In this document: positions 1-64,000 of the stretch, in pieces
Layout of the letters: each line of letters starts with the position of its first letter
Position numbering within the stretch: position 1 is the first letter of the stretch
Virus record (IMG/VR): IMGVR_UViG_3300028563_000011
Span: 46,592-110,591 of that record
From: a virus
Reading direction: 5' to 3' (one strand)
Length of the DNA stretch: 64,000 nt
Made by a program: the position numbers and the translations under genes
Notes under the pieces: generated by a model
Databases searched by the model: none
Told to the model about the DNA's origin: nothing
What the model saw: only the letters and a program-made list of their open reading frames with translations

Positions 1-446
1 GCTGAAGCAACACCAGCCACTTCCGTGGTCCACTTACCAGTCGCGAACATATTGGTCGCCCAGTAACGATCTTGCTTGATCATCATCTTCTGGGTGAGCA
101 ACGTAGTCGCATTCTCGTCAAGACGGATAGGATCATCGACGTTTGCACGCTGACGATCATCCACAATATGCTCCAAGGCGTACTCAACTGCCGAGTAGTT
201 ACCTTGGCTCAGCTTGTAACTAACTTGCTCAGGGCGACCGCCTAACGGACGAGGTTTAGCCTCATCACGCCAGAAGTAACCACGGTCGTAGACCACATAC
301 AAGTCAGTCTGCTTCAAGACTGGAATAACTGAAGCTGCTCGCTGAGCAACGAAACTCTTCCGATCCTGAACGTAGTTCACTGAGAAGTTTGTAAGGTACC
401 TGTCTACGTGCAGTGTACCTTCAATGTTCTGGGCTTGGCCGGGCAT
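1..446 (-). CDS. Major capsid protein (lambda gpE-like family), 5' part; truncated at window edge
   Basis: Manual translation from ATG at 446: MPGQAQNIEGTLHVDRYLTNFSVNYVQD...PVLKQTDLYVVYDRGYFWRDEA..., open to the window edge. The HVDxxLTNxSxxY start is typical of this capsid family; the gene follows scaffold and decoration genes. Confidence 0.85.
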   Translation of the reverse strand, partial: MPGQAQNIEGTLHVDRYLTNFSVNYVQDRKSFVAQRAASVIPVLKQTDLYVVYDRGYFWRDEAKPRPLGGRPEQVSYKLSQGNYSAVEYALEHIVDDRQRANVDDPIRLDENATTLLTQKMMIKQDRYWATNMFATGKWTTEVAGVAS

Positions 447-487
447 TTCAACTCACTCCTTCTTCTAAGCTTGTTTATGCGTTAAGT

Positions 488-841
488 TTAGCGACCAAAC
501 GTAAACTCAACGCGTTCACCAGAGGCAGCACTGTTGCGAGCAATGCCAAAAGCAACACCCCCAGCTAAGGTAATGGCTTTCCCTGAACCATCAGATTGCA
601 ACCGATCCCCAGCTGTCACCGCCGCACCGGCGATAGCCTTACCTTCTCCTAAAGTCTGAATGGTAACTGGTAGCGTGGTTGAACCGGGTTCAAAGATAAC
701 ACCAGCAACCGGGTCCCCATTGCCAGCTAAGGCAATAAGACCATCTGTACCTACCTTGGCAAGGTAGTGCATGTTATTAGAAAGGTCGGCACTCGCAAAC
801 GCGGCATAAGTACCGGCCCCAAACAACTTCATTGTAGCCAT
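488..841 (-). CDS. Capsid decoration/cement protein (DUF2190-like)
   Basis: Small Gly/Ala-rich protein with GAAVTAGDRLQSDGSGKAI motif, directly upstream of the capsid gene. Confidence 0.75.
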   Translation of the reverse strand: MATMKLFGAGTYAAFASADLSNNMHYLAKVGTDGLIALAGNGDPVAGVIFEPGSTTLPVTIQTLGEGKAIAGAAVTAGDRLQSDGSGKAITLAGGVAFGIARNSAASGERVEFTFGR

Positions 842-858
842 AGTTCACTTCTCCTTTT

Positions 859-1251
859 TCACTTGAACAAGATCTCGATCTTGTCATTCAGAGCACCGTT
901 ACTTAACGCTATACCAAAAGCGTCACCAGTTGATAAGGGTATAGCGCGCCCTTCGCTATCCGACTGCAACCTACTACCCGCAGTAACTGAACCGCCAAGG
1001 ATACACTTCTGTTTATCGGAGAACTCAACTGTTACTGGAAAATCCAGCGGACCAGCCCGGCTAATAATACCAAAAACCGGCTCTCCATAACCAGAAAGTA
1101 CTATCCTTCCATCAACATCAATCTTGACTAGATAGTGCTTTTTCTCAGAGAGATCAACACCAGCCAAGGCAGCATAGCTAAAGGCAGTGACTTCATCCCT
1201 ATCATAAAGGGAAATAAGTTCTTCACTTAAGAGTTGGGTAAGCGAAGCCAT
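859..1251 (-). CDS. Second capsid decoration protein paralog (DUF2190-like)
   Basis: GGSVTAGSRLQSDSEGRAI; aligns by eye with 488..841 over nearly its whole length. Confidence 0.7.
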   Translation of the reverse strand: MASLTQLLSEELISLYDRDEVTAFSYAALAGVDLSEKKHYLVKIDVDGRIVLSGYGEPVFGIISRAGPLDFPVTVEFSDKQKCILGGSVTAGSRLQSDSEGRAIPLSTGDAFGIALSNGALNDKIEILFK

Positions 1252-1273
1252 CTGCCTTTAACTCTTGTTTCCT

Positions 1274-2158
1274 TTAGTTGGCATTCCGATTTTGGTATGC
1301 CTCAAACTCATCAGGGTAATCCGTACGTGCTTTGGTCATTGCCTCAGCACGCGAGATACCTTTGATTGACTTGTGGATGTCTTCCACCCGCTTTTCAAAA
1401 GCGTCAATCCCGGGCACGCCAGGCTTACGGCTCTTGCGGTTAAGATCATCAATACCAGACCCCTTACCGATTGTCTCAAAAGCACCCTTAGCCAGTTTCT
1501 CAGACTGGGTAAAGACAGCTTCGAAAGACTTGCGGACAGCCGGATCTAACCTGCCCATGGCCTTGAGCATAGCAGCCCGCTCTTCAACCGAACCAGGGAC
1601 ATGCTTGAATTCATCGTCTGCACGCTTGCACAACTCAGCTTGCTCACGAGCATCACGTTCCTTAGCAATATCCTCATCAGCCTTCTTAAGGCGAGCATCC
1701 TGAGCCTTAAGAATAGCGAAATGGGCTTCACCAACCGCTGATTTCCGAATTTCTTGACCTTCGATCTTGAGAACTTCATCATCCTCAAGCCGCTTGTTCA
1801 TTTCTTTCTTTCGGTCAGCTTCAGGCTTACCCATAAAAGTAGCAACATCATCAGCCGACTTACCGGCGCAATGATCCTTCTCGTCTTGGGTCATCTTAGC
1901 CAAGACTTTCAACTGCTCATTTTCCTCCAGAAGCTTTTCAATAAGCTTCTGGGTATCGTCCTCATCGTCGTCCGGTTCGCTATCGTCAGGCTCTTCGCCC
2001 TTAGCCTTCGCCTTCGCCTTCTTCAATGCAGCCTTAAGGACTTCCACACCTTGGTCCTCAAGCGGCTGATTGGCAGCTTCCACAGCCTTCTCAAGCTCAG
2101 TAGCAAGCTCTTCGACCTGCTCCTCAAGCTTGGAAATTTCGGTATCATTCGTAGCCAT
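1274..2158 (-). CDS. Prohead scaffolding protein
   Basis: Charged coiled-coil protein with C-terminal SRAEAMTKARTDYPDEFEAY helix, located between the protease region and capsid genes. Confidence 0.75.
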   Translation of the reverse strand: MATNDTEISKLEEQVEELATELEKAVEAANQPLEDQGVEVLKAALKKAKAKAKGEEPDDSEPDDDEDDTQKLIEKLLEENEQLKVLAKMTQDEKDHCAGKSADDVATFMGKPEADRKKEMNKRLEDDEVLKIEGQEIRKSAVGEAHFAILKAQDARLKKADEDIAKERDAREQAELCKRADDEFKHVPGSVEERAAMLKAMGRLDPAVRKSFEAVFTQSEKLAKGAFETIGKGSGIDDLNRKSRKPGVPGIDAFEKRVEDIHKSIKGISRAEAMTKARTDYPDEFEAYQNRNAN

Positions 2159-2228
2159 TGTTTCTTTCCTCTTCCTAAACGGTAGGTTAAAGGGATGGAG
2201 TGGCTGAGTGAGGACCTACCGCCCCACT

Positions 2229-4781
2229 TTACACTTTGAGTTCTTTTAATGTACCCCGCAAAGCTTGTAATCCTTGCATGACTTTGTCTTGTCCAGGAGC
2301 AGCTTTAGCGGCATCTGGAGGAACAGTAAAGCCCGAAGATCGCCCTACGGCAGAAAGTGGTACATGTTGTACTCCAGCTTTGCTCTGACGTTCACGAAGA
2401 GCAATAAGAGCTTCTGCCGCTTTTAAGACTTTCTGACGAGCAGCCTCACCAGAAATATCTTGAGTTTTTGCAACACGTTGAACTAAACCAGAAGCTTTGT
2501 CCTTAAGTTGACTACTTTCAGCGTATTTGATTATACCAGCCATAGCTTTAGGAGAAAGTTCTGGACCGGCATTGATTTTGTCTAAGACTGAGAAGACATG
2601 TGGAGAAGCAAACCAAGCCGCAGCAGCTAAAGCTAAAGTTGTTCCTGCTGCCAAAGCAGCTGCTCGACCAAAGCGTTTAATCCGCCCGATCTTTGCCGGT
2701 TCTTTAGCTACTTCTGCTTTTGACGCGCCCGGACTTGAAGCAAAGCGCCCACCCTTACCATGATTTGGATTGAACTTATTTATACCTTCATTTGAGATTT
2801 TATCTAGAATTTGGCTTACTAATGATAATCTATCCCTTACTGGATTGCCCTGAGTAATAGCTGGACGTTCCTTACCAATAGTATTAACTTGCTTTAATGA
2901 ATACTTTTTATTCACATCATCCACAATCCCTTTCAATATTTTAGCTGATTTTGCCTTTGATGCTCCAGTCTTTTTAGAAAACTCATTTACCATGTCAGTC
3001 ATGGTAGAAGATATTTCTTCTTTAGACTTTGCACTAATGGCTTGCTTAAAAGCCCTCTTGAATTTACTTCTTAAGTATAAGGAGCGAATCTTCTTTGCAG
3101 CAATCGCTACTCCTAATGCTGCAACTGCTGCCCCAACTGATGCTACGATTTGGGCTTGCTGTTGAACCTCTGGTCCGTACCTACCAGGTCCACTGGCCAT
3201 ATTTGGCAACCCTAACCCAGAACTAAATCTACCCTTAGAATCATGATTTGGATTTCCAACAGTAGCTCCCATACGACTCAACGCAGAAGCAGCAGCTTGT
3301 TTCTCTCCTAAGGAGGTGTTAGGATGATGGTACAAATTTCTTGCTGCAGCAATACGTTCTTGTCTACCCTTGGTTAGTAGAATAGATTTTGTTAACTTAT
3401 TTATATCTTCATTTTTTAATTCATCAAGAACTTGAATCAACATATCTACTTTATCTTTAAGCTGGGCTGGATCTACTGCTTTGTTTAGAGAAGCATTAGC
3501 TTCATGCTCCTTAATCGCTTTCATGTCTAAAGCAACAAGCCTAATACGTCCAATTGCCTCTCGAGAAGTTAACTTATCATTCCTAGCAATTTGTCGAGCT
3601 AGCACTTTTGCTCTAAACTTCATATTCTCTTTAGCAGCCGGACTCGATAAAATAGCTTTAAGTCCTTGTTTCATTGCTCGCATTGCACGAGCATTATGAA
3701 ATTTTGCTCGTAACTTACGAGCCACATTATGTACAGAGGTTGCAACCAAGACTGCAACAGGAGCAGCTACAGCTGCGGCTGTTAATTTCTCTCCGGTAGA
3801 CATTCTATTAAATTCAGCCTTAGCCCTAGCAGCCCCCCCGCTGGCTAAACCAGCTGCCGCAGAAGCAAAATGTCCTAAAGCATCATGGTAAGGATTCCCC
3901 CATTTTGTTAACTTATTTATAGGATCCATTGGCTTTTGCCAACGCGCAGGCTTGGTTGACTGCGGTTTTCTTTTCTCTGGACGCTCACGCGCTAGCTTTA
4001 GACTAGCCCAAGTAACATCAGGATGAGCCTTGGCTTTTGCATGATAAGCTTGAGCATCCGACCTACTAATAAATCGAGTTGTACGTACACGCTTGTCTCT
4101 CGTTAAAACTGTAACCGAATGTGTGCCAGTCTTATCTCCTGAAGAAGCAACAAATTTACCTGTTTTAGGATCATGGTTAGGGTTACCAATCTTAGAAACG
4201 CTTATCTTATTCTTATCTGTCAATGTCGTTGAAACAAACTTGGTCGCCCCCCTCATATGAGGCTCTTTGCTAGCCAATTCTTTAGCATGATCGTGATTTA
4301 GGGCAGTTACCATCACTTGTCCTACAGGCTGCAGTCCGCCTAGGACATGCGGATGAGGAGCAAATCCCATCACGTAGTGTGATGTTCCTTGATGAGGCCC
4401 AGAACCAGGACCGCCTTTCTTTAAAGATTGCATCCCCCTAAGAAATTTCTTGCCTCGCCTTCCCTTACCCCCCAAAGAAACTCGGCCACCTAAATACGTA
4501 GCAATATGAGTTGGACCCTCAATATTACCAGCGCCAGCACCTACACCACCATCCAAGTCCTTCTGAAACTTAAGCATGTTGTCTTTAAGTGTTTCAATTC
4601 TAGCTGCAATTTTCTTTTTACGACCAACAAGAATATCATTCACCGAGTCTGAGTTAGAACCATCCTTCTCAATATCTGCTCGTTTCATAATCACCATCCG
4701 AGCATGTTCCTGGCAAGGGTTATCCACGGCCGAAATCTCTGTAATACGTAATTTGTGAAGGATGCGCTTCTTCTCAGTCAT
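2229..4781 (-). CDS. Large basic head-associated polyprotein: N-terminal protease-complementing strand plus 4 NPxH tags and hydrophobic helical modules
   Basis: N-terminal LRITEISAVDNPCQEHARMVIMK resembles the terminal strands of HK97/XkdF-type proteases. Tags: GNPNHDPKTGKF, GNPYHDALGHF, GNPNHDSKGRF, FNPNHGKGGRF. Also contains KGGPGSG. Confidence 0.6.
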   Translation of the reverse strand: MTEKKRILHKLRITEISAVDNPCQEHARMVIMKRADIEKDGSNSDSVNDILVGRKKKIAARIETLKDNMLKFQKDLDGGVGAGAGNIEGPTHIATYLGGRVSLGGKGRRGKKFLRGMQSLKKGGPGSGPHQGTSHYVMGFAPHPHVLGGLQPVGQVMVTALNHDHAKELASKEPHMRGATKFVSTTLTDKNKISVSKIGNPNHDPKTGKFVASSGDKTGTHSVTVLTRDKRVRTTRFISRSDAQAYHAKAKAHPDVTWASLKLARERPEKRKPQSTKPARWQKPMDPINKLTKWGNPYHDALGHFASAAAGLASGGAARAKAEFNRMSTGEKLTAAAVAAPVAVLVATSVHNVARKLRAKFHNARAMRAMKQGLKAILSSPAAKENMKFRAKVLARQIARNDKLTSREAIGRIRLVALDMKAIKEHEANASLNKAVDPAQLKDKVDMLIQVLDELKNEDINKLTKSILLTKGRQERIAAARNLYHHPNTSLGEKQAAASALSRMGATVGNPNHDSKGRFSSGLGLPNMASGPGRYGPEVQQQAQIVASVGAAVAALGVAIAAKKIRSLYLRSKFKRAFKQAISAKSKEEISSTMTDMVNEFSKKTGASKAKSAKILKGIVDDVNKKYSLKQVNTIGKERPAITQGNPVRDRLSLVSQILDKISNEGINKFNPNHGKGGRFASSPGASKAEVAKEPAKIGRIKRFGRAAALAAGTTLALAAAAWFASPHVFSVLDKINAGPELSPKAMAGIIKYAESSQLKDKASGLVQRVAKTQDISGEAARQKVLKAAEALIALRERQSKAGVQHVPLSAVGRSSGFTVPPDAAKAAPGQDKVMQGLQALRGTLKELKV

Positions 4782-4782
4782 T

Positions 4783-5307
4783 TTACGTCCTGCTTTTGTA
4801 AGCGTTAAGCGCAGACTTAAGTTGCTTCAAATGAAGCAAAATAAGGTCAGCTTTTGTCTTAGCAATCTCTTCTTCACGCTTTTCAATTAAGTGATCTACG
4901 ATACTACCTAAAACTTGTATAGCAACAGGAATTTTTAACGAAAAGTTCTTGGCAAAGTAGTTAACTCCTTGTCTAATAGCTTGCTGAGTTACACTTTGCC
5001 CAGCCATTTCAACAACAGCCCTTAAAACACTATTGGTACTCCAAGCAGCAGCCGCTGTACTTGCTCCAACAATAGGTAAAGCGATAGAAGCAATTGTAGC
5101 AACTGTTAGTGCTTTATCTACCCACTTTAGAATTGGGTGGTCTTCTGGTAAGGTAGAACTTTCACTCCCTGAACCTGAAGTAAATTCACCAGTCTTAGGG
5201 TCATGATTAGGATTACCCTCTTTAGCTAAAAATTTGACATCTGACCGAAGTTTGTTCAACTTCTCATTCAAATAATCAATACGAGTACGATTTCTAATCG
5301 ATAACAT
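4783..5307 (-). CDS. Putative internal head protein with NPNHD tag and hydrophobic helix
   Basis: Leader + LAKEGNPNHDPKTGEFTSG + hydrophobic segment ALTVATIASIALPIVGA. Confidence 0.6.
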   Translation of the reverse strand: MLSIRNRTRIDYLNEKLNKLRSDVKFLAKEGNPNHDPKTGEFTSGSGSESSTLPEDHPILKWVDKALTVATIASIALPIVGASTAAAAWSTNSVLRAVVEMAGQSVTQQAIRQGVNYFAKNFSLKIPVAIQVLGSIVDHLIEKREEEIAKTKADLILLHLKQLKSALNAYKSRT

Positions 5308-5316
5308 TCAAAACCT

Positions 5317-5853
5317 TTAGACTCCCCAATCTTTTGCCTTCGATTGTAAGAATGTATTTAATTTGTCCATTTGATCTTTAGATAAATGCTTGGGAAGCTC
5401 ATCCAAGAACTTCTTACCATCAGCATCCGACTTGAAATTAAGTTTGGGTACTGCTTTAGTTAAAGCATTATATATTTTACCACCAGAATAAATCCCAACT
5501 CCTGCAGCTGTTAAGGCTGCACCTATTGGGTTAAGAACACCAGCAGACATTAACCAATATGCCACTGTACCCCCTAGCAAAGAACCACCCTTAACCGCTA
5601 ATATAGCAGCAACAGTTTTTCTAAAAAGACCTGCTCCAGACCCCTTCTCTTCCTCAACCTTTGGTTTTTCCTTATCTTTTGAATCGGAAGAACTTCCGCC
5701 AGAACCTGAAGTAAATTCCCCAGTCTTAGGATCATGATTAGGGTTACCTTGATCTTCTTTAGCTAAAGATTCAATACCCATCTTGATCTTAAGAATACGA
5801 TCACTGAGCTTAGAAACTCTTGAGCGGTCCCGCAAAGACAGCATCAACGTCAC
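5317..5853 (-). CDS. Putative internal head protein with NPNHD tag and Gly-rich hydrophobic hairpin
   Basis: Leader + LAKEDQGNPNHDPKTGEFTSG + two Gly/Ala-rich hydrophobic helices. N-terminal part is paralogous to 4783..5307. Confidence 0.6.
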   Translation of the reverse strand: MTLMLSLRDRSRVSKLSDRILKIKMGIESLAKEDQGNPNHDPKTGEFTSGSGGSSSDSKDKEKPKVEEEKGSGAGLFRKTVAAILAVKGGSLLGGTVAYWLMSAGVLNPIGAALTAAGVGIYSGGKIYNALTKAVPKLNFKSDADGKKFLDELPKHLSKDQMDKLNTFLQSKAKDWGV

Positions 5854-5898
5854 TCCTTACTTCTTGCCGTAGTACGCACCAAGAGCCATTTGTATACG

Positions 5899-7302
5899 TT
5901 AAGCCTTTGATTTACCCTTAAATCTCTTATTGTCAGAATGGACAAAATCATGGATAAAGTCGGAAGCTTTAGCGTCTGCCCCCAAGGTCTTCAATAAAGT
6001 ATCTATATCAAAATCAGAAACAGATTTATTCATTTCAATATCTTCAAAGTTTAATTTCTTTCCACCAATGCTAAATCCTTTATACACCCCATTCTCGTAT
6101 TTAGACAATAACTCAGGAGTAGAAGGCTTCATCGCAATCATCAACCCCGTTGTACGGGTATTGATACCCATAGCTTTAGCTATATCTGTCGTCAAGGGAA
6201 AAGCAAACACGATAGAACCCTTACCATCCCCTACGTGCATTTCCTTTGCTAATCGGGAATTCTCCATAAAATCGGAAGAGGCTTCGAGCATAGATTGTTC
6301 TGGGATGTGTTCTGGAACACGTTCCCCTGAACTATCGCGATTGAGGTCGTAGTAGTCTTCCCCATCACGCTTGCATACAATGGCCCAGCCAAAGACAAGA
6401 CCGAGGTTAGAGTCAACCTTGATAACATCAACATTTTGTCCTTCAGGGTTCTCTTCTAAATCCTCAAGATTATGAGTACCTTGACCCTCACACTTCGCAC
6501 CTAAAGCAACACACTGATCATGAATTGATTGTAACTGATCGTACTCTTGTTTTGTGTGCCTAGCACCAATCTTCTTCATTCCAGCATCGCCTACAATATC
6601 TTTGTAGCGATCCATAGACAAACAATCTTCACCCTTGTTTTGAAGGTCAATAGCTCTCTCGGTTAATTCGTGTAATGATAAATCACCAGGTAATCCTTTT
6701 GGGGAGTCTTCCCGAGCGTACTCCAAAAGCCTAATAAATAATGGGACGTCAAGAGTAATAGAATGATCAGTCATATCTAACTTCTCAACAATTCCATCTG
6801 TTGCATTAGGAGTAATTTCTTCAAATGTTTCTGGTCCCAACTCAATTACTCCCTGATAAGGCTCAACCTCATCCAAATCTAAGCCTTTGGGGACCCCATT
6901 ATAGGTCAAAGTAATATGAGGCTGAAATCCCGGCCAATCCCAAGAAGCCCCCTTATTACGAATGTCCTCATTACGGTAAGCCAAATCTGGGCTAGCAAAC
7001 ATCAAGACAATAGCATCAGGACCTAAAGGCTCAACAACTCTAGGTCCTCCAGGCATGATAGTTAAAGTACCATCTACACGGAATGGGCTACCAGGATAAG
7101 TATTCTGGTTTGACCCCATTTTGATCCAATCAACCGGGGTCTTAGAATAAGCTATCGTAACGTGCATTTCTTCAGGGGGTACAACTTTGTCAAAGCCTTG
7201 GGACTTAGCCCAAGATATAATGTCTTGAGCATTCAAGACATTACGGTAAACATAAAGAGTACGAGGCTGAGCCTTCGTTATGTCTAACATAATCACTTCC
7301 AA
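5899..7302 (-). CDS. Acb1-like 2H phosphodiesterase fused to XkdF-like prohead serine protease
   Basis: Two HxT motifs (MHVTIAYS, PHITLTY) in the N-terminal ~165 aa. C-terminal GLVFGWA...KEMH...YKGFSIGG is the XkdF/S78-type protease signature. Likely start is MLDITK at about 7290. Confidence 0.8.
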   Translation of the reverse strand: MEVIMLDITKAQPRTLYVYRNVLNAQDIISWAKSQGFDKVVPPEEMHVTIAYSKTPVDWIKMGSNQNTYPGSPFRVDGTLTIMPGGPRVVEPLGPDAIVLMFASPDLAYRNEDIRNKGASWDWPGFQPHITLTYNGVPKGLDLDEVEPYQGVIELGPETFEEITPNATDGIVEKLDMTDHSITLDVPLFIRLLEYAREDSPKGLPGDLSLHELTERAIDLQNKGEDCLSMDRYKDIVGDAGMKKIGARHTKQEYDQLQSIHDQCVALGAKCEGQGTHNLEDLEENPEGQNVDVIKVDSNLGLVFGWAIVCKRDGEDYYDLNRDSSGERVPEHIPEQSMLEASSDFMENSRLAKEMHVGDGKGSIVFAFPLTTDIAKAMGINTRTTGLMIAMKPSTPELLSKYENGVYKGFSIGGKKLNFEDIEMNKSVSDFDIDTLLKTLGADAKASDFIHDFVHSDNKRFKGKSKA

Positions 7303-7580
7303 CTATCAGGAAGCTGATCTTCAGCACCAAGGGCTTTTGCCCTTGCCTTGATATGAGCTTTCGTTTTACCGGGGTCCTTTGCGCGCCCTATTGCCTGAAT
7401 TGCATTATGCAAGTCAGACACATTAGCAATCGGATAACCTCCCCCTCCCATAGCCTGACCTTTATCAGCCATCTTTTGTCGTTGCTTATCTGAAAATTCT
7501 CTTTTGTGTAAATTTGTCAGAAGTGGACGTAACTTCTCAATCCTATCACTAAGTTTACGTATTCGCTGGATAGGCAACAT
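7293..7580 (-). CDS. Small head-associated protein (DUF6582-like)
   Basis: GxYPIxNxxDLxNAIQAIGRAK...KAHIKxRAKALG...LPDSW module, commonly seen in phage protease regions. Confidence 0.6.
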   Translation of the reverse strand: MLPIQRIRKLSDRIEKLRPLLTNLHKREFSDKQRQKMADKGQAMGGGGYPIANVSDLHNAIQAIGRAKDPGKTKAHIKARAKALGAEDQLPDSWK

Positions 7581-7590
7581 TTCTTTCTCC

Positions 7591-8565
7591 TTAGAAACCG
7601 TACGTAACCGTGCAACGACAGTTAATTCTCTCAGCGGCTGAAGCGGAAGGGTCGCCTGGGTACATTAACTGTTCTCCGGAAGGAGTTTCAAATGGTGTAT
7701 CTATACCTTGAACCGTTTGACCATCCATATCTTGATGGGAATGTCGAGTACGATTACCGGGGGTTGCGTTCCAAGTCTTGGAAACATCGTCGCCACTCAT
7801 TCCGGCAGAGTCTAAAACTTGTTGCATAGCTTCTTGTCTGGCCAAAGATAAAATGGATAAGGACTCGGTCCTAGCTATAGTCTCAGCCCTATAATTCAAC
7901 ATTTGCTCGCGATAACGATCAACCATTCGATCAATTTGATCAGAGGTTAAAGAGTTACCCGTGTCAATAACGCCTTGAACTGTACCATCAAAGCGACGAT
8001 CTCGTAATTGACGAGTTAAAGCGTCAGCAGAGCCTTGTTCTAACAGAGTTCTATAATTATCAACAGCTGAAAGCTGATAGGGAGTTAATCCAATAGAGTC
8101 AACAAGCTGTCTTGCTGTTTGTCTTACACCTTGACCTTGACTTAGCCCATTAGCCAAGATCTGGCGAGTATTTGCAGTTTGGTCAGCTGTAAAATTCTGT
8201 ATAAAATCCAAACGCGAAGATCTCATCAAAGCAGAAGCCCGTTCATTTGTAGAATCAAATGAAACAGTTGGTTCTGCCTTAGCTAAAGTGGGAGTAATAT
8301 GAGCCTTTTCGCCTAATTTATCTCTCAAGTACGAAACTTCTTCATTAGCTATATCGATAAATAACTGAGGTAAGATATTCCCCAAGCGAGTTATAGCGTT
8401 TTCAATTAACTGATTGACTCTCTCAAACTTACCTTGATCCAAAAGGTTGTGTATAGCGTTATGAGTTTGTGGAGACTGAGCCTCATCTACAAATGCTAAA
8501 ATTGTACGTTTGAATTTATTAGTGGCCCAACTGTGTAAATTTATAGTCCTAACCTGATCCGACAT
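7591..8565 (-). CDS. Minor head morphogenesis protein (MuF / SPP1 gp7 family)
   Basis: RAETIARTE, KTW...RTRHSH..MDGQ and LMYPGDP...INCRC motifs. Confidence 0.9.
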   Translation of the reverse strand: MSDQVRTINLHSWATNKFKRTILAFVDEAQSPQTHNAIHNLLDQGKFERVNQLIENAITRLGNILPQLFIDIANEEVSYLRDKLGEKAHITPTLAKAEPTVSFDSTNERASALMRSSRLDFIQNFTADQTANTRQILANGLSQGQGVRQTARQLVDSIGLTPYQLSAVDNYRTLLEQGSADALTRQLRDRRFDGTVQGVIDTGNSLTSDQIDRMVDRYREQMLNYRAETIARTESLSILSLARQEAMQQVLDSAGMSGDDVSKTWNATPGNRTRHSHQDMDGQTVQGIDTPFETPSGEQLMYPGDPSASAAERINCRCTVTYGF

Positions 8566-9270
8566 TCAACCCCCAGCTTCTTTCGATAAATCTCCAAGCA
8601 TTTTCTTTTCTTGCAAAGACTCAACATTCTTTTGTTGCTTTACACGATCTTTAAGAGCAGCGTCAAGTTCACTAATTTTAGCCCGAGTAACCGCTAAAGC
8701 ATCGATAGCTTCTATAGTTGGCTCCTTACCCGCAGCCTTTTTTAGGTCTATGACTTCAAGCATCATAGCTAATTCACGGTTTGTTGCATCCAATTCAGCT
8801 TGCATAGCTGCTGTCATATTGGAATTAACTAATGTATGAATCACATCTAATTTATTTGTTGTAACTTTACCTTGAACTATTAAAGTGGTATTAGTAAGGA
8901 TCGCTTGCTCAGCTAACCTAGCTTGTGCATCAAGCAAGTTCTTAGAAGATGTAGCGGCAACAGTTGCTACCTTTTTATTTTCTTCCAGTAATTTCTGGGC
9001 TGCAATAGCAGCTTGACGAGCTACTTCTTCTTGGTGTTCATAAAGAACTTTAGCGTCTTCTTTTTGAACGGCTGCAACAGCATCTAAACGCGCCCAATCT
9101 TCTTTGCGTTCGGCACTACGAATTGCTGCATCTTGAGCTTTCTCAGCAGCTTTAGCTTTGGCTAAAGATTTAGCCATAAGCCAAGGAGCGACAACACTTG
9201 TTAACATAACAGGAACAGCAACAAGTAAAAGCGGGGCAACACTCTCAACTATTGTTGGATGATCCAACAT
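8566..9270 (-). CDS. Membrane-anchored coiled-coil protein
   Basis: N-terminal hydrophobic helix followed by an Ala/Lys/Glu-rich coiled coil; IHTLVNSNMTAAM motif. Confidence 0.55.
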   Translation of the reverse strand: MLDHPTIVESVAPLLLVAVPVMLTSVVAPWLMAKSLAKAKAAEKAQDAAIRSAERKEDWARLDAVAAVQKEDAKVLYEHQEEVARQAAIAAQKLLEENKKVATVAATSSKNLLDAQARLAEQAILTNTTLIVQGKVTTNKLDVIHTLVNSNMTAAMQAELDATNRELAMMLEVIDLKKAAGKEPTIEAIDALAVTRAKISELDAALKDRVKQQKNVESLQEKKMLGDLSKEAGG

Positions 9271-9275
9271 TTAAC

Positions 9276-9425
9276 TTAAAATCGACCTAATAAGATTAAG
9301 ATCAATACAACAACTAAAACAAGACCTAAACCTCCACCGCCCCAAGCTGGTCCACCAGAGTAATAACCTCCCCCACCGAATACAACTAAGAGTACAATGA
9401 TAAGTAAGATTGTACCTATTGACAT
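9276..9425 (-). CDS. DUF3309-like small membrane protein (not in ORF track)
   Basis: Manual translation: MSIGTILLIIVLLVVFGGGGYYSGGPAWGGGGLGLVLVVVLILILLGRF. Confidence 0.7.
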   Translation of the reverse strand: MSIGTILLIIVLLVVFGGGGYYSGGPAWGGGGLGLVLVVVLILILLGRF

Positions 9426-9940
9426 TATACCCTCTCTAGGAGTTCTTTAGTCCAGCCTGACATGGAAGTAACCCTACCCTTCAATTCAGGGAGGTAGGTT
9501 TCCCAAGCTTTACGGTGGAGTATTGCCTCATCCCAAGAACCCGGTAAATCGAAATGGGCACGATTTGGATCTAAAGGCACCCCAGTTAGAACAACACTCT
9601 GGCACAATTTCAAACCAACAAGTGTTGCAATTAACCCGGAAGAGCCACCATTACAAGGGATACGTTGAACAGGAAATTTAGTCTTATGATGAATTGTAGC
9701 TCCACGAAACACTGACGACCAAAACGATGTTACGTCTGGGTAGCCAGCTTTCTTACGAAGATCAATCCAATGTGGAAACAAATCAATATGATAAGACACC
9801 CAGTGATCAAAAGCATCTGGATAAGACACACCAGCACTATTAATGGCAATAATACAATCAAAACAATAAAGTCTTTTAGCTTCTGCAACCTCTTCCCAAA
9901 CGCCACCTGCGCTGCCAATAACAAGGGCACAGTTAAGCAT
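9425..9940 (-). CDS. Putative glycosyltransferase-like protein (Maf/DUF115-type fold)
   Basis: ALVIGSA...IIAIN...GGSSGLIA...VVLTGVPLD pattern. Confidence 0.5.
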   Translation of the reverse strand: MLNCALVIGSAGGVWEEVAEAKRLYCFDCIIAINSAGVSYPDAFDHWVSYHIDLFPHWIDLRKKAGYPDVTSFWSSVFRGATIHHKTKFPVQRIPCNGGSSGLIATLVGLKLCQSVVLTGVPLDPNRAHFDLPGSWDEAILHRKAWETYLPELKGRVTSMSGWTKELLERV

Positions 9941-10268
9941 CTTTCACTTTATCTTTAGCAGAAAACGCCATCAACGGCCACAACTGTCTAATAGCATCCT
10001 CGTAAGCAAACTGCTGACCTAGAGCAAAATTATAGTTTTCCGAAGACATCGGAGCACTTTTACCAATAACAACAAACCCATTCTTCATAATCAACATACA
10101 AATTGAAAGTACCTCTAAAGAAGCTAGAGCCGTATTAGGAGCATACGGAATAATATCTTTACCATTGAGATCAAACTTATAAGCAATTTGATCTTCAATG
10201 TCCTTCAAAGCAATCCGCGGTGCCTTAGCAAACTTTGCGGATTGCTTATCCGTTTCGTAAATGCTCAC
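9933..10268 (-). CDS. N4 Gp49/Sf6 gp66 family protein (possible nucleotide-signal sponge)
   Basis: APRI...LSICMLIMKNGFVVIGKSAPMSSENYNFALGQQFAYEDAIRQLWPL is the family signature. Confidence 0.75.
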   Translation of the reverse strand: MSIYETDKQSAKFAKAPRIALKDIEDQIAYKFDLNGKDIIPYAPNTALASLEVLSICMLIMKNGFVVIGKSAPMSSENYNFALGQQFAYEDAIRQLWPLMAFSAKDKVKDA

Positions 10269-10269
10269 C

Positions 10270-10440
10270 TTAACCTCGAACAGGAGGGCCGTACACCTGC
10301 CAACCCAAGAGAAGGAAGAGTATAAAAACTAAAACAGCGTTACCTGCAAATACGTAAGCTCCCACCACTCCTACATAGGAAAGCACCCCGAAGACAAACC
10401 AAATAAGCATTAAAACCCAAAACATTAAACCACGGGCCAT
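10270..10440 (-). CDS. Small two-TM membrane protein (not in ORF track)
   Basis: Manual translation: MARGLMFWVLMLIWFVFGVLSYVGVVGAYVFAGNAVLVFILFLLLGWQVYGPPVRG, with GGAGG RBS. Confidence 0.65.
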   Translation of the reverse strand: MARGLMFWVLMLIWFVFGVLSYVGVVGAYVFAGNAVLVFILFLLLGWQVYGPPVRG

Positions 10441-10452
10441 CACACCCTCCTA

Positions 10453-10719
10453 TTACTTATTGGGGAACGGTTTGCCATCAGAACTTACACCTGTTCCAGA
10501 CTTGCCAAGTTCAGGTTGGATCTGCATACCCCCACCCTTGACTTCTGTCCCAGGTAAGTTGGGTTGGACCTGCATATGAACAACGTCAGGGCTTTCCGGG
10601 TGATCCGTAACATGATCCCGAGGAACAGTGATTTCCGAACCATCACCTAAATGAATTGTACGTGTATGCTGATCTTCTTTAACCAGCATAACCTTTTGTC
10701 CCTTATAGTAAACAACCAT
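10453..10719 (-). CDS. Hypothetical protein
   Basis: ORF with AGGAG RBS. Confidence 0.55.
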   Translation of the reverse strand: MVVYYKGQKVMLVKEDQHTRTIHLGDGSEITVPRDHVTDHPESPDVVHMQVQPNLPGTEVKGGGMQIQPELGKSGTGVSSDGKPFPNK

Positions 10720-10814
10720 GGGTTTCTCTCCTTTGAAGAGATGCTACCGCCCAACAATCAATTTGATTTTGATTTGTATACTACGTTTCTCGACATTGGT
10801 AAAGCACTAAATTA

Positions 10815-11657
10815 TTACGACAATTGTTTCCACAAAGTCCCATCAACAAGCTCTTTTTCATTCCATTGCTGATACGCTAAAGCATGTACCCACTGAGTAC
10901 GATCTGGATAAAGCGGAGACTCAATCTTGGAGAAATCAGTTTCTCCTACCAAAGCAGCTGCCGACATTGGGTCTACAAAGACAGGACAACCCATCATAAC
11001 AGCTTCCACTGCTGCTATAGACCCATGCGTCACAAGAGCATGAGCTTCTCTTAATTGATCATCCAACGGAACTCTTGATTCTTTATCTCGAACTATAATT
11101 TCTCTTGTTGTGTATTTCCTTAACTCAGTAACTGTACGGCTGACCCAATTACGATCTGCAAATACATCCCAGTAATCAAACCCTGTATCAGCTACTAGAA
11201 TATGCTTACCCCAATGCCAAGGCCAAGGATAAGCCTGACTAACTCCCACACTTGTATTTACCTCATGAAGTTTTAAGGCTTTCCATCGATCATCAGGAAC
11301 CGCGTTAATAACTTGCATCTGATAGTCATTTAACGTCCAACGATAGTACCCGCCTGGAACTCCCAATTCGTGTCCAGTAGGCATCCATGTTGCAAACACA
11401 CGTCTTAGGTATCCTCTATCCCAAAATATAAAGTTACGACCACGTAACTTCCATTCTGCAAAGTTCTGACGAAACTGAGGCGAAACCCCAACGATAGGTA
11501 TTACCTCATCTGGAAGAGTTTTGATCTTCTCATAGTCATGACGAATGATACTACCACCGCAAGCTATTATCTTTTTACCAATATCTTCAAATAGATGGAG
11601 CTTAAACTTTCTTAGGTTTGGCGGGATAAACAGACAAACTTGCTTTGGATCGATCAT
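10815..11657 (-). CDS. Putative glycosyltransferase (GT-B, KpsC/KpsS-like)
   Basis: DRGY, HILV, IIVRDK and AHALVTHGSIAAVEAVMMGCPVF, the GT-B C-terminal donor-binding pattern. Confidence 0.6.
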   Translation of the reverse strand: MIDPKQVCLFIPPNLRKFKLHLFEDIGKKIIACGGSIIRHDYEKIKTLPDEVIPIVGVSPQFRQNFAEWKLRGRNFIFWDRGYLRRVFATWMPTGHELGVPGGYYRWTLNDYQMQVINAVPDDRWKALKLHEVNTSVGVSQAYPWPWHWGKHILVADTGFDYWDVFADRNWVSRTVTELRKYTTREIIVRDKESRVPLDDQLREAHALVTHGSIAAVEAVMMGCPVFVDPMSAAALVGETDFSKIESPLYPDRTQWVHALAYQQWNEKELVDGTLWKQLS

Positions 11658-11832
11658 ATTTTAACCACTCTTCTTTTATTCGCTCTGGATCCACTTTCCA
11701 CAGAGTACAAAGATCTCCGTGAACCATCTCTACTCCCCATGGACGTAATCGATCTATCATAGCTCGAATATCTTGACCGCACAAGCCTGGACAAAGTCTC
11801 AACAAATCATACATGGAATAGACTTTAGACAT
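11602..11832 (-). CDS. Hypothetical protein
   Basis: Fills the gap between GT genes; overlaps both neighbours. Confidence 0.35.
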   Translation of the reverse strand: MSKVYSMYDLLRLCPGLCGQDIRAMIDRLRPWGVEMVHGDLCTLWKVDPERIKEEWLKYDRSKASLSVYPAKPKKV

Positions 11833-12538
11833 TCAAAACTGCACCACCGTATTTCCATAAGGTACTCTTGGAGATTGGTTCCCAAACCAAATGCTGGTTA
11901 GAATTAAACCAAGCAAATTTCTCCCCTACATAGAATTTCCGCTTCTCAAATATTCGCTTCTCACAACCAAATACCATAAAAGGATAATCAGTAAAGTACA
12001 ATAAGTGCGAAGGACCACCTAATACAAAAAAGTTCATCGTAGCACCAGCGTATAACGCCATACGCTCGTGAAGATGAATAGGTTTTACTGAGTAATCTTC
12101 AATAACCAAAGCCCCAATATCAGCCGCAAATCCACGCCATAATTTCTCATCTGAATTACGCCAAGGCTCTTGCTTACTCTTACGTAAAGTCACCGTAAAA
12201 TCAACCTGTTTTGGAGGAAGCACTGTCTTAAGTCTAGGAAAGTTATAATCTGGCTTGTAGTTCTCTAAGAACTTACTAAAACTTGCCGTTCCTTTAATTT
12301 GACCTTCTTCCCCATTCACACACTCCCGACAAGGTAACCCAGCAAGGGCGGGACCAGGGAATAGTATACTCTTTGCTCGCCGCCTTACATCTTGTAAGCC
12401 CCACTCAAACATAAGCATGGGGCTAATAGTTTTAGTTTGCAGGATGATTTCGGTAGCCCCTTGAGCCTTTACATGAACTAACCAAGTAAAGAAATCAAAA
12501 CAAGGTTGGGCTTCTCGTAAATCATATTTAGCCAACAT
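11825..12538 (-). CDS. Putative glycosyltransferase-like protein (GT-B related)
   Basis: VTLR...RNSD...W and ERMALYAGATMNFFVLGGP resemble a GT9-like C-terminal domain; sits among GT genes. Confidence 0.45.
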   Translation of the reverse strand: MLAKYDLREAQPCFDFFTWLVHVKAQGATEIILQTKTISPMLMFEWGLQDVRRRAKSILFPGPALAGLPCRECVNGEEGQIKGTASFSKFLENYKPDYNFPRLKTVLPPKQVDFTVTLRKSKQEPWRNSDEKLWRGFAADIGALVIEDYSVKPIHLHERMALYAGATMNFFVLGGPSHLLYFTDYPFMVFGCEKRIFEKRKFYVGEKFAWFNSNQHLVWEPISKSTLWKYGGAVLNV

Positions 12539-12539
12539 C

Positions 12540-13217
12540 TTATACCCAATTCTCCTTTACCCATTTCAAGTGAAGTAAATCCACAGGATTACGCTTACCT
12601 ACAAAAGTCACAATACGCGCATCCACTGGCAACTGATCATCTTTTGGCCATTCACGCTTACGATACACGTATATACCACTTTTGGGTCCAACAGGCCAAC
12701 CTGGCGCTCCGGGTAATTTATGCCAAAGCCAACCTTGATCATCCGGCCACTCATAGCGCGGAATATACTCAACAGCCTCCAAAGAGAAATCATCCCAAAC
12801 ACCCGGGTGTTCCCCAACCCTTACCATAACCAAAGCCCCGTTATAGGGGCAAGGGTTAGATACATTGGCTCCTTGTAGGATAACAAAAGGCTCAGGTCTA
12901 TCAAATAAAGGATCAAGAGGACCCGTTATCACAGAATCTAGATCAATACCAACAATTCTATCATCAAACTTATACTTCTTCTGCCATTCAGGTGAAAACA
13001 TTTGTAGGCGTATAAAACACCCTTTACCCAACAAATAAAACGACTCCTCAGGAATAGTAAAGACATTATCTATCTCAGGGGATTTGAGAAAAGACTCATC
13101 AGTAAATACTGAGAACTTATACGGCTGTGTAATGTGCTTCCTTAAGCTTCTTGCAAGAATATGGACGTACGCAGGAGAATATTTGACGCCCCAAAACCAA
13201 GTTATGATATTAAGCAT
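12540..13217 (-). CDS. Glycosyltransferase (GT-A fold)
   Basis: WGVKY...YV, FTD, DxD motif (IDLDSVITGPLD), YNG and DDQGW. Confidence 0.75.
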   Translation of the reverse strand: MLNIITWFWGVKYSPAYVHILARSLRKHITQPYKFSVFTDESFLKSPEIDNVFTIPEESFYLLGKGCFIRLQMFSPEWQKKYKFDDRIVGIDLDSVITGPLDPLFDRPEPFVILQGANVSNPCPYNGALVMVRVGEHPGVWDDFSLEAVEYIPRYEWPDDQGWLWHKLPGAPGWPVGPKSGIYVYRKREWPKDDQLPVDARIVTFVGKRNPVDLLHLKWVKENWV

Positions 13218-13749
13218 GAGGAGGATCCATCAAAGCAACCCATTCTTTAACACCAGTATTCCAAGTCCGCTTTACCTCAAACCCGTACTTAGCGAATTCC
13301 TGATGCCACCACTCACCAGGGTTTACGATCAAATGACTATTACGCCCATCTGAAAGCCAACGTCGCTTTGTAAACTTACAGGAAATAACAACAAATAAAA
13401 GTTTCTTGGTAGCTACAACTAAATCCAACATCACATCGTGTAAACATTCGGGTTCAATATGCTCCATAACATCAAGACAAGTTACAAGATCTGCTGTATT
13501 TGTCAAACGATCCTTACCCTCAACAGCTGGGTCATATTCAAGTACAGTAAAGGGCAACGGTGGGCGAATACGCTTTATTTCTTTTGCTAGTTCTCCTTTA
13601 CCACAGCCATAGTCAAAGACTGTAACACAACGCTCAATTAGAGCAATACCTGTAACAAGGTAAGCCCACTTACCCGAATTACAGGCGTACTCTTGATCCT
13701 CAGCGTGCAGACGACGCTGCTCTTCTAGGTATTTCTGAGTGATTAACAT
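13210..13749 (-). CDS. Class I SAM-dependent methyltransferase
   Basis: VFDYGCGKG (motif I) and DLVTCLDVMEHIEP. Confidence 0.85.
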   Translation of the reverse strand: MLITQKYLEEQRRLHAEDQEYACNSGKWAYLVTGIALIERCVTVFDYGCGKGELAKEIKRIRPPLPFTVLEYDPAVEGKDRLTNTADLVTCLDVMEHIEPECLHDVMLDLVVATKKLLFVVISCKFTKRRWLSDGRNSHLIVNPGEWWHQEFAKYGFEVKRTWNTGVKEWVALMDPPHA

Positions 13750-14462
13750 AATCCCGCCAATTCTTGTTTAGACATTTTGTGAACTGCTCCCCAATGGGTA
13801 TCTACCCAATCCAGGTGACCTAACTTACGAGGGTCCCGCCGTCCTGGGAATACAACAAGCCTTGCGTTCTCGGGTAAATCATCTCCAGAAGGCCAGTGTT
13901 TTTTCTTAAAGCCGTACACCCCTTGTTCAGGACCCCACTCACAAGCATTAGGGAGCATATGATGTAACCAAGCTTGATCATCAAAGATTGAGTGCTTTGG
14001 TACTTTGTGTAAAGCCTCTAACGAAAACTCATCCCAGACATCTTGATAATCTCCCGCCTTAAACATCCAAAAGGAACCATTGTATGGGTTAGGGTTTGTT
14101 GAATTAATACCTTGTAATATAGCAAACTCTTCATACATATCAAACAAAGGATCAAGTTGACCTGTAACAATTGAGTCAATATCTAAATTAACAACCTTCT
14201 CCCCCTTCTTTATGCTGTGAGCTTCCAACCATTTCCAATCAAAAAGCCTCATCCTAACAATACATCCAGGCTCTTGTAGTAATTGCGGGTCGGCTATATT
14301 CCAACGGTAGCACCCTGGGAGAAGAATGTTATTATTTTGAGCGTCAGTCACAACGTGAAAAATGAAAGGCTGTTTTATGTTACGGACTAAAGCCTTACGC
14401 AACTTCATCAAGAAGTAAGGCTTGTACTTGTTCCCCCAAAACCAAGAGACAATATGAATCAT
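13743..14462 (-). CDS. Glycosyltransferase (GT-A fold), paralog of 12540..13217
   Basis: WGNKY, LDIDSIVTGQLDPLF, NPYNGS and DDQAW. Confidence 0.75.
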   Translation of the reverse strand: MIHIVSWFWGNKYKPYFLMKLRKALVRNIKQPFIFHVVTDAQNNNILLPGCYRWNIADPQLLQEPGCIVRMRLFDWKWLEAHSIKKGEKVVNLDIDSIVTGQLDPLFDMYEEFAILQGINSTNPNPYNGSFWMFKAGDYQDVWDEFSLEALHKVPKHSIFDDQAWLHHMLPNACEWGPEQGVYGFKKKHWPSGDDLPENARLVVFPGRRDPRKLGHLDWVDTHWGAVHKMSKQELAGLC

Positions 14463-14598
14463 TCTATATCTCTTCTATTTCTACCATTTAACCACTCAGT
14501 ATTTTCCCACCATTTCATCCACTCACTACGGGCTATACGGGAGGGACGATTAACTTTAACCCCATTTATCAAAACCCAATCTGGATAAATTTCGATGA

Positions 14599-15381
14599 TC
14601 ATGTCAGTAACCCCAAGGCACTACGATACACCTGGTCGATACTAATCGCCTTCATCGCTTCTATACAGTGGCTGCATCGGCTAAGGGAGCCGCAGGGCTC
14701 TGTCCCGCCCGTTAAGTTGACATTGGTAGGGTAGCCCAAGATTTTTGGATCAGTGAAGCCCCCAAAGAGAACAACCGCCTTTACACCCAACGCCGCTGCA
14801 CCGTGTGCTAACCCACCTTCAGGACCTATATATAACTTAGCCTGAGAAAGAGCGACTAAAGCCTGACGGAAGTTCTTAGTTACAATTGGCTTCACCCCAG
14901 GGAACATGGTTGTATTGTAGTGATTGGTATCATACATAAATTGACAAACAGTAAACCCTGCCCGTAACAACATCTTGGCTACTTGTTGATAACGCTCGTA
15001 AGGCCATTGTTTGTTAGGATAGACCGGTTTTACCCGAGGCTCTATCAGTACATACCTCGGCTTTATTTTTCTTGCTAATTCACATTCGGCTTTATTAAAG
15101 AAAATCTGACCCGGTATTGCTCTAAAATTGGGGTCGTAAACCCAGTTAGCTCCCTGAGTGCTCTTACTAAAATAAATACGGTTATGTTTATAGTGCGCTA
15201 TCCATTCTAAGTCAGGAGCTCCTTCACTACCAGGAGGCGCTATATTAGGGTTATTCCTATAAATCAGTTCACCAGTTTGAGCCCACAAGATAGTACGTCC
15301 GTCACCAAAAGCAATACGCTTACCACGATCACGTGCGCCTCTGGCCAAGCCTGTACCCAAAATTTCGTCACCGTAACCCAT
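14599..15381 (-). CDS. Glycosyltransferase family 9-like (heptosyltransferase-like)
   Basis: MGYGD start, NKQWP and LYIGPEGGLAHGAAALGVKAVVLFG. Confidence 0.8.
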   Translation of the reverse strand: MGYGDEILGTGLARGARDRGKRIAFGDGRTILWAQTGELIYRNNPNIAPPGSEGAPDLEWIAHYKHNRIYFSKSTQGANWVYDPNFRAIPGQIFFNKAECELARKIKPRYVLIEPRVKPVYPNKQWPYERYQQVAKMLLRAGFTVCQFMYDTNHYNTTMFPGVKPIVTKNFRQALVALSQAKLYIGPEGGLAHGAAALGVKAVVLFGGFTDPKILGYPTNVNLTGGTEPCGSLSRCSHCIEAMKAISIDQVYRSALGLLT

Positions 15382-15567
15382 TTAGACAAAGTCTTTTTCA
15401 TCAGCTACAAAAACTTTCACCTCAGTATTAAAAGTCTTGGTAGGGGTATTTTCTTCATCATCAAGCCCCCGAGCATACCACCACAAACTATTCTGTATCA
15501 TAATTTTAAGATGTTCTGGTTTAAGTTCATAACTATCTGGTACTTGAATAGAGATTCTAAGGTTCAA
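15382..15567 (-). CDS. Hypothetical protein
   Basis: Small coupled ORF with AGGAGG RBS. Confidence 0.45.
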   Translation of the reverse strand: MNLRISIQVPDSYELKPEHLKIMIQNSLWWYARGLDDEENTPTKTFNTEVKVFVADEKDFV

Positions 15568-16091
15568 GTCAACCTCCTAGGGTACATCAAAGCCACCCAC
15601 TCATCCTTCTCAAATTTCCAGACGGCTTTAACACTAAATTGTCTGTCTACCCTAGCTCGCCACCACAACCCCGGTTTGACGATAAGATGTGCATTAGACC
15701 CATCGGAAAGTAACTTACCTGCTGGACGAGTTGAAATTACAGCAAAGAGCGCAACCTTAGTTAAGGAATGTAAATGCTCAAGTACATTATCTAGTAAATC
15801 AGGCTCAATATGTTCTAATACATCTGTACAAATAACTAAATCACAAGGCTCAGGAAGATTTGATTTTTCTTCTATGGCTGGGTCATATTCTTCAGCAGCA
15901 AGATAGTACCAACTCAAAGCCTTAGCTAAAGCCCCAGCCCCACAGCCATAATCCAAAATTGATTGTGCCTTGAGATACCCCTTTAGATAAATGATAGGGG
16001 TGACCCAACGATCACCCCGTTCACCGTACCCGCCTAGTAAGTGTAGGCGCTTTTGTTCTTCCAAATACTCGGAAGATATAAGATCAAGCAT
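15564..16091 (-). CDS. Class I SAM-dependent methyltransferase, paralog of 13210..13749
   Basis: ILDYGCGAG, DLVICTDVLEHIEP and LSDGSNAHLIV. Confidence 0.85.
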   Translation of the reverse strand: MLDLISSEYLEEQKRLHLLGGYGERGDRWVTPIIYLKGYLKAQSILDYGCGAGALAKALSWYYLAAEEYDPAIEEKSNLPEPCDLVICTDVLEHIEPDLLDNVLEHLHSLTKVALFAVISTRPAGKLLSDGSNAHLIVKPGLWWRARVDRQFSVKAVWKFEKDEWVALMYPRRLT

Positions 16092-16109
16092 CCTGCTTTA
16101 ACCTATAAT

Positions 16110-16460
16110 TCAATACTTCACCCATTCCTGGGGTAACTTACAGTTCCTGGTAGCACTAGCAAACATAGGAGCAATATCCTCGTCCTTGTAACCAGCTAAC
16201 CCACAACCGATTCTAGTAACATTAAACTCTAAATCTTCATGTATAGCCGCGTACAACAAGAAATCTGCAACGTAGCACTTTATAGCCGCTAAAGACAACG
16301 GACGTAGCGTGCTATCTTTTGTAGGGATTGCATAAGCATTACCTGTACGTCCTACCCAAGCACCATAAACAGCCCCATGATGTTGTCGAGCATGTAAAGC
16401 CGCTCCCGCCCCGTGCCTACCTTTAAGGTTTGAACCAAACACAAATATAGAATTACTCAA
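16110..16460 (-). CDS. A1S_2505-family phage protein (macro-like)
   Basis: IFVFGSNLKGRHGAGAA...YAIPTK...VTRIGCGLAG. Confidence 0.7.
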   Translation of the reverse strand: MSNSIFVFGSNLKGRHGAGAALHARQHHGAVYGAWVGRTGNAYAIPTKDSTLRPLSLAAIKCYVADFLLYAAIHEDLEFNVTRIGCGLAGYKDEDIAPMFASATRNCKLPQEWVKY

Positions 16461-16487
16461 TGTTTATAACCTCTATTTTAAGGTACT

Positions 16488-16964
16488 TCACTCAGTTTCA
16501 TCTTTCTCAATCCTTGCAGGTTGCGGACCGGATTCTTGATCCTGGTACTTACCTTTATAGGGCTGAATTGTGGGTTCATCTAATTGCTCGAATATTACTT
16601 GAGCAATTGGCGTACCCGCATCTAAGTAAATCCACTCTTTTGTTTCGTTGGATAACTCCAAGGTAAGAAAGCCTCTCCAAACAGGCTCACCAATTGTATT
16701 TTGTACAAACAAACCCTTACGAGCCCAAGATGATTTATCATGAACACGCATTACTAAAAAGGATGGGATAAAGAACTGTTCTAAAGTCGCCCCTAATGTG
16801 TAAGAACGAGGAGCAAGATTAACCATAGCTCCTAAACGAATATCATAACCTGCTGAGGACAAACCGTAGCTCATCCCACTAGGATGTACCTTACGATCAG
16901 TAAAGGGTGAAATTAAACTGGACTCAAGACACAACTTACGTATTGACTGCGCGCTTAAGATCAT
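16488..16964 (-). CDS. dcd: dCTP deaminase
   Basis: SYGLSSAGYDIRL, DKSSWARKGL, GFLTLELSN and YKGKYQDQ. Confidence 0.9.
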   Translation of the reverse strand: MILSAQSIRKLCLESSLISPFTDRKVHPSGMSYGLSSAGYDIRLGAMVNLAPRSYTLGATLEQFFIPSFLVMRVHDKSSWARKGLFVQNTIGEPVWRGFLTLELSNETKEWIYLDAGTPIAQVIFEQLDEPTIQPYKGKYQDQESGPQPARIEKDETE

Positions 16965-17281
16965 AGCCCTTCTCTACCTTCTTTGATCAAAGACAACAAC
17001 TTCCAAGAAGCTATACCTAATATTTGCGACCTTAAAGCCAAACCTTCATTCCAATCTTCATCTACAAAGTAATGGATCTTAGAACCACAATCATCATTTA
17101 GATCATAAGGGCAAAAGATTTGTACAAGTACTCCTCGTCTAACTTTAGCAAAAATTAAGTACACCTTTTTAATCTTGATACAATACTCAGAAATATCCAT
17201 TATCTTTAATGGTTTAACGGAAGGTTCTTTAGGGTCTCCAGAATCATACAATCCCATATCATACGTAGTAATATCTATCAT
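16961..17281 (-). CDS. Hypothetical protein
   Basis: Translationally coupled ORF. Confidence 0.45.
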   Translation of the reverse strand: MIDITTYDMGLYDSGDPKEPSVKPLKIMDISEYCIKIKKVYLIFAKVRRGVLVQIFCPYDLNDDCGSKIHYFVDEDWNEGLALRSQILGIASWKLLSLIKEGREGL

Positions 17282-18084
17282 CGTCCCCTACCATAATCCC
17301 CAAACTCAACTGGAACACGAAAGGTCTCAGGACCTTGACCCGCTGCATTGGCCTCTGCTAACATACGGTCAAACAATTCAGGTATTTCGGGCATAGGATG
17401 AAGTTCATCTCTACCATTGTACCAATGAGGCTTACCCTCCAACTTTAACCTAGCACGAGCATGTTTGTGATTTGGTTGTGTGGGGATATTAGTATAGTGT
17501 ATAAGCTTTACCTTCCCATCATATATAGTCGGACGATATTGAGCCTTATCATCATCCTTACCATCTAAACAATTCCACTCACCTTGAAACACCCCCGCAT
17601 GTTTAGCTATAGTACTACGCACAGGACGATAAGCCCCCTCCACTGTCTTTAAGTGTTCAATTGGAGGTAAGACTTTCTTCATACGCTCATTATCCATGAG
17701 CATAACACATGAAGCCCCAATTTTAGACATAAGTAGGGCTTTACCATCTGGAATTGTTTGATTCCAGAGTTCTGCAACATCCGCAATAAAGATTTGATCA
17801 CAATCACAATAGATCGCCTTGCCTTGAAACTCACAAGCCGCTGGAATACCCCAACGAAGACTGGAAAAGGGTGTGGCTGCTCCTCGCATATTCCACCCCT
17901 TACGAGGATTTGCTTGTGGGTCACTATACCAAAAGCTATTCGGGTCGCGAGAAAGCATCATCCAAATAATATCAACATCATCCTGAGGGTGGTGCTTACG
18001 CAAAGACCAGGCAAAAACCGCCTGGCATTCTAAATCTTCATTATTGGCTGGAGTACCGACGAACACCCGTATTCGTTCAGACAT
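17278..18084 (-). CDS. Glycosyltransferase (GT8-like, GT-A)
   Basis: IRVFVG, TPFSSLRW, AIYCDCDQ (DxD), WNCLD and LIHYT. Confidence 0.8.
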   Translation of the reverse strand: MSERIRVFVGTPANNEDLECQAVFAWSLRKHHPQDDVDIIWMMLSRDPNSFWYSDPQANPRKGWNMRGAATPFSSLRWGIPAACEFQGKAIYCDCDQIFIADVAELWNQTIPDGKALLMSKIGASCVMLMDNERMKKVLPPIEHLKTVEGAYRPVRSTIAKHAGVFQGEWNCLDGKDDDKAQYRPTIYDGKVKLIHYTNIPTQPNHKHARARLKLEGKPHWYNGRDELHPMPEIPELFDRMLAEANAAGQGPETFRVPVEFGDYGRGR

Positions 18085-18108
18085 TCTTATTTTTCCTTTG
18101 GGGGATTT

Positions 18109-18184
18109 TGGTGCGCGCCGTCAGACTCGAACTGACACTGAAAGGATTTTAAGTCCCATCCCTCTGCCTTTGGGGTACGCGCGC
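18109..18184 (-). tRNA. tRNA-Leu(TAA), short variable loop, CCA encoded
   Basis: Reverse complement GCGCGCGTACCCCAAAGGCAGAGGGATGGGACTTAAAATCCTTTCAGTGTCAGTTCGAGTCTGACGGCGCGCACCA folds as a cloverleaf with anticodon TAA. Confidence 0.85.
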
Positions 18185-18340
18185 TGTTTTACCTTGAAAA
18201 CCTTTTGTAGGGCAATGCAGCCGACGGTAGCGGGGAGTCGGGGGGTTTGGAGGCCAACCGTCGGCTGCACGCTCTTCCTTGCCCTTTGGGAAACAGCGGA
18301 GGGCTGGTCCTACCCAGGCAAGAAACTCTTTACTACTACC

Positions 18341-18913
18341 TCATACTCCTCGACTAAATCCGTAATCTCCGGGGAATTTAGATTTCTCATGAACCCCAAC
18401 CGCTTTATTACTCGGGAAGTTCCCAGAACCAGCTAAGTACAAACCAACCAGTTCTTGAATAATGATTGGGAACCTAGGCCCCCCAGAACCCAAGAAGGTG
18501 GCATCAATACCACGGAAGTTTGTGATAGACACAGAACCCGCGGTCAATGACCGTACACGTTCAGTTATTGACTGTTGATCTTGTACTGTAGACCCATTAA
18601 GCAAGGCCAAAGCCAACTCAATAGACCCAGCTACAATCCCGTCAGGAATTACCCCAGCAGAATCATCTAAACCTTCGATGCCCATTTCCTTACGTGGAAA
18701 TTGATTATATTGATTAGAATCAAACTTAACTCCCCGCCAAACTTGTCTATCTAGAATACGCGTAGCTGTAATTAATGAACGGTTTTTATCATCAGTGGTA
18801 GCAGATCGCCAAGAATCCCCCTGGAACGCAGCAGCCATATACTCATCTGCAGTTGCAACATCTGCGTACACAAGATAAGGCTGAGAACCTATGAAGATTG
18901 TTTCGATTGCCAT
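18341..18913 (-). CDS. Head-tail adaptor (DnaT-like/Ad1 connector family)
   Basis: YADVATADEY...W...SLITATRILD...WRG...QFPR pattern. Confidence 0.75.
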   Translation of the reverse strand: MAIETIFIGSQPYLVYADVATADEYMAAAFQGDSWRSATTDDKNRSLITATRILDRQVWRGVKFDSNQYNQFPRKEMGIEGLDDSAGVIPDGIVAGSIELALALLNGSTVQDQQSITERVRSLTAGSVSITNFRGIDATFLGSGGPRFPIIIQELVGLYLAGSGNFPSNKAVGVHEKSKFPGDYGFSRGV

Positions 18914-18923
18914 AACTACACAC

Positions 18924-19163
18924 TCACTCTCTTAGCCTTAAGTTACAACCCAAAACCAATAGCGAAGAATAATTATAAGTCAATTCAGAGTATGGTTTAC
19001 CTATATTTACAATCCACAAATCTGGGAAAATATGTCCTTGTATCTCCCCCTTGAATTCCTGTCCTCTAATCTTAGCAAAGACTTTTTGACCTTCCTCGTA
19101 AGCTACACTCGAAGGGTCCTCAGTTCGGTCAGAGGCGCGTTTTTTAGGTTTGGCTCGGCTCAC
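18924..19163 (-). CDS. Hypothetical protein
   Basis: Small ORF in operon order. Confidence 0.4.
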   Translation of the reverse strand: MSRAKPKKRASDRTEDPSSVAYEEGQKVFAKIRGQEFKGEIQGHIFPDLWIVNIGKPYSELTYNYSSLLVLGCNLRLRE

Positions 19164-19477
19164 CTGCCTGGTCCCCTAAATGACTCCTCAGCGAGCTCTC
19201 CTGGGAGACTACGCCCCTAACCTGCTTGGCAAAGGCTTGTTGCCACTTGAGGTACTTTTCCGAATACAAAGGATCAGTCGGAAGTGTAACAGGAAAGTCG
19301 TGGTCTAGATCCTGTTCTCTCATTATAAGACTTCCTTAGCTCGATCCCAAGCAAAGAGCAATTGGTCCCAAGAAGCAAAAGGACCAACTGCTTTGTTGGT
19401 TTTAGAGCGCACACTCTTATCAGGGTCTTCGCCCCAATACCAACCACTATCTTTTATATACCAAAAATAAAGCTCTT

Positions 19478-21349
19478 TCAAGGCTGTCCTCCTTCTGCAA
19501 CAATCTTAGCTTTGCTACCGTTATTGTCTATAAGCACCCAATGCTTCAAGCTTGGTTTTAGAGTGTCAAAGGTTTGCTCGTTTGTACGTTGGTTAAAAGG
19601 TACCTCAGGAGGTACAAAATAACCAGTTGACATAAATCGAGACATAGCTCTACTTGTAGCGGTTTCAGGTGCTGCGTGAACGTAGTAACCTTTTACATCA
19701 TACCCCGCAGCTTTATACGCAGCAACGCGCTCTTGCGCTTGCTGAGTTACAGCCATTGTAGCGTCATATATTATATTCAAACCAGCACTACGTGCAATAC
19801 GCTCCGCCTGTGCTACTAAATCTCTCGCTTCTGGTAGATAGAGTTCTGCATTAGCGCCATTGTAGCCCGGCATAGATTCTCTAATTGTATCTGCTGATAA
19901 GTAGAAATACTTTGATTTATCGATTCCTTCTAAGGCAGAAGTCTTACCTGAACCTGGGCGACCACCCGTCATAATCAATTCTGGGGCTTTACCAGGGTCT
20001 GGAGTTGCAGCTTGAATAATGTCTTTCCTAAACAAATGCTCCAATAAGTTCTTATGCAAAGCTTGACGTGCTGGAGTATACTGACCATCAGCAGTTGTAT
20101 GCTGTTCTTTTGTTGAAGGGTTAGAAGCAATCAATTCCTTTGCTCGTGCTATTGCCGTTGTTGTATCGCCCGGTATTATTTTCAATACATCATCTAAAGT
20201 AAGTTCTGGCTTTAGATTTTGTCGTAATAAAGCTACAGCAGAACCTTTAGCCGAGTCTGATGTAGCAAAACGTCCTCGCTCATCGTGATGGGGATTGAAT
20301 TTTTCTATAGCAGCTGTAGTGAACCTTCCCAATTTGTCGTGATACGGATTAGCCTTGTTGGTGATTTCTAAATCACCATGACCGTGAGGAATAGGCTTAA
20401 CGTCAGCGTCTTTCGGCTGGTTGGTAAACGACTCCTTTTCTAATTGAGCTTCCTGACCACGACACCAAGCCGACCAAGCATCCCAATCAATATCATTGTC
20501 TTTAGCATAAGCCCGCTCAGTTGGCGTTCCAGCCTCGTTATGGGCCTTCAAGTAAAGTGTCTTCCGCTCTTCTTCGTTAGGCTCACGACCTTCTTTGTCC
20601 TTAAAATCTTGCAACAAAGCATCAATCTTGGTCTTCTCAGCGACCTCATGTTGTAAAAGCATATCAGATACAATAACTTCTTTATCTTTAATTGTAGTCT
20701 TTTCCGGTAAGTTCTTATTCTGATACATTGTCTTGCCATCTTGACTCATGCAAGACATCCAAGGCCCATCATGTTCTAAATCAACCTTAACTCCGCTTGT
20801 ATTAACTTTCTCCATATCTGGAGCATAGAGATCAATTGCTTCTTTTAATTGAGTTAAGATCTCTAAGACAGGATCAAGATCCTTCTTTATCTCAGGCTGT
20901 TTGTTACGCAAAGACTTCAACGCTGCTACAGAACTCTTCAAGATTGTTTTGGTCTGTTCTTTTGGCACACCCATTGTCGTTGACAGATTATGTACAACAT
21001 ATGAAATGTACTCATCAACATCAGGGCCATGAAGAGTATTCCAAGACCCATTCTTTGCGGCGTACCCTACGATGGAAGACAAAGCCAAGGCAACAAGGTC
21101 TTTTACCGACTGTTTTGTCTTTGGATGTTTTGCTACAGAAATTAAGACTTGTCTAGCCGACTTACCATGAATAAATTCAGACGTAGCTTTGAAGCCTACT
21201 TGTAAAAAATTTGAGAAACGCCCCTTAGCGTCATGGTAGGGGTTAGCTTTCTCTATTGGGTTGAAAGCTTTGCTCAAAGCCAAGACACAATACGTCTTAC
21301 CGTTTGACCGGAAAGTATCACCAACTCGTAACTGCGCTAACGAATTCAT
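19478..21349 (-). CDS. Tagged polyprotein: 3 NPxHD tags, helical module, HExxE domain, C-terminal zeta-toxin-like P-loop kinase
   Basis: KANPYHDAKGRF, KANPYHDKLGRF and KFNPHHDERGRF. The C-terminal GGRPGSGKT...LSADTIRE...NIIYDAT...RAMSRF...VLIDN matches the zeta toxin/AAA_33 pattern. Confidence 0.75.
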   Translation of the reverse strand: MNSLAQLRVGDTFRSNGKTYCVLALSKAFNPIEKANPYHDAKGRFSNFLQVGFKATSEFIHGKSARQVLISVAKHPKTKQSVKDLVALALSSIVGYAAKNGSWNTLHGPDVDEYISYVVHNLSTTMGVPKEQTKTILKSSVAALKSLRNKQPEIKKDLDPVLEILTQLKEAIDLYAPDMEKVNTSGVKVDLEHDGPWMSCMSQDGKTMYQNKNLPEKTTIKDKEVIVSDMLLQHEVAEKTKIDALLQDFKDKEGREPNEEERKTLYLKAHNEAGTPTERAYAKDNDIDWDAWSAWCRGQEAQLEKESFTNQPKDADVKPIPHGHGDLEITNKANPYHDKLGRFTTAAIEKFNPHHDERGRFATSDSAKGSAVALLRQNLKPELTLDDVLKIIPGDTTTAIARAKELIASNPSTKEQHTTADGQYTPARQALHKNLLEHLFRKDIIQAATPDPGKAPELIMTGGRPGSGKTSALEGIDKSKYFYLSADTIRESMPGYNGANAELYLPEARDLVAQAERIARSAGLNIIYDATMAVTQQAQERVAAYKAAGYDVKGYYVHAAPETATSRAMSRFMSTGYFVPPEVPFNQRTNEQTFDTLKPSLKHWVLIDNNGSKAKIVAEGGQP

Positions 21350-24300
21350 TCGAGTATCTCTTGAGCGATGATCTCTAAACCTTCACCATCCTCAATAAAA
21401 CGTGTGATCTTAGCTATTGTTTCTTGAGGTAAGGCTTGTTCATCATTTTCACGCTGATCCATATCGTCAAGCATTCCAATTAAGTAATCTAAAATAGCAA
21501 CAACAGGATCGGACGCATCGACTTGAACTTTCTCTATCTGACCCTTACGATAAGCCTTTAAGAGATTTAGGAAAACCTTGACCGTAGCTCGCGCTTGACC
21601 AATTGTGATATCTCTTTGCTGAGCCTCTCCCAATACCGTACGCTCAATTAGGGAATTGACTTGCCTTTGAATAGGAGCAGAGAAAGGCACACCTTGGTCT
21701 TTTGTTGCTTGGTTTAACAGATGAGAAGCAAGTTGTGCAACTCCCTCACGACCCAATACTGAAGCGTGATCTTTCAAGACTTCAGCTGAAGAACTTGTTC
21801 TAAACCATTTGGCAACCTCAAAGGCTCTATCCACAAGGCTCAATCCAGCTACAGCTGCTGTTACGCTTAGAGCATGCTTCAGTGTCAAAGAACGTGTGGC
21901 CGCCTTTTGGGCGTACTCTTGATCCATAGCCAACGTTGCGGCATGTCTAGACGCAGTGATAGGACGGCGGGCACCAGCAACATCTGTAAAGCGTCCTCTT
22001 CCGTCATGGTAGGGATTAGCTTTCTCAACAGAACCCTGCTTTTTAGGAATTAAAACCATAAATAAAGTCACAGAATCAGACAGCCCTTTTTCTATACGCT
22101 CATTGAAAACTTTTGTTGTAGGCTCTTTAGCAATACCAACAATCCACTCTGGCTTAACTTCTCCTTTAAATTTGAAGTCTGAATTCTTCCCAGTAAAACC
22201 CTCAGTAACATCTGCACTAGCTCGCTTATCAAATTCCTCTTTTGGTATCTTTATTTCCAAAATTACAGGTTCTGACTTATTGATTTCAGCAGCTAAATCT
22301 GCAAACCCTGCTGCTTGTTCCCAGTCAAAAGACACGTAAACATAACCTTTAGTATCCCTTATTAGCTCCTGCTTCTCAGCCTTAGACATCCCTTTCATAA
22401 TAAAACGATCAGCACCTTTTCCTCCTTGAGGTTTTAATCCCTCTCGCATAATTTGACTTAGTGTCTTTTCATTAGTCCCATGAAAAACAGTAGTAGCCCA
22501 TTTCCCAGACTTATCCCGGGGTTCATCTGGGTTGAAGGCTTTAGATAAGTCTTCATCAGACCCCATATTGTCAAGGTCTTCTTGCAATGCCTGAAGTATT
22601 TCCAAGATTGGGTCAGTTTCATCAGCTTTCTTAATCTCAGACTCACGCAACTTTTGGAATACCTGTATAGCTAAATGCAAAGCTGCACGAGCATGTGCTA
22701 ATGTAACATAATCCAAAGCACCAGGCTTGGGCTGACCTTCAGGAGTACTCCTACTAAAGTGATGGACAGTAGAATAGATAAAATTCCTCACATCTTGATG
22801 TAAGCCTGGGTCTTGGCTACCTAACTTATGTTCAATTGCTGTACCAGCAATAAAAGTCAAGATATGCCCAATTGCTTCCTTTGCTATAAATAAAGATTCA
22901 TTCTTAACTGTTTGTTTAACAGGTTCTGACGATAACCATTCTTTTGTACGTAATACCTTACCTTTCAACCCAGGAACATTTGCAAAGGCTGAAGGCTGAG
23001 GTGGGGTTTCCTGAGGGTGTTCATGTATTCCAGGAGAGCTTGACGCACTACCGAAACCAGCTGTAAACCGACCGTGACTATCTCTAGGTTTATACCCACG
23101 ATTGGCTTTAGTGAATTCCTCGTCCCAACTCTCAACATCATCAAGGTCAAAGAACTTCTTGACGTTCTTTGGGTTTGTAACATTCTGATTCCCAGCTGAA
23201 CCTTTACCCCCAGACTTTGCTGGAGGCTGAGAACCGTTAACTGAAGGTTGGGTTCCACCGTTACCACCAGGTTGACCTCCACCCCCGCCAGGTTGTCCCG
23301 GGGTTTGGCCAGCAAACTTAGCTCTAGCTGTTGCTTCAGCCATCTTTACTGGGTCTACTGGCTTGCCATCTGGACCAAACTTCATTCCAGCCTTAGCTTG
23401 TTGCTGCTGCTGATACATATCCATATCAGGCTCAGGCTGACGCTCAATACCCAACAAATCACGTACATCATCAATCGCTGGATCATCGGGACGTAAGACA
23501 GCACCAGCTGTAGCCATTTGCGCTAATGAAGCTGTAATCTCTTGAACAGTACGGAAAGCCAACTCAGAGTGCTTTAACTTAGGACGTAATTCATCTTTAA
23601 TACCATTCAAGTCACAAAGAGGTTCAATAACATCCTTATTACAAGCATCAGTAATTTCATCCAGGGTACCATTAACAACAAGATAGAAATTCTGAGACTT
23701 GTCGGATGCTAGAGCTCTAGAACCACCACCTTTGTCTCCAAGCAATAAGTTCTCAACGCCAAGAATACGCGCCATTTCTAGAATAGTACGATCAATAGCT
23801 TGACCAATTTCAGCAAAGCCAACTGAACCACCTTGCAGGAGTTCCACACCAAACTGCATTGCACTTGAAACTGAAGGACCAGAATCAGTCTCAACAATGT
23901 ACGGGGCTGAGTCCATAACGATTGAAGTATCGTTAGACTTGGATTGCATCTTAACGAAGTCTTCAACAGCTTGAGTAATTCCAGTAGCATCTTCTTTGGT
24001 TAATTGACCCGCTTGTACAGCTTTACGTATTGCAGTGTAAGGCACCCGTCCAATGGGGATACCACGTAAGTCACGTTCAAAGCCTCGACCTTCTAGCTCG
24101 AAATATTTCTTCAAGCGTTCCCAAGGCTCGATAAGATGACGATACAAACCAATTCCTTCTGGGGAATCAGTTAAAGTATCGTCTACCATGTACATAACTT
24201 TGGAGCGTGGGATATAAAGCAAAGCCCCACCTATAGGAGCACGTTGCCACACTCCAACCACAGAACCGTTATCGTCAAGTTCCCAACGCTCAATTGTATG

Positions 24301-24816
24301 CTGAGGCCGAGCTTCAATATCATCAAAGCCCACTTTGCCATCATCGCGTTTCTTAGCTGTCCATTCCTGGATACCAAAACCGTGGAAACGGTACATAGCA
24401 GAACGGCGTACAATTCTACGCCAAGGTGTAGCTGTGTCTTGAATCACATCCTCAAATAATTCTGCAATTTGTTTGGCTGCAGGAGAATCATCTGCTGGCT
24501 CAACTTTCCATTTAGCATAAGAGATCAAGTTCAACATGTAGCGCGTACCAGCAGCTACAATGGAAGTGTTAACCATAAGGTCAGTAAAGGTAATCCACTT
24601 TTGTGGGCCAACAAGCCGAGCATCGCGCTCACGTTGTAGAATTAAACCGCCATAAACGGCGGTTCCTGACACTCCTTGTTCGGAGAAGGGAGTAGCCTTA
24701 GGTAACGGCCCGGTTCTAAACAAATTAGTAATTCTAGAACCAAAACCAGCAAGACGTGCTCCATAAGGAACTTTAGCCACAGGCTCTCTCCTCTTTTTTA
24801 GAGCCAAAGTGGCCAT
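21346..24816 (-). CDS. Portal protein (DUF935-like) with ~690 aa C-terminal extension containing tags and an ART-like domain
   Basis: N-terminal ~460 aa has portal features (HGFGIQEW, SPEGIGLYR, FERDLRGIP, GSRALASDKS, DDVRDLLG) and follows terL. A Q/P/G-rich linker and tagged modules follow. Confidence 0.85.
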   Translation of the reverse strand: MATLALKKRREPVAKVPYGARLAGFGSRITNLFRTGPLPKATPFSEQGVSGTAVYGGLILQRERDARLVGPQKWITFTDLMVNTSIVAAGTRYMLNLISYAKWKVEPADDSPAAKQIAELFEDVIQDTATPWRRIVRRSAMYRFHGFGIQEWTAKKRDDGKVGFDDIEARPQHTIERWELDDNGSVVGVWQRAPIGGALLYIPRSKVMYMVDDTLTDSPEGIGLYRHLIEPWERLKKYFELEGRGFERDLRGIPIGRVPYTAIRKAVQAGQLTKEDATGITQAVEDFVKMQSKSNDTSIVMDSAPYIVETDSGPSVSSAMQFGVELLQGGSVGFAEIGQAIDRTILEMARILGVENLLLGDKGGGSRALASDKSQNFYLVVNGTLDEITDACNKDVIEPLCDLNGIKDELRPKLKHSELAFRTVQEITASLAQMATAGAVLRPDDPAIDDVRDLLGIERQPEPDMDMYQQQQQAKAGMKFGPDGKPVDPVKMAEATARAKFAGQTPGQPGGGGGQPGGNGGTQPSVNGSQPPAKSGGKGSAGNQNVTNPKNVKKFFDLDDVESWDEEFTKANRGYKPRDSHGRFTAGFGSASSSPGIHEHPQETPPQPSAFANVPGLKGKVLRTKEWLSSEPVKQTVKNESLFIAKEAIGHILTFIAGTAIEHKLGSQDPGLHQDVRNFIYSTVHHFSRSTPEGQPKPGALDYVTLAHARAALHLAIQVFQKLRESEIKKADETDPILEILQALQEDLDNMGSDEDLSKAFNPDEPRDKSGKWATTVFHGTNEKTLSQIMREGLKPQGGKGADRFIMKGMSKAEKQELIRDTKGYVYVSFDWEQAAGFADLAAEINKSEPVILEIKIPKEEFDKRASADVTEGFTGKNSDFKFKGEVKPEWIVGIAKEPTTKVFNERIEKGLSDSVTLFMVLIPKKQGSVEKANPYHDGRGRFTDVAGARRPITASRHAATLAMDQEYAQKAATRSLTLKHALSVTAAVAGLSLVDRAFEVAKWFRTSSSAEVLKDHASVLGREGVAQLASHLLNQATKDQGVPFSAPIQRQVNSLIERTVLGEAQQRDITIGQARATVKVFLNLLKAYRKGQIEKVQVDASDPVVAILDYLIGMLDDMDQRENDEQALPQETIAKITRFIEDGEGLEIIAQEILE

Positions 24817-25579
24817 CCGGCCCCCTACGTGAGGCTAATAATTCCCGCATTGCTTGGGTCTTGTTATGTATATTTAAGTGGGCAACTAACTTTGCTTTAT
24901 GCTCCAAAGATTTAGGCTTGTTTTTAAGCTTGTTTGCGTATTTATTCCCAATATGTATATCAGTACATATTCGTTTGTAGTTATTTCTTTCTTCAACAGA
25001 AAGACTAGCTCTAAATCTTTTTAGCCCCATACTAATATTTGTCTTATGTTCTTCTGAAAGTTTACGTCCTTTTGTACGCGTATTCCCCACCAAGGAATCT
25101 GAAATTGCCTTACGCCAATTTACCAATTCTTCTTTAGTCTTATTAGACTTCGCTAATCTGAGTGCGGTCTTATGAGCATCACTCAACTTTCTACCTTTAG
25201 TATAACCCCCATTTTGTTGATTATATCTATTTCTCTCTGAGAATTTTTGTTTTGCTTCTTCAGAATGCTTAAACCCAGTAACAGATTTATCTCCACCATT
25301 CGTCAAATTACAAAGAGTGCCTGTACCTAGATTTATTCTACCGTATTTCTTTACTAATTCCCGCTCTAGTGCCAAAGCTTGAGTCTCAGTTAGTAATGTC
25401 TTCACCATCCTTACTTCAATTGATAAACCCAAATTTTTTAGTTTGGCTACTATTCGCTTATGTAAATTACTTCTACCTCCAAAGTTGGAGGCCCGGCTAC
25501 CCTTGCCTTTACCCACGTAAAAAACTTGTCCGGTATCTGGTCGAACATGCTCATACACATAAAAGTATAATGGTTCCAT
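24773..25579 (-). mobile_element. Free-standing GIY-YIG homing endonuclease with NUMOD3-like repeats
   Basis: FYVYEH...FYVGKG...R, catalytic E (LALERELV), NLTNGG, and HSEE/LSEEHK repeats. Confidence 0.85.
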
Positions 25580-25585
25580 CTCCTT

Positions 25586-25690
25586 TTAATCCCCCCTTTC
25601 CCTAAAAGGCGTTGCTTTGGGCAACGGCCCAATGCGAAATAGGTTATAGATACGGGTTCCTAGAGCGTTTAAGGCGTTAGGCGTTGCCAT
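25586..25690 (-). pseudogene. Truncated duplicate of portal N-terminus (34 codons)
   Basis: Manual translation MATPNALNALGTRIYNLFRIGPLPKATPFRERGD* versus portal FGSRITNLFRTGPLPKATPFSEQG. Confidence 0.8.
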
Positions 25691-25706
25691 TTCAAACTAT
25701 ACCTTT

Positions 25707-26090
25707 TTAGGTCTTAGCTCCAGGAGCGTAACAACGTATGTAAAGCTCACCAGTTCCGTCAGAGCCCCCCCACCAAACCGCAGGTAACCCCCATTTATTA
25801 CTGGAATTTATTATAGCTCCATCAGGAACAGGCACCCATTGTCCCTTTGTTTCTTCACTACGTATCCAATAATGACCATTCCGAATGTCTTCCTCAACAA
25901 AGCGCCCATCAGCTACATCACAACACCGCTCACGACTACCAGGTATACGTTGGTCATGAAACCACTGATCCATTTCAGGGTCCCCAGAACTTACCCAGTG
26001 TCCCGGGCGGGAATGAACAACCAGACTCCCTAAAATAACCCCTAACCAAGCTATTACAGCGATGTAAGCAACAATACGTAAGATCTTCAT
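25707..26090 (-). CDS. Secreted or membrane-anchored Cys-containing protein
   Basis: Start reassigned to MKILR. N-terminal TM/signal, then WF...CCDVADG...WVPVP...IRCYAPG. Confidence 0.55.
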   Translation of the reverse strand: MKILRIVAYIAVIAWLGVILGSLVVHSRPGHWVSSGDPEMDQWFHDQRIPGSRERCCDVADGRFVEEDIRNGHYWIRSEETKGQWVPVPDGAIINSSNKWGLPAVWWGGSDGTGELYIRCYAPGAKT

Positions 26091-26100
26091 TGAGCATTCC

Positions 26101-26322
26101 TTATATTGAAGTACCACTTTTGATTTCTTTACACTCAAGCTTTGCGTCTTTGAACGTAACAGTTGATCCAAAGATTGTCTTTATCAATTTGTTCACATCG
26201 CTCTCTAACTCTCGCTTCTGACTTTGACACATCTCTAAAGTATCATAGCCAGTCTTTGAAGACACCAAAGCATGAACTGAGTGTGGAGTAAGCATCATAA
26301 ACTGCAAGATTATAAACCACAT
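26101..26322 (-). CDS. Small hypothetical protein with N-terminal hydrophobic segment
   Basis: ORF in operon order. Confidence 0.45.
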   Translation of the reverse strand: MWFIILQFMMLTPHSVHALVSSKTGYDTLEMCQSQKRELESDVNKLIKTIFGSTVTFKDAKLECKEIKSGTSI

Positions 26323-26323
26323 C

Positions 26324-26818
26324 TTAGGGTTGTCCTTGTTTGACTTTGTCTTTGGGGGCTCTTACCGTAAACTTGATGTCTGGCCGGTTTACACAAACCG
26401 GCCAAGCGTATTGCAACATATTACAAGCAAAGCAAGCACTACTCCGATACGTTGCTAACCCAGGAGCAGTGCTGGGATGAAGAGTAAACACACGATTGAG
26501 TTGGTTAGGATCACCTTTAGCAGATTCTCTCCCATACACTGAAGGAAAGTAATCATAACTCCAAATAGCACCAGTCTTATCCACAATTTCTCGTGTAACA
26601 TTTCTCGGAGAAGAAGGATTACATACACGTATTGTTTGGATATCCCAAGAAATTTCAATCTCATCTCCTGGGTAAGGCTCTTCAGGAATAACCCTACCAT
26701 CCTTCCTTATGTAGGGCGGCTCCCGGTCAATTAACATGTAAACAAAAGGACCCATAAAAAGTATGGCGACAAGAGCGGGGATTAAATTACTTACAACGCG
26801 TTTCATAGACTCTCTCAT
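26324..26818 (-). CDS. Membrane-anchored hypothetical protein
   Basis: Single N-terminal TM and a Cys-containing soluble domain. Confidence 0.5.
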   Translation of the reverse strand: MRESMKRVVSNLIPALVAILFMGPFVYMLIDREPPYIRKDGRVIPEEPYPGDEIEISWDIQTIRVCNPSSPRNVTREIVDKTGAIWSYDYFPSVYGRESAKGDPNQLNRVFTLHPSTAPGLATYRSSACFACNMLQYAWPVCVNRPDIKFTVRAPKDKVKQGQP

Positions 26819-27045
26819 TTTGCGAGACCCCTCACAACTTTTACAAGAAAGTCATAACTTGAAATAACTGCGACTGAAATCCCTCCAAGCCAAAGTACCC
26901 AACGCCTGAACATAGCCCAAAACCAAGAAGCCTTATCGTCAGCGTCCAGTAACCTACGTACACGAGCAAGTTCTTCTGGAGCTAACGGTTCTCTGGAGTA
27001 CGTTTTTACGTAGAGGTCTTTACTTGCTTCGTCAGTCATGCCCAC
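26815..27045 (-). CDS. Small membrane protein (holin-like candidate)
   Basis: One C-terminal TM helix; function inferred only. Confidence 0.35.
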   Translation of the reverse strand: MGMTDEASKDLYVKTYSREPLAPEELARVRRLLDADDKASWFWAMFRRWVLWLGGISVAVISSYDFLVKVVRGLAK

Positions 27046-27066
27046 ACCCCTTCAGTCTTTTGATAA

Positions 27067-28881
27067 TCACTTATCCGGGTGTTTAGAATCATACACCTCC
27101 CCGTCCTTGAAGACTTTAGGACCCATTCCAAGCATGAACGTAGGTTGGACTACCGGCCAGTAATTCATAACAATTGAATCTGCCAGGTTAGGTGATACCG
27201 TACCATCTGGTGATTTGTCAACTAAAAGTTTTAACCTAGAGTTCTTAGACGCAGTAGCTTGTGACAACTCTTTCTCAATCTTACGTAAAAGAGGTAGCTT
27301 AGAGTCAAGTGAGATTAACGTGTCTGGATCGTGTTTAACACCTTGTGTAACAACTTGATATGTACGAAGGAAACGGTTGCGCAATTCCCACCAAGCTTGT
27401 GCTTTTAGGTTGGCATAGAAATCTTTGTTCTTAGGTGAGTCTAGGTCACCTTCATTGACTCTTGCATTAGGGTATAACACAGATGAACCAGCATTCCATG
27501 CAATAAACTGTAATCCTTTTGGTATAATTAGCTTACCTTCACTATCTTTTTCTTCCATTAAGCGATTTGTCTCAGCTTTAACAGCGGCACCAACTCCAAT
27601 ACAATCGTACTGAAGGGATAAGGCTCCTAAACCTAAGACAGCTGCTACAGCACGTCTAGCTGTTACGCCGGGGTCTCTAGCACCCCACTCTTCCGCAAAG
27701 CGTAGGACTACCCCCTGGCGCTTAGATAGGGCATTACGGTCACCACCTTCATCAGCTACGTCTAAAGCTGCACCCCAGGGCCCACCTTCGTGCCAACCTT
27801 CAAGAGAAGTTACATTGGCATGTAAGTGAGCGTCAATTGACGCTTTCACCCACTCATTAGGTATAATGACACCAGCTAATGCTGCAGTATAGTTACGATC
27901 TACTTCTTGAGCTAAAAGATGTAGTGTACCTTTGTCTTCTGCGTTTCTTCTACGTTCAGCGTACCACTCTTCTGTTTTATCAGGGTGATCCCTCCAATCC
28001 ATAACAAGAACACGTGTTTTGCCTCTCGGTATTACAGCACCAGGGTACCAATCAATACCACCCTCACGAGTTCTATGGAATAAGTTACCAGGCCCATTAA
28101 CAGAAGACATATCAATTGGGACACGAGTAGTATCCCCTAAAGACGCTTCAATCAACTCTGGATGCTCGTAATGGCTACTCTCATCTTTCATGTAGAGAAG
28201 TGTGCGCCCACCTCTACCAATATTATCCCCAATTTCTCCTTTTATAACTGATCCGTTTGAAGGGTTAATACAACGCATAAAGGTAAGATGATCACGCGGT
28301 TCTAATCCTTGAGGTAAAAACACTTCTGGTAAACCGCGAATCATCATCCTAATCTTTTCAAAGATTGAGTCGGGATCACCCAGCTTATCCACTTTTGGTT
28401 GGGTAGCTGAGCCCCAACCAATTTGAGAGCTAGGCCAAAATAACCAAAGCCAAACTGAGAAAGCAACTCCAATCCAAGTTGCTCCCATATCTCTCGACTT
28501 TTCAATTAAGCCCGGTTGCTCATCTTTCAAACAAGAAAGAAGGAACTGTAACATTTCTACTTGCTTAGGAAACATAATAAATGGAAATCGAGTAAGCTTA
28601 CCTTCTTTACCAACATTACGTGGCTCATATAAATCAACCCAATGATTAATCCACTCTAATGAGTGTTCCTTGTAGTAAGCTTTAGCTGATTCGATAAGTT
28701 CAGGTCTAAACTCAAACTTATCCAACTGGTTTTTACGCCAAACTAAAACGCTGTCGTAATTAGGCGGCCAGTTTTCTCTTGAACAAGGCTGTGGTGGTTT
28801 AAGTTTAGTCGCACTTGCTCTTAACAGACGTTCAACACGTACTGTACGTAAAGCCTCAGATACGTCTATTAAGCCAGACAC
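27067..28881 (-). CDS. terL: Terminase large subunit
   Basis: Walker A EKSRDMGATW, Walker B MKDESSH, coupling motif SSVNG, nuclease LDVADEGGD, and SPNLADS. Confidence 0.93.
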   Translation of the reverse strand: MSGLIDVSEALRTVRVERLLRASATKLKPPQPCSRENWPPNYDSVLVWRKNQLDKFEFRPELIESAKAYYKEHSLEWINHWVDLYEPRNVGKEGKLTRFPFIMFPKQVEMLQFLLSCLKDEQPGLIEKSRDMGATWIGVAFSVWLWLFWPSSQIGWGSATQPKVDKLGDPDSIFEKIRMMIRGLPEVFLPQGLEPRDHLTFMRCINPSNGSVIKGEIGDNIGRGGRTLLYMKDESSHYEHPELIEASLGDTTRVPIDMSSVNGPGNLFHRTREGGIDWYPGAVIPRGKTRVLVMDWRDHPDKTEEWYAERRRNAEDKGTLHLLAQEVDRNYTAALAGVIIPNEWVKASIDAHLHANVTSLEGWHEGGPWGAALDVADEGGDRNALSKRQGVVLRFAEEWGARDPGVTARRAVAAVLGLGALSLQYDCIGVGAAVKAETNRLMEEKDSEGKLIIPKGLQFIAWNAGSSVLYPNARVNEGDLDSPKNKDFYANLKAQAWWELRNRFLRTYQVVTQGVKHDPDTLISLDSKLPLLRKIEKELSQATASKNSRLKLLVDKSPDGTVSPNLADSIVMNYWPVVQPTFMLGMGPKVFKDGEVYDSKHPDK

Positions 28882-29438
28882 GAGTACCTACCTTTGATCA
28901 ACTTAAGTTGTTTTTGTAGTCTTTTAATAGTGCTTGTACGTACTGTAGCTAATGAATCATAATACCCTACATCCCTTGGCTTACCGTAATGACGAGCACC
29001 ACTAACCCGGTCTCCAGATATTGTCTCTGCTTTAGGGTAAAGACGTTTGAGTTGTCTAGCTATATCTCGAACACTACTAGAGCCAAGACCCAAAGGTTTA
29101 TCAAAAGCTGATACTGCACTTTCATTTTCTGGACTAGACTCAATACTCAAATCCTTACCTACCCATTCTACGTACAAATGCTTAGGATCTGCAACATTCA
29201 AAACAACTGAACCAACCCTTTGGTTAAATACATCCCTAATATGATAATGATCGTATTGTTCTCCTGGCTGTACAATTTCTTTATGACTAAATACAAGGTA
29301 AGGTTTAGAACCAGAAGAGGACCACTTCCCAGATTTATCTCTAGGCTCTTCCGGGTTGAAAGCTTTGTTCATTCCCTGCTGGACCTTTACCAGGTCCAGT
29401 TGAAGGTTCATGATCTGTAGTTGTGTTTGAAGGCCCAC
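28869..29438 (-). CDS. Tagged putative internal head protein (cargo possibly GNAT-like)
   Basis: Leader + MNKAFNPEEPRDKSGKW tag, nearly identical to the portal tag. Confidence 0.6.
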   Translation of the reverse strand: MGLQTQLQIMNLQLDLVKVQQGMNKAFNPEEPRDKSGKWSSSGSKPYLVFSHKEIVQPGEQYDHYHIRDVFNQRVGSVVLNVADPKHLYVEWVGKDLSIESSPENESAVSAFDKPLGLGSSSVRDIARQLKRLYPKAETISGDRVSGARHYGKPRDVGYYDSLATVRTSTIKRLQKQLKLIKGRYSCLA

Positions 29439-29480
29439 AGATAAGCGTCCTTAACTTTAGGGTTTAGAAAAACACTAAAG

Positions 29481-29673
29481 AGAATTTTATTCTTCGCAAC
29501 CTTAAGCGACGTGAAGAATTTTATTCTAGATCTTCCTAGGACGAAGAGAATAATTTTCTTTTACGGGGTAAAGCATATTTGTACTTTATTACAAAAGGAT
29601 CAGCTTTTAGTGTTTTAACTTGTAAAGAGAATAATATTCTCTGGTCGCCTGGGCGAAGACGGAATAATATTCT
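29481..29673. repeat. Five 13-bp quasi-palindromic repeats (A/G)GAATWWTWTTCT in an AT-rich intergenic region
   Basis: Copies start at 29481, 29515, 29547, 29628 and 29661 (spacing 34, 32, 81, 33). Confidence 0.8.
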
Positions 29674-30127
29674 CTAAAGACACTTAATCAATAAATAATT
29701 CATTAATCAGTAATTTAGGCAACAAAGATTTCAGCAACACAAAGGATACCACTCACGCTTTTGTATTAATATACAAAAGGGAAACATATTCCAATCAAAA
29801 CTACCATCCACGAAAAGTATTCTACCAACTTTAATCTTTGATTCTCACTCATACGCTCTCAAATTCTTATAGAAGGCCAAGGGCGAGTTTTACAGGTCCG
29901 CCGCTAGGGGTGTGGAGGGCAACCCGTTTTAACTTTCCTACGACGATCCTTGAGCCTTACAGACTTAGTCCATCAAGGATGGAAGCTCGATGTCACCTAA
30001 AAAGTGCGGGCTTATCCTATGCCGGCCCCCGCTTGCACCAAGTTGCAACCAATATTCCAGATCACAACCAGACCTCCGCTCCACTTTGAGTTCCGGAACT
30101 CATTGGTAGGGGCCACCATCTCTAAAG

Positions 30128-30349
30128 TTACACCCAGAAAGCCCTAGGAGGGTCAACTAACGTACCATTAGCTTCAAGCACAGCAGCCCAAAAAGCCTTA
30201 GCCTCTGGGGTTTTAGATTTGCACTTTTGCATACGAGCGTGAGTAATACGATGATTTCTCGGCCAACTACGATCTTGCTTAAGGAATTCCTCAACGCTAA
30301 GAGTTGTAATATCTACGTTCACTTGACTTCCTTTATGCTTTGCTGGCAT
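30128..30349 (-). CDS. Hypothetical protein
   Basis: ORF overlapping the upstream small gene. Confidence 0.45.
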   Translation of the reverse strand: MPAKHKGSQVNVDITTLSVEEFLKQDRSWPRNHRITHARMQKCKSKTPEAKAFWAAVLEANGTLVDPPRAFWV

Positions 30350-30504
30350 AGGATTTCTGCTGCCTCCGCTAGAGTGTGGATGTCTACAAAGAATTGTCTT
30401 GCTATTTGTAGCATACTCCTACGAGCGTCTTCGTCAGGTTCCTTTTCTTCAACAAAAGAAGCCTCAATAATCAAAAAGGCAGCTTCGATTTCTCTAACAC
30501 TCAT
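30319..30504 (-). CDS. Hypothetical protein (start reassigned to MSVRE)
   Basis: GGAG RBS upstream; the longer track ORF overlaps the tRNA. Confidence 0.45.
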   Translation of the reverse strand: MSVREIEAAFLIIEASFVEEKEPDEDARRSMLQIARQFFVDIHTLAEAAEILCQQSIKEVK

Positions 30505-30524
30505 TTTGATGTTTCTCCATAGTG

Positions 30525-30601
30525 TGGTGCTGCTAGATAGATTCGAACTACCAACCGACTGCTTACAAGGCAGCTGCTCTACCAATTGGAGCTATAGCAG
30601 C
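30525..30601 (-). tRNA. tRNA-Thr(TGT), CCA encoded
   Basis: Reverse complement GCTGCTATAGCTCCAATTGGTAGAGCAGCTGCCTTGTAAGCAGTCGGTTGGTAGTTCGAATCTATCTAGCAGCACCA. Confidence 0.92.
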
Positions 30602-30612
30602 AAAGAGTGTAA

Positions 30613-30710
30613 GACTGATAAAGCCTGCCTCGACAGCTTTTTGATCGAAGTGGCTAGATAAACTGTTTGACCGCGAGCGAGGACGGTCCAGGCCACTTAC
30701 TTTATCAGTC
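30613..30710 (-). ncRNA. Putative structured RNA, copy 1 (unknown family)
   Basis: 11-bp closing stem GACTGATAAAG/CTTTATCAGTC; inner stems AAGTGGC/GCCACTT and GACCG/CGGTC with loop TCCTCGCTCG; covaries with copy 2. Confidence 0.65.
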
Positions 30711-30763
30711 CAACCTCACTTCATCCAAAGGCGTACACCTTACTGTGGATGAAGCGAAGGATA

Positions 30764-31204
30764 CTACTTCTCAAAGACTTTGGGTACGTGACCTTCACGT
30801 ATCTTAGCCTTTATCTGTGATGCTAGACGCGTAGCAAGTTGCACATCATAATCTGGCCTACTCGCCCAGTACTGCATCTTATCACTTGCATGAGCAAGCT
30901 CAGTATGAGCACGTTTAGCCTTTGCAGGGTCTTCAGCTGTCTTTGCTAAGTGACTCAAGTATACATACGCTGCAAAGTGCTTAGCCCAATTTGCAGTTGG
31001 GTTAGGTTGCCTGCCTGACCAAGGGACTTTCTTACCACCCCCATACATCTGCTTATCAGAATAAACAATCCCCATACCAGGAGAAGAACTAAATCGACCA
31101 AATTTGTCATGATAAGGATCAGCTTTAGCCAAACAACCAAACAATGCTACTGACTCTCGTAAAGAGTCAATTCTCTGGGCTAGGACTTGAGTTGTATTCA
31201 CCAT
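30764..31204 (-). CDS. Tagged putative internal head protein
   Basis: Leader QRIDSLRE...LAKA + DPYHDKFGRFSS tag + helical cargo domain. Confidence 0.6.
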   Translation of the reverse strand: MVNTTQVLAQRIDSLRESVALFGCLAKADPYHDKFGRFSSSPGMGIVYSDKQMYGGGKKVPWSGRQPNPTANWAKHFAAYVYLSHLAKTAEDPAKAKRAHTELAHASDKMQYWASRPDYDVQLATRLASQIKAKIREGHVPKVFEK

Positions 31205-31219
31205 CCTTAGTCCTTTAGG

Positions 31220-31405
31220 GAGTTAGAGGAAGACTAACAGCTGGCCCCGACCAGTTATGCCAAGTGTCAAGCTATATTCTTCAGGCCTTTCGGTGTTCCC
31301 AGTATACGTACCAAGATTGTACATAGTAACCGAGCCGGTTATCTCCCAAAGCCAACAGCGAGCGAGGACTGTCCAAGACACTTACTTTTAGTCTTCCCCT
31401 AACTC
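31220..31405 (-). ncRNA. Putative structured RNA, copy 2 (unknown family)
   Basis: 18-bp closing stem overlapping the terS 3' end; AAGTGTC/GACACTT; GACAG/CTGTT with the identical loop TCCTCGCTCG. G-U pairs indicate the minus strand. Confidence 0.65.
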
Positions 31406-31891
31406 TTCTACATACGCCGCTGCATCAATATCAAGTTCATTAACATGTCCATTTGTATACCCACTAGACTCACCTGATGCAATCTTACCCAGTGCCTTCT
31501 CCATAGTCAATAACTCAGTCTCTGACAAACCCTTCAAAGCCTCAGGAGGTAATGCTAGAACCTGCACTGTACCTTTAAGAGTAGTAGCTGTAAGCTTTGG
31601 TGTGAAACAATTAAGCAATCTATCAGCAGCCCACTTCTTATCATCCCAAGAAACAGGATACTCCCATTTATTTCTACCACTACCACCAGTAGCCCTATTT
31701 GCTCTAAGCACCATCAACATAAAATCCAGTGGCATAATACCACCATTTGCTATATGTGCCTCTGCTGCTTTTTCTCGTAATTGCACAGGCATTTTGTTCT
31801 TAGCACCCTGTGGCCTACCCTGTGTATGATTACCACCATTAAAATGACGATTATCAACAGTACCCTCTTTCGTGATACGTACACGCTTCAT
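31388..31891 (-). CDS. terS: Terminase small subunit
   Basis: GRPQGAKNK...PLDFMLMVLR...AA...PKL pattern typical of TerS; upstream of terL. Confidence 0.7.
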   Translation of the reverse strand: MKRVRITKEGTVDNRHFNGGNHTQGRPQGAKNKMPVQLREKAAEAHIANGGIMPLDFMLMVLRANRATGGSGRNKWEYPVSWDDKKWAADRLLNCFTPKLTATTLKGTVQVLALPPEALKGLSETELLTMEKALGKIASGESSGYTNGHVNELDIDAAAYVEELGED

Positions 31892-32060
31892 GACTTTTTG
31901 ACCCTCTTTTTATCTGATCCCCTGATTTTATGAAATCAAGGAAATCAATTTATTAGGGTGTATATTACTTCAATTGATTAATCAAGTTGATTTTAATAAT
32001 ATAAAATCATTAGTACTACAAAACAATAACACTAGCACCCATAGCAATATATTTGTGTAT

Positions 32061-32654
32061 TCACTTGTATTTACCTTCAAACTTTGCTCGCTCAAGCCAC
32101 TTATCAACAAACTCAGCATCATATTTACGTTCTAATGTAAAAGCATCATCCAACCCCAACCAACAACGAAATCTTTCCCATAACGTCAACCAGTGTATTT
32201 TACCACTACGCATATACAACAAAGGACCATCAATGTGATCCCAATTAATTTCTGGTACAGCATCTTTGTCAAACTGAACTGCAACACCAAATCCTATGTA
32301 AATAAAATTGGCTCTTATCATTGCGTCTCTTGCTTGGTCATTCATTATCTTATTTACTTCTTTGGTTACTTCACGAAACGTTGTTTCAAACATATCTGAC
32401 TTACAAGGGTAATACCCACCTTTGATACCACGAATTATCCAATCTCCTGAAGTAGCCGTCATTTCCCCTTCTTTAGTCTGAACAACAAGAACAAAAGCAT
32501 TCATTAGTGGCAAAAGTTGGGCAGAAGTATTACCCCCTGACCAAGCTTCTATCTCATCTGCTGATGTAATTGAGCCATCCCATTGGATTGCCTCAACTTC
32601 AACAGGTTTGTTTACAAATCTACGTGCTGCCATTTTGAACTTAACTTTCTTCAA
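32061..32654 (-). CDS. Conserved phage protein (KPVxVEAIQW...TxEG...GDWII.G...YPCK domain) fused to an unknown C-terminal part
   Basis: Recognisable widespread phage domain in the N-terminal ~95 aa. Confidence 0.6.
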   Translation of the reverse strand: MKKVKFKMAARRFVNKPVEVEAIQWDGSITSADEIEAWSGGNTSAQLLPLMNAFVLVVQTKEGEMTATSGDWIIRGIKGGYYPCKSDMFETTFREVTKEVNKIMNDQARDAMIRANFIYIGFGVAVQFDKDAVPEINWDHIDGPLLYMRSGKIHWLTLWERFRCWLGLDDAFTLERKYDAEFVDKWLERAKFEGKYK

Positions 32655-32919
32655 TAACTCTAATCAAGACTTTGACTATATCACGCATTAAGGCTAATTC
32701 CACACTTGTAATATTGAATTGTATCTGAAGTTCTTGATTCTTTTTTACATAAGACTCAACCTCTTCCATATACTTATTTCGTTGATCCTGCAATACTTTA
32801 TTCGTTTTATTCAAGTTATTAATACGTTGGTGAAGAGCATTATTCTCTTCTAACCACCTCTTACTCTCTTCCAACCACTTCTTTCTGTCATATGGATTTT
32901 TACGTAAAGTGGGCGGCAC
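32641..32919 (-). CDS. Hypothetical coiled-coil protein
   Basis: Heptad pattern. Confidence 0.45.
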   Translation of the reverse strand: MPPTLRKNPYDRKKWLEESKRWLEENNALHQRINNLNKTNKVLQDQRNKYMEEVESYVKKNQELQIQFNITSVELALMRDIVKVLIRVIEES

Positions 32920-32964
32920 GTTCGGGTACTTGTTTCATTTTCGGTTGCAATTTTCTTTTCGTGT

Positions 32965-33246
32965 TCATTTTGTGAGGTCTACCTTTTCCAAACCAGCTTC
33001 CATCCAATAACGATACAAAGCACGCTCAGCTAGGACAATATTGTCCTCTATATCTGCAAGAGGTAACACATACTCATTTAGTTCCACTGAATTTTCTTTG
33101 GGATCCCGTTTGGTATAAGATCCCCCCTTAAGATCGTGAAGTACTCTTACAAACGGAGTTATCTTCACTACTGTTCTTGTTGTGCCTTTTGGCCATTCGG
33201 GATGAGTTACTATATCACCAGGCTTAAGAGAATGAGGATCCGCCAT
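32965..33246 (-). CDS. Hypothetical protein
   Basis: ORF in operon order. Confidence 0.5.
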   Translation of the reverse strand: MADPHSLKPGDIVTHPEWPKGTTRTVVKITPFVRVLHDLKGGSYTKRDPKENSVELNEYVLPLADIEDNIVLAERALYRYWMEAGLEKVDLTK

Positions 33247-33247
33247 T

Positions 33248-33817
33248 TTAACTTATTCCCTTGTTTTCTGTTTTATTCTTTAAGCGCCAAATAGCTCCCG
33301 CCAAAGCGCTATGAGAGACTCCGAGTAGACGTTCTATATCGTTTCTAGGCATTTTTAGCTTCAAACACTCTTCTAATTTATCATACTCCACTTGAGTCCA
33401 ACGCATTTTAGAACCCCTCCAATACACAGCACGAGGGTCTTGAGCTTTGTGAGCATCTGCAATAATTTGTCTCACTACATGCAATTCAAGGCTAAGTCTA
33501 TCACAAATTGCCTTTACTGGTACATCATTGGAATACAACTCTAAGCACATATCTGTGATTGTCTTTACCTTTTTCTTAGGTTTAACCGTTAAAATTGGTG
33601 GTGTTTTAAGTTCTTCTACCTTATTCTTTGGAGGGTTATACCCATTAGGGTAATACTCTTCAATCCTTGTGCCTTTAGGCAAGGCTGACTGCAAAGCATG
33701 CAGAGTTGGTTCTCTAACACCATCAACTTCCCAAAGTTTGGTATCTAGGTAAAATATAGGATGAACCGTATTAGCCACCTGAGGAATTATCCTCATTTCG
33801 GAACTATAACAACACAA
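33248..33817 (-). CDS. HTH protein with C-terminal GcrA-like domain
   Basis: MRWTQVEYDKL...MPRNDIERLLGVSHSALAGAIWRL resembles the GcrA N-terminal HTH (WTxExxxxL...SxxQIAxxLGVTRNAVIGKxHRL). Confidence 0.55.
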   Translation of the reverse strand: MCCYSSEMRIIPQVANTVHPIFYLDTKLWEVDGVREPTLHALQSALPKGTRIEEYYPNGYNPPKNKVEELKTPPILTVKPKKKVKTITDMCLELYSNDVPVKAICDRLSLELHVVRQIIADAHKAQDPRAVYWRGSKMRWTQVEYDKLEECLKLKMPRNDIERLLGVSHSALAGAIWRLKNKTENKGIS

Positions 33818-34095
33818 CTTCCTTTTATTTCTTTGGATGAAAACTGTGCAGTACGTTCTTCAAACAAAATAAATCCTTTTTCTATCATTGCTTCTAATAA
33901 GCTATTAGCAATTGATCTCTTCTGATAAGAAATCATGAGCTCTTGATACAAGTTAGCTTGATTTAATACAGCCTCTGATATAAGCGCAGTGTTCATCAAT
34001 AGTTGAATCCGCTCTTTTGGATAAACCTTGAATCCACGCTCTTCAAGTTCTTTCTTCAAAGACTCAGTTGAAGTTAAAGCTAGATTAGTCTTCAT
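33793..34095 (-). CDS. Hypothetical protein
   Basis: ORF in operon order. Confidence 0.45.
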   Translation of the reverse strand: MKTNLALTSTESLKKELEERGFKVYPKERIQLLMNTALISEAVLNQANLYQELMISYQKRSIANSLLEAMIEKGFILFEERTAQFSSKEIKGSCVVIVPK

Positions 34096-34097
34096 AT

Positions 34098-34394
34098 TTA
34101 CATCCCTTTGTACTTACCAATCCTTACTTTGTGTAGAGTTTCTCTCACAATTGATCGCCAACACTTTTCAGCAGCTATGATGCTATCCCGTAAGTGAGCT
34201 TCTGCTCTTAATGCTCGATACCTCCAAGTTGCTCCTACTGAATCATAAATCTCAGCAGGCTTCAAGGAAGCAGCATTAACAACAGTTAATCCTCTTACTC
34301 TTAATTCTGACATAATCCAAGGTGTGTCAAAAGGCCAATTAGACATGTCAGGCGCTTTAACTGTACGCCTAAACTTCTCATCTTCAGGTAACAT
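34098..34394 (-). CDS. Hypothetical protein
   Basis: ORF in operon order. Confidence 0.45.
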   Translation of the reverse strand: MLPEDEKFRRTVKAPDMSNWPFDTPWIMSELRVRGLTVVNAASLKPAEIYDSVGATWRYRALRAEAHLRDSIIAAEKCWRSIVRETLHKVRIGKYKGM

Positions 34395-34400
34395 TTAGCT

Positions 34401-37400
34401 TTATCCACACTTGGAATCCCCACAATTAATACATACCCAACAACTCGATTGCTTAATTACGGTAAATCCTCCGCATTTAGTACATTTGGTTCCATGCAAA
34501 TTGGTTGAATCAGTTACTTGAAACTTTCCTTCAAGATTTTCTGGTAACTTAAAGACATCCTGTTCTGGAGGTATTAACTCAAGCCAACGGAAGTGTTCTT
34601 CAATCGTAAAGCCTACAGCAGCGACTAGAGAGTTAACATATTTTTGTTTATACCAAGTCCCCCCTCTTGCTGAACAAACTTGCTTCAACTCCTCAATGAT
34701 GAAAGAAGAATCCACTTCTCGCCTAAAGATTGCAGTTATGAGTAAAGATAAAGCTTTTATCCATTCCTCGTGTTCTGAGTTTTTAGAGTTAATGAAGATC
34801 TCAAAGGGACGACGTTGGCCCTTTTGATCTATATAGTCATTGATGTTTATATACAATGCGTTATCAGACAAGGGCCATTTGATCCGATAACGTCTCCCAT
34901 CCAAAACTTCCTGCATGGGGACTTTTTCAAGTGGAACTATAGGAGCCTCTTTCTTCTCGGAAAGAACCTCTCCACGCTCAGACCTGGGGTCTGGGCGGTA
35001 CGTTGTACAACCCTTCAACCCCAACTTGTAAGCCTTAGTGTAGACTTCCTTAAAATCCTCGAAAGACATCTCGGTAGGACAATTGATAGTTTTAGAGATT
35101 GCGGAGTCTACAAATTCTTGAGCCGCAGCTTGCATCTCTAAATGCTGATCAACAGTAAGGTCTTTGGCAGTTACAAAGTATTCTGGTACCTCAATAGAAC
35201 CAATAGGGGAGTGAGGGGAAGTCACTTCATGATACTGAAGATACCCATAATCGTAAACCTCATAAGTCTTCTTAGTCCCATCTGGACCTAAAACCTTACG
35301 CTCGTAATTGTGTAAGAAAACAGGCTCAATACCTGAAGACACATTCCCCGCTAACAAAGATATTGTACCTGTTGGCGCTATTGACATCAATAGCGCATTG
35401 CGAATACCATACTTTTGGATATCTCCAATAATGTCTTTTGGTAAAGTTTGTACAAACTTACCTAGTGTGTACTTGATCCTATCAAATAACGGGAACGGCC
35501 CCCGCTCTTTTGCTAGTTCAATAGAAGCTCTATAAACAGCATAACACAACTCCTTTGTTATCTTCTTGGTTAATTGTATTGCAGTTGTAGAACCATAAGC
35601 AACACGAAGTTGCTGTAAAGCATTTGCTAATCCAGTATAACCAATACCAAGCCTACGCTTGTTTAACGCTTCTTCACGCTGAGCCTCTGTAGGGAAACGG
35701 GTTTCATCTAAAACATTATCTAAAAAGCGAACAAGGCTTGTTGCTGCAGTACGTAAAGCATCATAATCAAACCTAGGACTACTTGTAAATGGGTCCTTGA
35801 CCATAACTGCTAAGTTAACATGTCCTAAATTACAGTCACCATTTGCCGGAAGCATTTGCTCCCCACAATTCGAGATTTTTATACCACTAAGTGCTTGATT
35901 TTCATACCTTTCTACAAAGTTAGAACTTGTTATCACTGCATAGTTATGAAACTCGTCTACCGTCAGGTTATAGACATCCCCATAGCCGCAAGGTTGTACT
36001 AAAACGACCTTATGATTAGACCCAGAACCGGCTCTAAATTCTCCTGTTCTTCGTGACAAAGCAACCTTTGCTGTATGTTCTGCAGAATGCTTCCGCCCTT
36101 TCATCTTCAAACTGTGTTTTCTACCAGTCTCTAATTTTTCCTCTAGAGAACGGTTAGCACTAGCTTGAGATGCTAAAACCATAGCACATTTACGTGAACA
36201 ACACTTACGCTTTCCAGCCCCTGTCTCTAATGATTTAGCTCTTACTACAAACGCCTTGCCACAACCCTTACACACCTTTTCAAAGTTAAAGGCTAACTTT
36301 GACATAGAAATGCTCAAAGTTTCTCTGTGCTCTTCGGTCCAACCTTCTTTCACTGATTGTTTCCACCCCTCAAAATAATCAGGGTCTTGATTACGCTCAA
36401 TAGTTTTATCCCCAATCTTACGCTTAGTTTCAACTGAATGTTGCTTACCCCACATTCCATTCGATTCACCAGAAATTGAGGCACTCATATTATTACGATA
36501 AACTTGCTTTTGTTCTTCAGTTAACCCCTGCCACCAAAAACGCATGGGATTATTATCGCCTAGCTTATGATCCCTATTATGATCTTCAGCCAATTTAACT
36601 TCAATGTTATCCCAATCATTATTTTGATGATTACCGTCTACGTGATGGCAATGATATTGACCTCGCTTACGGCCCCAATCAAATTTACGACCGTACTTTG
36701 CTTCAGCAATTAAGTGGTATTCAGGCGTCTTAACCCCTCCTCCAAAACGAGTAACACTAACATCACCCCACTTGGTTAAAATTTGATCGTGTCTAAATAG
36801 ACTATCACCCTCTCTCAAATCCTTAGCCTCAACCTCTCCTCCATCCCGTAGCGGAAATTTATGATCAGGAGTAACCTTAAGACAACTACTATCATCTAAT
36901 ACTACCTTAACAAGCTCTGCATTCTTCCGAGTCAACCTAGGATTACGCCCCCACCTAACAATAGTTTCGCCACTTTGGGGATCAACAGCAAACACAGGAA
37001 TGTCTTTACCCTCATCAGCTAATTGTTGAATTGTAACTGAACCCCGACCTGCTACTGCAATCAAAGTCTCTCCTACTACACAAGGATTACAGCAATGAAT
37101 ATGCTCACAATAGTAAAGATTATTCCATGTATTTACTCTATCGATAAAAAGAATACCAGGCTCAGCATAAATATAAGTATTCTCAATAATGAGATTCCAT
37201 AACTCTCTGGCCTTTAACCGCTTATAAACGTAATGTGTCTGACCATCACGCTCATAAACGTCAACATGATTATTATCCGCTCTTGGAACCGTAAAATACA
37301 AGTCCCAATCTTTATCATTCTCAAGGGCTTCCATAAAAGCATCAGTAACAAGTACTGAGATATTAAAATTTGTCAACTTTCCTTTCTCACGCTTTGCTAA

Positions 37401-37934
37401 TACAAAATCAACAACATCTGGGTGCCAAATAGCAAGTGTCCCCATCATAGCTCCACGACGATGTCCTGCAGACATAATCGTATTAGAACTATGATGCCAC
37501 ATATCCATAAAAGGAAGAACACCTGAGGATTGTGAACTTGTACGTTTTACAACGGCTCCATTAGGACGAATAGTGGAAAAATCCATACCAATTCCACCCC
37601 CCATCTGCAAAGTAATAGCTGCAACTTTTAGGCTATCCATAATACCCAAACCAAGGCGGTCTGGCTCGGTATCCATAGAATCTTGAATATCAGGGGAGAC
37701 AAAACAATTAATTAGCGTAACACGTTTATCTGTTCCTGCTCCGGCATGTATACGCCCAGCAGGAATAATAGTACGAGCTCGCAAAGCTTCCAAAGCCTGA
37801 ATCCTAGCATTGGTATTGGGGTCTTTAGAATAAATACAATTAACAATACGCTGAAACGTATCCTCAATATTAGCCTCATCCCCATAGCGGTACTTCTCGC
37901 TCCAAGTATCAAGGGTTATCTGCTGCTTAGCCAT
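34401..37934 (-). CDS. nrdJ: Class II (B12-dependent) ribonucleotide reductase with intein
   Basis: PAGRI, TLINCFV, RRGAMM, NP|CGEQ active site, APTGTIS, SAISKTIN and GLKGCTTYR; C-terminal TSCPD and zinc ribbon; no ATP cone. Confidence 0.92.
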   Translation of the reverse strand: MAKQQITLDTWSEKYRYGDEANIEDTFQRIVNCIYSKDPNTNARIQALEALRARTIIPAGRIHAGAGTDKRVTLINCFVSPDIQDSMDTEPDRLGLGIMDSLKVAAITLQMGGGIGMDFSTIRPNGAVVKRTSSQSSGVLPFMDMWHHSSNTIMSAGHRRGAMMGTLAIWHPDVVDFVLAKREKGKLTNFNISVLVTDAFMEALENDKDWDLYFTVPRADNNHVDVYERDGQTHYVYKRLKARELWNLIIENTYIYAEPGILFIDRVNTWNNLYYCEHIHCCNPCVVGETLIAVAGRGSVTIQQLADEGKDIPVFAVDPQSGETIVRWGRNPRLTRKNAELVKVVLDDSSCLKVTPDHKFPLRDGGEVEAKDLREGDSLFRHDQILTKWGDVSVTRFGGGVKTPEYHLIAEAKYGRKFDWGRKRGQYHCHHVDGNHQNNDWDNIEVKLAEDHNRDHKLGDNNPMRFWWQGLTEEQKQVYRNNMSASISGESNGMWGKQHSVETKRKIGDKTIERNQDPDYFEGWKQSVKEGWTEEHRETLSISMSKLAFNFEKVCKGCGKAFVVRAKSLETGAGKRKCCSRKCAMVLASQASANRSLEEKLETGRKHSLKMKGRKHSAEHTAKVALSRRTGEFRAGSGSNHKVVLVQPCGYGDVYNLTVDEFHNYAVITSSNFVERYENQALSGIKISNCGEQMLPANGDCNLGHVNLAVMVKDPFTSSPRFDYDALRTAATSLVRFLDNVLDETRFPTEAQREEALNKRRLGIGYTGLANALQQLRVAYGSTTAIQLTKKITKELCYAVYRASIELAKERGPFPLFDRIKYTLGKFVQTLPKDIIGDIQKYGIRNALLMSIAPTGTISLLAGNVSSGIEPVFLHNYERKVLGPDGTKKTYEVYDYGYLQYHEVTSPHSPIGSIEVPEYFVTAKDLTVDQHLEMQAAAQEFVDSAISKTINCPTEMSFEDFKEVYTKAYKLGLKGCTTYRPDPRSERGEVLSEKKEAPIVPLEKVPMQEVLDGRRYRIKWPLSDNALYININDYIDQKGQRRPFEIFINSKNSEHEEWIKALSLLITAIFRREVDSSFIIEELKQVCSARGGTWYKQKYVNSLVAAVGFTIEEHFRWLELIPPEQDVFKLPENLEGKFQVTDSTNLHGTKCTKCGGFTVIKQSSCWVCINCGDSKCG
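35868..37082 (-). mobile_element. Intein (405 aa) with HNH endonuclease, inserted in the NrdJ active-site NP^CGEQ
   Basis: Begins CVVGETLI; block B VTPDHKF; HHVDGNHQNN (HNH); block F VYNLTVDEFHNY; ends KISN before Cys+1. Confidence 0.9.
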
Positions 37935-38044
37935 AGGACTTCTTCCCTCTAGGGTTGTTTGGAGGATACACTACCGCTAATTAGGTACAACGGGTTTTTC
38001 GTTATACCTAACAGATTGTGAACTGAAGCTGAAATCCTAATAGA

Positions 38045-38551
38045 TTAAGTAGCCTCAAGCTGATCGTCTGCAATGAGGACTTTAGTCTTCCGACCTAAAA
38101 TATCTAGTAATACTTGTTGGCGCTCTTTATCGGCTTGACCATAATAAATCCCTTGCCTATTAACAAAGGCTCCGTCAGTTATTCTGACACTTTGACCTGG
38201 GATAAACCTAGGCTTTGGTAATACTACCAAGCCTTGCTCATCCTCTTTGGATCGAAGTTGTTGGATAACATCATCAGGTAGTATTGCTGGTTTATCTCCA
38301 TTCAATACTACCCCTATAACTCCATAAGTATTCATCAAAAACTTCCATTGCTCATCCGTCTGGACAAACAAATAACTAGTAAATAAAGGCCGGGAAACTG
38401 CAAGGGTTCTCCCACCTTTCGTAACTATAGAACTAATGCTTGGAAGATAAGGTATACGACCTTGACGCGCTACATTTTCTGCAGCCCACTTCTCACGATT
38501 AGGCTTAGTCCGAACGACTAACCACTGAAGTGTTTGATTTCCGTCGCCCAT
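38045..38551 (-). CDS. NusG/RfaH-family transcription antiterminator
   Basis: WLVVRTKPNRE...PLFTSYLFV...TYGV (NGN domain) and GQSVRITDGAF (KOW). Confidence 0.88.
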   Translation of the reverse strand: MGDGNQTLQWLVVRTKPNREKWAAENVARQGRIPYLPSISSIVTKGGRTLAVSRPLFTSYLFVQTDEQWKFLMNTYGVIGVVLNGDKPAILPDDVIQQLRSKEDEQGLVVLPKPRFIPGQSVRITDGAFVNRQGIYYGQADKERQQVLLDILGRKTKVLIADDQLEAT

Positions 38552-38608
38552 GCCCCCAGCTTACCCCCTAAAACCTTCCCGATAAAGCCTTTTATATGCT
38601 TCACAAGT

Positions 38609-39625
38609 CTAACCATACTTCTTACGCGTAGGCTTAAATCTTCCCTCCACTTCTTCCCAAGCGTTAATCACTGCCAAACTAACATCTCTTACCAATTTTC
38701 TATAGTCCTGAGTGCTTAAACCATCACTCTCTGCAATAAACCTATCCACCATAGCAGGTGTTAAGTCAATATCCCCAAGATGCTTAACCTCTTCTAGCCA
38801 ATCCAAACTCGCTACAAGATCATCTACCCCATACCCAAAGCGAATAGCAAACTCACATTCCCCAAACGGAACAGTTACTTTGTTCTTTTTACAATTTGCC
38901 TTTATACGCACACCAATTGCTCGCTTAACTCCACCAATTGTCTTAACAATACGCTTCAAGTGAGAAAGCCAAATAATATGGCTCGCATAAAAGTCCAGAG
39001 CCTTGCCTCCAGAACGAGTATGCTTTTCTCCAACCACAAACCCTATTTTGTCTCTAACTTGGGAAATAATGATAACTGCAATGTGAGCTTTCTTTAATTC
39101 TCCAGCAATCTCACAAAACATTTCACTTAAAAGCTTTTGCTTATCTAACCGAAAAGATCCTTGATCCAAATCGCGGCCAACACCAGCACGAGCGCCAACA
39201 GCATCGAGGGAATCAATAATATACAAGCCAGGAACATCATTCTCAATAGAGAACTTAATACACTCCCGAATATCTTCATAGATATCTTCAATCGTTTGCC
39301 AAAGGGAATCTTCCCCTTCCGGACCAAAGTCCACACGATCAATCGGGAGACCTAGAGACTGAGCATAAAAAGTATCGAAAGCCGCTTCAGATTCTCTGTA
39401 CCATATCTTACCAGTAGGGAAGAGATTTGCAAAGTTAGCAACGGCTTCAATCGCGAGCAAAGTTTTACCAACGGACTTATCTCCAACAATGTTAGCAACC
39501 CGACCAAGACACCATCCTCCGCCTAAGACACAGTCTAAAACTGTACATCCTGTTGAAAAGAACCGTTTGTTATTCCTGCCGGGGAAGTAATCTCCCCCAG
39601 CAGATACCTGTACACGCTCAGCCAT
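38609..39625 (-). CDS. RecA/UvsX-like recombinase
   Basis: STGCTVLDCVLGGG, GDKSVGKT, IIDSL, ISQVRDKIG and SGGKALDFYAS. Confidence 0.92.
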   Translation of the reverse strand: MAERVQVSAGGDYFPGRNNKRFFSTGCTVLDCVLGGGWCLGRVANIVGDKSVGKTLLAIEAVANFANLFPTGKIWYRESEAAFDTFYAQSLGLPIDRVDFGPEGEDSLWQTIEDIYEDIRECIKFSIENDVPGLYIIDSLDAVGARAGVGRDLDQGSFRLDKQKLLSEMFCEIAGELKKAHIAVIIISQVRDKIGFVVGEKHTRSGGKALDFYASHIIWLSHLKRIVKTIGGVKRAIGVRIKANCKKNKVTVPFGECEFAIRFGYGVDDLVASLDWLEEVKHLGDIDLTPAMVDRFIAESDGLSTQDYRKLVRDVSLAVINAWEEVEGRFKPTRKKYG

Positions 39626-39638
39626 TTGGTTTTAGCCT

Positions 39639-40769
39639 TTAAGACCGAGTACGGCTACGCAACCGCTCCAAACCACGACGGGCTTGGGTTTCCGGCGGAG
39701 CGTCTTTGTCTCCTACATCAGAGTCGGTAGGATCGTCCTCCACGACCGCACGTCGGGTGGAAGGCCGCTCCCTCGCGGCGGGCTCGTTTACCTCCCCAGC
39801 GGGCTCCTCTGAGGCCGTACGACGCACTCTAGAACCGCGCTCCCCTTCATCGAAGGGAGGGTCTTGTGTGGTCTCTACAGTTGCACGCCTCGATCCATTT
39901 GTACCACTACGACGTGAGCCTTCTGTTTCGTCCAGATCAGCAGAACGACGTACAGGCGTACCCCTCCGAGACTCAGTTTCATCCACAACGTCATCAGTTG
40001 ACTCGGAACGCCTAGAATTACGCCGATTGCTTGTTTCGTTAGCCTCCTCACTCGTCTTAGACTTAGATTTGCCCATCAAAACCTTCTGGATGTAATCATA
40101 GTCGTAATACTGCAATACATCAGGAAGGGGGTGGTCCATAATGTAGTCAACCCAACGGTCCTGAAGCTTTTCATTGTTGTGGATAGGAGAGGGATCCCTA
40201 CTAACCTCAACCCCAAGATAATTGGTATTTTCCTTGTTTGTCCCTTCACGATTAAAATTAATGTCGTAACCCTCTTCAGGATCATCCAACAAAATTGGAG
40301 TATTGGTCTTCTTGTCAATACTCCGTGCTACGATGTCTCGGAAAAGCTTACCACCAAAATTCCAAACCTGTGGTCCAGCTTTCTCGTCTCCCCGATCCAA
40401 AGCCCAAGCCAACCCTCGCCAAGCAGGACGCAACTGATCCTTCTCGTCCTCATCACGGGTCTCTGCCCGAGCTTCACAGCAAGGACAAGGTTTACCCAAC
40501 ATCTTTTCAAGACAAAGGTAAGCTGCACTATCAGAACCAATATTATAATGCAACCAAACCTGGATTTCCCAAGAATCCCCCCATCTCTCCATATCTTCCC
40601 AAGTCGGGGGGAGAATTCGGATTGATACCTCACCTTCCTTAACCTTTAATTGGGTGTATTCCGACTTGATATAACTATCGTAAGAACTTGAAGCCTGCTT
40701 CGCCCGCCGAGTAACCCCCTCAACAGAACGCTCAGCCCCTCTATATACAAAACCTTTACTCTTTGTCAT
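39639..40769 (-). CDS. Single-stranded DNA-binding protein (gp32-like)
   Basis: IRILPP, H...C...CPCC zinc motif, DPEEGYD and a long charged tail. Confidence 0.75.
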   Translation of the reverse strand: MTKSKGFVYRGAERSVEGVTRRAKQASSSYDSYIKSEYTQLKVKEGEVSIRILPPTWEDMERWGDSWEIQVWLHYNIGSDSAAYLCLEKMLGKPCPCCEARAETRDEDEKDQLRPAWRGLAWALDRGDEKAGPQVWNFGGKLFRDIVARSIDKKTNTPILLDDPEEGYDINFNREGTNKENTNYLGVEVSRDPSPIHNNEKLQDRWVDYIMDHPLPDVLQYYDYDYIQKVLMGKSKSKTSEEANETSNRRNSRRSESTDDVVDETESRRGTPVRRSADLDETEGSRRSGTNGSRRATVETTQDPPFDEGERGSRVRRTASEEPAGEVNEPAARERPSTRRAVVEDDPTDSDVGDKDAPPETQARRGLERLRSRTRS

Positions 40770-40904
40770 TTGACTCTCCTGTTAGTTTCATTACGGAACG
40801 CATGAACTCAAGCTTGGTGCGGAAGTAACCAATACTAGCAAAACGCGAGGAAACGTAAGCTAGTATCACAAAAAACAACCCTAGTATAATATAATCCCAC
40901 CAAA

Positions 40905-41456
40905 TCATAATTTTCCCTCTTCTCTAAGCCTTCGCTCTTCATCTTTACCGCGACGCTCTGCCCGCAACCGGCTGGCAGCGTTGTAATTATTCTCTGCTTG
41001 AGCATCCATAAAGTTCCGGTGAACTTTATGGGATCCCTTTTCGATGGAAAGGTTTTGCATCTGAGCAATACGTGAAGCCCCTAATTCCCGTATAATCCAA
41101 GATCTCTCCTTAAAAGACTCCTTCAAAGCTAACCAACGGTCTGCTAACAACCGTTTATCAGCATACTCCCGTGTTGCATCCTGTATCACAGGCACTAGAG
41201 TTAGCTGACGCTGAATCATTACCTCAGTTAGCTTTTGCTCAGACCTAATGGCTTCATCGCGTATATCTTTATCTACCTGCGCAGTAAGTTCTTCTAATCT
41301 CAATTTGGCAGCGTCTCGGTCTGCAATAGCTAAGGCTAGTTCATCTGCAGCTGAAAAGAACAATTGCGGGTGTTGCATAATACAACGGTCAAAATCGTCC
41401 TCATCAATGGCTAAACAACTCTTTAATTCTTCACGTTTGCTTGTACGAGCAATCAT
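40905..41456 (-). CDS. UvsY-like recombination mediator
   Basis: Helical protein with KLTE..I motif, adjacent to SSB and RecA. Confidence 0.55.
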   Translation of the reverse strand: MIARTSKREELKSCLAIDEDDFDRCIMQHPQLFFSAADELALAIADRDAAKLRLEELTAQVDKDIRDEAIRSEQKLTEVMIQRQLTLVPVIQDATREYADKRLLADRWLALKESFKERSWIIRELGASRIAQMQNLSIEKGSHKVHRNFMDAQAENNYNAASRLRAERRGKDEERRLREEGKL

Positions 41457-41704
41457 TATTTCTTCTCCTTTACAAACCTAGGAGCACCCTCCCTATTAAT
41501 CCCCAAAAAAGAAGCTAAAGACCTTGTGTAAGCTTGCTTGGTATCCAAATTTAAGTAGACAACCCAAAATTCCAAGTCAACTTCATTAGGGGCATCAGCC
41601 CATAACGGTAAAGACACAATGTGATACCGTATTCCCCTACGAGTATTAACCCAAATTTCACCGACCTTCGGTAGCTCTACGATCATTGTTTCTTCCCCCC
41701 ACAA
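41456..41704 (-). CDS. DUF1653-like protein
   Basis: Y.IV...VVY...YTRSLASF...PRF. Confidence 0.6.
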   Translation of the reverse strand: MWGEETMIVELPKVGEIWVNTRRGIRYHIVSLPLWADAPNEVDLEFWVVYLNLDTKQAYTRSLASFLGINREGAPRFVKEKK

Positions 41705-41904
41705 TCCACACCTTCCCTACCACACTCACGTTCATACTCTTCTTTAGAAGAAAGACTCATTAAGTGACCAGCAGCTTTGCTAAAAACGCCACTCCGTTGA
41801 TGAATCTCTTTATCACAAAATGCTGCAGAACTAACTCTTATGCGCTCAGTAACACTGCAAATGAATGCTCCACAAACAACAATCCAACAAACTAACGGTA
41901 CCAT
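41683..41904 (-). CDS. Hypothetical protein
   Basis: Small ORF. Confidence 0.35.
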   Translation of the reverse strand: MVPLVCWIVVCGAFICSVTERIRVSSAAFCDKEIHQRSGVFSKAAGHLMSLSSKEEYERECGREGVDCGGKKQ

Positions 41905-41919
41905 ACCTATACATACTCC

Positions 41920-42849
41920 TTACTGCTCGGTCAGTAATATCAACCGTCCGCAAGCTATCAACAACGGAGAGATATCTGTACTATTGTTAAAGGGGTCAGA
42001 AAAGGCACTCATAACCTCTAAAGCATGACCAGAAACCCCTTCATTGCTCGTTAGAGCTATTTTGGTACCATAAGCTACAATTATACGACGAACGGACTCA
42101 GCGTTGACTTCACTCATGCCAGAAAGGATACGTTGAACTTCCTTCCAATTTGTACCCTTAAACAAAGCCCGAGCTAACTCAATAGCAGCAGGAGAACCCT
42201 CTGCTGATTGCAGTAGTTCAGCGGCTTCTTTGGTTGTTGTAGCGGAAAAAGCAACAGCAATATTAGCCAGAAGCTGCCGAGCAGAACCTTGAGCTTCTTT
42301 AATGATTAGATCACCAACATCCTCATTTGTACCAAAACCTTCTGCTTCTATGACTTTATCGTAGAGTTCTCCTAATACCTTATTAGGTATACTTTTTAAG
42401 TCATAACTCAAACAACGGGTCTTTACCGTTGCTGGAACCTTATTAGCCTCAGTTGTACAAAGAAACCAATAAGCGTATTCTGGGGGTTTCTCCAAAGACT
42501 TAAGAAGAGATTGCCAAGCTGATTTCGATAACGCGTGACATTCATCAATAATAATTGCCCGAGTAGGACCGGACAAAGGTCGATACATCATATCAGTAGT
42601 GATGGAACGCATATCATCAATACCAGTAAAAGTCGCAGCATCAATCTCTTGCAGATCGGTAGGACTACAACCAACTTCATTGGCTACAATTCGAGCTAAG
42701 GTAGTCTTACCAGTACCAGAAGGACCAGTAAAAAGGAACACTCTCCCCGCTTTACGCTTCAGCGCAGACTGAATAGACTTCACAACTGAGTCTTGTCCAA
42801 CCACATCCTGGAACTTAGTTGGACGATACTTATTCAACAAATCGGTCAT
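41920..42849 (-). CDS. Clamp loader (DnaX gamma/tau-like AAA+)
   Basis: KYRPTKFQDVVGQ, GPSGTGKTT, IIDECH and TVKTRC. Confidence 0.9.
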   Translation of the reverse strand: MTDLLNKYRPTKFQDVVGQDSVVKSIQSALKRKAGRVFLFTGPSGTGKTTLARIVANEVGCSPTDLQEIDAATFTGIDDMRSITTDMMYRPLSGPTRAIIIDECHALSKSAWQSLLKSLEKPPEYAYWFLCTTEANKVPATVKTRCLSYDLKSIPNKVLGELYDKVIEAEGFGTNEDVGDLIIKEAQGSARQLLANIAVAFSATTTKEAAELLQSAEGSPAAIELARALFKGTNWKEVQRILSGMSEVNAESVRRIIVAYGTKIALTSNEGVSGHALEVMSAFSDPFNNSTDISPLLIACGRLILLTEQ

Positions 42850-42997
42850 TTTTCTCCCCTCTTAAGTTTTTCTAGGCGCTCTAATATGGTTAAAACCTTT
42901 CCAGATTCAATCCACAGTAGTACAAGTACCAAAAGTATTAAGATGAGTAAGGTCTCAATTAAAGACATGATCTTAACACCAATCACCACTTACCGGG

Positions 42998-45565
42998 CTA
43001 CCTACCTTTGAACCAAGAGTCAGAAGAGAACGTACCAAACTCAGTCATATCAGCCCAATTAGGGCCCTGTGAAAGCTCAACGGATATAGGAACATTGACA
43101 AAGTCAAATGGAACATCCAACATAATATCCAAAATCTTTTCTGCCAATATGTCTACACGACTTTCATCAATCCGTACCCAAGTTAAGTCATCATGGACAT
43201 TCAACTCAGGTTGAAGCTCAGGGTCTCCAGTTTCGGATAAGCGACACATAGCATCCATAACAATCTCAGCAGCGGTCCCCTGTATCGGGGAATTATAGAC
43301 CATATTTACGCTAAGTGGGCCATGTCTCCGTCGTCCGGTTAAGCACTCTACGTAACCATACTTATTGTAGAATTCTAATTGTTTCTGCTGCCAATTATAA
43401 ACACCTTCGTATTCTTGCCAGAAAGCATCGTAGTGTGGCCTTAAAACATCCACAGGGATATTCAAATACCCCGAAGCTGATTCAATTTTTGCTCCAAAGA
43501 ACAAGGGGAACGTCCACTCATTCTTAATGTCTCCACGGAAGGTCTTCATAACCTTCTTGTCTTTAAGGAATTGCTCCCCTCCTATTCTCCTAGGGTAAGA
43601 GTAAGCAATACGCTCAGCCCAATCCATATGCACATCATAATTCTCCCAAAGAGCCTTACAAAATGCTCTATCCCTTGTAGCCATAGCTATAACACGAGCT
43701 TCAATCTGCCCAAAGTCAATAGCTAGGATCGTATTACCCTTTAAGGCTTTAACAATACGCCGGAGCTCCTTAAGCTCCTCAGCGCGCTTGGGCCAGTTTT
43801 GCCAATTAGGAGATTCAGCACTAAGTCTACCTGTTTCTGCAAAGATTGTATTAAATATGCCATGAGACAACCCATCAGGGTAGATAATCTCGCTACCCAA
43901 CTTCATAGGTTCAATATAAGTTGACTTACACTTGGTATCCTTCCGTAAGCTAACAAGCAACTTAGCTAAGGGGTGGTTTATCTTTGCTAGAACTTCTTCA
44001 TCACAAGAATACTTTTCCTTCTTGGTAAATTTGTCAACAACAATACACTCATCACGTTTGAGCATATCGTAAAATACGTGAAGAGTATCAGGGTGTGAAG
44101 CTGGGTTGTAGTTCCTTCCAGTCTCTCTACGGAATTGTTGCACGACAGGAAGAGAAGCAATTTCTTCCTCAACCTTTTTAATTCTAGTCTCAAATTTCTG
44201 CCCAAGAACATTAACGGTTTCTTGGTCTATCGGAATACCCTTCATTTGGGTAAGCACAACTGTAGGCACTCTACGTAAAGACAACTCATAGACATTCATT
44301 AGGTTTTCGCGCTCTAATTCCTCCTCAAGCTGCTCCCAAAGCTTGGTATGATACTTAGAATCCAGAGCATTATAGCGTAAAACCCTATGAAGTTCTTGCT
44401 TGTCTAAATTCTTTCTATCAACATTTGATATCTTCTTTAGGTTAAATCCAAAGTAACGCTGGACCAAAAACTCCAAAGCAAAACAACCTGGCTTACCCTT
44501 TCCTTTACGCTCATCTATAACCGACGCTGCACTTGCTGTATCCTCCCAAGGACTACAACGGAGGTACTCCTTACCAAAAAATACGCCTGTCCATTCCATC
44601 TCGAAAGAGAGATTATGGACAACCTTTACAGCTTTGGAGCGTAAAAACTGGCACCAATGATCAATAATTATTGCTTTTTGCTCAGAATTAAACTGAGCAC
44701 TGCGGTGATCGAATGGAAACGCAATACTTCTAATACCATCACTAACCGCAGCACTCAGTATCTTGGCCTTAGACTCATAAGGTCTAAGACAATTTGTTTC
44801 ATAGTCTAGACCAATAACCTTTTGAGTGGAAGCCCAACCCAACGCCTCAATTATTTTCTGAACCCCTTTGTCTCCACCTTCCAAGATTATCTCAACCCCT
44901 TCCAAGGCCTGCTCAGTGGTGTGACATTCTGGAACCGGTAACCCAACCTTAACCTCAGCAAAGGCTCGCTTCAAATCTAGAACAAAAATCCGCTCTTCTT
45001 CCGACCCAACAACTTCCAGGGAAGAACTCTTCTTCCGACCTTGTCGTAGTAAATACGCTGGATGTGTAAAAGGGTAGTACCAACAAGTATGGTTCCCAAC
45101 CCGAACAGGCATCTTACGCCCACGCCAAAGCGTTATGCCGGAAAGACCACTCACCCAATTTAGGGGGACATTACCAAAACCAAATATAGCTTCAGGCTTT
45201 GATAATTCAATATCCCTTGTAACCGAGGGCCGACAACATTCGATCTCAACACGTTCCGGCGTACGATTTTTAGGAGGCCTACTTCTTACAGTATTGTTCC
45301 ACCTTAGATGCTTTTCCCAGTATTTAGGAACACGCGGCCGTAAAAGTTGTCCACTCTCACCTATAAATTGTATACCTTCGTCAATCTCGTCGGCACCAGG
45401 GGCTTCCCCCAACATATAAATTTTAGGGCGTAAAGAACCAGTAGGTTCCATACGCCCCGGTTGAACACGTAATGGACAAGCTTTACATTCCAACCTATGG
45501 AGTAGGCCAGCCTCCTGCTTGGAGGCTACATCTCCCGATCCTTCATCTGAAAATAGTAGCCCCAT
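42998..45565 (-). CDS. Family A DNA polymerase with N-terminal family-4 uracil-DNA glycosylase domain and 3'-5' exonuclease
   Basis: GEAPGADE...F.GESG...HPAYLLR (UDG); DYET and HNLSFE (exonuclease); TGRLS, DFGQIEARV, IQGTAA and VHDDL (PolA). Confidence 0.92.
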   Translation of the reverse strand: MGLLFSDEGSGDVASKQEAGLLHRLECKACPLRVQPGRMEPTGSLRPKIYMLGEAPGADEIDEGIQFIGESGQLLRPRVPKYWEKHLRWNNTVRSRPPKNRTPERVEIECCRPSVTRDIELSKPEAIFGFGNVPLNWVSGLSGITLWRGRKMPVRVGNHTCWYYPFTHPAYLLRQGRKKSSSLEVVGSEEERIFVLDLKRAFAEVKVGLPVPECHTTEQALEGVEIILEGGDKGVQKIIEALGWASTQKVIGLDYETNCLRPYESKAKILSAAVSDGIRSIAFPFDHRSAQFNSEQKAIIIDHWCQFLRSKAVKVVHNLSFEMEWTGVFFGKEYLRCSPWEDTASAASVIDERKGKGKPGCFALEFLVQRYFGFNLKKISNVDRKNLDKQELHRVLRYNALDSKYHTKLWEQLEEELERENLMNVYELSLRRVPTVVLTQMKGIPIDQETVNVLGQKFETRIKKVEEEIASLPVVQQFRRETGRNYNPASHPDTLHVFYDMLKRDECIVVDKFTKKEKYSCDEEVLAKINHPLAKLLVSLRKDTKCKSTYIEPMKLGSEIIYPDGLSHGIFNTIFAETGRLSAESPNWQNWPKRAEELKELRRIVKALKGNTILAIDFGQIEARVIAMATRDRAFCKALWENYDVHMDWAERIAYSYPRRIGGEQFLKDKKVMKTFRGDIKNEWTFPLFFGAKIESASGYLNIPVDVLRPHYDAFWQEYEGVYNWQQKQLEFYNKYGYVECLTGRRRHGPLSVNMVYNSPIQGTAAEIVMDAMCRLSETGDPELQPELNVHDDLTWVRIDESRVDILAEKILDIMLDVPFDFVNVPISVELSQGPNWADMTEFGTFSSDSWFKGR

Positions 45566-46605
45566 TACTCTTCATACGCGCCAAGGATATAGATCTCAGA
45601 ACTCTTACCAGTCAAAATCAAAGCAGTTTTACCTATAGCAAAACTAGTAGAACACCTTGACAGTTTAGTCAGCTGCTTCAACCCCAAAGCAATCTGTTCT
45701 GTTCCCCCTTCTTTTGCTAATACCAACTTTTCGTTCAAAGAACCTTGAGCCAATTTACCAGTAACACTTAATTCCTTCTTGTTTACAGAAAGCTTAACAT
45801 AATTCTCTTTAGGCCCAGCCAAAATATTAGCGCGGGATAAAGCCTCCCCAAGAAGTTCTGGAATATCAACAAAGTTGTCTGTATCAGAAGCGTGCGTGTC
45901 CAAGACATTGGGCAATTCGACAACATTCTCATTATCTAATAAGGTTGAACAAACCTGAATATCTCCTAAATTAGCTACAATCATGTCTTCAGTAAAGACA
46001 ACTTCATGACCTTCCTTTCCCAAGGAAATAAGTTGAGCAACAAATTTATGAGGCAATATCATCTTGTGAAGTTCAGGAGCAAACTTACCATCCACTTCAA
46101 CCGAGGCCAAAGCCTTGGAGTCAGTAGAATACAACCCTATAAAGTCTCGACTAGGGAACAACACTACACCGTAGTGTTCCGAACGCTTGGGTTGCTCAGC
46201 CTCCAATACACTAACAATCTTCAACCCCTCTATAAACTCTTTCGACAGATTAAACGAGAAAGACCCAGCTTTCTGGTCTGTAAATCCCCAAGGATTACTT
46301 GACTCAGCCATAATAGGGATAGAAGTCTTAGAGCGCCCCATTTGAACAACAAGTTCACCCTTAACTACATCCAAAAAGATCTCTTTAAGTGTTGAACTAT
46401 TAACCAAAGAAAGTAAGGTACTACCTAAAACCCCACCCTTAATATCTCCTTCAAAGGGTAACCTAATCCCTAAGCCACCATCATAAGCGTAAAGATATTT
46501 ACCATCAAACCAAAAGTGTTTAAGCTCAGGTATAGCCCCACCAGAAGAGAGAGCTGGCTTTAAGCTCTTGAGAGTTTCAGAGAAAGTACTGCGATCTACG
46601 TTCAT
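45565..46605 (-). CDS. Sliding clamp (DnaN beta-like)
   Basis: Size, repeated AYDG/STDS strand motifs, and position next to the polymerase and clamp loader. Confidence 0.7.
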   Translation of the reverse strand: MNVDRSTFSETLKSLKPALSSGGAIPELKHFWFDGKYLYAYDGGLGIRLPFEGDIKGGVLGSTLLSLVNSSTLKEIFLDVVKGELVVQMGRSKTSIPIMAESSNPWGFTDQKAGSFSFNLSKEFIEGLKIVSVLEAEQPKRSEHYGVVLFPSRDFIGLYSTDSKALASVEVDGKFAPELHKMILPHKFVAQLISLGKEGHEVVFTEDMIVANLGDIQVCSTLLDNENVVELPNVLDTHASDTDNFVDIPELLGEALSRANILAGPKENYVKLSVNKKELSVTGKLAQGSLNEKLVLAKEGGTEQIALGLKQLTKLSRCSTSFAIGKTALILTGKSSEIYILGAYEE

Positions 46606-46913
46606 TTGAATCCTGTTTCTTCTGGAGTACCCATAGGTAATCCTTTACGCACATTCATAACCATACGTGCTAATTGCCTTCTACTAATACTTAATGCTCC
46701 TAACTTTATAGCTTCCTTTCTCTTTGACTTTGTTATGTCATAATGATCCCCCTGATACCACTTACGTAAAACGCCAATACTATCCGCCATACTATGGAGT
46801 TCTTCCTCAGTATCAGCAATCATATGACACATAATATATGTCCGACCAGGAACATGTTTAAGCTTGAACTCGGCCTCCATATCGTCCACGTATACTGTCA
46901 TAACGCGGTACAA
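46602..46913 (-). CDS. DUF4031 protein
   Basis: VYVDD...MCHMIADTEEELH..A..IG...W.QGDHYD. Confidence 0.85.
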   Translation of the reverse strand: MYRVMTVYVDDMEAEFKLKHVPGRTYIMCHMIADTEEELHSMADSIGVLRKWYQGDHYDITKSKRKEAIKLGALSISRRQLARMVMNVRKGLPMGTPEETGFK

Positions 46914-47404
46914 TTAGCACGGTCAGTATGATGGTTTTCTTCAGTCAGAGGAACCGGCTTTGCTTCTACAGCCTGTTCAAGCTTTGCTTTTTCAAACATA
47001 TCCTTTAGGATATCCTCCGCCTTAATAAGATCTTCTTCACTAGACCACTTAGCAAGATAAAGAATTACTCTTGCTTCTTCATTTGGTAAGTCATTCGCTA
47101 ATACAAACTTAGAAACTTCATGATAGATCCATTGTTGACTAAACCGGGCCGAACCTCGGAACGCAACCACTTCATACATAACAGAATGAAGCTTTTGCAC
47201 AGCGTGCAAGGCTTTCTCTAAATCCTGAATACCTTCAATACCTTCCTTTTGACGCCAACGCACAAGGTACTTTGAAGCATAGCCTTCGAGATAAGACATT
47301 CCAACTCGAACAGCAAAGTCCCAATGCTGGTAAGAAGAATTATAGTGGTTTCCACCAATTTGGTAGTTATTCGGATCAGTCACTTCATTCTCCTTTCCAT
47401 CCAC
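46898..47404 (-). CDS. DUF3310/SaV-like protein (putative nucleotide-related)
   Basis: QIGGNHY...WDF...KYLVRWRQK.G..DLEKA. Confidence 0.75.
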   Translation of the reverse strand: MDGKENEVTDPNNYQIGGNHYNSSYQHWDFAVRVGMSYLEGYASKYLVRWRQKEGIEGIQDLEKALHAVQKLHSVMYEVVAFRGSARFSQQWIYHEVSKFVLANDLPNEEARVILYLAKWSSEEDLIKAEDILKDMFEKAKLEQAVEAKPVPLTEENHHTDRANCTAL

Positions 47405-48462
47405 TCAACAACTGCTAATTTCCAATCTGGAGCTATCTTTGAAGCTTTAATACCCTCTAAAGCCTTAAGGCGGTCCCCTGAACGCCACAACTCATACCCT
47501 TCAAACAAAGGCGAAGCCGTATTCGTAAACCAACTATTATAGTAAGTTATAGGAGGTTCCAACTTATACACCCGTAACACTCGGCCCCCTCTAGTACCCA
47601 TAAAGCACATAAGATCTCTGTCAAACTTATCGGGAACTGTAACTATTGGAGTTACTCCCTCATCATAGTAGTTATTGAAGTTATACCCCAAAGTTGTCTT
47701 AAATTCCCTGACCACCCCCTTCACCTTATGCAAGATGTGCTCATAAATGTGGTAATTATTAGAAACTTGGTAATAGTAGCCAATTCCAACACCAATTCTA
47801 GCGGCCATGTATTCTTGCAATACCGAAAAATGTACTGCATTTGCGCCGTATGCTCCCCAAACAATATCATTTGAACGACAACACACTGTTATATCTAACT
47901 TAGATTGAGTATACCCCCCAATAAAATTGGCCACCTCCTCTTCAGTATCTCTAATCCTAAAATAAATATGTGTGTTACACGGTAAGTCCTTTTTCTTTGC
48001 CCCAAGATCAGCTACTGGATCCCACATTGTAAGAACCGCTTGACGACTCTTCGGATCTGCTCGCAACAACTCCACAATAGTATTAAGCTGGTCTGGAAGA
48101 CAAGGATGACCGCCGGCATCAAGATCAAAATGATTCCTCCAACGAAAACCATAAGCTCCATGCTGTATCCCCCCCTCTTCAGCAAAACGTGAAGAAAAAT
48201 CCTTCACAAAGTAATCTAACCAACGAGCATCATTACTCCCACTTAACATCCATAAACTCTCCATCAAATGAAAGAATGGATTAGCATCTCGAATTGGGGA
48301 AAGTAATACCCTCTCCTGAGAGTTGTGATAAACCGTTGTAACCGGGCAAGGAGAGACCAATACCCTTCCTACTCTAGAATCCTCATAATGACCCTCAGTC
48401 AATAGGTATTCAATCCCCATCGGCAAGGCTTCACGAACGTTCCGTACATGTATAACTCTCAT
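47380..48462 (-). CDS. Thymidylate-synthase-like dUMP hydroxymethylase
   Basis: RDANPFFHLMESLWML, AYGFRWR, DLPCN, RSNDIVWGAYGAN (Asn indicates dUMP specificity) and NYHIY; located in a hypermodification cluster. Confidence 0.8.
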   Translation of the reverse strand: MRVIHVRNVREALPMGIEYLLTEGHYEDSRVGRVLVSPCPVTTVYHNSQERVLLSPIRDANPFFHLMESLWMLSGSNDARWLDYFVKDFSSRFAEEGGIQHGAYGFRWRNHFDLDAGGHPCLPDQLNTIVELLRADPKSRQAVLTMWDPVADLGAKKKDLPCNTHIYFRIRDTEEEVANFIGGYTQSKLDITVCCRSNDIVWGAYGANAVHFSVLQEYMAARIGVGIGYYYQVSNNYHIYEHILHKVKGVVREFKTTLGYNFNNYYDEGVTPIVTVPDKFDRDLMCFMGTRGGRVLRVYKLEPPITYYNSWFTNTASPLFEGYELWRSGDRLKALEGIKASKIAPDWKLAVVEWMERRMK

Positions 48463-48746
48463 TGAAACAAATCCTCTTTATAACTTGAGATACCACCTTG
48501 TTCAGTACAACGTACCCCTAACCTAAAAGGAAGGAGATCAAAACGCCAGTACTCCTTATGGCCACACTGACTACAATGACAAATCTCTACATTTTCATAC
48601 TGAGAAAGAACCCAAATATCAGGTTGGTCTTTCTGATAAGCCCATAACTTACAGTTGGGACATTTTGGGGAGACTCCAGACAAATCTCGGATTTTGCCTT
48701 CCACATACTTCTTTACCCATCGCCAAAATTTAACATTCAAAAACAT
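48459..48746 (-). CDS. Zn-ribbon hypothetical protein
   Basis: CPNC...CSQC. Confidence 0.45.
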   Translation of the reverse strand: MFLNVKFWRWVKKYVEGKIRDLSGVSPKCPNCKLWAYQKDQPDIWVLSQYENVEICHCSQCGHKEYWRFDLLPFRLGVRCTEQGGISSYKEDLFQ

Positions 48747-49282
48747 GGATTCCCTCTCACTTTAGCCATATACTTAATAACATTATCAGCGTCTTCCACC
48801 ATCCTATTCATAGTAGAAAGCATGTTCTGTATTGAATCCTCAACATCATGAATAATTGGTAACGCATACTTATTCCCCATATTCAGTTCAACCCTACCAC
48901 ATTCCCAAAGATCTAACAAATCACACAACTTAACCCTTACTTTATACAACCGCCAACTAGGATCATTCTCAAAATTAGAGACATCTCCTCCCATTGCTTC
49001 TATACTTTGCTTCTCGATACGGTCATGTTCCTCCTTAAACACAGGATTCTTACTCTTTACCGGGTAAGGAGCATCCCCAGAAACTATTTCCCCACAATCA
49101 TGCCAAAGAATGTAATTACTTACTTCCGGAGGCATCATACCCCATATTTGGGTATAAATCCTCATGACCTGGAATACATGTTCTCCAACCGTTTGCCGGT
49201 GATGAACTGGCCAAGTATGGTAACGCAAAACCTGGCCTGCAAACCTAGCTGTCGTAAGAAAAGCTTGGCGAGTTAATCTCAT
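48737..49282 (-). CDS. HD-domain nucleotidase (YfbR-like)
   Basis: RYH...QTVGEH...LWHDCGE...GD.P.PVK...KLCD. Confidence 0.8.
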   Translation of the reverse strand: MRLTRQAFLTTARFAGQVLRYHTWPVHHRQTVGEHVFQVMRIYTQIWGMMPPEVSNYILWHDCGEIVSGDAPYPVKSKNPVFKEEHDRIEKQSIEAMGGDVSNFENDPSWRLYKVRVKLCDLLDLWECGRVELNMGNKYALPIIHDVEDSIQNMLSTMNRMVEDADNVIKYMAKVRGNPCF

Positions 49283-49292
49283 TAAACACCTT

Positions 49293-50174
49293 TTAGTAAG
49301 CTGTTTCTGGTCTGTATTTAGACCGAGGACGACCCTCCCCGTTCTTTACCCTTAGGTATTTGTCAGCCTCACAAAGACAATTTTGAAGATCCATCAAAGT
49401 AATATCCTCATACTGAGGACCCAACCTTGAGATTACTTCTTTACGCCATTGCTGTAATTGATGGTTCCAAACCGAAGGAGCATGTCTTGTCCTCAAAGGG
49501 TATTCCATAAGGCGATTAAAGCCTCGGATACTACCCGGACCTTGAGGAGCCCAAGTATAAATATCCGTAGCTTTAGCTAACAACGGTGTCCAAGTCCAGT
49601 CATCAACAACCTGGCCCGCCATAAATCCACCCCAAAACTTTAGGGTAGTTAATTCTCGCCATACTTCAAACTTGGATGGTGCTTTCATTTCCATCAAAGC
49701 TAATAGTAAACCAATATGTGGCCCCAACCCATGAACAATTATCTCGTTGATTATACCAAAATGTTTCTTCTTACCCTGCCATTCCCTAGCAGACTTAATC
49801 ATATACGCCCCAGTCCACAACTTCTCCTTATTCAAATGCCTTGAATCCATAACCTCAAGTACAGATCCCCAATCTATTCCATTCTGATACAACCCTGCAT
49901 CTATTACTGCTTTAATAGTAGGAGGCCAATTACACCACCTACAAAAGGCTGAGAACTGTAGAAAAGAATGAGCCCCAACCCGTACAAACTGAGCCTCTGT
50001 CAATACGTTATTACATAACCAAACTGAGACCCTATCTTCCCTTCTCCGCACATTACAAAACCTAAAAGTTTGCAGAATGGGGTCTTCCGTCCAAGGAGAC
50101 GGAAGCCCTGCAAGCTTCTTATTACGTATAGAATCCCGCTCTGCAATCCAATAGATCAAGGGCTCTATATTCAT
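49293..50174 (-). CDS. 5-hmdU DNA kinase helical-domain protein (aGPT-Pplase1 family)
   Basis: ER..I...K..G...PWTEDPIL..FRFCNVRRREDRVS, GFMAGQVVDD, GPGSIRG and QNCLCEADKY. Confidence 0.85.
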   Translation of the reverse strand: MNIEPLIYWIAERDSIRNKKLAGLPSPWTEDPILQTFRFCNVRRREDRVSVWLCNNVLTEAQFVRVGAHSFLQFSAFCRWCNWPPTIKAVIDAGLYQNGIDWGSVLEVMDSRHLNKEKLWTGAYMIKSAREWQGKKKHFGIINEIIVHGLGPHIGLLLALMEMKAPSKFEVWRELTTLKFWGGFMAGQVVDDWTWTPLLAKATDIYTWAPQGPGSIRGFNRLMEYPLRTRHAPSVWNHQLQQWRKEVISRLGPQYEDITLMDLQNCLCEADKYLRVKNGEGRPRSKYRPETAY

Positions 50175-51136
50175 TTGGGCTGTTCTTGAGGTTGAGGGTT
50201 GGGTTTAGTCATAATGTTTGAGATAGCTTCAAACATTCCTGGAGTAATAACCATCGGCGGGCCTTTTGTCTCAAGCCCCTTACCTAAACCCTCCTGGATT
50301 TTAAGCTGAGCCAAAGCTTCTAAGACCGACATGACCGGCAAAAGCTTCTCGGCTGCATAGCGGTCATTCACAGCCTTTTGTACGTCCTTATCAAACTCAA
50401 AGGTATTTGCCCAACCAATAAAGTCGAGCGAAATACCTTTTATTTCTGCCCACTGTTGAAACTCTTTTTCAACAATGTCCATAATCTGAACAGCTTGAGC
50501 ATTTGCCTCATCAAAGGTACGCTGATTAATCTGGTTGCAAACTAAGGTTTGTACCTTCTTACGCCCCACATCATTCATTACATCGCCCAAACTGCGACCA
50601 TAGTACACAGAAGTAAAGATCACTTCACCAGAAGTGCGGTCGCCTTTAGGAGGAGTCACTCCAAATTTATAGAGAAACTTAGCAGCATCCTTTTCCTGAA
50701 CCGAAGTCCCAATGGAAACTCCAACAGTAATATTCAAACCTTCCTTACTTTGACAAGGGAAGCCCTCCTTTCGAGGAGAACTCCCTCGATTAACATCATC
50801 CACCCATTCATGGGAATACGTGGAACGATCAAGAATAACCAAACGTCCTGTTGGAACATAGTAATCCCAAGCCAAGTACCCACCAGAGTTGGTTAATTTC
50901 TGATGAGGAATAATAAAGCGCTTTACGGCTAGTTTATTAGAATTTAGGAAATCTTCTGTCTCAAACTTAGTCTGAGACCCTTTCGTATCCCCAACATCAG
51001 GGATCCAAAAGGCAGATTCATTAGGCATAATCGTATACGCCTCGGTACGCTCGGTCTTCTCAAAGAAGGCAAAAGTAGGAGTTGACGCCACAATCACTGC
51101 GGTTGTTGTCAACAACATTTTCCATTTGTTAGTCAT
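50171..51136 (-). CDS. SPFH/band-7-like protein
   Basis: N-terminal signal, SKEGLNITVG, and a C-terminal helical region. Confidence 0.6.
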   Translation of the reverse strand: MTNKWKMLLTTTAVIVASTPTFAFFEKTERTEAYTIMPNESAFWIPDVGDTKGSQTKFETEDFLNSNKLAVKRFIIPHQKLTNSGGYLAWDYYVPTGRLVILDRSTYSHEWVDDVNRGSSPRKEGFPCQSKEGLNITVGVSIGTSVQEKDAAKFLYKFGVTPPKGDRTSGEVIFTSVYYGRSLGDVMNDVGRKKVQTLVCNQINQRTFDEANAQAVQIMDIVEKEFQQWAEIKGISLDFIGWANTFEFDKDVQKAVNDRYAAEKLLPVMSVLEALAQLKIQEGLGKGLETKGPPMVITPGMFEAISNIMTKPNPQPQEQPK

Positions 51137-51407
51137 TAGTCTTAATACTCCTAATAAGGGTTTTGATAGGCTTTATCCAGATACTCACCAACAGAACAAC
51201 AAAAATTGCTGTTATAGCAAATGTTGTTCCCAACAACAGGTGATTCCCATAAGAAAACACTAAATACCCAGGGTCGCTACTATTGAATTGCTCTCCAGCA
51301 AGTTTAGACTGGACCAAGGTAGCAACAGGAGTGTAAGCCGCCATTATAGATACGTACATCCCTCCTAGTACTACACTAGCGGTAACTCTAAGCGGTATAC
51401 TCATCAT
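51129..51407 (-). CDS. Two-TM membrane protein
   Basis: Two hydrophobic helices; coupled to the SPFH gene. Confidence 0.6.
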   Translation of the reverse strand: MMSIPLRVTASVVLGGMYVSIMAAYTPVATLVQSKLAGEQFNSSDPGYLVFSYGNHLLLGTTFAITAIFVVLLVSIWIKPIKTLIRSIKTND

Positions 51408-51415
51408 ATTTCTCC

Positions 51416-51982
51416 TTATTTTGCTTCCCTTAGTAGTTTCAAGATAACCTCAACACCATCCTTTTGTGATAAAGGAATCACTGTCATCTTATCATCAGAG
51501 GTTATTCTCTTTGTGGATACAAATAGAGACTTGTACTTGTTTACAAGGTTTTTAGGATCAAAAGGACGAGTAATACCTTTCTTATCCCGACGACCTTGGG
51601 TATTACTTATACATACTTCTAATGAAGTATCCATAACCGCAACAATAGACTCTTTACCGTAAACCTCCATCGCTTTTTGAACACAACCAAAAGAACCACT
51701 ACAAAGTACTCCTTCAAACAAGACATGCCCACGCTTAGCGTATTTCTCAATTAATTCGGGGATGAGACTAAAGGGTTGGATCTGATCCGCACCCCCCGTT
51801 GGGGTACGGTAAGGCCCTAACACAAAAACCGGCTTGGCCCAATACTTCCAAGAAAGCTGATAAGCCTCCGGCTGCTTAGGACCTAAAACCCCATACAACG
51901 GCTTAGGTGAGTACATACGTAATATAGCACGTACAATTGTGCTTTTGCCACTTCCATTTGTTCCAGATATATTTATTACCAT
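51416..51982 (-). CDS. P-loop kinase, 5-hmdU DNA kinase-like
   Basis: INISGTNGSGKST, LGPY...GGAD and VLFEG; adjacent to the amino acid:DNA transferase. Confidence 0.75.
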   Translation of the reverse strand: MVINISGTNGSGKSTIVRAILRMYSPKPLYGVLGPKQPEAYQLSWKYWAKPVFVLGPYRTPTGGADQIQPFSLIPELIEKYAKRGHVLFEGVLCSGSFGCVQKAMEVYGKESIVAVMDTSLEVCISNTQGRRDKKGITRPFDPKNLVNKYKSLFVSTKRITSDDKMTVIPLSQKDGVEVILKLLREAK

Positions 51983-52761
51983 TAGAATAACATACCTTTT
52001 GTCTTTATTTCTTCAGGACAATTCACTAATAGTTTCTCTGCGGTTGATCCCCATCCCTTCAAACCTTGTCTTATTTCATGAATATCTTTACCTACCCAAT
52101 AGTGACCTTTATGATATGATTTGTATTTACAAAGTATGGTCTCGACCTCCTGTACCCCACAAGGTCGATCCCTTGTAGGGGGGGCCTTAAATCGGCTAAA
52201 AACGGCCAAGAGGCGCTTCATTTCGACTTCGGGGGACTTACCCCCAGCAACGAGCTCTAGCCCTTCCCTAGGCTCCTTATAGATATAGCAAAGATCTTCC
52301 GGAAAGGTAATAGGAACACTCAAACACCTTTCCAACATATCTGCAGCTTTGAATGCAATCCAAGGACCAAACAAAGGCCATCTCGTTATATAATTAAGAA
52401 CACTTTCAAGTGTTCTTGCTTCAAGCAAAGTTATAATATAGGTAGTAGGCTTATTTTTACTTAGCACCTCAACAGCCTCAATACACTTCTCCCCTCGAAA
52501 ATGACGGCGTTCCGCTCCACGAGGCCAACGTCCTCGAACAAAAGATGGCTGCTTATTTAAGGCGGCCATCTTCATACACTCCCAGAACTTACTTTGTTCA
52601 CTAAGCCAAGCAGCAGACCCCAAGTGGTAAAAGCACCAATATGCCAAAAGTAGCTTAGATAATTGTTCCTGATCTAGCTTTGCTTTTACTATGGCTATAT
52701 AAACAGGGTCGAGATCCCCCATCTTGATAAGTTGTTCACCAAATTCTTCGATCTTCATCAT
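51982..52761 (-). CDS. Amino acid:DNA transferase (aGPT-Pplase2/AADT family)
   Basis: GDLDPVY, AYWCFYHLG, WPRGAERRHFRG, FGPWIAFKAADM and EVETILCKYK. Confidence 0.85.
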   Translation of the reverse strand: MMKIEEFGEQLIKMGDLDPVYIAIVKAKLDQEQLSKLLLAYWCFYHLGSAAWLSEQSKFWECMKMAALNKQPSFVRGRWPRGAERRHFRGEKCIEAVEVLSKNKPTTYIITLLEARTLESVLNYITRWPLFGPWIAFKAADMLERCLSVPITFPEDLCYIYKEPREGLELVAGGKSPEVEMKRLLAVFSRFKAPPTRDRPCGVQEVETILCKYKSYHKGHYWVGKDIHEIRQGLKGWGSTAEKLLVNCPEEIKTKGMLF

Positions 52762-53954
52762 ATGAAACGGTCGAATTCTTCTACGCTTCCAATCTGGACA
52801 CCACTACTCAACTTGTCTTTGATTGCTATTAACTCCACATTTGTATCGTGTCTTAAACAATGAAAATTACAATCTTTGGACGCATCCAACCGTTCCATCA
52901 CTTGTTGACGCTGCTGGCCTTTCCAAACCTCACTAAAACTGTGTTGATTCACATCCCCCACCTGCATCCTATCTTTCCCACGCCAATAAGGGCATACAAA
53001 AACACCTGTAGGTGTCACTGTTGTCCTCATATGTGTTGAGGGACAACTCTTGTAGCTTTTGGATTGATTGGACGTTACTCCTTCCAGGGAATACTTGAGA
53101 TTAATCGCCTTAATGATCTTAAAGCTATCAGTCTCCAACTCATCAAGCCGAGCAACCTCTCTAGCAGCCTCTTTCATCAAGTCTGGAGAATGCTTCATCA
53201 AAGCATGATTTATTCCATCCCGCCATTGATACGTAGGCTTCACTTCAAAATAATCACATCCAATATCTCTTGCTAAAACTGCTCCATCGTAAATTTCACC
53301 GATGTTACTTGGAATACCAACACCATCAGCGGGGGTCTGAATCAAAAACGAGTACCCTAACTTACCTTTCTTGGACTTTGACAATAACCTCATATTATTT
53401 ACAATCTTGTCAAATTTGCTCTTCCCACCCTTTGTCGGACGTAAAACGCTAAACATCCTATCAGTAGCAGCATCCATAGATACTCTTGTCCACTTTGAAT
53501 ACTCAGAAATCACTTCTAAGTGGCGATCTATGAAACTACCATTTGTAGTAATGCCAATATGAATATCATTCTCCCCCAACAACCTAATCAATTCCCCAAT
53601 CTTTCTATGAGCTAACGGCTCTCCCCCACCAATCAAAATTACGGCCTTTACTCTGCAATCAATAAACTCTCTTCCTAGATTCAACAACCGCTCATCAGTA
53701 AAACGATTACCTAAAGCAACCAAATCCTCACTAATACACCCAGGACAAGCAAGGTCACAAGCTGCAGTCGGGTCTAACTCAACCACAAACGGAGAATGAT
53801 TCCCCTCAATCCAATCTGTATTACTCACTCGATCAAGAACTTTCTCTTGATACAATTTCTTGGTTAGATTCATTGTGATTGACATTTGAAAGAATCCTTT
53901 ATCCGTACTTTTGTGTGGAGTCTTGGTCTTCTCGCTTTTTAAGCCACTTCTCAA
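52758..53954 (-). CDS. Radical SAM enzyme with SPASM/twitch domain
   Basis: CDLACPGC, GGGEP, TTNG and C-terminal Cys cluster. True start is probably near MSITM (about 53885). Confidence 0.9.
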   Translation of the reverse strand: MRSGLKSEKTKTPHKSTDKGFFQMSITMNLTKKLYQEKVLDRVSNTDWIEGNHSPFVVELDPTAACDLACPGCISEDLVALGNRFTDERLLNLGREFIDCRVKAVILIGGGEPLAHRKIGELIRLLGENDIHIGITTNGSFIDRHLEVISEYSKWTRVSMDAATDRMFSVLRPTKGGKSKFDKIVNNMRLLSKSKKGKLGYSFLIQTPADGVGIPSNIGEIYDGAVLARDIGCDYFEVKPTYQWRDGINHALMKHSPDLMKEAAREVARLDELETDSFKIIKAINLKYSLEGVTSNQSKSYKSCPSTHMRTTVTPTGVFVCPYWRGKDRMQVGDVNQHSFSEVWKGQQRQQVMERLDASKDCNFHCLRHDTNVELIAIKDKLSSGVQIGSVEEFDRFI

Positions 53955-54843
53955 TGTGAGTCTTTACAAGCTCAACCGAATTACGATTGTTATGAAGGCT
54001 AGTATAATGCCAACCTTCATCAAGCCAAGCATCATAAGGCTCGCACTTTGGCCAAGCCTTACCATCAAACCTATTCTTCAATAGCCCTTCATAGCAAGAG
54101 ACACTTGGAACATTACCCAAAGCCTCTTCTAAGAAAGCTTTACACCAAAGCGTAGCATTCAATAACTCCTCGGGAGTCTTCGGCATAAAAAAGTGTCTAA
54201 ACTCAACTGTGTCCGTCTGCATCAACTGTCGTAAATTTACACAATTCCTGGGCACGATTGCCCAATGAAATTTGCCAGTTTCCTCATGAACAACTTCAGC
54301 CTGAAAGAACTCTAAAGGTGTCCTTGCCTTCATCTGTACTTCTAATCGGCGTTTTGACAAGAGCGTATGATGATCCCTCAATCGCTTCTTATAATTTTTC
54401 ATAGACATCCTTGGGTTTATTAAAGGAGCAGGCCAAGATATAGGGTCAATAATTGGTAATAACTCCGGCATAGCCAAGTGAATAAAAGTCTGGAGCCGCT
54501 TCAACTTACTCAAATCATCTCTTAACCCCGGTACCCGAACATGGATATTCAACCCAGAGCGATAATTGGAAGTTGTCTCTGGCCACCTATGCATAATCCA
54601 ATCAAACTGATCAACAGGCCCACCAGCAGACTCTGAAGGTACAGTAAGAATTTCTCCACCTAAATGATAGGCTTTGCCTTTTCCATCAACCGCAACTCCA
54701 TTTGAGTTTACGTTGTGATGTTCTGCTTCATCAATAGCCATCCCCGGCATCAGGGGTTCACTATTGGGCCAATCAACAAGTTCGAGCTCCGCACCATATG
54801 TCCACTTATTTGAATCACAACTATATTTATGTGTTGTAGCCAT
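53899..54843 (-). CDS. Putative amidoligase (COOH-NH2 ligase, glutamate-cysteine ligase fold)
   Basis: TYGAELE, GGEI, SGLNIHV and VNL...TVEFRHF. Confidence 0.75.
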   Translation of the reverse strand: MATTHKYSCDSNKWTYGAELELVDWPNSEPLMPGMAIDEAEHHNVNSNGVAVDGKGKAYHLGGEILTVPSESAGGPVDQFDWIMHRWPETTSNYRSGLNIHVRVPGLRDDLSKLKRLQTFIHLAMPELLPIIDPISWPAPLINPRMSMKNYKKRLRDHHTLLSKRRLEVQMKARTPLEFFQAEVVHEETGKFHWAIVPRNCVNLRQLMQTDTVEFRHFFMPKTPEELLNATLWCKAFLEEALGNVPSVSCYEGLLKNRFDGKAWPKCEPYDAWLDEGWHYTSLHNNRNSVELVKTHIEKWLKKREDQDSTQKYG

Positions 54844-54857
54844 ACATAAGAGCCTTC

Positions 54858-55694
54858 CTACGAAAGTGCTGACATTAATTCATGAGCACACCAACCAGCC
54901 GCTAACGTACCATTCTTAGCTCCGCCGGTCGCAACCCATAACCCAGGTTTTACCTCTTTGAGCAAACAAGGCTTCTCCACATGGTAAGGACGAATACCAA
55001 ACAAACGACTGGGCGCTGTTGTTAACCCAACCGCCTTAGAACAACGGTCCAAACTCTTCAACTCATACGCCTTGTTCCAATTCTTCCACAGAATTGAAGT
55101 CCCATCCCCAACCCACAGACCATCCCCACGATTAAATCCTACAATTTGCTTGTATGGGGCCCAAGGTTGCACAAAAGGCTGATCAAGTTGATTTTCAGGC
55201 CACAAAAAAGCTACACCCGCTAATCCCTTTTGTTCCACTTCAGGTACTAGCAACTCAGTCCAAATACCTGCTGCTACTATCAGCGTCTTGGCTCTTATAG
55301 GGTAATGCAAATTAGATTGACACAAATTAGATTGACAATGAAGTAACCAACAATCACTTTCTTTCCTGATTCTTTTTACTGAGGCCTGCTCACGTTCCAG
55401 ACACAAAATGTCTATGGGCGGTATCCAAAAGACCCTTGTATCGATTAATTTGCCAACCTTAAAAGAAACTTCAAGTACCCTATACAATTTATTCAGAGTT
55501 TCTAATGCCGGATCATAAATGGTTTTGCCTAATGATGTAAACCAACTGTGTTTCATTAAACAAGCAGCAGGAATGCTCCCCGAATCATTATAACCTCCAT
55601 CTATAACAAGAACCCTCCGACCAATTGATCGAAGGGCTTTTGTAATAACCGAGCCAAATATACCGGCTCCTATAACAACAACGTCTTGAATCAT
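54858..55694 (-). CDS. FAD-dependent oxidoreductase (DAO/glycine oxidase-like)
   Basis: VVVIGAGIFG, IVAAGIW, FGIRP and ATGGAKNG. Confidence 0.85.
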   Translation of the reverse strand: MIQDVVVIGAGIFGSVITKALRSIGRRVLVIDGGYNDSGSIPAACLMKHSWFTSLGKTIYDPALETLNKLYRVLEVSFKVGKLIDTRVFWIPPIDILCLEREQASVKRIRKESDCWLLHCQSNLCQSNLHYPIRAKTLIVAAGIWTELLVPEVEQKGLAGVAFLWPENQLDQPFVQPWAPYKQIVGFNRGDGLWVGDGTSILWKNWNKAYELKSLDRCSKAVGLTTAPSRLFGIRPYHVEKPCLLKEVKPGLWVATGGAKNGTLAAGWCAHELMSALS

Positions 55695-56171
55695 TCAAGA
55701 AAATGCCCTCTAAATCATGTCCTATCCTGTAGGCCTGGCCAAGCCAATGACCACTTAGACTATTAGGTCTTATCAGCTACTAAGATACACAAGGGTTAGT
55801 CCAGGCAGAGATATCCTTTTCAGACCAATCCTCTGGGTATATGTCGTATACCGCAAATAGAATTGGATCAATAGGCTCTTTCGTGGTTACCTTATTACCA
55901 CCTTGGCGATACTTATATTCCTCTTTTGGCTTGTCTTCTTTAGTCATAGCCTACTACCCCATTATTAGGAAGTGTACCCCCTTGCCTAGGCCGGTGAGGT
56001 ATCAAAGACCCTTAAATGTTGGGTTAAGGGGCCTTCCCATTCTCCGTTTAAGGTCCAACCGCATTTCCACCAACAATAGCGCGCTTTAGACCCAAGGTAT
56101 TTCACCTTGCTTTCCTTACCTAGGTTCGGGACGCTTGCCGAAGTTGATCGTCCAATCAAAGGCGACTTGCG

Positions 56172-56432
56172 TCATAGCGACGAAAACCACATGACGAACA
56201 ACCAGATCCCGCCACCGGAAGCGAGCAGCAGTCCGCCGACCAGAGGGATGGCTAAAAATGCGGGAACCACGTCCCCACGGATAGTGGATGTCAGCCACAT
56301 GGCGCCAAGGGAAAGGAGCAAACCAGTAACGACCATCAAGAGGGCGATCCACTTCATTGTCTTACATCTAATCCTTAAGTCTAACCCTATACGGGCTTCG
56401 CACCTGTAGGAGCCTAAAGGGAATGAAACCAA
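56172..56432 (-). CDS. Small membrane protein
   Basis: Two hydrophobic helices, likely starting at MKWIALL. Confidence 0.4.
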   Translation of the reverse strand: MVSFPLGSYRCEARIGLDLRIRCKTMKWIALLMVVTGLLLSLGAMWLTSTIRGDVVPAFLAIPLVGGLLLASGGGIWLFVMWFSSL

Positions 56433-56464
56433 CTAGGTTTCAAACCCTCCAACTTAGCATACCT

Positions 56465-57109
56465 TTACTCAGTAACCTCAACTTCACCCAAACCTTGGAA
56501 ATAACGCAGGTTTGAGTAAGGCACCCCAGAGGCTACAAGTTCTGCCACGGTCATACCATCTCGATACTTTTTGAAGTAGTTAAACAACTTCGTACCGGCG
56601 CGGTGCGGGTTTTCCTTAACCATGACCTTGATTTTAGCATCCTTACTGAACAAAGGCTTACGACCCTTCGGTCCTACACCATTTCCAGATTTGGCGGCTT
56701 TTGCAGGCTTGTCAGCTTCAGTTGTTGACTCCTCAGCCCCAGCCTCAACACTTTCGGTAGCTTCACCTTCAGTAGCTCCCTCAACGGGAGCCTCCTCCGG
56801 CTCATAAACATGAGTCTCAGCATTACTCACTTTACTACCCTTCTTCTTTGCCATTGCTTGATCCTTTGTAGGTTTGATTTCAGGAAGAACCAAAAGCGTA
56901 AAGGGTTTCTTTTCCGCCTTGGCTACGATTGTAGCGTTAACCCAAACCTGGGCTTCCTCCGAGAGTTGATCCCACTGTGCATCCGAAAACTTACCGTGTG
57001 CCTTTTCAGCCACACGAAGAGTAAAATGTTCAGCGGTCTCACCAGATTTCGGAGTTAGCTCAGTTGCAGCTAACAATTCCGCCTGTACTTCTGCTTGCAC
57101 TTCTGCCAT
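56465..57109 (-). CDS. Hypothetical protein with acidic linker and putative C-terminal DNA-binding domain
   Basis: C-terminal ENPHRAGTK...YRDGMTVAE module. Confidence 0.5.
   Translation of the reverse strand: MAEVQAEVQAELLAATELTPKSGETAEHFTLRVAEKAHGKFSDAQWDQLSEEAQVWVNATIVAKAEKKPFTLLVLPEIKPTKDQAMAKKKGSKVSNAETHVYEPEEAPVEGATEGEATESVEAGAEESTTEADKPAKAAKSGNGVGPKGRKPLFSKDAKIKVMVKENPHRAGTKLFNYFKKYRDGMTVAELVASGVPYSNLRYFQGLGEVEVTE

Positions 57110-64000: not shown

Follow-up and report, generated by a model that had tools for sequence, protein, structure and literature searches.

A Mu-type phage portal protein running in one frame into a tail of two helical modules and a predicted ADP-ribosyltransferase-fold module, each preceded by a shared junction peptide

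We analysed a 64,000-nt window, the whole stretch of DNA under study, from an IMG/VR virus record. The window holds a portal gene whose product, P0001, is a Mu-type portal core running in one frame via a linker into three modules, one of which has a predicted ADP-ribosyltransferase (ART) fold. The source of P0001 is a complete 110-kb uncultured phage. The parts of the gene are as follows:

21346..24816, minus strand: whole portal-effector ORF (P0001), 1156 aa, a single open frame
23437..24816, minus strand: portal core, residues 1-460, ending at the clade-conserved ...DDPAIDDVRDLLG motif
23116..23436, minus strand: Q/P/G-rich linker, residues 461-567, ending in the acidic patch FFDLDDVESWDEE
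23065..23115, minus strand: junction peptide 1, residues 568-584, FTK-ANRGYKPRDSHGRF
22549..23064, minus strand: helical module A, residues 585-756, paralogous to module B and to the module in P0002
22498..22548, minus strand: junction peptide 2, residues 757-773, LSK-AFNPDEPRDKSGKW
22132..22491, minus strand: minimal ART-fold domain, residues 776-895, as indicated by an AF2 model, structural matches and a family profile
22480-22482, 22336-22338 and 22210-22212, minus strand: putative ART site residues H779, Y827 and D869, respectively
22030..22131, minus strand: extension at the C-terminal end of the ART module, residues 896-929, made up of a helix and the hydrophobic strand VTLFMVLIP in a low-confidence model
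21988..22029, minus strand: junction peptide 3, residues 930-943, VEK-ANPYHDGRGRF
21349..21987, minus strand: helical module B, residues 944-1156, all-alpha; its helix at 977-995 is weakly hydrophobic

Residues 98-456 of P0001 score 62 bits with Portal_Mu PF06074 (cut-off 23.9, profile positions 24-335 of 336), and residues 59-498 match the portal family phrog_113 with an E value of 8e-55. P0001 is the sole portal gene of the phage, as a profile search gave one PF06074 match in the complete 110,591-bp virus record. The large terminase lies upstream on the same strand (27067..28881), and the other neighbours are a zeta-kinase polyprotein, an Ad1 adaptor, MuF and a protease. Twelve portal relatives from IMG/VR (47-56% identity) align to residues 13-467 of P0001, and tail modules like those of P0001 are absent from all 12 of them, suggesting that the tail is a recent, swappable cassette. 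The linker (QQQQQ, GQPGGGGGQPGGNGG) is probably disordered and prolongs a disordered, low-complexity C-terminal tail that is also present on the related portals. A megablast search with the P0001 gene against GenBank phages gave 0 matches, and a homologue search with the whole tail returned only P0001 itself and one ART relative. A sequence-only reading of this DNA had described the ORF as a portal with an in-frame tail of about 690 residues (21346..23430, corresponding to residues 463-1156) that consists of a Q/P/G-rich linker and three tagged modules, and had proposed comparing tails among related portals; this description is borne out in each of its parts, and the comparison is the one with the 12 tail-less relatives.

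One junction peptide, or tag, stands ahead of each of the three modules, with the common form h-x-K-[A/F]-NP-x-(H/R)D-x-x-G-(R/K)-(F/W). The tag regular expression gave 10 matches in the long frames of the genome, against 0.12 expected (the maximum in shuffled sequence was 2), and direct reading found 14 tags in seven head-region proteins of the phage. In small free-standing proteins this tag follows a leader of 25-35 residues, and in giant ones such as P0015 it stands between as many as about 10 modules of one polypeptide. Among 114 embedded ART domains, 46% have a tag at most 50 aa upstream, compared with 11.5% for random windows in the same proteins. For other phages, we assembled 101 NPYHDxxGRF tags from 80 IMG/VR loci, with the flanking positions -1, -2 and -4 lying outside the search pattern. 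Lys is found at -2 in 83 of these (82%), I/V/L at -4 in 73 and F/A/Y at -1 in 83, whereas at junctions of the FNPxQPRDxxGRW type in other phages this Lys varies far more (h-x-[KR] in 49 of 117). The synonymous sites of the phage's own tags are scrambled (identity 0.47), which argues for selection on the peptide and rules out the tags as DNA-level recombination joints. Searching with two short tag peptides by tblastn revealed one weak match (E 0.2, in a Nitrososphaera provirus portal gene) and no others. The junction peptide does not occur in the main text of PMC5512222 or PMC5576092, and literature searches with motif strings returned nothing relevant.

Residues 776-895 are, on the predicted structure, a genuine ART fold. 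The AF2 model has a pLDDT of 83.9, every significant Foldseek match was an ART with Tpt1 first, and the best 50 VIA-align matches listed were all ART-fold proteins, the top one being the NAD+ lobe of KptA 9ld3 (Z 12.1, rmsd 2.1 over 84 residues, 27% identity), with Arr (Z 9.6) and TreX (Z 8.8) among the further matches. Structure prediction was the test on which the sequence-only reading had staked its ART assignment, and the fold is present; the motifs that it had quoted (VFHGTN, IMREGLKP, YVYVS, VILEI and VKPEWI) lie at residues 777-892, within 22132..22491 of the window, and the likeness to Tpt1/PARP that it had claimed holds at the level of both profile and structure. The domain begins three residues past its tag, with a helical module upstream. 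With PF01885 (Tpt1) it scores 16.4 bits, below the cut-off of 26, and no more than profile positions 98-124 of 177 are aligned; it is not a member of the Tpt1 family because the RNA-binding lobe is missing. PF18760 (ART-PolyVal / Tox-ART-HYD2) gave no match to P0001 at E<=1, and hhalign of the domain with one ART-PolyVal domain aligned the YHGT strand only (probability 4.8%). No match to the domain was found by tblastn in GenBank phages (50,697 records).

Of the putative site residues, H779 lies inside the invariant HGT motif, Y827 inside V-[Y/F]-x-[S/T], and D869 just ahead of a loop, where strand 4 ends. The canonical acidic residue of ARTs stands at the start of strand 5, and the residue at that position is variable across the family to which this domain belongs. 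The P0001 copy retains the His-Gly-Thr, the strand-2 aromatic residue, the near-invariant Asp and 14 other conserved positions; it departs from the family consensus by R822T, E870V and R882K, where the consensus residue has a frequency of 81% (Arg), 68% (Glu) and 80% (Arg), respectively. These substitutions could weaken or change the predicted ART activity. No Macro or ARH de-ADP-ribosylase was found in the phage genome.

The family around this domain is a compact ART family of 192 representatives (E<=1e-3) that has no curated Pfam model and lies close to the NAD+ lobe of Tpt1. Its profile finds Tpt1/KptA among PDB sequences at E 7e-5, and 43 members gave weak matches to the Tpt1 model (14/43) and the PARP model (9/43) and no match to PF18760 at E<=0.1. 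Across 142 family domains the His and Thr are invariant, the Asp is present in 140 and the strand-2 aromatic residue in 141 (Tyr in 90, Phe in 51). Family members are found inside polyvalent proteins, joined with Acb1, InPase and ART-PolyVal, the last of which co-occurs with this family as a separate domain in P0007 and P0093. They are also fused to Phage_portal_3 portals (P0012, P0027, P0049 and P0152), to a distant Portal_Mu whose portal is 25% identical to that of P0001 (P0057), and to MuF (P0004, P0007 and P0035). The portal-then-ART-family architecture occurs in at least five independent proteins of other origin, which span two portal families. Fifty members of the family are free-standing.

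Three further features of the window bear on the remaining modules and on their possible processing:

19478..21349, minus strand: P0002, the next gene, 623 aa, its start overlapping the portal stop
5899..7302, minus strand: candidate processing enzyme, in which an XkdF-like prohead protease is fused to an Acb1 (2H) domain
1274..2158: scaffold-like coiled-coil ORF, 294 aa

P0002 consists, in order, of a leader, a tag, a helical module, a middle domain, two tags and a Zeta_toxin-type P-loop kinase, and belongs to the same cargo cassette as the portal tail. By BLASTP, helical module A is related to module B (E 5e-8) and to the helical module of P0002 (E 1e-7), and a profile search with the three modules found only these two proteins of the phage. 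The ESM Atlas held no usable match for module B, whose AF2 model from a six-row alignment has a pLDDT of 50. PDB matches to designed PPR proteins were set aside as repeat artefacts. A layout like that of A and B, with a tag, a hydrophobic helix and then amphipathic helices, is also seen in the P0153 repeat units and in the small tagged proteins, which were dropped as homologues because the similarity is not significant. P0153 was also rejected as the scaffold; the coiled-coil ORF listed above looks like one. The XkdF-like match scores 20.1 bits against a Pfam cut-off of 24, and the genome gave no other match to such a protease.

Fusions of ARTs to portal and MuF proteins have already been described, and polyvalent and portal-fused effectors have been predicted to be packaged in the head and injected with the DNA (PMC5512222, PMC9503650). 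Like P0001, the phage-type polyvalent proteins of these studies combine unrelated modules in one polypeptide encoded among head genes, with portal fusion and an ART enzyme (PMC5512222, PMC9503650). With its portal, ART and helical modules in one ORF amid virion genes, P0001 is a polyvalent protein in this sense, and its portal-ART tail illustrates well a known way for phages to carry enzymes in the capsid. It differs from the published polyvalent proteins in that its ART is not an ART-PolyVal / Tox-ART-HYD2 domain, as seen from the missing PF18760 match, in that there is no peptidase domain in the same polypeptide, and in that two of its three modules are orphan helical domains.

The motifs HGT...GL.P, V-[H/Y]-[L/V]-S and IPP.(W/Y)I are common to the P0001 domain and the C-terminal NAD+ lobe of Tpt1/KptA (PDB 9ld3, 8tg4, 7kw9). 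However, the P0001 domain lacks the N-terminal RNA-binding lobe that bears the catalytic Arg-His-Arg, has about 30 extra residues (G.GAD.W plus helices) inserted between strands 1 and 2, and carries an invariant Asp that is a feature of its own family and not of Tpt1. Arr (PDB 2hw2, 9iaf), the second-best structural match (Z 9.6), is likewise a minimal single-domain ART of about 140 residues; it has no sequence-level match to the P0001 domain, and it is a resistance gene, whereas the P0001 ART is read here as a head cargo module of a phage. Arr is reported to have a site of the His-Tyr-Asp type (Baysarowich 2008). In T4, gp21 sites have a hydrophobic position -3 and a charged position -1. T4 internal proteins and P0001 share a short conserved peptide before the mature protein with these two properties, although the P0001 junction has Lys where T4 has Glu and its conserved peptide stands after the presumed cut. 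T4 Alt is, as proposed here for the P0001 domain, a head-borne ART that is delivered along with the DNA (PMC7411985). Nevertheless, Alt is an Arg-Ser-Glu ART, whereas the putative P0001 site is of the His-Tyr-Asp type, and Alt is a free protein loaded via a cleaved N-terminal targeting peptide, whereas the P0001 ART is tethered to the portal. A packaged ART of the T4 Alt type is a functional analogue only.

We propose, with a probability of about 0.55, that P0001 carries a phage-type polyvalent cargo array on the portal C-terminus that is cut at the junctions and ejected, with the ART acting in the new host. A portal is a dodecamer whose C-termini face the capsid lumen, so that 12 copies of the array would be built into every prohead with no separate targeting. 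The sequence-only reading had likewise predicted about 12 copies of each effector and their release by proteolysis. The XkdF-like prohead protease would cleave the array at its junctions during maturation, the likeliest site being just after the Lys of h-x-K. Such cleavage is plausible in view of the h-x-K pattern, the XkdF-like gene and the precedents of T4, in which Alt and the internal proteins are loaded via a cleaved targeting peptide, and of SPN3US, whose prohead protease cleaves the portal and the ejection proteins (PMC7411985). Once released, the ART and the helical modules would leave with the DNA through portal and tail, and injection of the tail modules is plausible as well. In the new host, the ART would use NAD+ to mono-ADP-ribosylate a host macromolecule, serving takeover or counter-defence, alongside the other pre-packed enzymes of the phage, the zeta-type kinase of the next gene and the Acb1 on the protease.

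The tail might instead stay on the portal, with the junctions serving as folding, docking or capsid-interior binding elements and the modules acting, uninjected, inside the head or at the portal; the modules could then form an internal core or plug, or the ART could modify the phage DNA end or phage proteins, and a rarer alternative would be an uncut, portal-tethered, Tpt1-like ART that caps the packaged DNA end with ADP-ribose. Junction cleavage is itself a prediction, and the portal fusion already solves targeting, so that the tags need not be processing signals. In addition, the closest structural relatives of the domain (KptA/Tpt1, Arr and DarT) act on nucleic-acid ends, bases and small molecules rather than on proteins, and the weakly hydrophobic helices of the helical modules are consistent with a structural role. 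Nevertheless, we consider an uncut tail unlikely, given that a tag found at the head of free small proteins and between the modules of giant ones fits a repeated processing or threading signal, that 12 tails of about 65 kDa (an estimated total of about 0.8 MDa) would crowd the DNA entry/exit channel, and that the nucleic-acid-binding lobe of Tpt1 is missing. The junctions could also be mainly capsid-loading or ejection signals that bind the scaffold, the core, the capsid interior or the portal channel, cleavage taking place at other sites or not at all, in which case the tags of the portal tail would be baggage inherited by modules recruited from free cargo genes. The free cargo proteins of the phage do bear the tag near the N-terminus, the related portals are tail-less, suggesting that the modules were added recently, and the T4 capsid targeting sequence provides an analogue (PMC7411985). 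On a portal fusion, however, a loading signal would be redundant, and yet the full motif including h-x-K is kept in all three junctions with selection at the peptide level. A role mainly in loading is decidedly unlikely in our view, although it is compatible with cutting and injection and the two are not exclusive.

The ART module may, on the other hand, be catalytically dead or repurposed as an NAD+/ADP-ribose binder, a decoy or a scaffold, in which case no ADP-ribosylation would be delivered. This is suggested by the three substitutions at conserved family positions, and by motif alignment the Arg lost before strand 2 may match the essential C-lobe Arg of Tpt1. The same Arg is also missing in 27 of 142 family members, however, K823 adjoins its position, R882K is conservative, and the His-Gly-Thr, the aromatic residue, the Asp and the 14 other positions are kept, making an inactive module improbable. 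That misassembly or a sequencing error joined at least two separate genes in one metagenomic contig is very improbable indeed. The identical protein is recorded from one contig only, but the frame runs through 1156 codons without interruption, the linker prolongs a natural disordered tail of the portal clade, and the same layout recurs in the independent proteins described above.

In summary, P0001 is a well-resolved case of how phages pre-load enzymes by portal fusion. It brings to view a compact ART family that lacks a Pfam model and has repeatedly been joined to portals and MuF, and its junction peptide, with a Lys two residues ahead across unrelated phages, offers a concrete handle on the processing and delivery of head cargo. 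More tentatively, the 17-residue junction [I/V/L]-x-K-[F/A/Y]-NP-x-(H/R)D-x-x-G-R-(F/W) might be a general, portable signal of tailed phages that provides both the cut site of the cargo and, after the cut, the N-terminus to be threaded out along with the DNA. If this is true, injected phage proteomes, including the ART and the orphan helical modules of P0001, would be readable directly from sequence.

The portal-effector gene and its neighbours lie in a 110,591-bp IMG/VR source record rated complete by CheckV, the window being its right-hand 64 kb. The features concerned are the following, the junction peptides being called tags.

21346..24816, minus strand: portal-effector ORF, an open frame of 1156 codons; three tags
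27067..28881: large terminase gene, upstream of the portal gene
19478..21349, minus strand: next gene, a tagged polyprotein (leader, tag, helical module, QHEVAE-containing middle domain, tandem pair of tags, kinase); three tags
2229..5853, minus strand: three tagged proteins, flanked by the protease and by a scaffold-like coiled-coil ORF (1274..2158); among them P0153 (850 aa), four tags
5317..5853 and 4783..5307, minus strand: two small proteins, both having a leader, one tag (NPNHDPKTGEF) and helices of membrane type
28869..29438 and 30764..31204, minus strand: a pair of short ORFs (189 and 146 aa) beside the terminase genes; one tag each
5899..7302, minus strand: gene whose product joins an XkdF-like prohead protease domain to an Acb1 domain (anti-CBASS 2H phosphodiesterase; E 1e-35)

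Portal_Mu matched residues 98-456 of the portal ORF with 62 bits (cut-off 23.9), PHROG 113 (portal) matched residues 59-498 (E 8e-55), and this ORF was the sole portal match in the genome. The sequence-only reading had described a Q/P/G-rich linker, three tags and a string running from VFHGTN through IMREGLKP, YVYVS and VILEI to VKPEWI; these are present at residues 461-567 (a QQQQQ/GQPGGGGG-type linker), at 568-584, 757-773 and 930-943, and at 777-892, respectively, and the observation is confirmed. A GIY-YIG homing endonuclease gene stands between the large terminase and portal genes. This gene (GIY-YIG/NUMOD3; 24773..25579, minus strand) is directly 5′ of the portal gene and overlaps its start (region 24773..25675), and just upstream of it, at about 25580..25690 (minus strand), is a 34-codon remnant, MATPNALNALGTRIYNLFRIGPLPKATPF..., that repeats portal residues about 1-45, with 68% identity across residues 21-48. 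Remnant and gene together look like the footprint of endonuclease invasion with co-conversion.

HMMER and single-sequence queries for the middle module (residues 776-895) gave only sub-threshold Tpt1 matches. An exhaustive phmmer search with residues 776-930 against 1.84 billion cluster representatives returned 192 proteins at E≤1e-3, about one-third of them free-standing (<200 aa) and about half ≥600 aa (maximum 4059 aa); these proteins belong to no Pfam family. Weak matches to the Tpt1 model occurred in 14 of 43 family members and to the PARP model in nine, and the PDB chains matched by the family profile were Tpt1/KptA first (E 7e-5), then DarT and PARPs. The AlphaFold2 model (alignment of 43 sequences) had a pLDDT of 83.9, and in Foldseek Tpt1 came top and all matches listed were ADP-ribosyltransferases (ARTs), so that structure prediction, proposed earlier as the test of an ART fold, did find one. 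VIA-align of the model against 48,161 chains gave KptA 9ld3 residues 95-180 as the best match (Z 12.1, rmsd 2.1, 84 residues, 27% identity), with Arr at Z 9.6 and the Rhs toxin TreX at Z 8.8; all of the best 50 matches were ART folds, and a search of a viral structure library agreed. The module lacks the RNA lobe and is therefore not a Tpt1; ART-PolyVal was rejected too.

Nineteen long ART-family members were scanned against Pfam. Four begin with a Phage_portal_3 portal and one with a Portal_Mu portal, which is only 25% identical to the portal here, indicating that the portal-ART fusion arose independently. MuF is found within three of the 19, and others pair the domain with Acb1, InPase, C39 peptidase or ART-PolyVal. 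Judged by these architectures, the ART family is head cargo. The system type, a portal-ART fusion, is already published, and the portal, MuF and multi-enzyme fusions show the pattern that Iyer et al. (2017; PMC5512222) described for polyvalent proteins. Outside the window, the early arm of this phage has another ART-family gene, which is without a tag (L019:1438-2151, plus strand; genome 16451..17164; 237 aa; YHGT, AVYLT, APDEDF). In two related phages its homologues adjoin a primase-like gene.

The flanking helical modules A (585-756) and B (944-1156) are paralogues (E 5e-8), and a further match of module A (30% identity, E 1e-7) follows the first tag of the next gene. The prediction for both is an all-alpha structure in which one helix is weakly hydrophobic; no relatives were found beyond the source phage, and the structure model was too poor for a fold search. 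Our guesses are that they might be packing or ejection helpers, or partners keeping enzymes inactive.

The tag occurs in 14 copies in seven minus-strand head-region proteins of the source phage. The copies have the peptide in common, yet synonymous-site identity among them is 0.47, so selection acts on the peptide itself. The exact DNA pattern for NPYHDxxGRF was found in at least 119 IMG/VR stretches, a few being expected by chance on a rough estimate. Outside the pattern, conservation in the 101 in-frame copies among the matches listed extends to Lys at -2 (83 copies), Ile/Val/Leu at -4 (73) and Phe/Ala/Tyr at -1 (83), and to Thr/Ala/Ser after the tag's Phe. A tag lies within 50 residues upstream of 46% of embedded ART-family domains vs 11.5% of random windows, and within single giant proteins the tag recurs ten or more times as a spacer. 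No description of the peptide was found in the literature searched. A weak tblastn match of the NPYHD tag (E 0.2, 52% identity), at 5635-5697 of GenBank FR725450.1, falls within a putative portal gene of Nitrososphaera phage Pro-Nvie1, an archaeal provirus, so the peptide may extend to archaeal viruses.

The next gene ends in a Zeta_toxin/AAA_33 P-loop kinase (E 2e-24), for which no antitoxin was recognised. P0153 has three helices with Kyte-Doolittle values of 1.65-2.05, and it and the 5317..5853 and 4783..5307 proteins may be ejection or channel proteins. The ORFs at 28869..29438 and 30764..31204, for which no family matches were found, have leaders of 25-27 residues ending in hydrophobic-x-Lys before the tag. 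Acb1 on the protease would be a pre-packaged counter-defence enzyme. The head module is split, between the Ad1 adaptor (18341..18913) and MuF (7591..8565), by an island (9425..18084, minus strand) with two glycosyltransferases, two methyltransferases and a dCTP deaminase. Elsewhere, the ribonucleotide reductase large subunit (34401..37934, minus strand; 1177 aa) has internal HNH endonuclease matches at residues about 405-584, which suggests an intein or endonuclease insertion.

Twelve IMG/VR portals are 47-56% identical to ORF residues 13-467, and none has a tag or tail. Their stop-to-stop frames are about 420-605 aa (474-605 aa in ten; shortest 421), with 20-110 low-complexity residues between the common ...DDPAIDDVRDLLG motif and the end. 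The linker here therefore corresponds to the natural disordered end of the portal clade, onto which the cargo array was added; that the fusion is an assembly artefact is very improbable. The portal-tail ART keeps H779, Y827, D869 (a candidate for the third catalytic position) and most other conserved residues of the family: all 142 aligned domains have the His and Thr of the HGT motif, 90 have Tyr and 51 have Phe as the strand-2 aromatic, and 140 share one Asp. It departs from the family at T822, V870 and K882 (mostly Arg, Glu and Arg), and a dead module is unlikely. To the same degree we doubt that the tail stays uncut as a structural element, and we give slightly less weight still to tags that serve cargo loading only. 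Hydrophobic-x-Lys precedes nearly all 14 tags when the sequences are read directly.

We consider a delivery model plausible, for which T4 Alt and internal proteins are precedents as head cargo, as are the SPN3US portal and ejection proteins, which the prohead protease cleaves (PMC7411985). Fusion to the portal would build twelve copies of the array into the head, cuts at the junction peptides would be made by the XkdF-like protease of 5899..7302, whose match is below threshold, and the freed modules would be ejected from the virion and carry out NAD+-dependent modification of a host target.

Follow-up and report, generated by a model that had tools for sequence, protein, structure and literature searches.

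The minus strand of the window (the 64,000-nucleotide stretch of an IMG/VR virus record analysed here) carries two copies of a structured RNA, at 30612-30711 and 31220-31405, which share one architecture and are members of a conserved, uncatalogued family of RNAs about 82 nt long (no match in Rfam 15). The same RNA is found in about 14 other IMG/VR phage contigs, one copy each (some of these contigs being duplicates or close kin), so that chance can be ruled out, and it is kept almost unchanged by phages with mostly unrelated terminases, at the entry to the packaging genes. The novelty pertains to the RNA family, and the claim of newness does not cover its mechanism. An unrecognised structured RNA had been proposed in the initial annotation of this DNA, and the lack of an Rfam match, the covarying homologs in unrelated phages and the strand-specific G-U pairs all support the view that the RNA in the window is such an element and probably a functional one. 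Among the functions considered below we favour, with a probability of about 0.3, that of a self-contained module which is transcribed with the operon and processes its transcript, a new class of small self-cleaving ribozyme being the likeliest form.

Two copies of the RNA in a single phage genome

Copy 1 (30612-30711, minus strand) has the canonical form, with z = -5.0 against shuffled sequences and a score of 82-89 bits with the two covariance models built in this work (R1 and R2). A closing helix of 12 bp (helix A, 30700-30711 with 30612-30623) encloses a 7-bp helix B (30692-30698 with 30648-30654), which leads to the 6-bp hairpin P3 (30683-30688 with 30669-30674, loop 30675-30682). The 3' strand of P3 is followed by a variable bulge of 11 nt (30658-30668) and then by a conserved CUA (30655-30657), and a purine-rich junction strand (30637-30647) separates helix B from the 4-bp hairpin D (30633-30636 with 30625-30628), the loop of which is CGAG (30629-30632). 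Copy 2 (31220-31405, minus strand) is a variant of this form, with z = -3.6 against shuffles; models from which it was left out score it at 29-31 bits (E about 2e-4 to 7e-4). Its helix A consists of 17 bp (31389-31405 with 31220-31236) plus three of four further pairs, its helix B again of 7 bp (31377-31383 with 31262-31268), its hairpin P3 of 6 bp (31368-31373 with 31354-31359, loop 31360-31367) and its hairpin D of 5 bp (31250-31254 with 31241-31245, loop CGGG, 31246-31249). An insert of 85 nt (31269-31353) stands where other members have a bulge of 10-11 nt, and CUU replaces the conserved CUA. The P3 loop has the same sequence in both copies, and a 12-mer common to them occurs exactly twice both in the window and in the full 110.6-kb virus record.

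Both copies thus lie on the minus strand and fold as the initial annotation had described, and the compensatory differences that it pointed out between them are real: a G-C pair is replaced by U-A in the 7-bp helix (its P2, our helix B) and a C-G pair by A-U in hairpin P3. The length of the insert in copy 2 stood up as well, but the hairpins attributed to it are less certain, as the 85 nt taken alone have no significant fold (z = -1.0).

The copies flank an orphan ORF of 146 aa (30764-31204, minus strand), the cargo gene of the initial annotation, which belongs to no Pfam or PHROG family and which, in a search of 5.8 billion clustered proteins, matched nothing but itself. Between its stop codon and copy 1 lies a strong 14-bp hairpin without a U tract (30714-30760, minus strand), and a tRNA-Thr (UGU; 30525-30601, minus strand) is located 10 nt downstream of copy 1 (the gap had been given as 11 nt). 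Two further tRNAs of the window, a tRNA-Leu (UAA; 18109-18184) and a tRNA-Met (CAU; 60770-60843, minus strand), have no copy of the RNA near them. On its other side copy 2 overlaps the end of an ORF of 167 aa (31388-31891, minus strand), the last codons and stop codon of which (31388-31390) form the 5' strand of helix A. This overlap had been noted before, with the ORF named as terS; the overlap holds, while the leads for terS are faint. The protein matches only PHROGs of unknown function and has one homolog at 57%, and it may be the small terminase subunit, the leads to DUF5681 and small terminases in the Atlas being weak (TM about 0.3). The gene for the large terminase subunit (TerL; 27067-28881, minus strand; phrog_2 at 8e-14) begins 1.7 kb downstream of copy 1, and its product is about 50% identical to TerL proteins of Rhizobium phages. 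An ORF of 189 aa overlapping the start of the TerL gene (28869-29438, minus strand) is not recognisable as a small terminase; an Atlas structure search with it gave weak neighbours resembling GNAT acetyltransferases (TM 0.40-0.48).

Distribution of the RNA family

Homologs were searched for with DNA patterns and with the covariance models R1 and R2. A pattern derived from both window copies led to two unrelated IMG/VR contigs, and model R1, built without copy 2, still recognised copy 2. The patterns were then relaxed stepwise in the 5' part, the loop and the 3' hairpin, each step bringing further members, until a final pattern with a relaxed P3 stem gave no further ones. A covariance-model search for relatives and an Rfam scan had both been suggested in the initial annotation; the former, together with the DNA patterns, yielded the 14 or so other phage contigs, with strong covariation, and the latter gave no match in Rfam 15 for the window copies or nine homologs, whether the cut-off was the gathering threshold or E = 10, tRNAs and noise being all that came back. 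The core of the RNA is 68-91% identical to copy 1 across members, and only the window phage carries two copies.

The carriers are soil and rhizosphere phages. The window phage itself originates from rhizosphere metagenomes, where contigs from further sequencing runs represent the same phage and hold no variants; the runs listed for it include none of RNA. Searches of cultured phages returned chance matches only. Among metagenome contigs, strict GTAAGTG patterns, which cover only a minority subtype, returned in the matches listed one of the contigs already known (G001) and chance hits in coding DNA, and the same patterns, with the same restriction to the minority subtype, gave only chance hits among the matches listed from 185,579 species genomes. 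A pattern for the main, GC-rich subtype had no match in 401 genomes sampled from one phylum. A set of 80 IMG/VR loci encoding a TerL 51-60% identical to that of the window has no copy within 6 kb, and no homologs of the window ORFs that surround the RNA.

Two other kinds of sequence were seen in contigs outside the family. The minus strand of an Acetatifactor MAG contig (L233), around 5393-5480 of its reverse complement, has three units of ~20 nt with GTCCTCGCTCGC, set apart by spacers of about 11-17 nt, apparently a short repeat array with no relation to the RNA family. A soil metagenome contig (L215) and an Alphaproteobacteria MAG (L227) have in common a different, conserved intergenic stretch, GTAAGTGG..TGTCCTCGCTCGC with about 60 nt around it, which misfits the model beyond the hairpin.

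A three-way junction supported by covariation

The family fold is a three-way junction of helix A, a long arm and hairpin D. The long arm comprises the 7-bp helix B, a conserved internal loop, the variable bulge and the 6-bp hairpin P3, and the loop of hairpin D is either CGAG or CGGG. Across an alignment of 13 sequences, standard pairs fill 96.7% of the cells, compared with about 40% when the partners are slid against each other, and compensatory changes occur in 13 of 28 pairs (6/7 in helix A, 3/7 in helix B, 3/6 in P3 and 1/4 in hairpin D). Covariation scores 0.375, where shuffles score 0.19 and the slid controls 0.07-0.13, and in none of 500 shuffles are the fraction paired, the numbers of compensatory changes or the covariation score as high. 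This 13-sequence alignment (A4) was made with the model and is biased toward the model structure, but an independently aligned set (A3) shows the same picture. A hand-checked alignment of nine sequences has 97.6% standard pairs and 11 compensatory pairs, and in an extra member outside the main set two more pairs of helix B are flipped. Many sequences have G-U at several pairs, and the fold is therefore that of the sense-strand RNA rather than of the DNA or of the opposite strand.

The 31 invariant columns are concentrated in loops and junction strands. They include UCCUCG, the first six bases of the P3 loop (the second half of which varies as Y-U-Y-G), the U-G pair that closes P3, the CUA directly ahead of the 3' strand of helix B in the 13-sequence alignment, and, in the same alignment, positions 1, 2 and 4 of the four-base D loop. 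Of the AA in the junction strand, the second A is invariant and the first is A in 12 of 13 sequences. On either side of the internal loop, three bases may lengthen helix B through C-A or U-A, U-U or G-U, and G-C pairs. The bulge site, by comparison with this fixed core, accommodates anything from 10 to 85 nt.

In all 13 sequences the D loop is complementary over 4-5 nt to the CUCG or CCUCG of the P3 loop, as the initial annotation had seen in the window copies when it suggested a kissing loop. The complementarity thus extends to every member, but support from covariation does not: both partners are invariant, and the only substitution, of A by G, lies opposite U and is neutral. The one sequence that departs from this rule is that of G011, where, compared with its near-twin G012, the one change inside the element turns CGAG into CGAU, so that one pair is broken without compensation; a single further base differs in the flanks. 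A loop-loop contact, within one molecule or between molecules, is plausible from the sequences, and it is unproven because both sides are invariant and the CGAU variant breaks a pair. A second CUCG in the P3 loop, considered as a further docking site, was ruled out, its position being variable.

Genomic context

The RNA is always in the sense orientation relative to neighbouring ORFs, and occupies a short gap between them or runs over the end of one. In 10 of 14 phages (the window phage, G001, G002, G003, G004, G008, G010, G013, G014 and G015) it is found 0.2-3.6 kb upstream of the TerL gene on the same strand. It lies a few kb downstream of the TerL and portal genes in G007 and probably in G012, and 29 kb from TerL on the opposite strand in G005, while no TerL was found in G006. 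It should be kept in mind that the family counts about 14 contigs, a small size that limits such context statistics, and that ORFs in the GC-rich contigs are our own simple calls. The TerL proteins of the carriers are mostly unrelated (more than 40% identity in only one pair), one of them resembling TerLs of Burkholderia phages, and some carriers encode TerS as well as TerL. Methyltransferases, an HNH nuclease and small membrane proteins are encoded by accessory genes between the RNA and TerL, and a dNTPase-like gene is likewise among the accessory neighbours of the RNA.

The general association of the RNA is thus with the terminase and packaging module, and only in the window phage does it adjoin a tRNA and a cargo gene. 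Both of the latter had been put forward in the initial annotation and both hold there, but no tRNA lies near any other member, which rules out a tRNA association as a general feature, and every other phage has a single copy, so that no gene is flanked in the same manner elsewhere. The flanking ORFs of different members have no homology to one another, and a conserved partner protein can for this reason be ruled out too. A scan for sigma-70-like promoters found none beside the RNA in three phages, and no consistent terminator or promoter of its own accompanies the RNA across members. In four cases (copy 1, G001, G002 and G015) a strong hairpin immediately precedes the RNA on its 5' side. An ORF starts 15-60 nt downstream of the RNA in several members, but the distance to the next start varies widely.

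Some of the sequences following the RNA deserve mention in their own right. In G001 (L364:3402-3602, minus strand) and G004 (about L367:7380-7450, minus strand), the first ORF after the RNA encodes a short, strongly hydrophobic peptide, and in G005 the ORF in this position begins with a lipoprotein-like signal; these three may be small membrane proteins heading the packaging module. Just downstream of the copy in G002, two hairpins with T-arm-like loops (GGTTCAATTCC and GGTTCAAATCC) are found within 70 nt (L005:2836-2905). ARAGORN predicts no tRNA there, and the hairpins may be degenerate tRNAs or tRNA-like fragments.

Possible functions of the RNA

Small RNAs this conserved and covarying have time and again proved to be ribozymes, riboswitches, or devices that bind RNA polymerase or the ribosome. 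In the present case the nearly fixed sequence, the absence of a partner protein, the sporadic occurrence in unrelated phages, the tolerance of insertions and the sense orientation within operons together point to a function residing in the RNA itself or directed at a universal host machine. That the core stays 68-91% identical while occurrence is sporadic and the TerL proteins are mostly unrelated argues more specifically for a self-contained function. In our ranking, which is a matter of inference, transcript processing comes first; action on RNA polymerase and a role as a trans-acting RNA follow side by side, then a cis-regulatory sensor and last a DNA signal, and the remainder of the probability goes to something not yet conceived.

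If the RNA is a processing module, it would cut the polycistronic late transcript. The upstream mRNA would then end after a protective hairpin, and the downstream part would start with a compact, nuclease-resistant fold ahead of the packaging genes or, in the window phage, of the orphan gene and the tRNA-Thr precursor. The two copies in the window phage would excise the inserted gene as a separate RNA unit. The folded core would be made of the P3 loop, which is like loop L3 of the HDV ribozyme, the junction strand C-G-N-A-A and the D loop. A length of about 80 nt and invariant columns placed in loops and junction strands are traits typical of small ribozymes, and we count in favour of processing the bracketing of a gene by two copies, the hairpins on the 5' side and the identity of the P3 loop with L3. 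Against it, the conserved unpaired bases would fit the binding of a protein, of RNA polymerase or of a ligand equally well, and the upstream hairpins are found in only some members. Moreover, helix A pairs sequence 5' of the core with the 3' end, so that in the window copies a cut product would stay held by 12-21 bp. The HDV and hatchet ribozymes are 5'-cutting types, and differ from the RNA in this joining of 5' sequence to the 3' end.

It is possible, if unlikely, that the RNA instead acts in cis as a nascent transcript on host RNA polymerase, in the manner of the put RNAs of phage HK022, rendering the enzyme resistant to pausing and termination to allow read-through of the long packaging and structural operon. 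Its place at the head of the late module in the 10 phages listed above would suit such an antiterminator, as would its near-invariance across hosts, in line with a target that is universal, for instance the RNA exit channel; HK022, too, has two copies that covary in its genome. Yet no promoter was detected just upstream by the sigma-70-like scan of three phages, no recognisable terminators follow the RNA, and its location is different in G007, probably G012, and G005. The spacing in the window phage, where copy 1 starts only 700 nt after copy 2, also argues against it.

Just as doubtful is a trans-acting small RNA freed from the operon transcript, which could form dimers or rings by means of its complementary loops and work, like a pRNA, alongside the packaging machinery, or serve as a decoy or inhibitor of a conserved host defence or enzyme. 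The three-way junction with its terminal helix and with complementary loops in every member would be in keeping with this, and so would the proximity to terminase genes and to accessory ones (those for methyltransferases, an HNH nuclease, the dNTPase-like protein and the tRNA); cleavage of the tRNA by RNase P would presumably free the 3' side of copy 1. On the other hand, neither a promoter nor a terminator of its own was found, the loops do not covary and one variant breaks their pairing. The RNA is also nearly invariant among phages with unrelated TerL and portal proteins, a behaviour contrary to that of phi29-type pRNAs and one that argues against binding to phage-specific proteins.

A cis-regulatory sensor controlling translation or stability of the next gene, whether a riboswitch-like aptamer or a site for a host protein or the ribosome, seems improbable. 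The closing helix, junction and conserved unpaired bases form an aptamer-like pattern, the ORF starts 15-60 nt downstream in several members are suitably placed, and the D loop resembles a Shine-Dalgarno sequence and the P3 loop an anti-Shine-Dalgarno sequence. This is countered by the lack of an expression platform, no consistent terminator or helix sequestering a ribosome binding site being found downstream, by the widely varying distance to the next start, by downstream genes that are unrelated to one another and by copy 1, which precedes a tRNA rather than an ORF. Finally, a DNA-level signal (a pac or cos site, an origin or a recombination site) would explain the closeness to terminase genes but is very improbable, since the helices are preserved through compensatory changes and through numerous G-U pairs, which the opposite strand would show as A-C mismatches, and since unrelated terminases would not have a common DNA recognition sequence.

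Should the RNA be self-cleaving, as we favour, it would add a class of ribozymes and a phage means of insulating inserted genes and tRNAs. Action on RNA polymerase or on the packaging motor would make it just the second case of a rare mechanism. With a size of about 82 nt, the RNA lends itself to being studied directly by biochemical and structural means.

Comparison with known RNAs

The put RNAs of HK022 come in two covarying copies per genome, act without a phage protein and are two simple stem-loops located directly after early promoters. The RNA described here is likewise short and structured, with two covarying copies in the window phage, and its placement ahead of long operons would fit, the comparison being one of position. 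It differs from put in being a three-way junction that belongs to a late module and has no promoter found nearby.

With phi29 pRNA it shares a three-way junction, a helix joining the 5' and 3' ends, two arms with loops complementary over about 4 nt, and a link to DNA packaging, by genomic position in one case and by function in the other. The sequences of phi29-type pRNAs diverge fast among related phages while their loops covary, and phi29-like phages are without TerS; our RNA, in contrast, is nearly fixed in sequence across unrelated phages, its loops do not vary, and its carriers use TerS/TerL. The Rfam pRNA model does not match the window copies or nine homologs.

Parallels also exist with HDV-like ribozymes. 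Theta ribozymes of gut phages have the standard HDV-like fold, with the cleavage site beside tRNAs (PMC10879173). Like these ribozymes, the RNA is small, phage-borne and sense within transcripts, and can adjoin a tRNA. The cleavage site of theta ribozymes is reportedly at the 3' end of the tRNA, however, whereas copy 1 is located 5' of its tRNA. The sequence of the HDV genomic ribozyme, including loop L3, has been printed (PMC6018904), and the P3 loop of the RNA starts with eight of the eight bases of this catalytic loop, its U...CC...G core included, the first six of which are invariant in all members. The hairpin bearing that loop is flanked by the 7-bp helix B, comparable to the 7-bp P1 of HDV, and the junction strand C-G-N-A-A recalls J4/2.

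The defining features of HDV nevertheless fail. The helices backed by covariation (A, B, P3 and D) are nested, while HDV folds into a nested double pseudoknot, its P3 being followed at once by the 3' strand of P1 and the 5' strand of its P2 being set between P1 and P3. In the RNA the 10-11 nt behind P3 vary and, on inspection of the flanks and the alignment, have no consistent upstream complementarity, and the first pair of helix B is G-C in seven sequences and A-U in six, where P1 of HDV is closed by G-U at the cleavage site. Downstream of hairpin D no nucleotide is left unpaired before helix A, as the single base there forms, in all 13 sequences, the innermost pair of that helix. The strand that in HDV joins P4 to P2 and bears the catalytic C is thus absent, and a conserved C is located elsewhere, directly after helix B. 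An HDV-like refolding in which the variable segment would supply the 3' strand of P1 was rejected, as partial complementarity exists in only four members and no room is left for P4 or J4/2. The Rfam models of HDV and other ribozymes do not match the window copies or nine homologs up to E = 10. The RNA is therefore not a member of the HDV family. A more specific form of the ribozyme reading, quite unlikely but suggested by the loop, is a new self-cleaving class in which the HDV catalytic loop would work in a nested topology, helix A standing in for P2 and a loop-loop helix for P1.1, with a packaging-motor partner that assembles through loop-loop contacts in terminase-type phages as a rarer alternative. 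A relation to HDV by such rewiring is speculation; self-cleavage by the RNA would raise the question of an HDV-type loop working in another topology.

Follow-up and report, generated by a model that had tools for sequence, protein, structure and literature searches.

A gene cluster in the genome of an uncultured phage (IMG/VR record IMGVR_UViG_3300028563_000011; 110,591 bp) probably directs the synthesis of a DNA base not yet described, because its enzyme set for 5-aminomethyl-uracil finishes in an amide ligase and a radical-SAM (rSAM) enzyme derived from cells. The cluster lies in the 64,000-nucleotide stretch analysed here (positions 46,592 to 110,591 of the record; the window), to which all coordinates refer. 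We read it as a post-replicative thymidine hypermodification pathway of the kind that uses a 5-hmdU DNA kinase (5-HMUDK) and an amino-acid:DNA transferase (AADT), with a new last arm, and we give the whole scheme proposed below somewhat better than an even chance. The first-pass annotation of this DNA considered the combination of AADT, FAD enzyme and amidoligase unusual. Dozens of viral contigs carry the same set, and Lee et al. 2021 (PMC8989533), who mention contigs with amidoligase domains, had already noted it. In metagenomes the amidoligase arm is frequent, mostly accompanied by a small phosphatase; the rare feature here is a twitch/SPASM rSAM enzyme as the partner of the amidoligase.

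All eight enzymes named in the first-pass annotation are intact open reading frames on the minus strand between 46898 and 55694, running in the same direction and mostly overlapping. Its assignment of the cluster to 5-hmdU-based thymidine hypermodification is borne out by Pfam and PHROG assignments, which exceed the cut-off for the TS-like, HMUDK_hel, AADT, rSAM and FAD genes, and by homology to the 5-AcNmdU pathway of phage PaMx11. That pathway comprises a glycine:DNA transferase (gp46), a flavin-dependent N-alpha-GlyT oxidase/lyase (gp47), an acetyltransferase (gp48) and a 5-HMUDK (gp49), with gp50, the thymidylate-synthase (TS)-like gp51 and the HD protein gp52 as further members. The window holds homologs of gp46, gp47, gp49, gp50, gp51, gp52 and gp53 at 30–44% identity, and both pathways are expected to pass through 5-aminomethyl-dU. 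The two phages differ in that the genome studied here (about 110 kb, encoding a UDG-fused PolA and a sliding clamp of its own) is not Mesyanzhinovviridae-like and has, in place of the gp48 acetyltransferase/GNAT, an ATP-dependent GS-fold ligase and the rSAM enzyme.

The following four genes have counterparts in both PaMx11 and phage M6. The TS-fold enzyme (47380–48462; PF00303 at 1.7e-21, phrog_5131 at 3.8e-95) is 38–41% identical to PaMx11 gp51 and M6 gp58; judged from its context, it would be the dUMP hydroxymethylase that serves as the source of 5-hmdU. A conserved nucleotide-kinase-like/DUF3310-like protein of 168 aa (46898–47404; phrog_5839 at 2e-28, with weaker matches to nucleotide-kinase PHROGs) corresponds to PaMx11 gp53 and M6 gp61, and in most related loci its homologs adjoin the TS-like gene. 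The HD-domain YfbR-like 5'-deoxynucleotidase (48737–49282; PF12917 at 1.9e-08, phrog_6047 at 2.4e-26), the counterpart of PaMx11 gp52 and M6 gp59, presumably depletes the thymidine nucleotide pool. An HMUDK_hel/aGPT-Pplase1-like helical protein (49293–50174; PF18723 at 2.2e-40) shares about 30% identity with PaMx11 gp50 and with M6 gp55, which is dispensable in vitro.

Three more minus-strand genes within the cluster are absent from the first-pass annotation. One encodes a small Cys4 (CxxC...CxxC) protein of 95 aa (48459–48746), recognised from its translation and weakly matching the N-terminus of phrog_8828. The others are paired: an SPFH/Band-7 gene (50171–51136; PF01145 at 1.6e-05) and a gene whose translation is a 92-aa membrane protein with two hydrophobic helices (51129–51407). 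No homolog of the SPFH gene was found in any related locus, and the membrane protein, sought in the same loci, is present in this genome only. In locus L004 a 90-aa ORF alone separates the kinase and HMUDK_hel genes. The SPFH gene is probably an insertion that the relatives lack, outside the pathway.

The next three enzymes follow known chemistry closely. The P-loop 5-HMUDK (51416–51982; weak PF18748 match) shares 35% identity with PaMx11 gp49 (E 6e-23) and 31% with M6 gp54. The AADT (aGPT-Pplase2; 51982–52761; PF18724, 55 bits against a cut-off of 26) shares 37% identity with both M6 gp51 and PaMx11 gp46, and retains the gp46 residues D24, Y47, Y51, E92, R94, H95, W146, K150, E243, C247, D262 and E265; it appears to be of the glycine type. 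The FAD-dependent enzyme (54858–55694; PF01266; phrog_16743 at 4.7e-66) is a homolog of the N-alpha-GlyT oxidase/lyase gp47, with 44% identity across 99% of the length, and retains K48, W51, F52, P179, Y180, Q182, N205, Y244 and K268. The glycine-pocket residues of gp46 and the wedge and flipped-base residues of gp47 have been described (PMC11472151). Their retention makes 5-aminomethyl-dU the likely intermediate, in agreement with the product first suggested for the FAD enzyme.

Neither a PLP enzyme nor a GNAT had been seen in the cluster, and this holds for the whole 110,591-bp genome, in which PF00291 and PF00583 have no match at E 1. Tblastn of the genome with M6 gp52, M6 gp53 and PaMx11 gp48 likewise gave no match. 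The position of gp48 is occupied by a 314-aa carboxylate-amine ligase of the GS/GCL/YbdK fold (Amidoligase_2-like; 53899–54843). This protein itself has no Pfam, PHROG or NCBIfam match even at E 10; the call holds because many homologs carry PF12224 and because the structure model (pLDDT 92.9) has the GS/GCL/YbdK fold, the top 19 matches in a structure search all being carboxylate-amine ligases (Z 5.7–10.2). The alignment of the family has 25 invariant columns, including G17, E19, E21, E64, R95, E183, R199, R205, E214, R216 and H217. In 73 related loci the amidoligase occurs either with AADT, FAD enzyme and kinase, in the gp48 slot, or with an M6-type set (AADT, PLP decarboxylase and SPL-like rSAM), and either route leaves the DNA carrying a primary amine. 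Its slot and its association with amine-ending pathways in about 70 loci make N-acylation of 5-aminomethyl-dU the best reading of its role. To that extent the acylation proposed earlier stands; nothing points to glutamate, the acyl donor offered as an example.

A similar arrangement is the cluster of AADT, FAD enzyme, amidoligase and LMW phosphatase found in phage Simon (PQ683277) and in about 30 IMG/VR and metagenome loci. Its amidoligase belongs to the same family (35–50% identity) and is placed alike with respect to FAD enzyme, AADT and kinase. In these clusters, however, a PF01451 phosphatase directly follows the amidoligase, whereas the window clade, whose amidoligases form a supported clade of their own, has the twitch rSAM instead; a search of the whole genome found no LMW phosphatase. 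Most amidoligase-bearing phages have the phosphatase and manage without the window-type rSAM, which is therefore not required for ligation as such.

The rSAM enzyme (52758–53885; PF04055 at 1.4e-17, PF13186 at 23.1 bits) starts at an ATG that fits its 375-aa homologs, a TTG-initiated ORF reaching 53954 being an over-extension. It has the cysteines C43-x3-C47-x2-C50 and the conserved C281, C298, C339 and C343. The rSAM gene directly follows the amidoligase in six of six loci with an amidoligase at least 54% identical (the window, L003, L004, L101, L102 and L120), and about 17 further pairs of the two proteins come from equal-sized contigs. The amidoligases so paired form one clade (SH-aLRT 98). 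In L003, where 5-hmU comes from a Tet_JBP oxygenase and not from a TS-like enzyme, amidoligase, rSAM, FAD enzyme and AADT remain together.

Bacterial homologs of the rSAM, 50–77% identical to it, occur in an Arn-like amino-sugar decoration cassette with the order GT2, radical SAM, aldehyde dehydrogenase (ALDH), ATP-grasp, (EamA), DegT aminotransferase. Among 38 cellular loci an ATP-grasp ligase adjoins the rSAM in 31 and an ALDH in 33. Both settings combine the rSAM with an ATP-dependent carboxylate-amine ligase and an amine-generating enzyme; they differ in the ligase (ATP-grasp in bacteria, GS-fold in the phage) and in the carrier of the amine (an amino sugar versus a DNA base), and the ALDH, GT2, DegT and flippase genes are missing from the phage. 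In the tree, the phage copies nest on short branches within the cellular family, adjoining locus L052 (order rSAM, ATP-grasp, GT2, DegT). L052, a MAG contig of 6.8 kb, might be mobile DNA itself. The sequences place the rSAM in an uncharacterised family that the phage appears to have recruited from cells.

In the proposed pathway, steps 1 to 4 follow from close homology and steps 5 and 6 from context. The TS-fold enzyme would make 5-hm-dUMP, and the HD nucleotidase and kinase-like protein would bias the pool so that 5-hmdU enters DNA (step 1). The P-loop kinase would phosphorylate it (step 2), the AADT would exchange the phosphate for glycine to give N-alpha-GlyT (step 3), and the gp47-like flavoenzyme would oxidise the glycine, leaving 5-aminomethyl-dU (step 4). 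The amidoligase, with ATP, would activate a soluble carboxylic acid and couple it to the DNA-borne amine, giving 5-(acylaminomethyl)-dU in place of the acetylation by gp48 (step 5). The rSAM, in a cassette with the ligase, would most likely convert a common metabolite into the unusual acid or a precursor of it (step 6), the role that we infer likewise for its cellular relatives beside ATP-grasp or adenylating ligases. The first-pass annotation suggested that the rSAM may add a further step. Its family is cellular and associated with carboxylate-activating ligases, and a part in producing or shaping the acyl group, jointly with the ligase, is more likely than an independent later step. An ALDH, which in cells usually stands between rSAM and ligase, was sought across the whole genome and is absent, which counts against the scheme.

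The rSAM might instead act after ligation, tailoring the acyl or aminoacyl group of the DNA-bound amide (by DesII-like deamination, BtrN/anSME-like dehydrogenation or BlsE-like decarboxylation), as in cells it would tailor an acyl group already on the amino sugar. The gene neighbourhood is compatible with action before or after ligation and cannot tell which. The solved folds nearest to the rSAM model (pLDDT 86.5) are the tailoring enzymes DesII, BlsE, anSME, SuiB and SkfB; the gene order FAD enzyme, amidoligase, rSAM, shared by the window, L101 and L102, fits later action; and M6 gp53 is a precedent for a DNA-modifying rSAM enzyme. The phage copies are also slightly less acidic than the cellular ones (net charge about −5 to +3, the cellular median being −6.5), but this difference is small and the ranges overlap. 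Moreover, identities of 60–77% to cellular copies and more than 100 columns invariant across phage and cellular proteins are difficult to reconcile with duplex DNA having replaced a nucleotide- or lipid-linked sugar as the scaffold; such conservation argues for, but does not prove, a shared small substrate. Fusions of the rSAM to an AMP-binding adenylating domain (P0244 and P0245) also suggest work beside the acid-activating step. We regard tailoring after ligation as a real but rather unlikely possibility.

A second alternative, which we find improbable, reverses the ligation: the amidoligase would activate the carboxylate of DNA-borne N-alpha-GlyT and couple a soluble amine (ammonia, an amino acid or a polyamine) to yield a glycinamide-type base, the FAD enzyme serving a branch or using another intermediate. 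N-alpha-GlyT does offer a free carboxylate, and GS, GCL and PafA-type ligases activate the carboxylate of the first substrate, PafA on a macromolecule. The amidoligase nevertheless sits in the N-acetyltransferase slot of PaMx11-like clusters and co-occurs with a gp47-type oxidase or an M6-type PLP decarboxylase, both of which remove that very carboxylate and leave an amine, and the gp47 residues are fully conserved in the FAD enzyme.

Slightly harder still to credit is that amidoligase and rSAM act off DNA, producing a small metabolite or modifying the cell wall or a protein, so that 5-aminomethyl-dU is the final base. Phage amidoligases have been predicted in the literature to join in peptidoglycan modification, the rSAM belongs to a cellular family associated with sugar pathways, and about a dozen amidoligase loci have no AADT within 10 kb. 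Many of these lone loci, however, carry Tet_JBP oxygenases and are thus still DNA-modification contexts; both genes lie between those for FAD enzyme and AADT in a tightly packed co-directional block; the four-gene module persists in L003 despite the changed 5-hmU source; and the other genes of the cellular sugar operon are all absent from the phage.

That the rSAM is instead an isomerase like M6 gp53, making C-alpha-GlyT out of N-alpha-GlyT in an M6/PaMx11 hybrid route, is contradicted by the sequence data and scarcely credible: the M6 5-NedU pathway (AADT gp51, SPL-like radical-SAM isomerase gp53, PLP decarboxylase gp52, kinase gp54) resembles this cluster in having a kinase, a glycine-type AADT and an rSAM, yet only that type of AADT and the shared superfamily favour the idea, while the genome lacks the PLP decarboxylase and gives M6 gp53 nothing better than E 3.7, the window rSAM as a tblastn query against the phage collection returns no M6-like phage, a genuine gp53 homolog is found in the relatives that do follow the M6 route (L005, L020, L026, L028 and L046), and gp53 is kin to spore photoproduct lyase, the window rSAM being a twitch/SPASM enzyme nearest DesII, SuiB and BlsE.

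With rSAM action before ligation as the preferred course, an aldehyde product would require a host enzyme, since the phage has no ALDH of its own. On the best reading of the cluster, 5-aminomethyl-dU is N-acylated with an unusual acid by a portable cassette of radical-SAM enzyme and ligase.

The window covers bases 46592-110591 of an IMG/VR virus record of 110,591 bp that is rated complete by CheckV, and the minus strand holds nearly all genes of the window. The modification cluster consists of twelve abutting or overlapping minus-strand ORFs (46898-55694). Pfam and PHROGs identify the thymidylate-synthase-fold enzyme (47380-48462), the HD YfbR-like nucleotidase (48737-49282), the HMUDK_hel protein (49293-50174), the P-loop kinase (51416-51982), the radical-SAM/SPASM protein (rSAM, 52758-53885) and the DAO-type FAD enzyme (54858-55694), and the amino-acid:DNA transferase (AADT, 51982-52761) scores above the Pfam cut-off. 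The amidoligase (53899-54843, 314 residues) has no direct profile match and is recognized through the PF12224 annotation of its homologs and through its fold. The genes named by the first-pass annotation are therefore real. Its list lacked a small Cys4 protein encoded inside the cluster, as well as an SPFH/Band-7 gene with an overlapping gene for a 92-residue, two-helix membrane protein (50171-51407, minus strand), located between the HMUDK_hel and kinase genes. The latter two occur in this phage only and are absent from every related locus compared; together they may form a membrane scaffold with no part in DNA modification.

The approximately 770 bp upstream of the FAD gene (55695-56464) contain small ORFs only, together with three terminator-like minus-strand hairpins, and probably separate the primase block from the modification operon. 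The terminator scan returned only a few hairpins, in this 55.7-56.5 kb gap; promoter-like sites were no commoner than chance. Between primase and cluster (56465-57850, minus strand) are encoded two proteins of 214 and 224 residues that belong to no family, the second with a weak hint of sigma-70 region 2. We rejected these proteins as module-specific, as they are kept in L004, a related phage locus, and also in L005, whose tailoring set differs. Downstream of the cluster lie a DUF4031 gene (46602-46913, minus strand), the sliding clamp and a family-A DNA polymerase (42998-45565, minus strand) with an N-terminal UDG-superfamily domain at residues 42-181 and a 3'-5' exonuclease domain. The architecture of UDG domain and family-A polymerase was recently described in phages with T-modified genomes (PMC13697223). 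DUF4031 recurs within or beside thymidine hypermodification clusters, as seen in L033 (7950-8237), L034 (9699-9986), L047 (11226-11570) and L048 (3539-3730), and in the first two it sits between the FAD and amidoligase genes; the protein may be an unrecognized accessory of these pathways. When the phage collection was searched with the cluster by megablast, no near-identical phage came up.

Sequence comparison with two phages of Pseudomonas, PaMx11 and M6, provides insights on the early steps. A predicted source of 5-hmdU is present in the thymidylate-synthase-fold gene (PF00303, 77 bits; phrog_5131, 3.8e-95), whose product is 38-41% identical to PaMx11 gp51 and M6 gp58, and we infer that it is a hydroxymethylase and not a methylase. 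The P-loop kinase is 35% identical to the PaMx11 kinase gp49 (E 6e-23) and 31% identical to M6 gp54 (E 5e-13), with a weak match to PF18748 (20.5 bits, cut-off 27). The AADT (PF18724, 55.2 bits, cut-off 26.2) is 37% identical to PaMx11 gp46 and equally to M6 gp51, both of which are glycine:DNA transferases. The FAD enzyme is 44% identical to the PaMx11 flavin lyase gp47 across 99% of its length. Crystal structures identified the key residues of gp46 and gp47 (PMC11472151), and these are kept in the window proteins and their closest relatives: in the AADT, D24, W146 and K150 (glycine contacts), Y47, Y51, E92, D262 and E265 (phosphate pocket), and R94 and H95 (DNA wedge); in the FAD enzyme, W51, the Y180 wedge, Q182, Y244 and K268. 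The PaMx11 route has been shown to run from 5-hmdU through 5-PmdU and N-alpha-GlyT to 5-aminomethyl-dU (PMC8989533). By homology, the cluster should follow the same order (5-hmdU, 5-PmdU, N-alpha-GlyT, 5-aminomethyl-dU), in agreement with the outline of known steps in the first-pass annotation.

The known finishing enzymes were sought across the genome, with Pfam families PF00291, PF00583, PF01451 and PF00171 and with the proteins of the two reference phages. The acetyltransferase gp48 of PaMx11 had no tblastn match better than E 3.3 in the genome, and the GNAT family (PF00583) had no match at E 1 in the whole 110.6 kb. The PLP decarboxylase gp52 and the radical-SAM isomerase gp53 of M6 had no genomic match better than E 2, and PF00291 is absent from the whole genome. 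The lack of PLP decarboxylase and GNAT genes, noted earlier for the cluster, thus holds genome-wide. Likewise, the genome shows no match at E 1 to the LMW phosphatase family (PF01451), and aldehyde dehydrogenase (PF00171) is absent from it. The cluster therefore shares the gp47-type oxidase/lyase with the PaMx11 5-AcNmdU pathway but has no gp48-type acetyltransferase, and it contains neither the SPL-like isomerase nor the PLP decarboxylase of the M6 5-NedU pathway.

The amidoligase itself has no Pfam match even at E 10, and searches of PHROGs, NCBIfam and PDB sequences were also empty. Precomputed annotation assigns PF12224 to many of the 147 homologs, down to E 1e-45. The model built from the alignment has a pLDDT of 92.9. 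Foldseek returned weak rows only, all from the GS/GCL superfamily. VIA-align gave the YbdK-like structure 1tt4 as the best match (Z 10.2, rmsd 4.7, 223 aligned residues); its top 19 rows (Z 10.2 to 5.7) are all carboxylate-amine ligases, with the next row at Z 4.4, and the matches comprise YbdK-like proteins, GshF, GCL, glutamine synthetases I-III, PafA/Dop and GmaS. The invariant residues are E19, E21, E64, R95, E183, R199, R205, E214, R216 and H217. We regard as settled that the modeled fold is of GS/GCL type; acidic and basic residues of the active site are conserved.

To place the ligase in context, the cluster genes were mapped onto loci that encode relatives of the amidoligase, of which 47 are on viral contigs and 26 in metagenomes, and onto phage Simon, an isolate sequenced from sewage. 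In the largest group, the amidoligase accompanies an AADT, a gp47-type FAD enzyme and a kinase, and occupies the position of the PaMx11 acetyltransferase. The second group pairs it with an M6-type AADT, a PLP decarboxylase and an SPL-like radical-SAM isomerase, and the third places it near Tet_JBP oxygenases. Without the rSAM, the enzyme set is thus recurrent across viral and metagenome loci, and not the rarity it had first seemed. A PF01451 LMW phosphatase gene directly follows the amidoligase on the same strand in about 30 of the 47 viral loci (6 more are weak opposite-strand matches) and in 11 of the 26 metagenome loci; the window differs from this arm by the absence of PF01451 from its genome. 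In L020, a single long ORF (9659-11338) matches both amidoligase and LMW phosphatase, either as a genuine gene fusion or through an error of ORF calling. Lee et al. 2021 (PMC8989533) had already drawn attention to contigs that encode amidoligase domains without an assigned role, and a paper of August 2026 still recognizes as tailoring enzymes only radical-SAM isomerases, PLP decarboxylases, flavin lyases and acetyltransferases, four kinds with no ligase among them. Our literature search found an amidoligase tailoring step in no paper.

The PaMx11-type and M6-type routes both remove the glycine carboxylate and leave a base-borne primary amine, 5-NmdU or 5-NedU. Since two of the settings end in such an amine with the carboxylate gone, the simplest role for the ligase would be to acylate the amine with a soluble acid. 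Activation of the glycine carboxylate by the ligase is less likely, as this is the group that both routes discard. The earlier proposal that the ligase acylates 5-aminomethyl-dU is plausible from the fold and from the acetyltransferase slot, whereas glutamate as the donor found no support.

The start of the rSAM was placed at the ATG at 53885, which gives 375 residues, as in all homologs. The protein matches PF04055 (64.8 bits) and PF13186 (23.1 bits, cut-off 21.5), and its invariant cysteines are those of a CX3CX2C motif (C43, C47 and C50) and of the C-terminal region (C281, C298, C339 and C343). The nearest folds to its model (pLDDT 86.5) are DesII, SuiB, SkfB, BlsE and anSME. By motif, modeled core and Cys-rich C-terminal domain, the rSAM is of the twitch/SPASM class, with a putative cluster content. 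NCBIfam gave generic N-terminal matches only, all far below cut-off, so the rSAM belongs to no named family. The first-pass annotation had compared it with the M6 isomerase gp53, a relative of spore photoproduct lyase (PMC8989533). This comparison fails: the two proteins have no detectable similarity and belong to different fold subclasses, the genome has no PF00291 match, and the rSAM is part of a cellular family. We thus rejected an M6-type isomerase or route.

The rSAM gene starts 13 bases past the amidoligase stop codon. All loci with an amidoligase 54% or more identical to that of the window (L003, L004, L101, L102 and L120) have the rSAM gene directly after it, and L101 and L102 also keep the order FAD, amidoligase, rSAM. 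About 17 further amidoligase/rSAM protein pairs were matched by equal size of the longest contig. In the amidoligase tree, the rSAM-linked members (window, L003 and L004 only) make up a single clade (SH-aLRT 98), nested among the phosphatase-linked ones. In L003, amidoligase, rSAM, FAD enzyme and AADT stay together though 5-hmU is supplied by a Tet_JBP oxygenase and a different P-loop kinase. This persistence argues that the four genes are one DNA-directed module. The L003 contig (137 kb) is a close relative of the phage; there, at 14272-15728, Tet_JBP and a Ploopntkinase3-type kinase replace the TS-like enzyme and the gp49-type kinase. A 112-kb relative, L005 (same contig as L103), has the same replication genes beside an M6-type PLP enzyme, an SPL-like rSAM, an AADT and the amidoligase (9202-14593), with neither phosphatase nor twitch rSAM. 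The M6-type set beside the same replication genes indicates that tailoring modules are swapped within a single phage lineage.

The rSAM family has more than 1000 homologs, mostly non-viral, with a mean column identity of 72%. Species-representative genomes carry copies 50-66% identical, some on megabase contigs, in taxa that include Gammaproteobacteria, Desulfobacterota, Lachnospiraceae, Selenomonadales, Campylobacterota and Bdellovibrionota. In cells, the gene belongs to an operon of a GT2 glycosyltransferase, the rSAM, an aldehyde dehydrogenase (ALDH, 33 of 38 loci), an ATP-grasp ligase (31 of 38), a small EamA protein and a DegT aminotransferase. This operon (L052-L092, e.g. L066 7009-13387) was seen in at least six phyla, often with an added methyltransferase and a 633-residue protein without Pfam match. 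It looks like an Arn-like amino-sugar decoration system using a radical-SAM-derived acyl group and is apparently undescribed; our literature search found no paper on a GT2-rSAM-ALDH-ATP-grasp-DegT operon. The search for longer forms recovered two proteins (P0244 and P0245) with an N-terminal AMP-binding adenylating domain fused to a full-length rSAM, 41% identical, and one (P0246) in which the rSAM is fused to an NAD-dependent sugar epimerase/dehydratase domain. In the tree, the phage rSAMs sit on short branches within the cellular family, adjoining L052, a betaproteobacterial MAG contig with rSAM, ATP-grasp, GT2 and DegT genes in that order and no ALDH. The phage shares the rSAM family with these operons, and none of their other genes is present in its genome.

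The rSAM family is thus linked to three unrelated carboxylate activators (ATP-grasp, adenylating domain and GS-fold ligase) and also to an amine maker (cellular DegT, or the flavin lyase of the phage). From these ties we read rSAM plus ligase as a portable cassette that would equip an amine, 5-aminomethyl-dU in the phage, with an unusual acyl group. The rSAM would act on a shared small molecule and make the acid or its precursor. This role of the rSAM as supplier to the ligase, upstream steps included, is the reading we lean towards, if only somewhat, and the close likeness of phage and cellular rSAMs favors a small-molecule role. The same likeness speaks against an rSAM that acts after ligation and tailors the DNA-bound acyl group, which we consider unlikely; the net charge of phage and cellular rSAMs, taken as a hint of DNA binding, was not discriminating. 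A pair that does not touch DNA at all is less likely given the four-gene linkage in L003. As product we predict a 5-(acylaminomethyl)-dU not described before, with an acyl group that the sequence does not specify. There is no ALDH in the phage or in L052, which bears on what the rSAM may produce. More tentatively, the phage may have captured half of a bacterial radical-SAM-plus-ligase cassette, so that its DNA would receive the same rare, rSAM-made acyl group as envelope amino sugars.

Thymidine hypermodifications shield phage DNA from restriction and CRISPR nucleases and are a source of enzymes for site-specific DNA chemistry. If the proposal is true, the DNA of this phage would contain a base not seen before, a 5-(acylaminomethyl)-2'-deoxyuridine whose acyl group is other than acetyl, and DNA hypermodification would gain its first ATP-dependent carboxylate-amine ligase and its first radical-SAM enzyme that is not an isomerase. 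A ligase that uses ATP to form an amide on an amine of duplex DNA would be a fifth kind of tailoring enzyme and could serve as a tool for attaching chosen acids to DNA. Its rSAM partner links the phage pathway to an undescribed envelope-sugar operon of many bacterial phyla, and solving either would explain the other.
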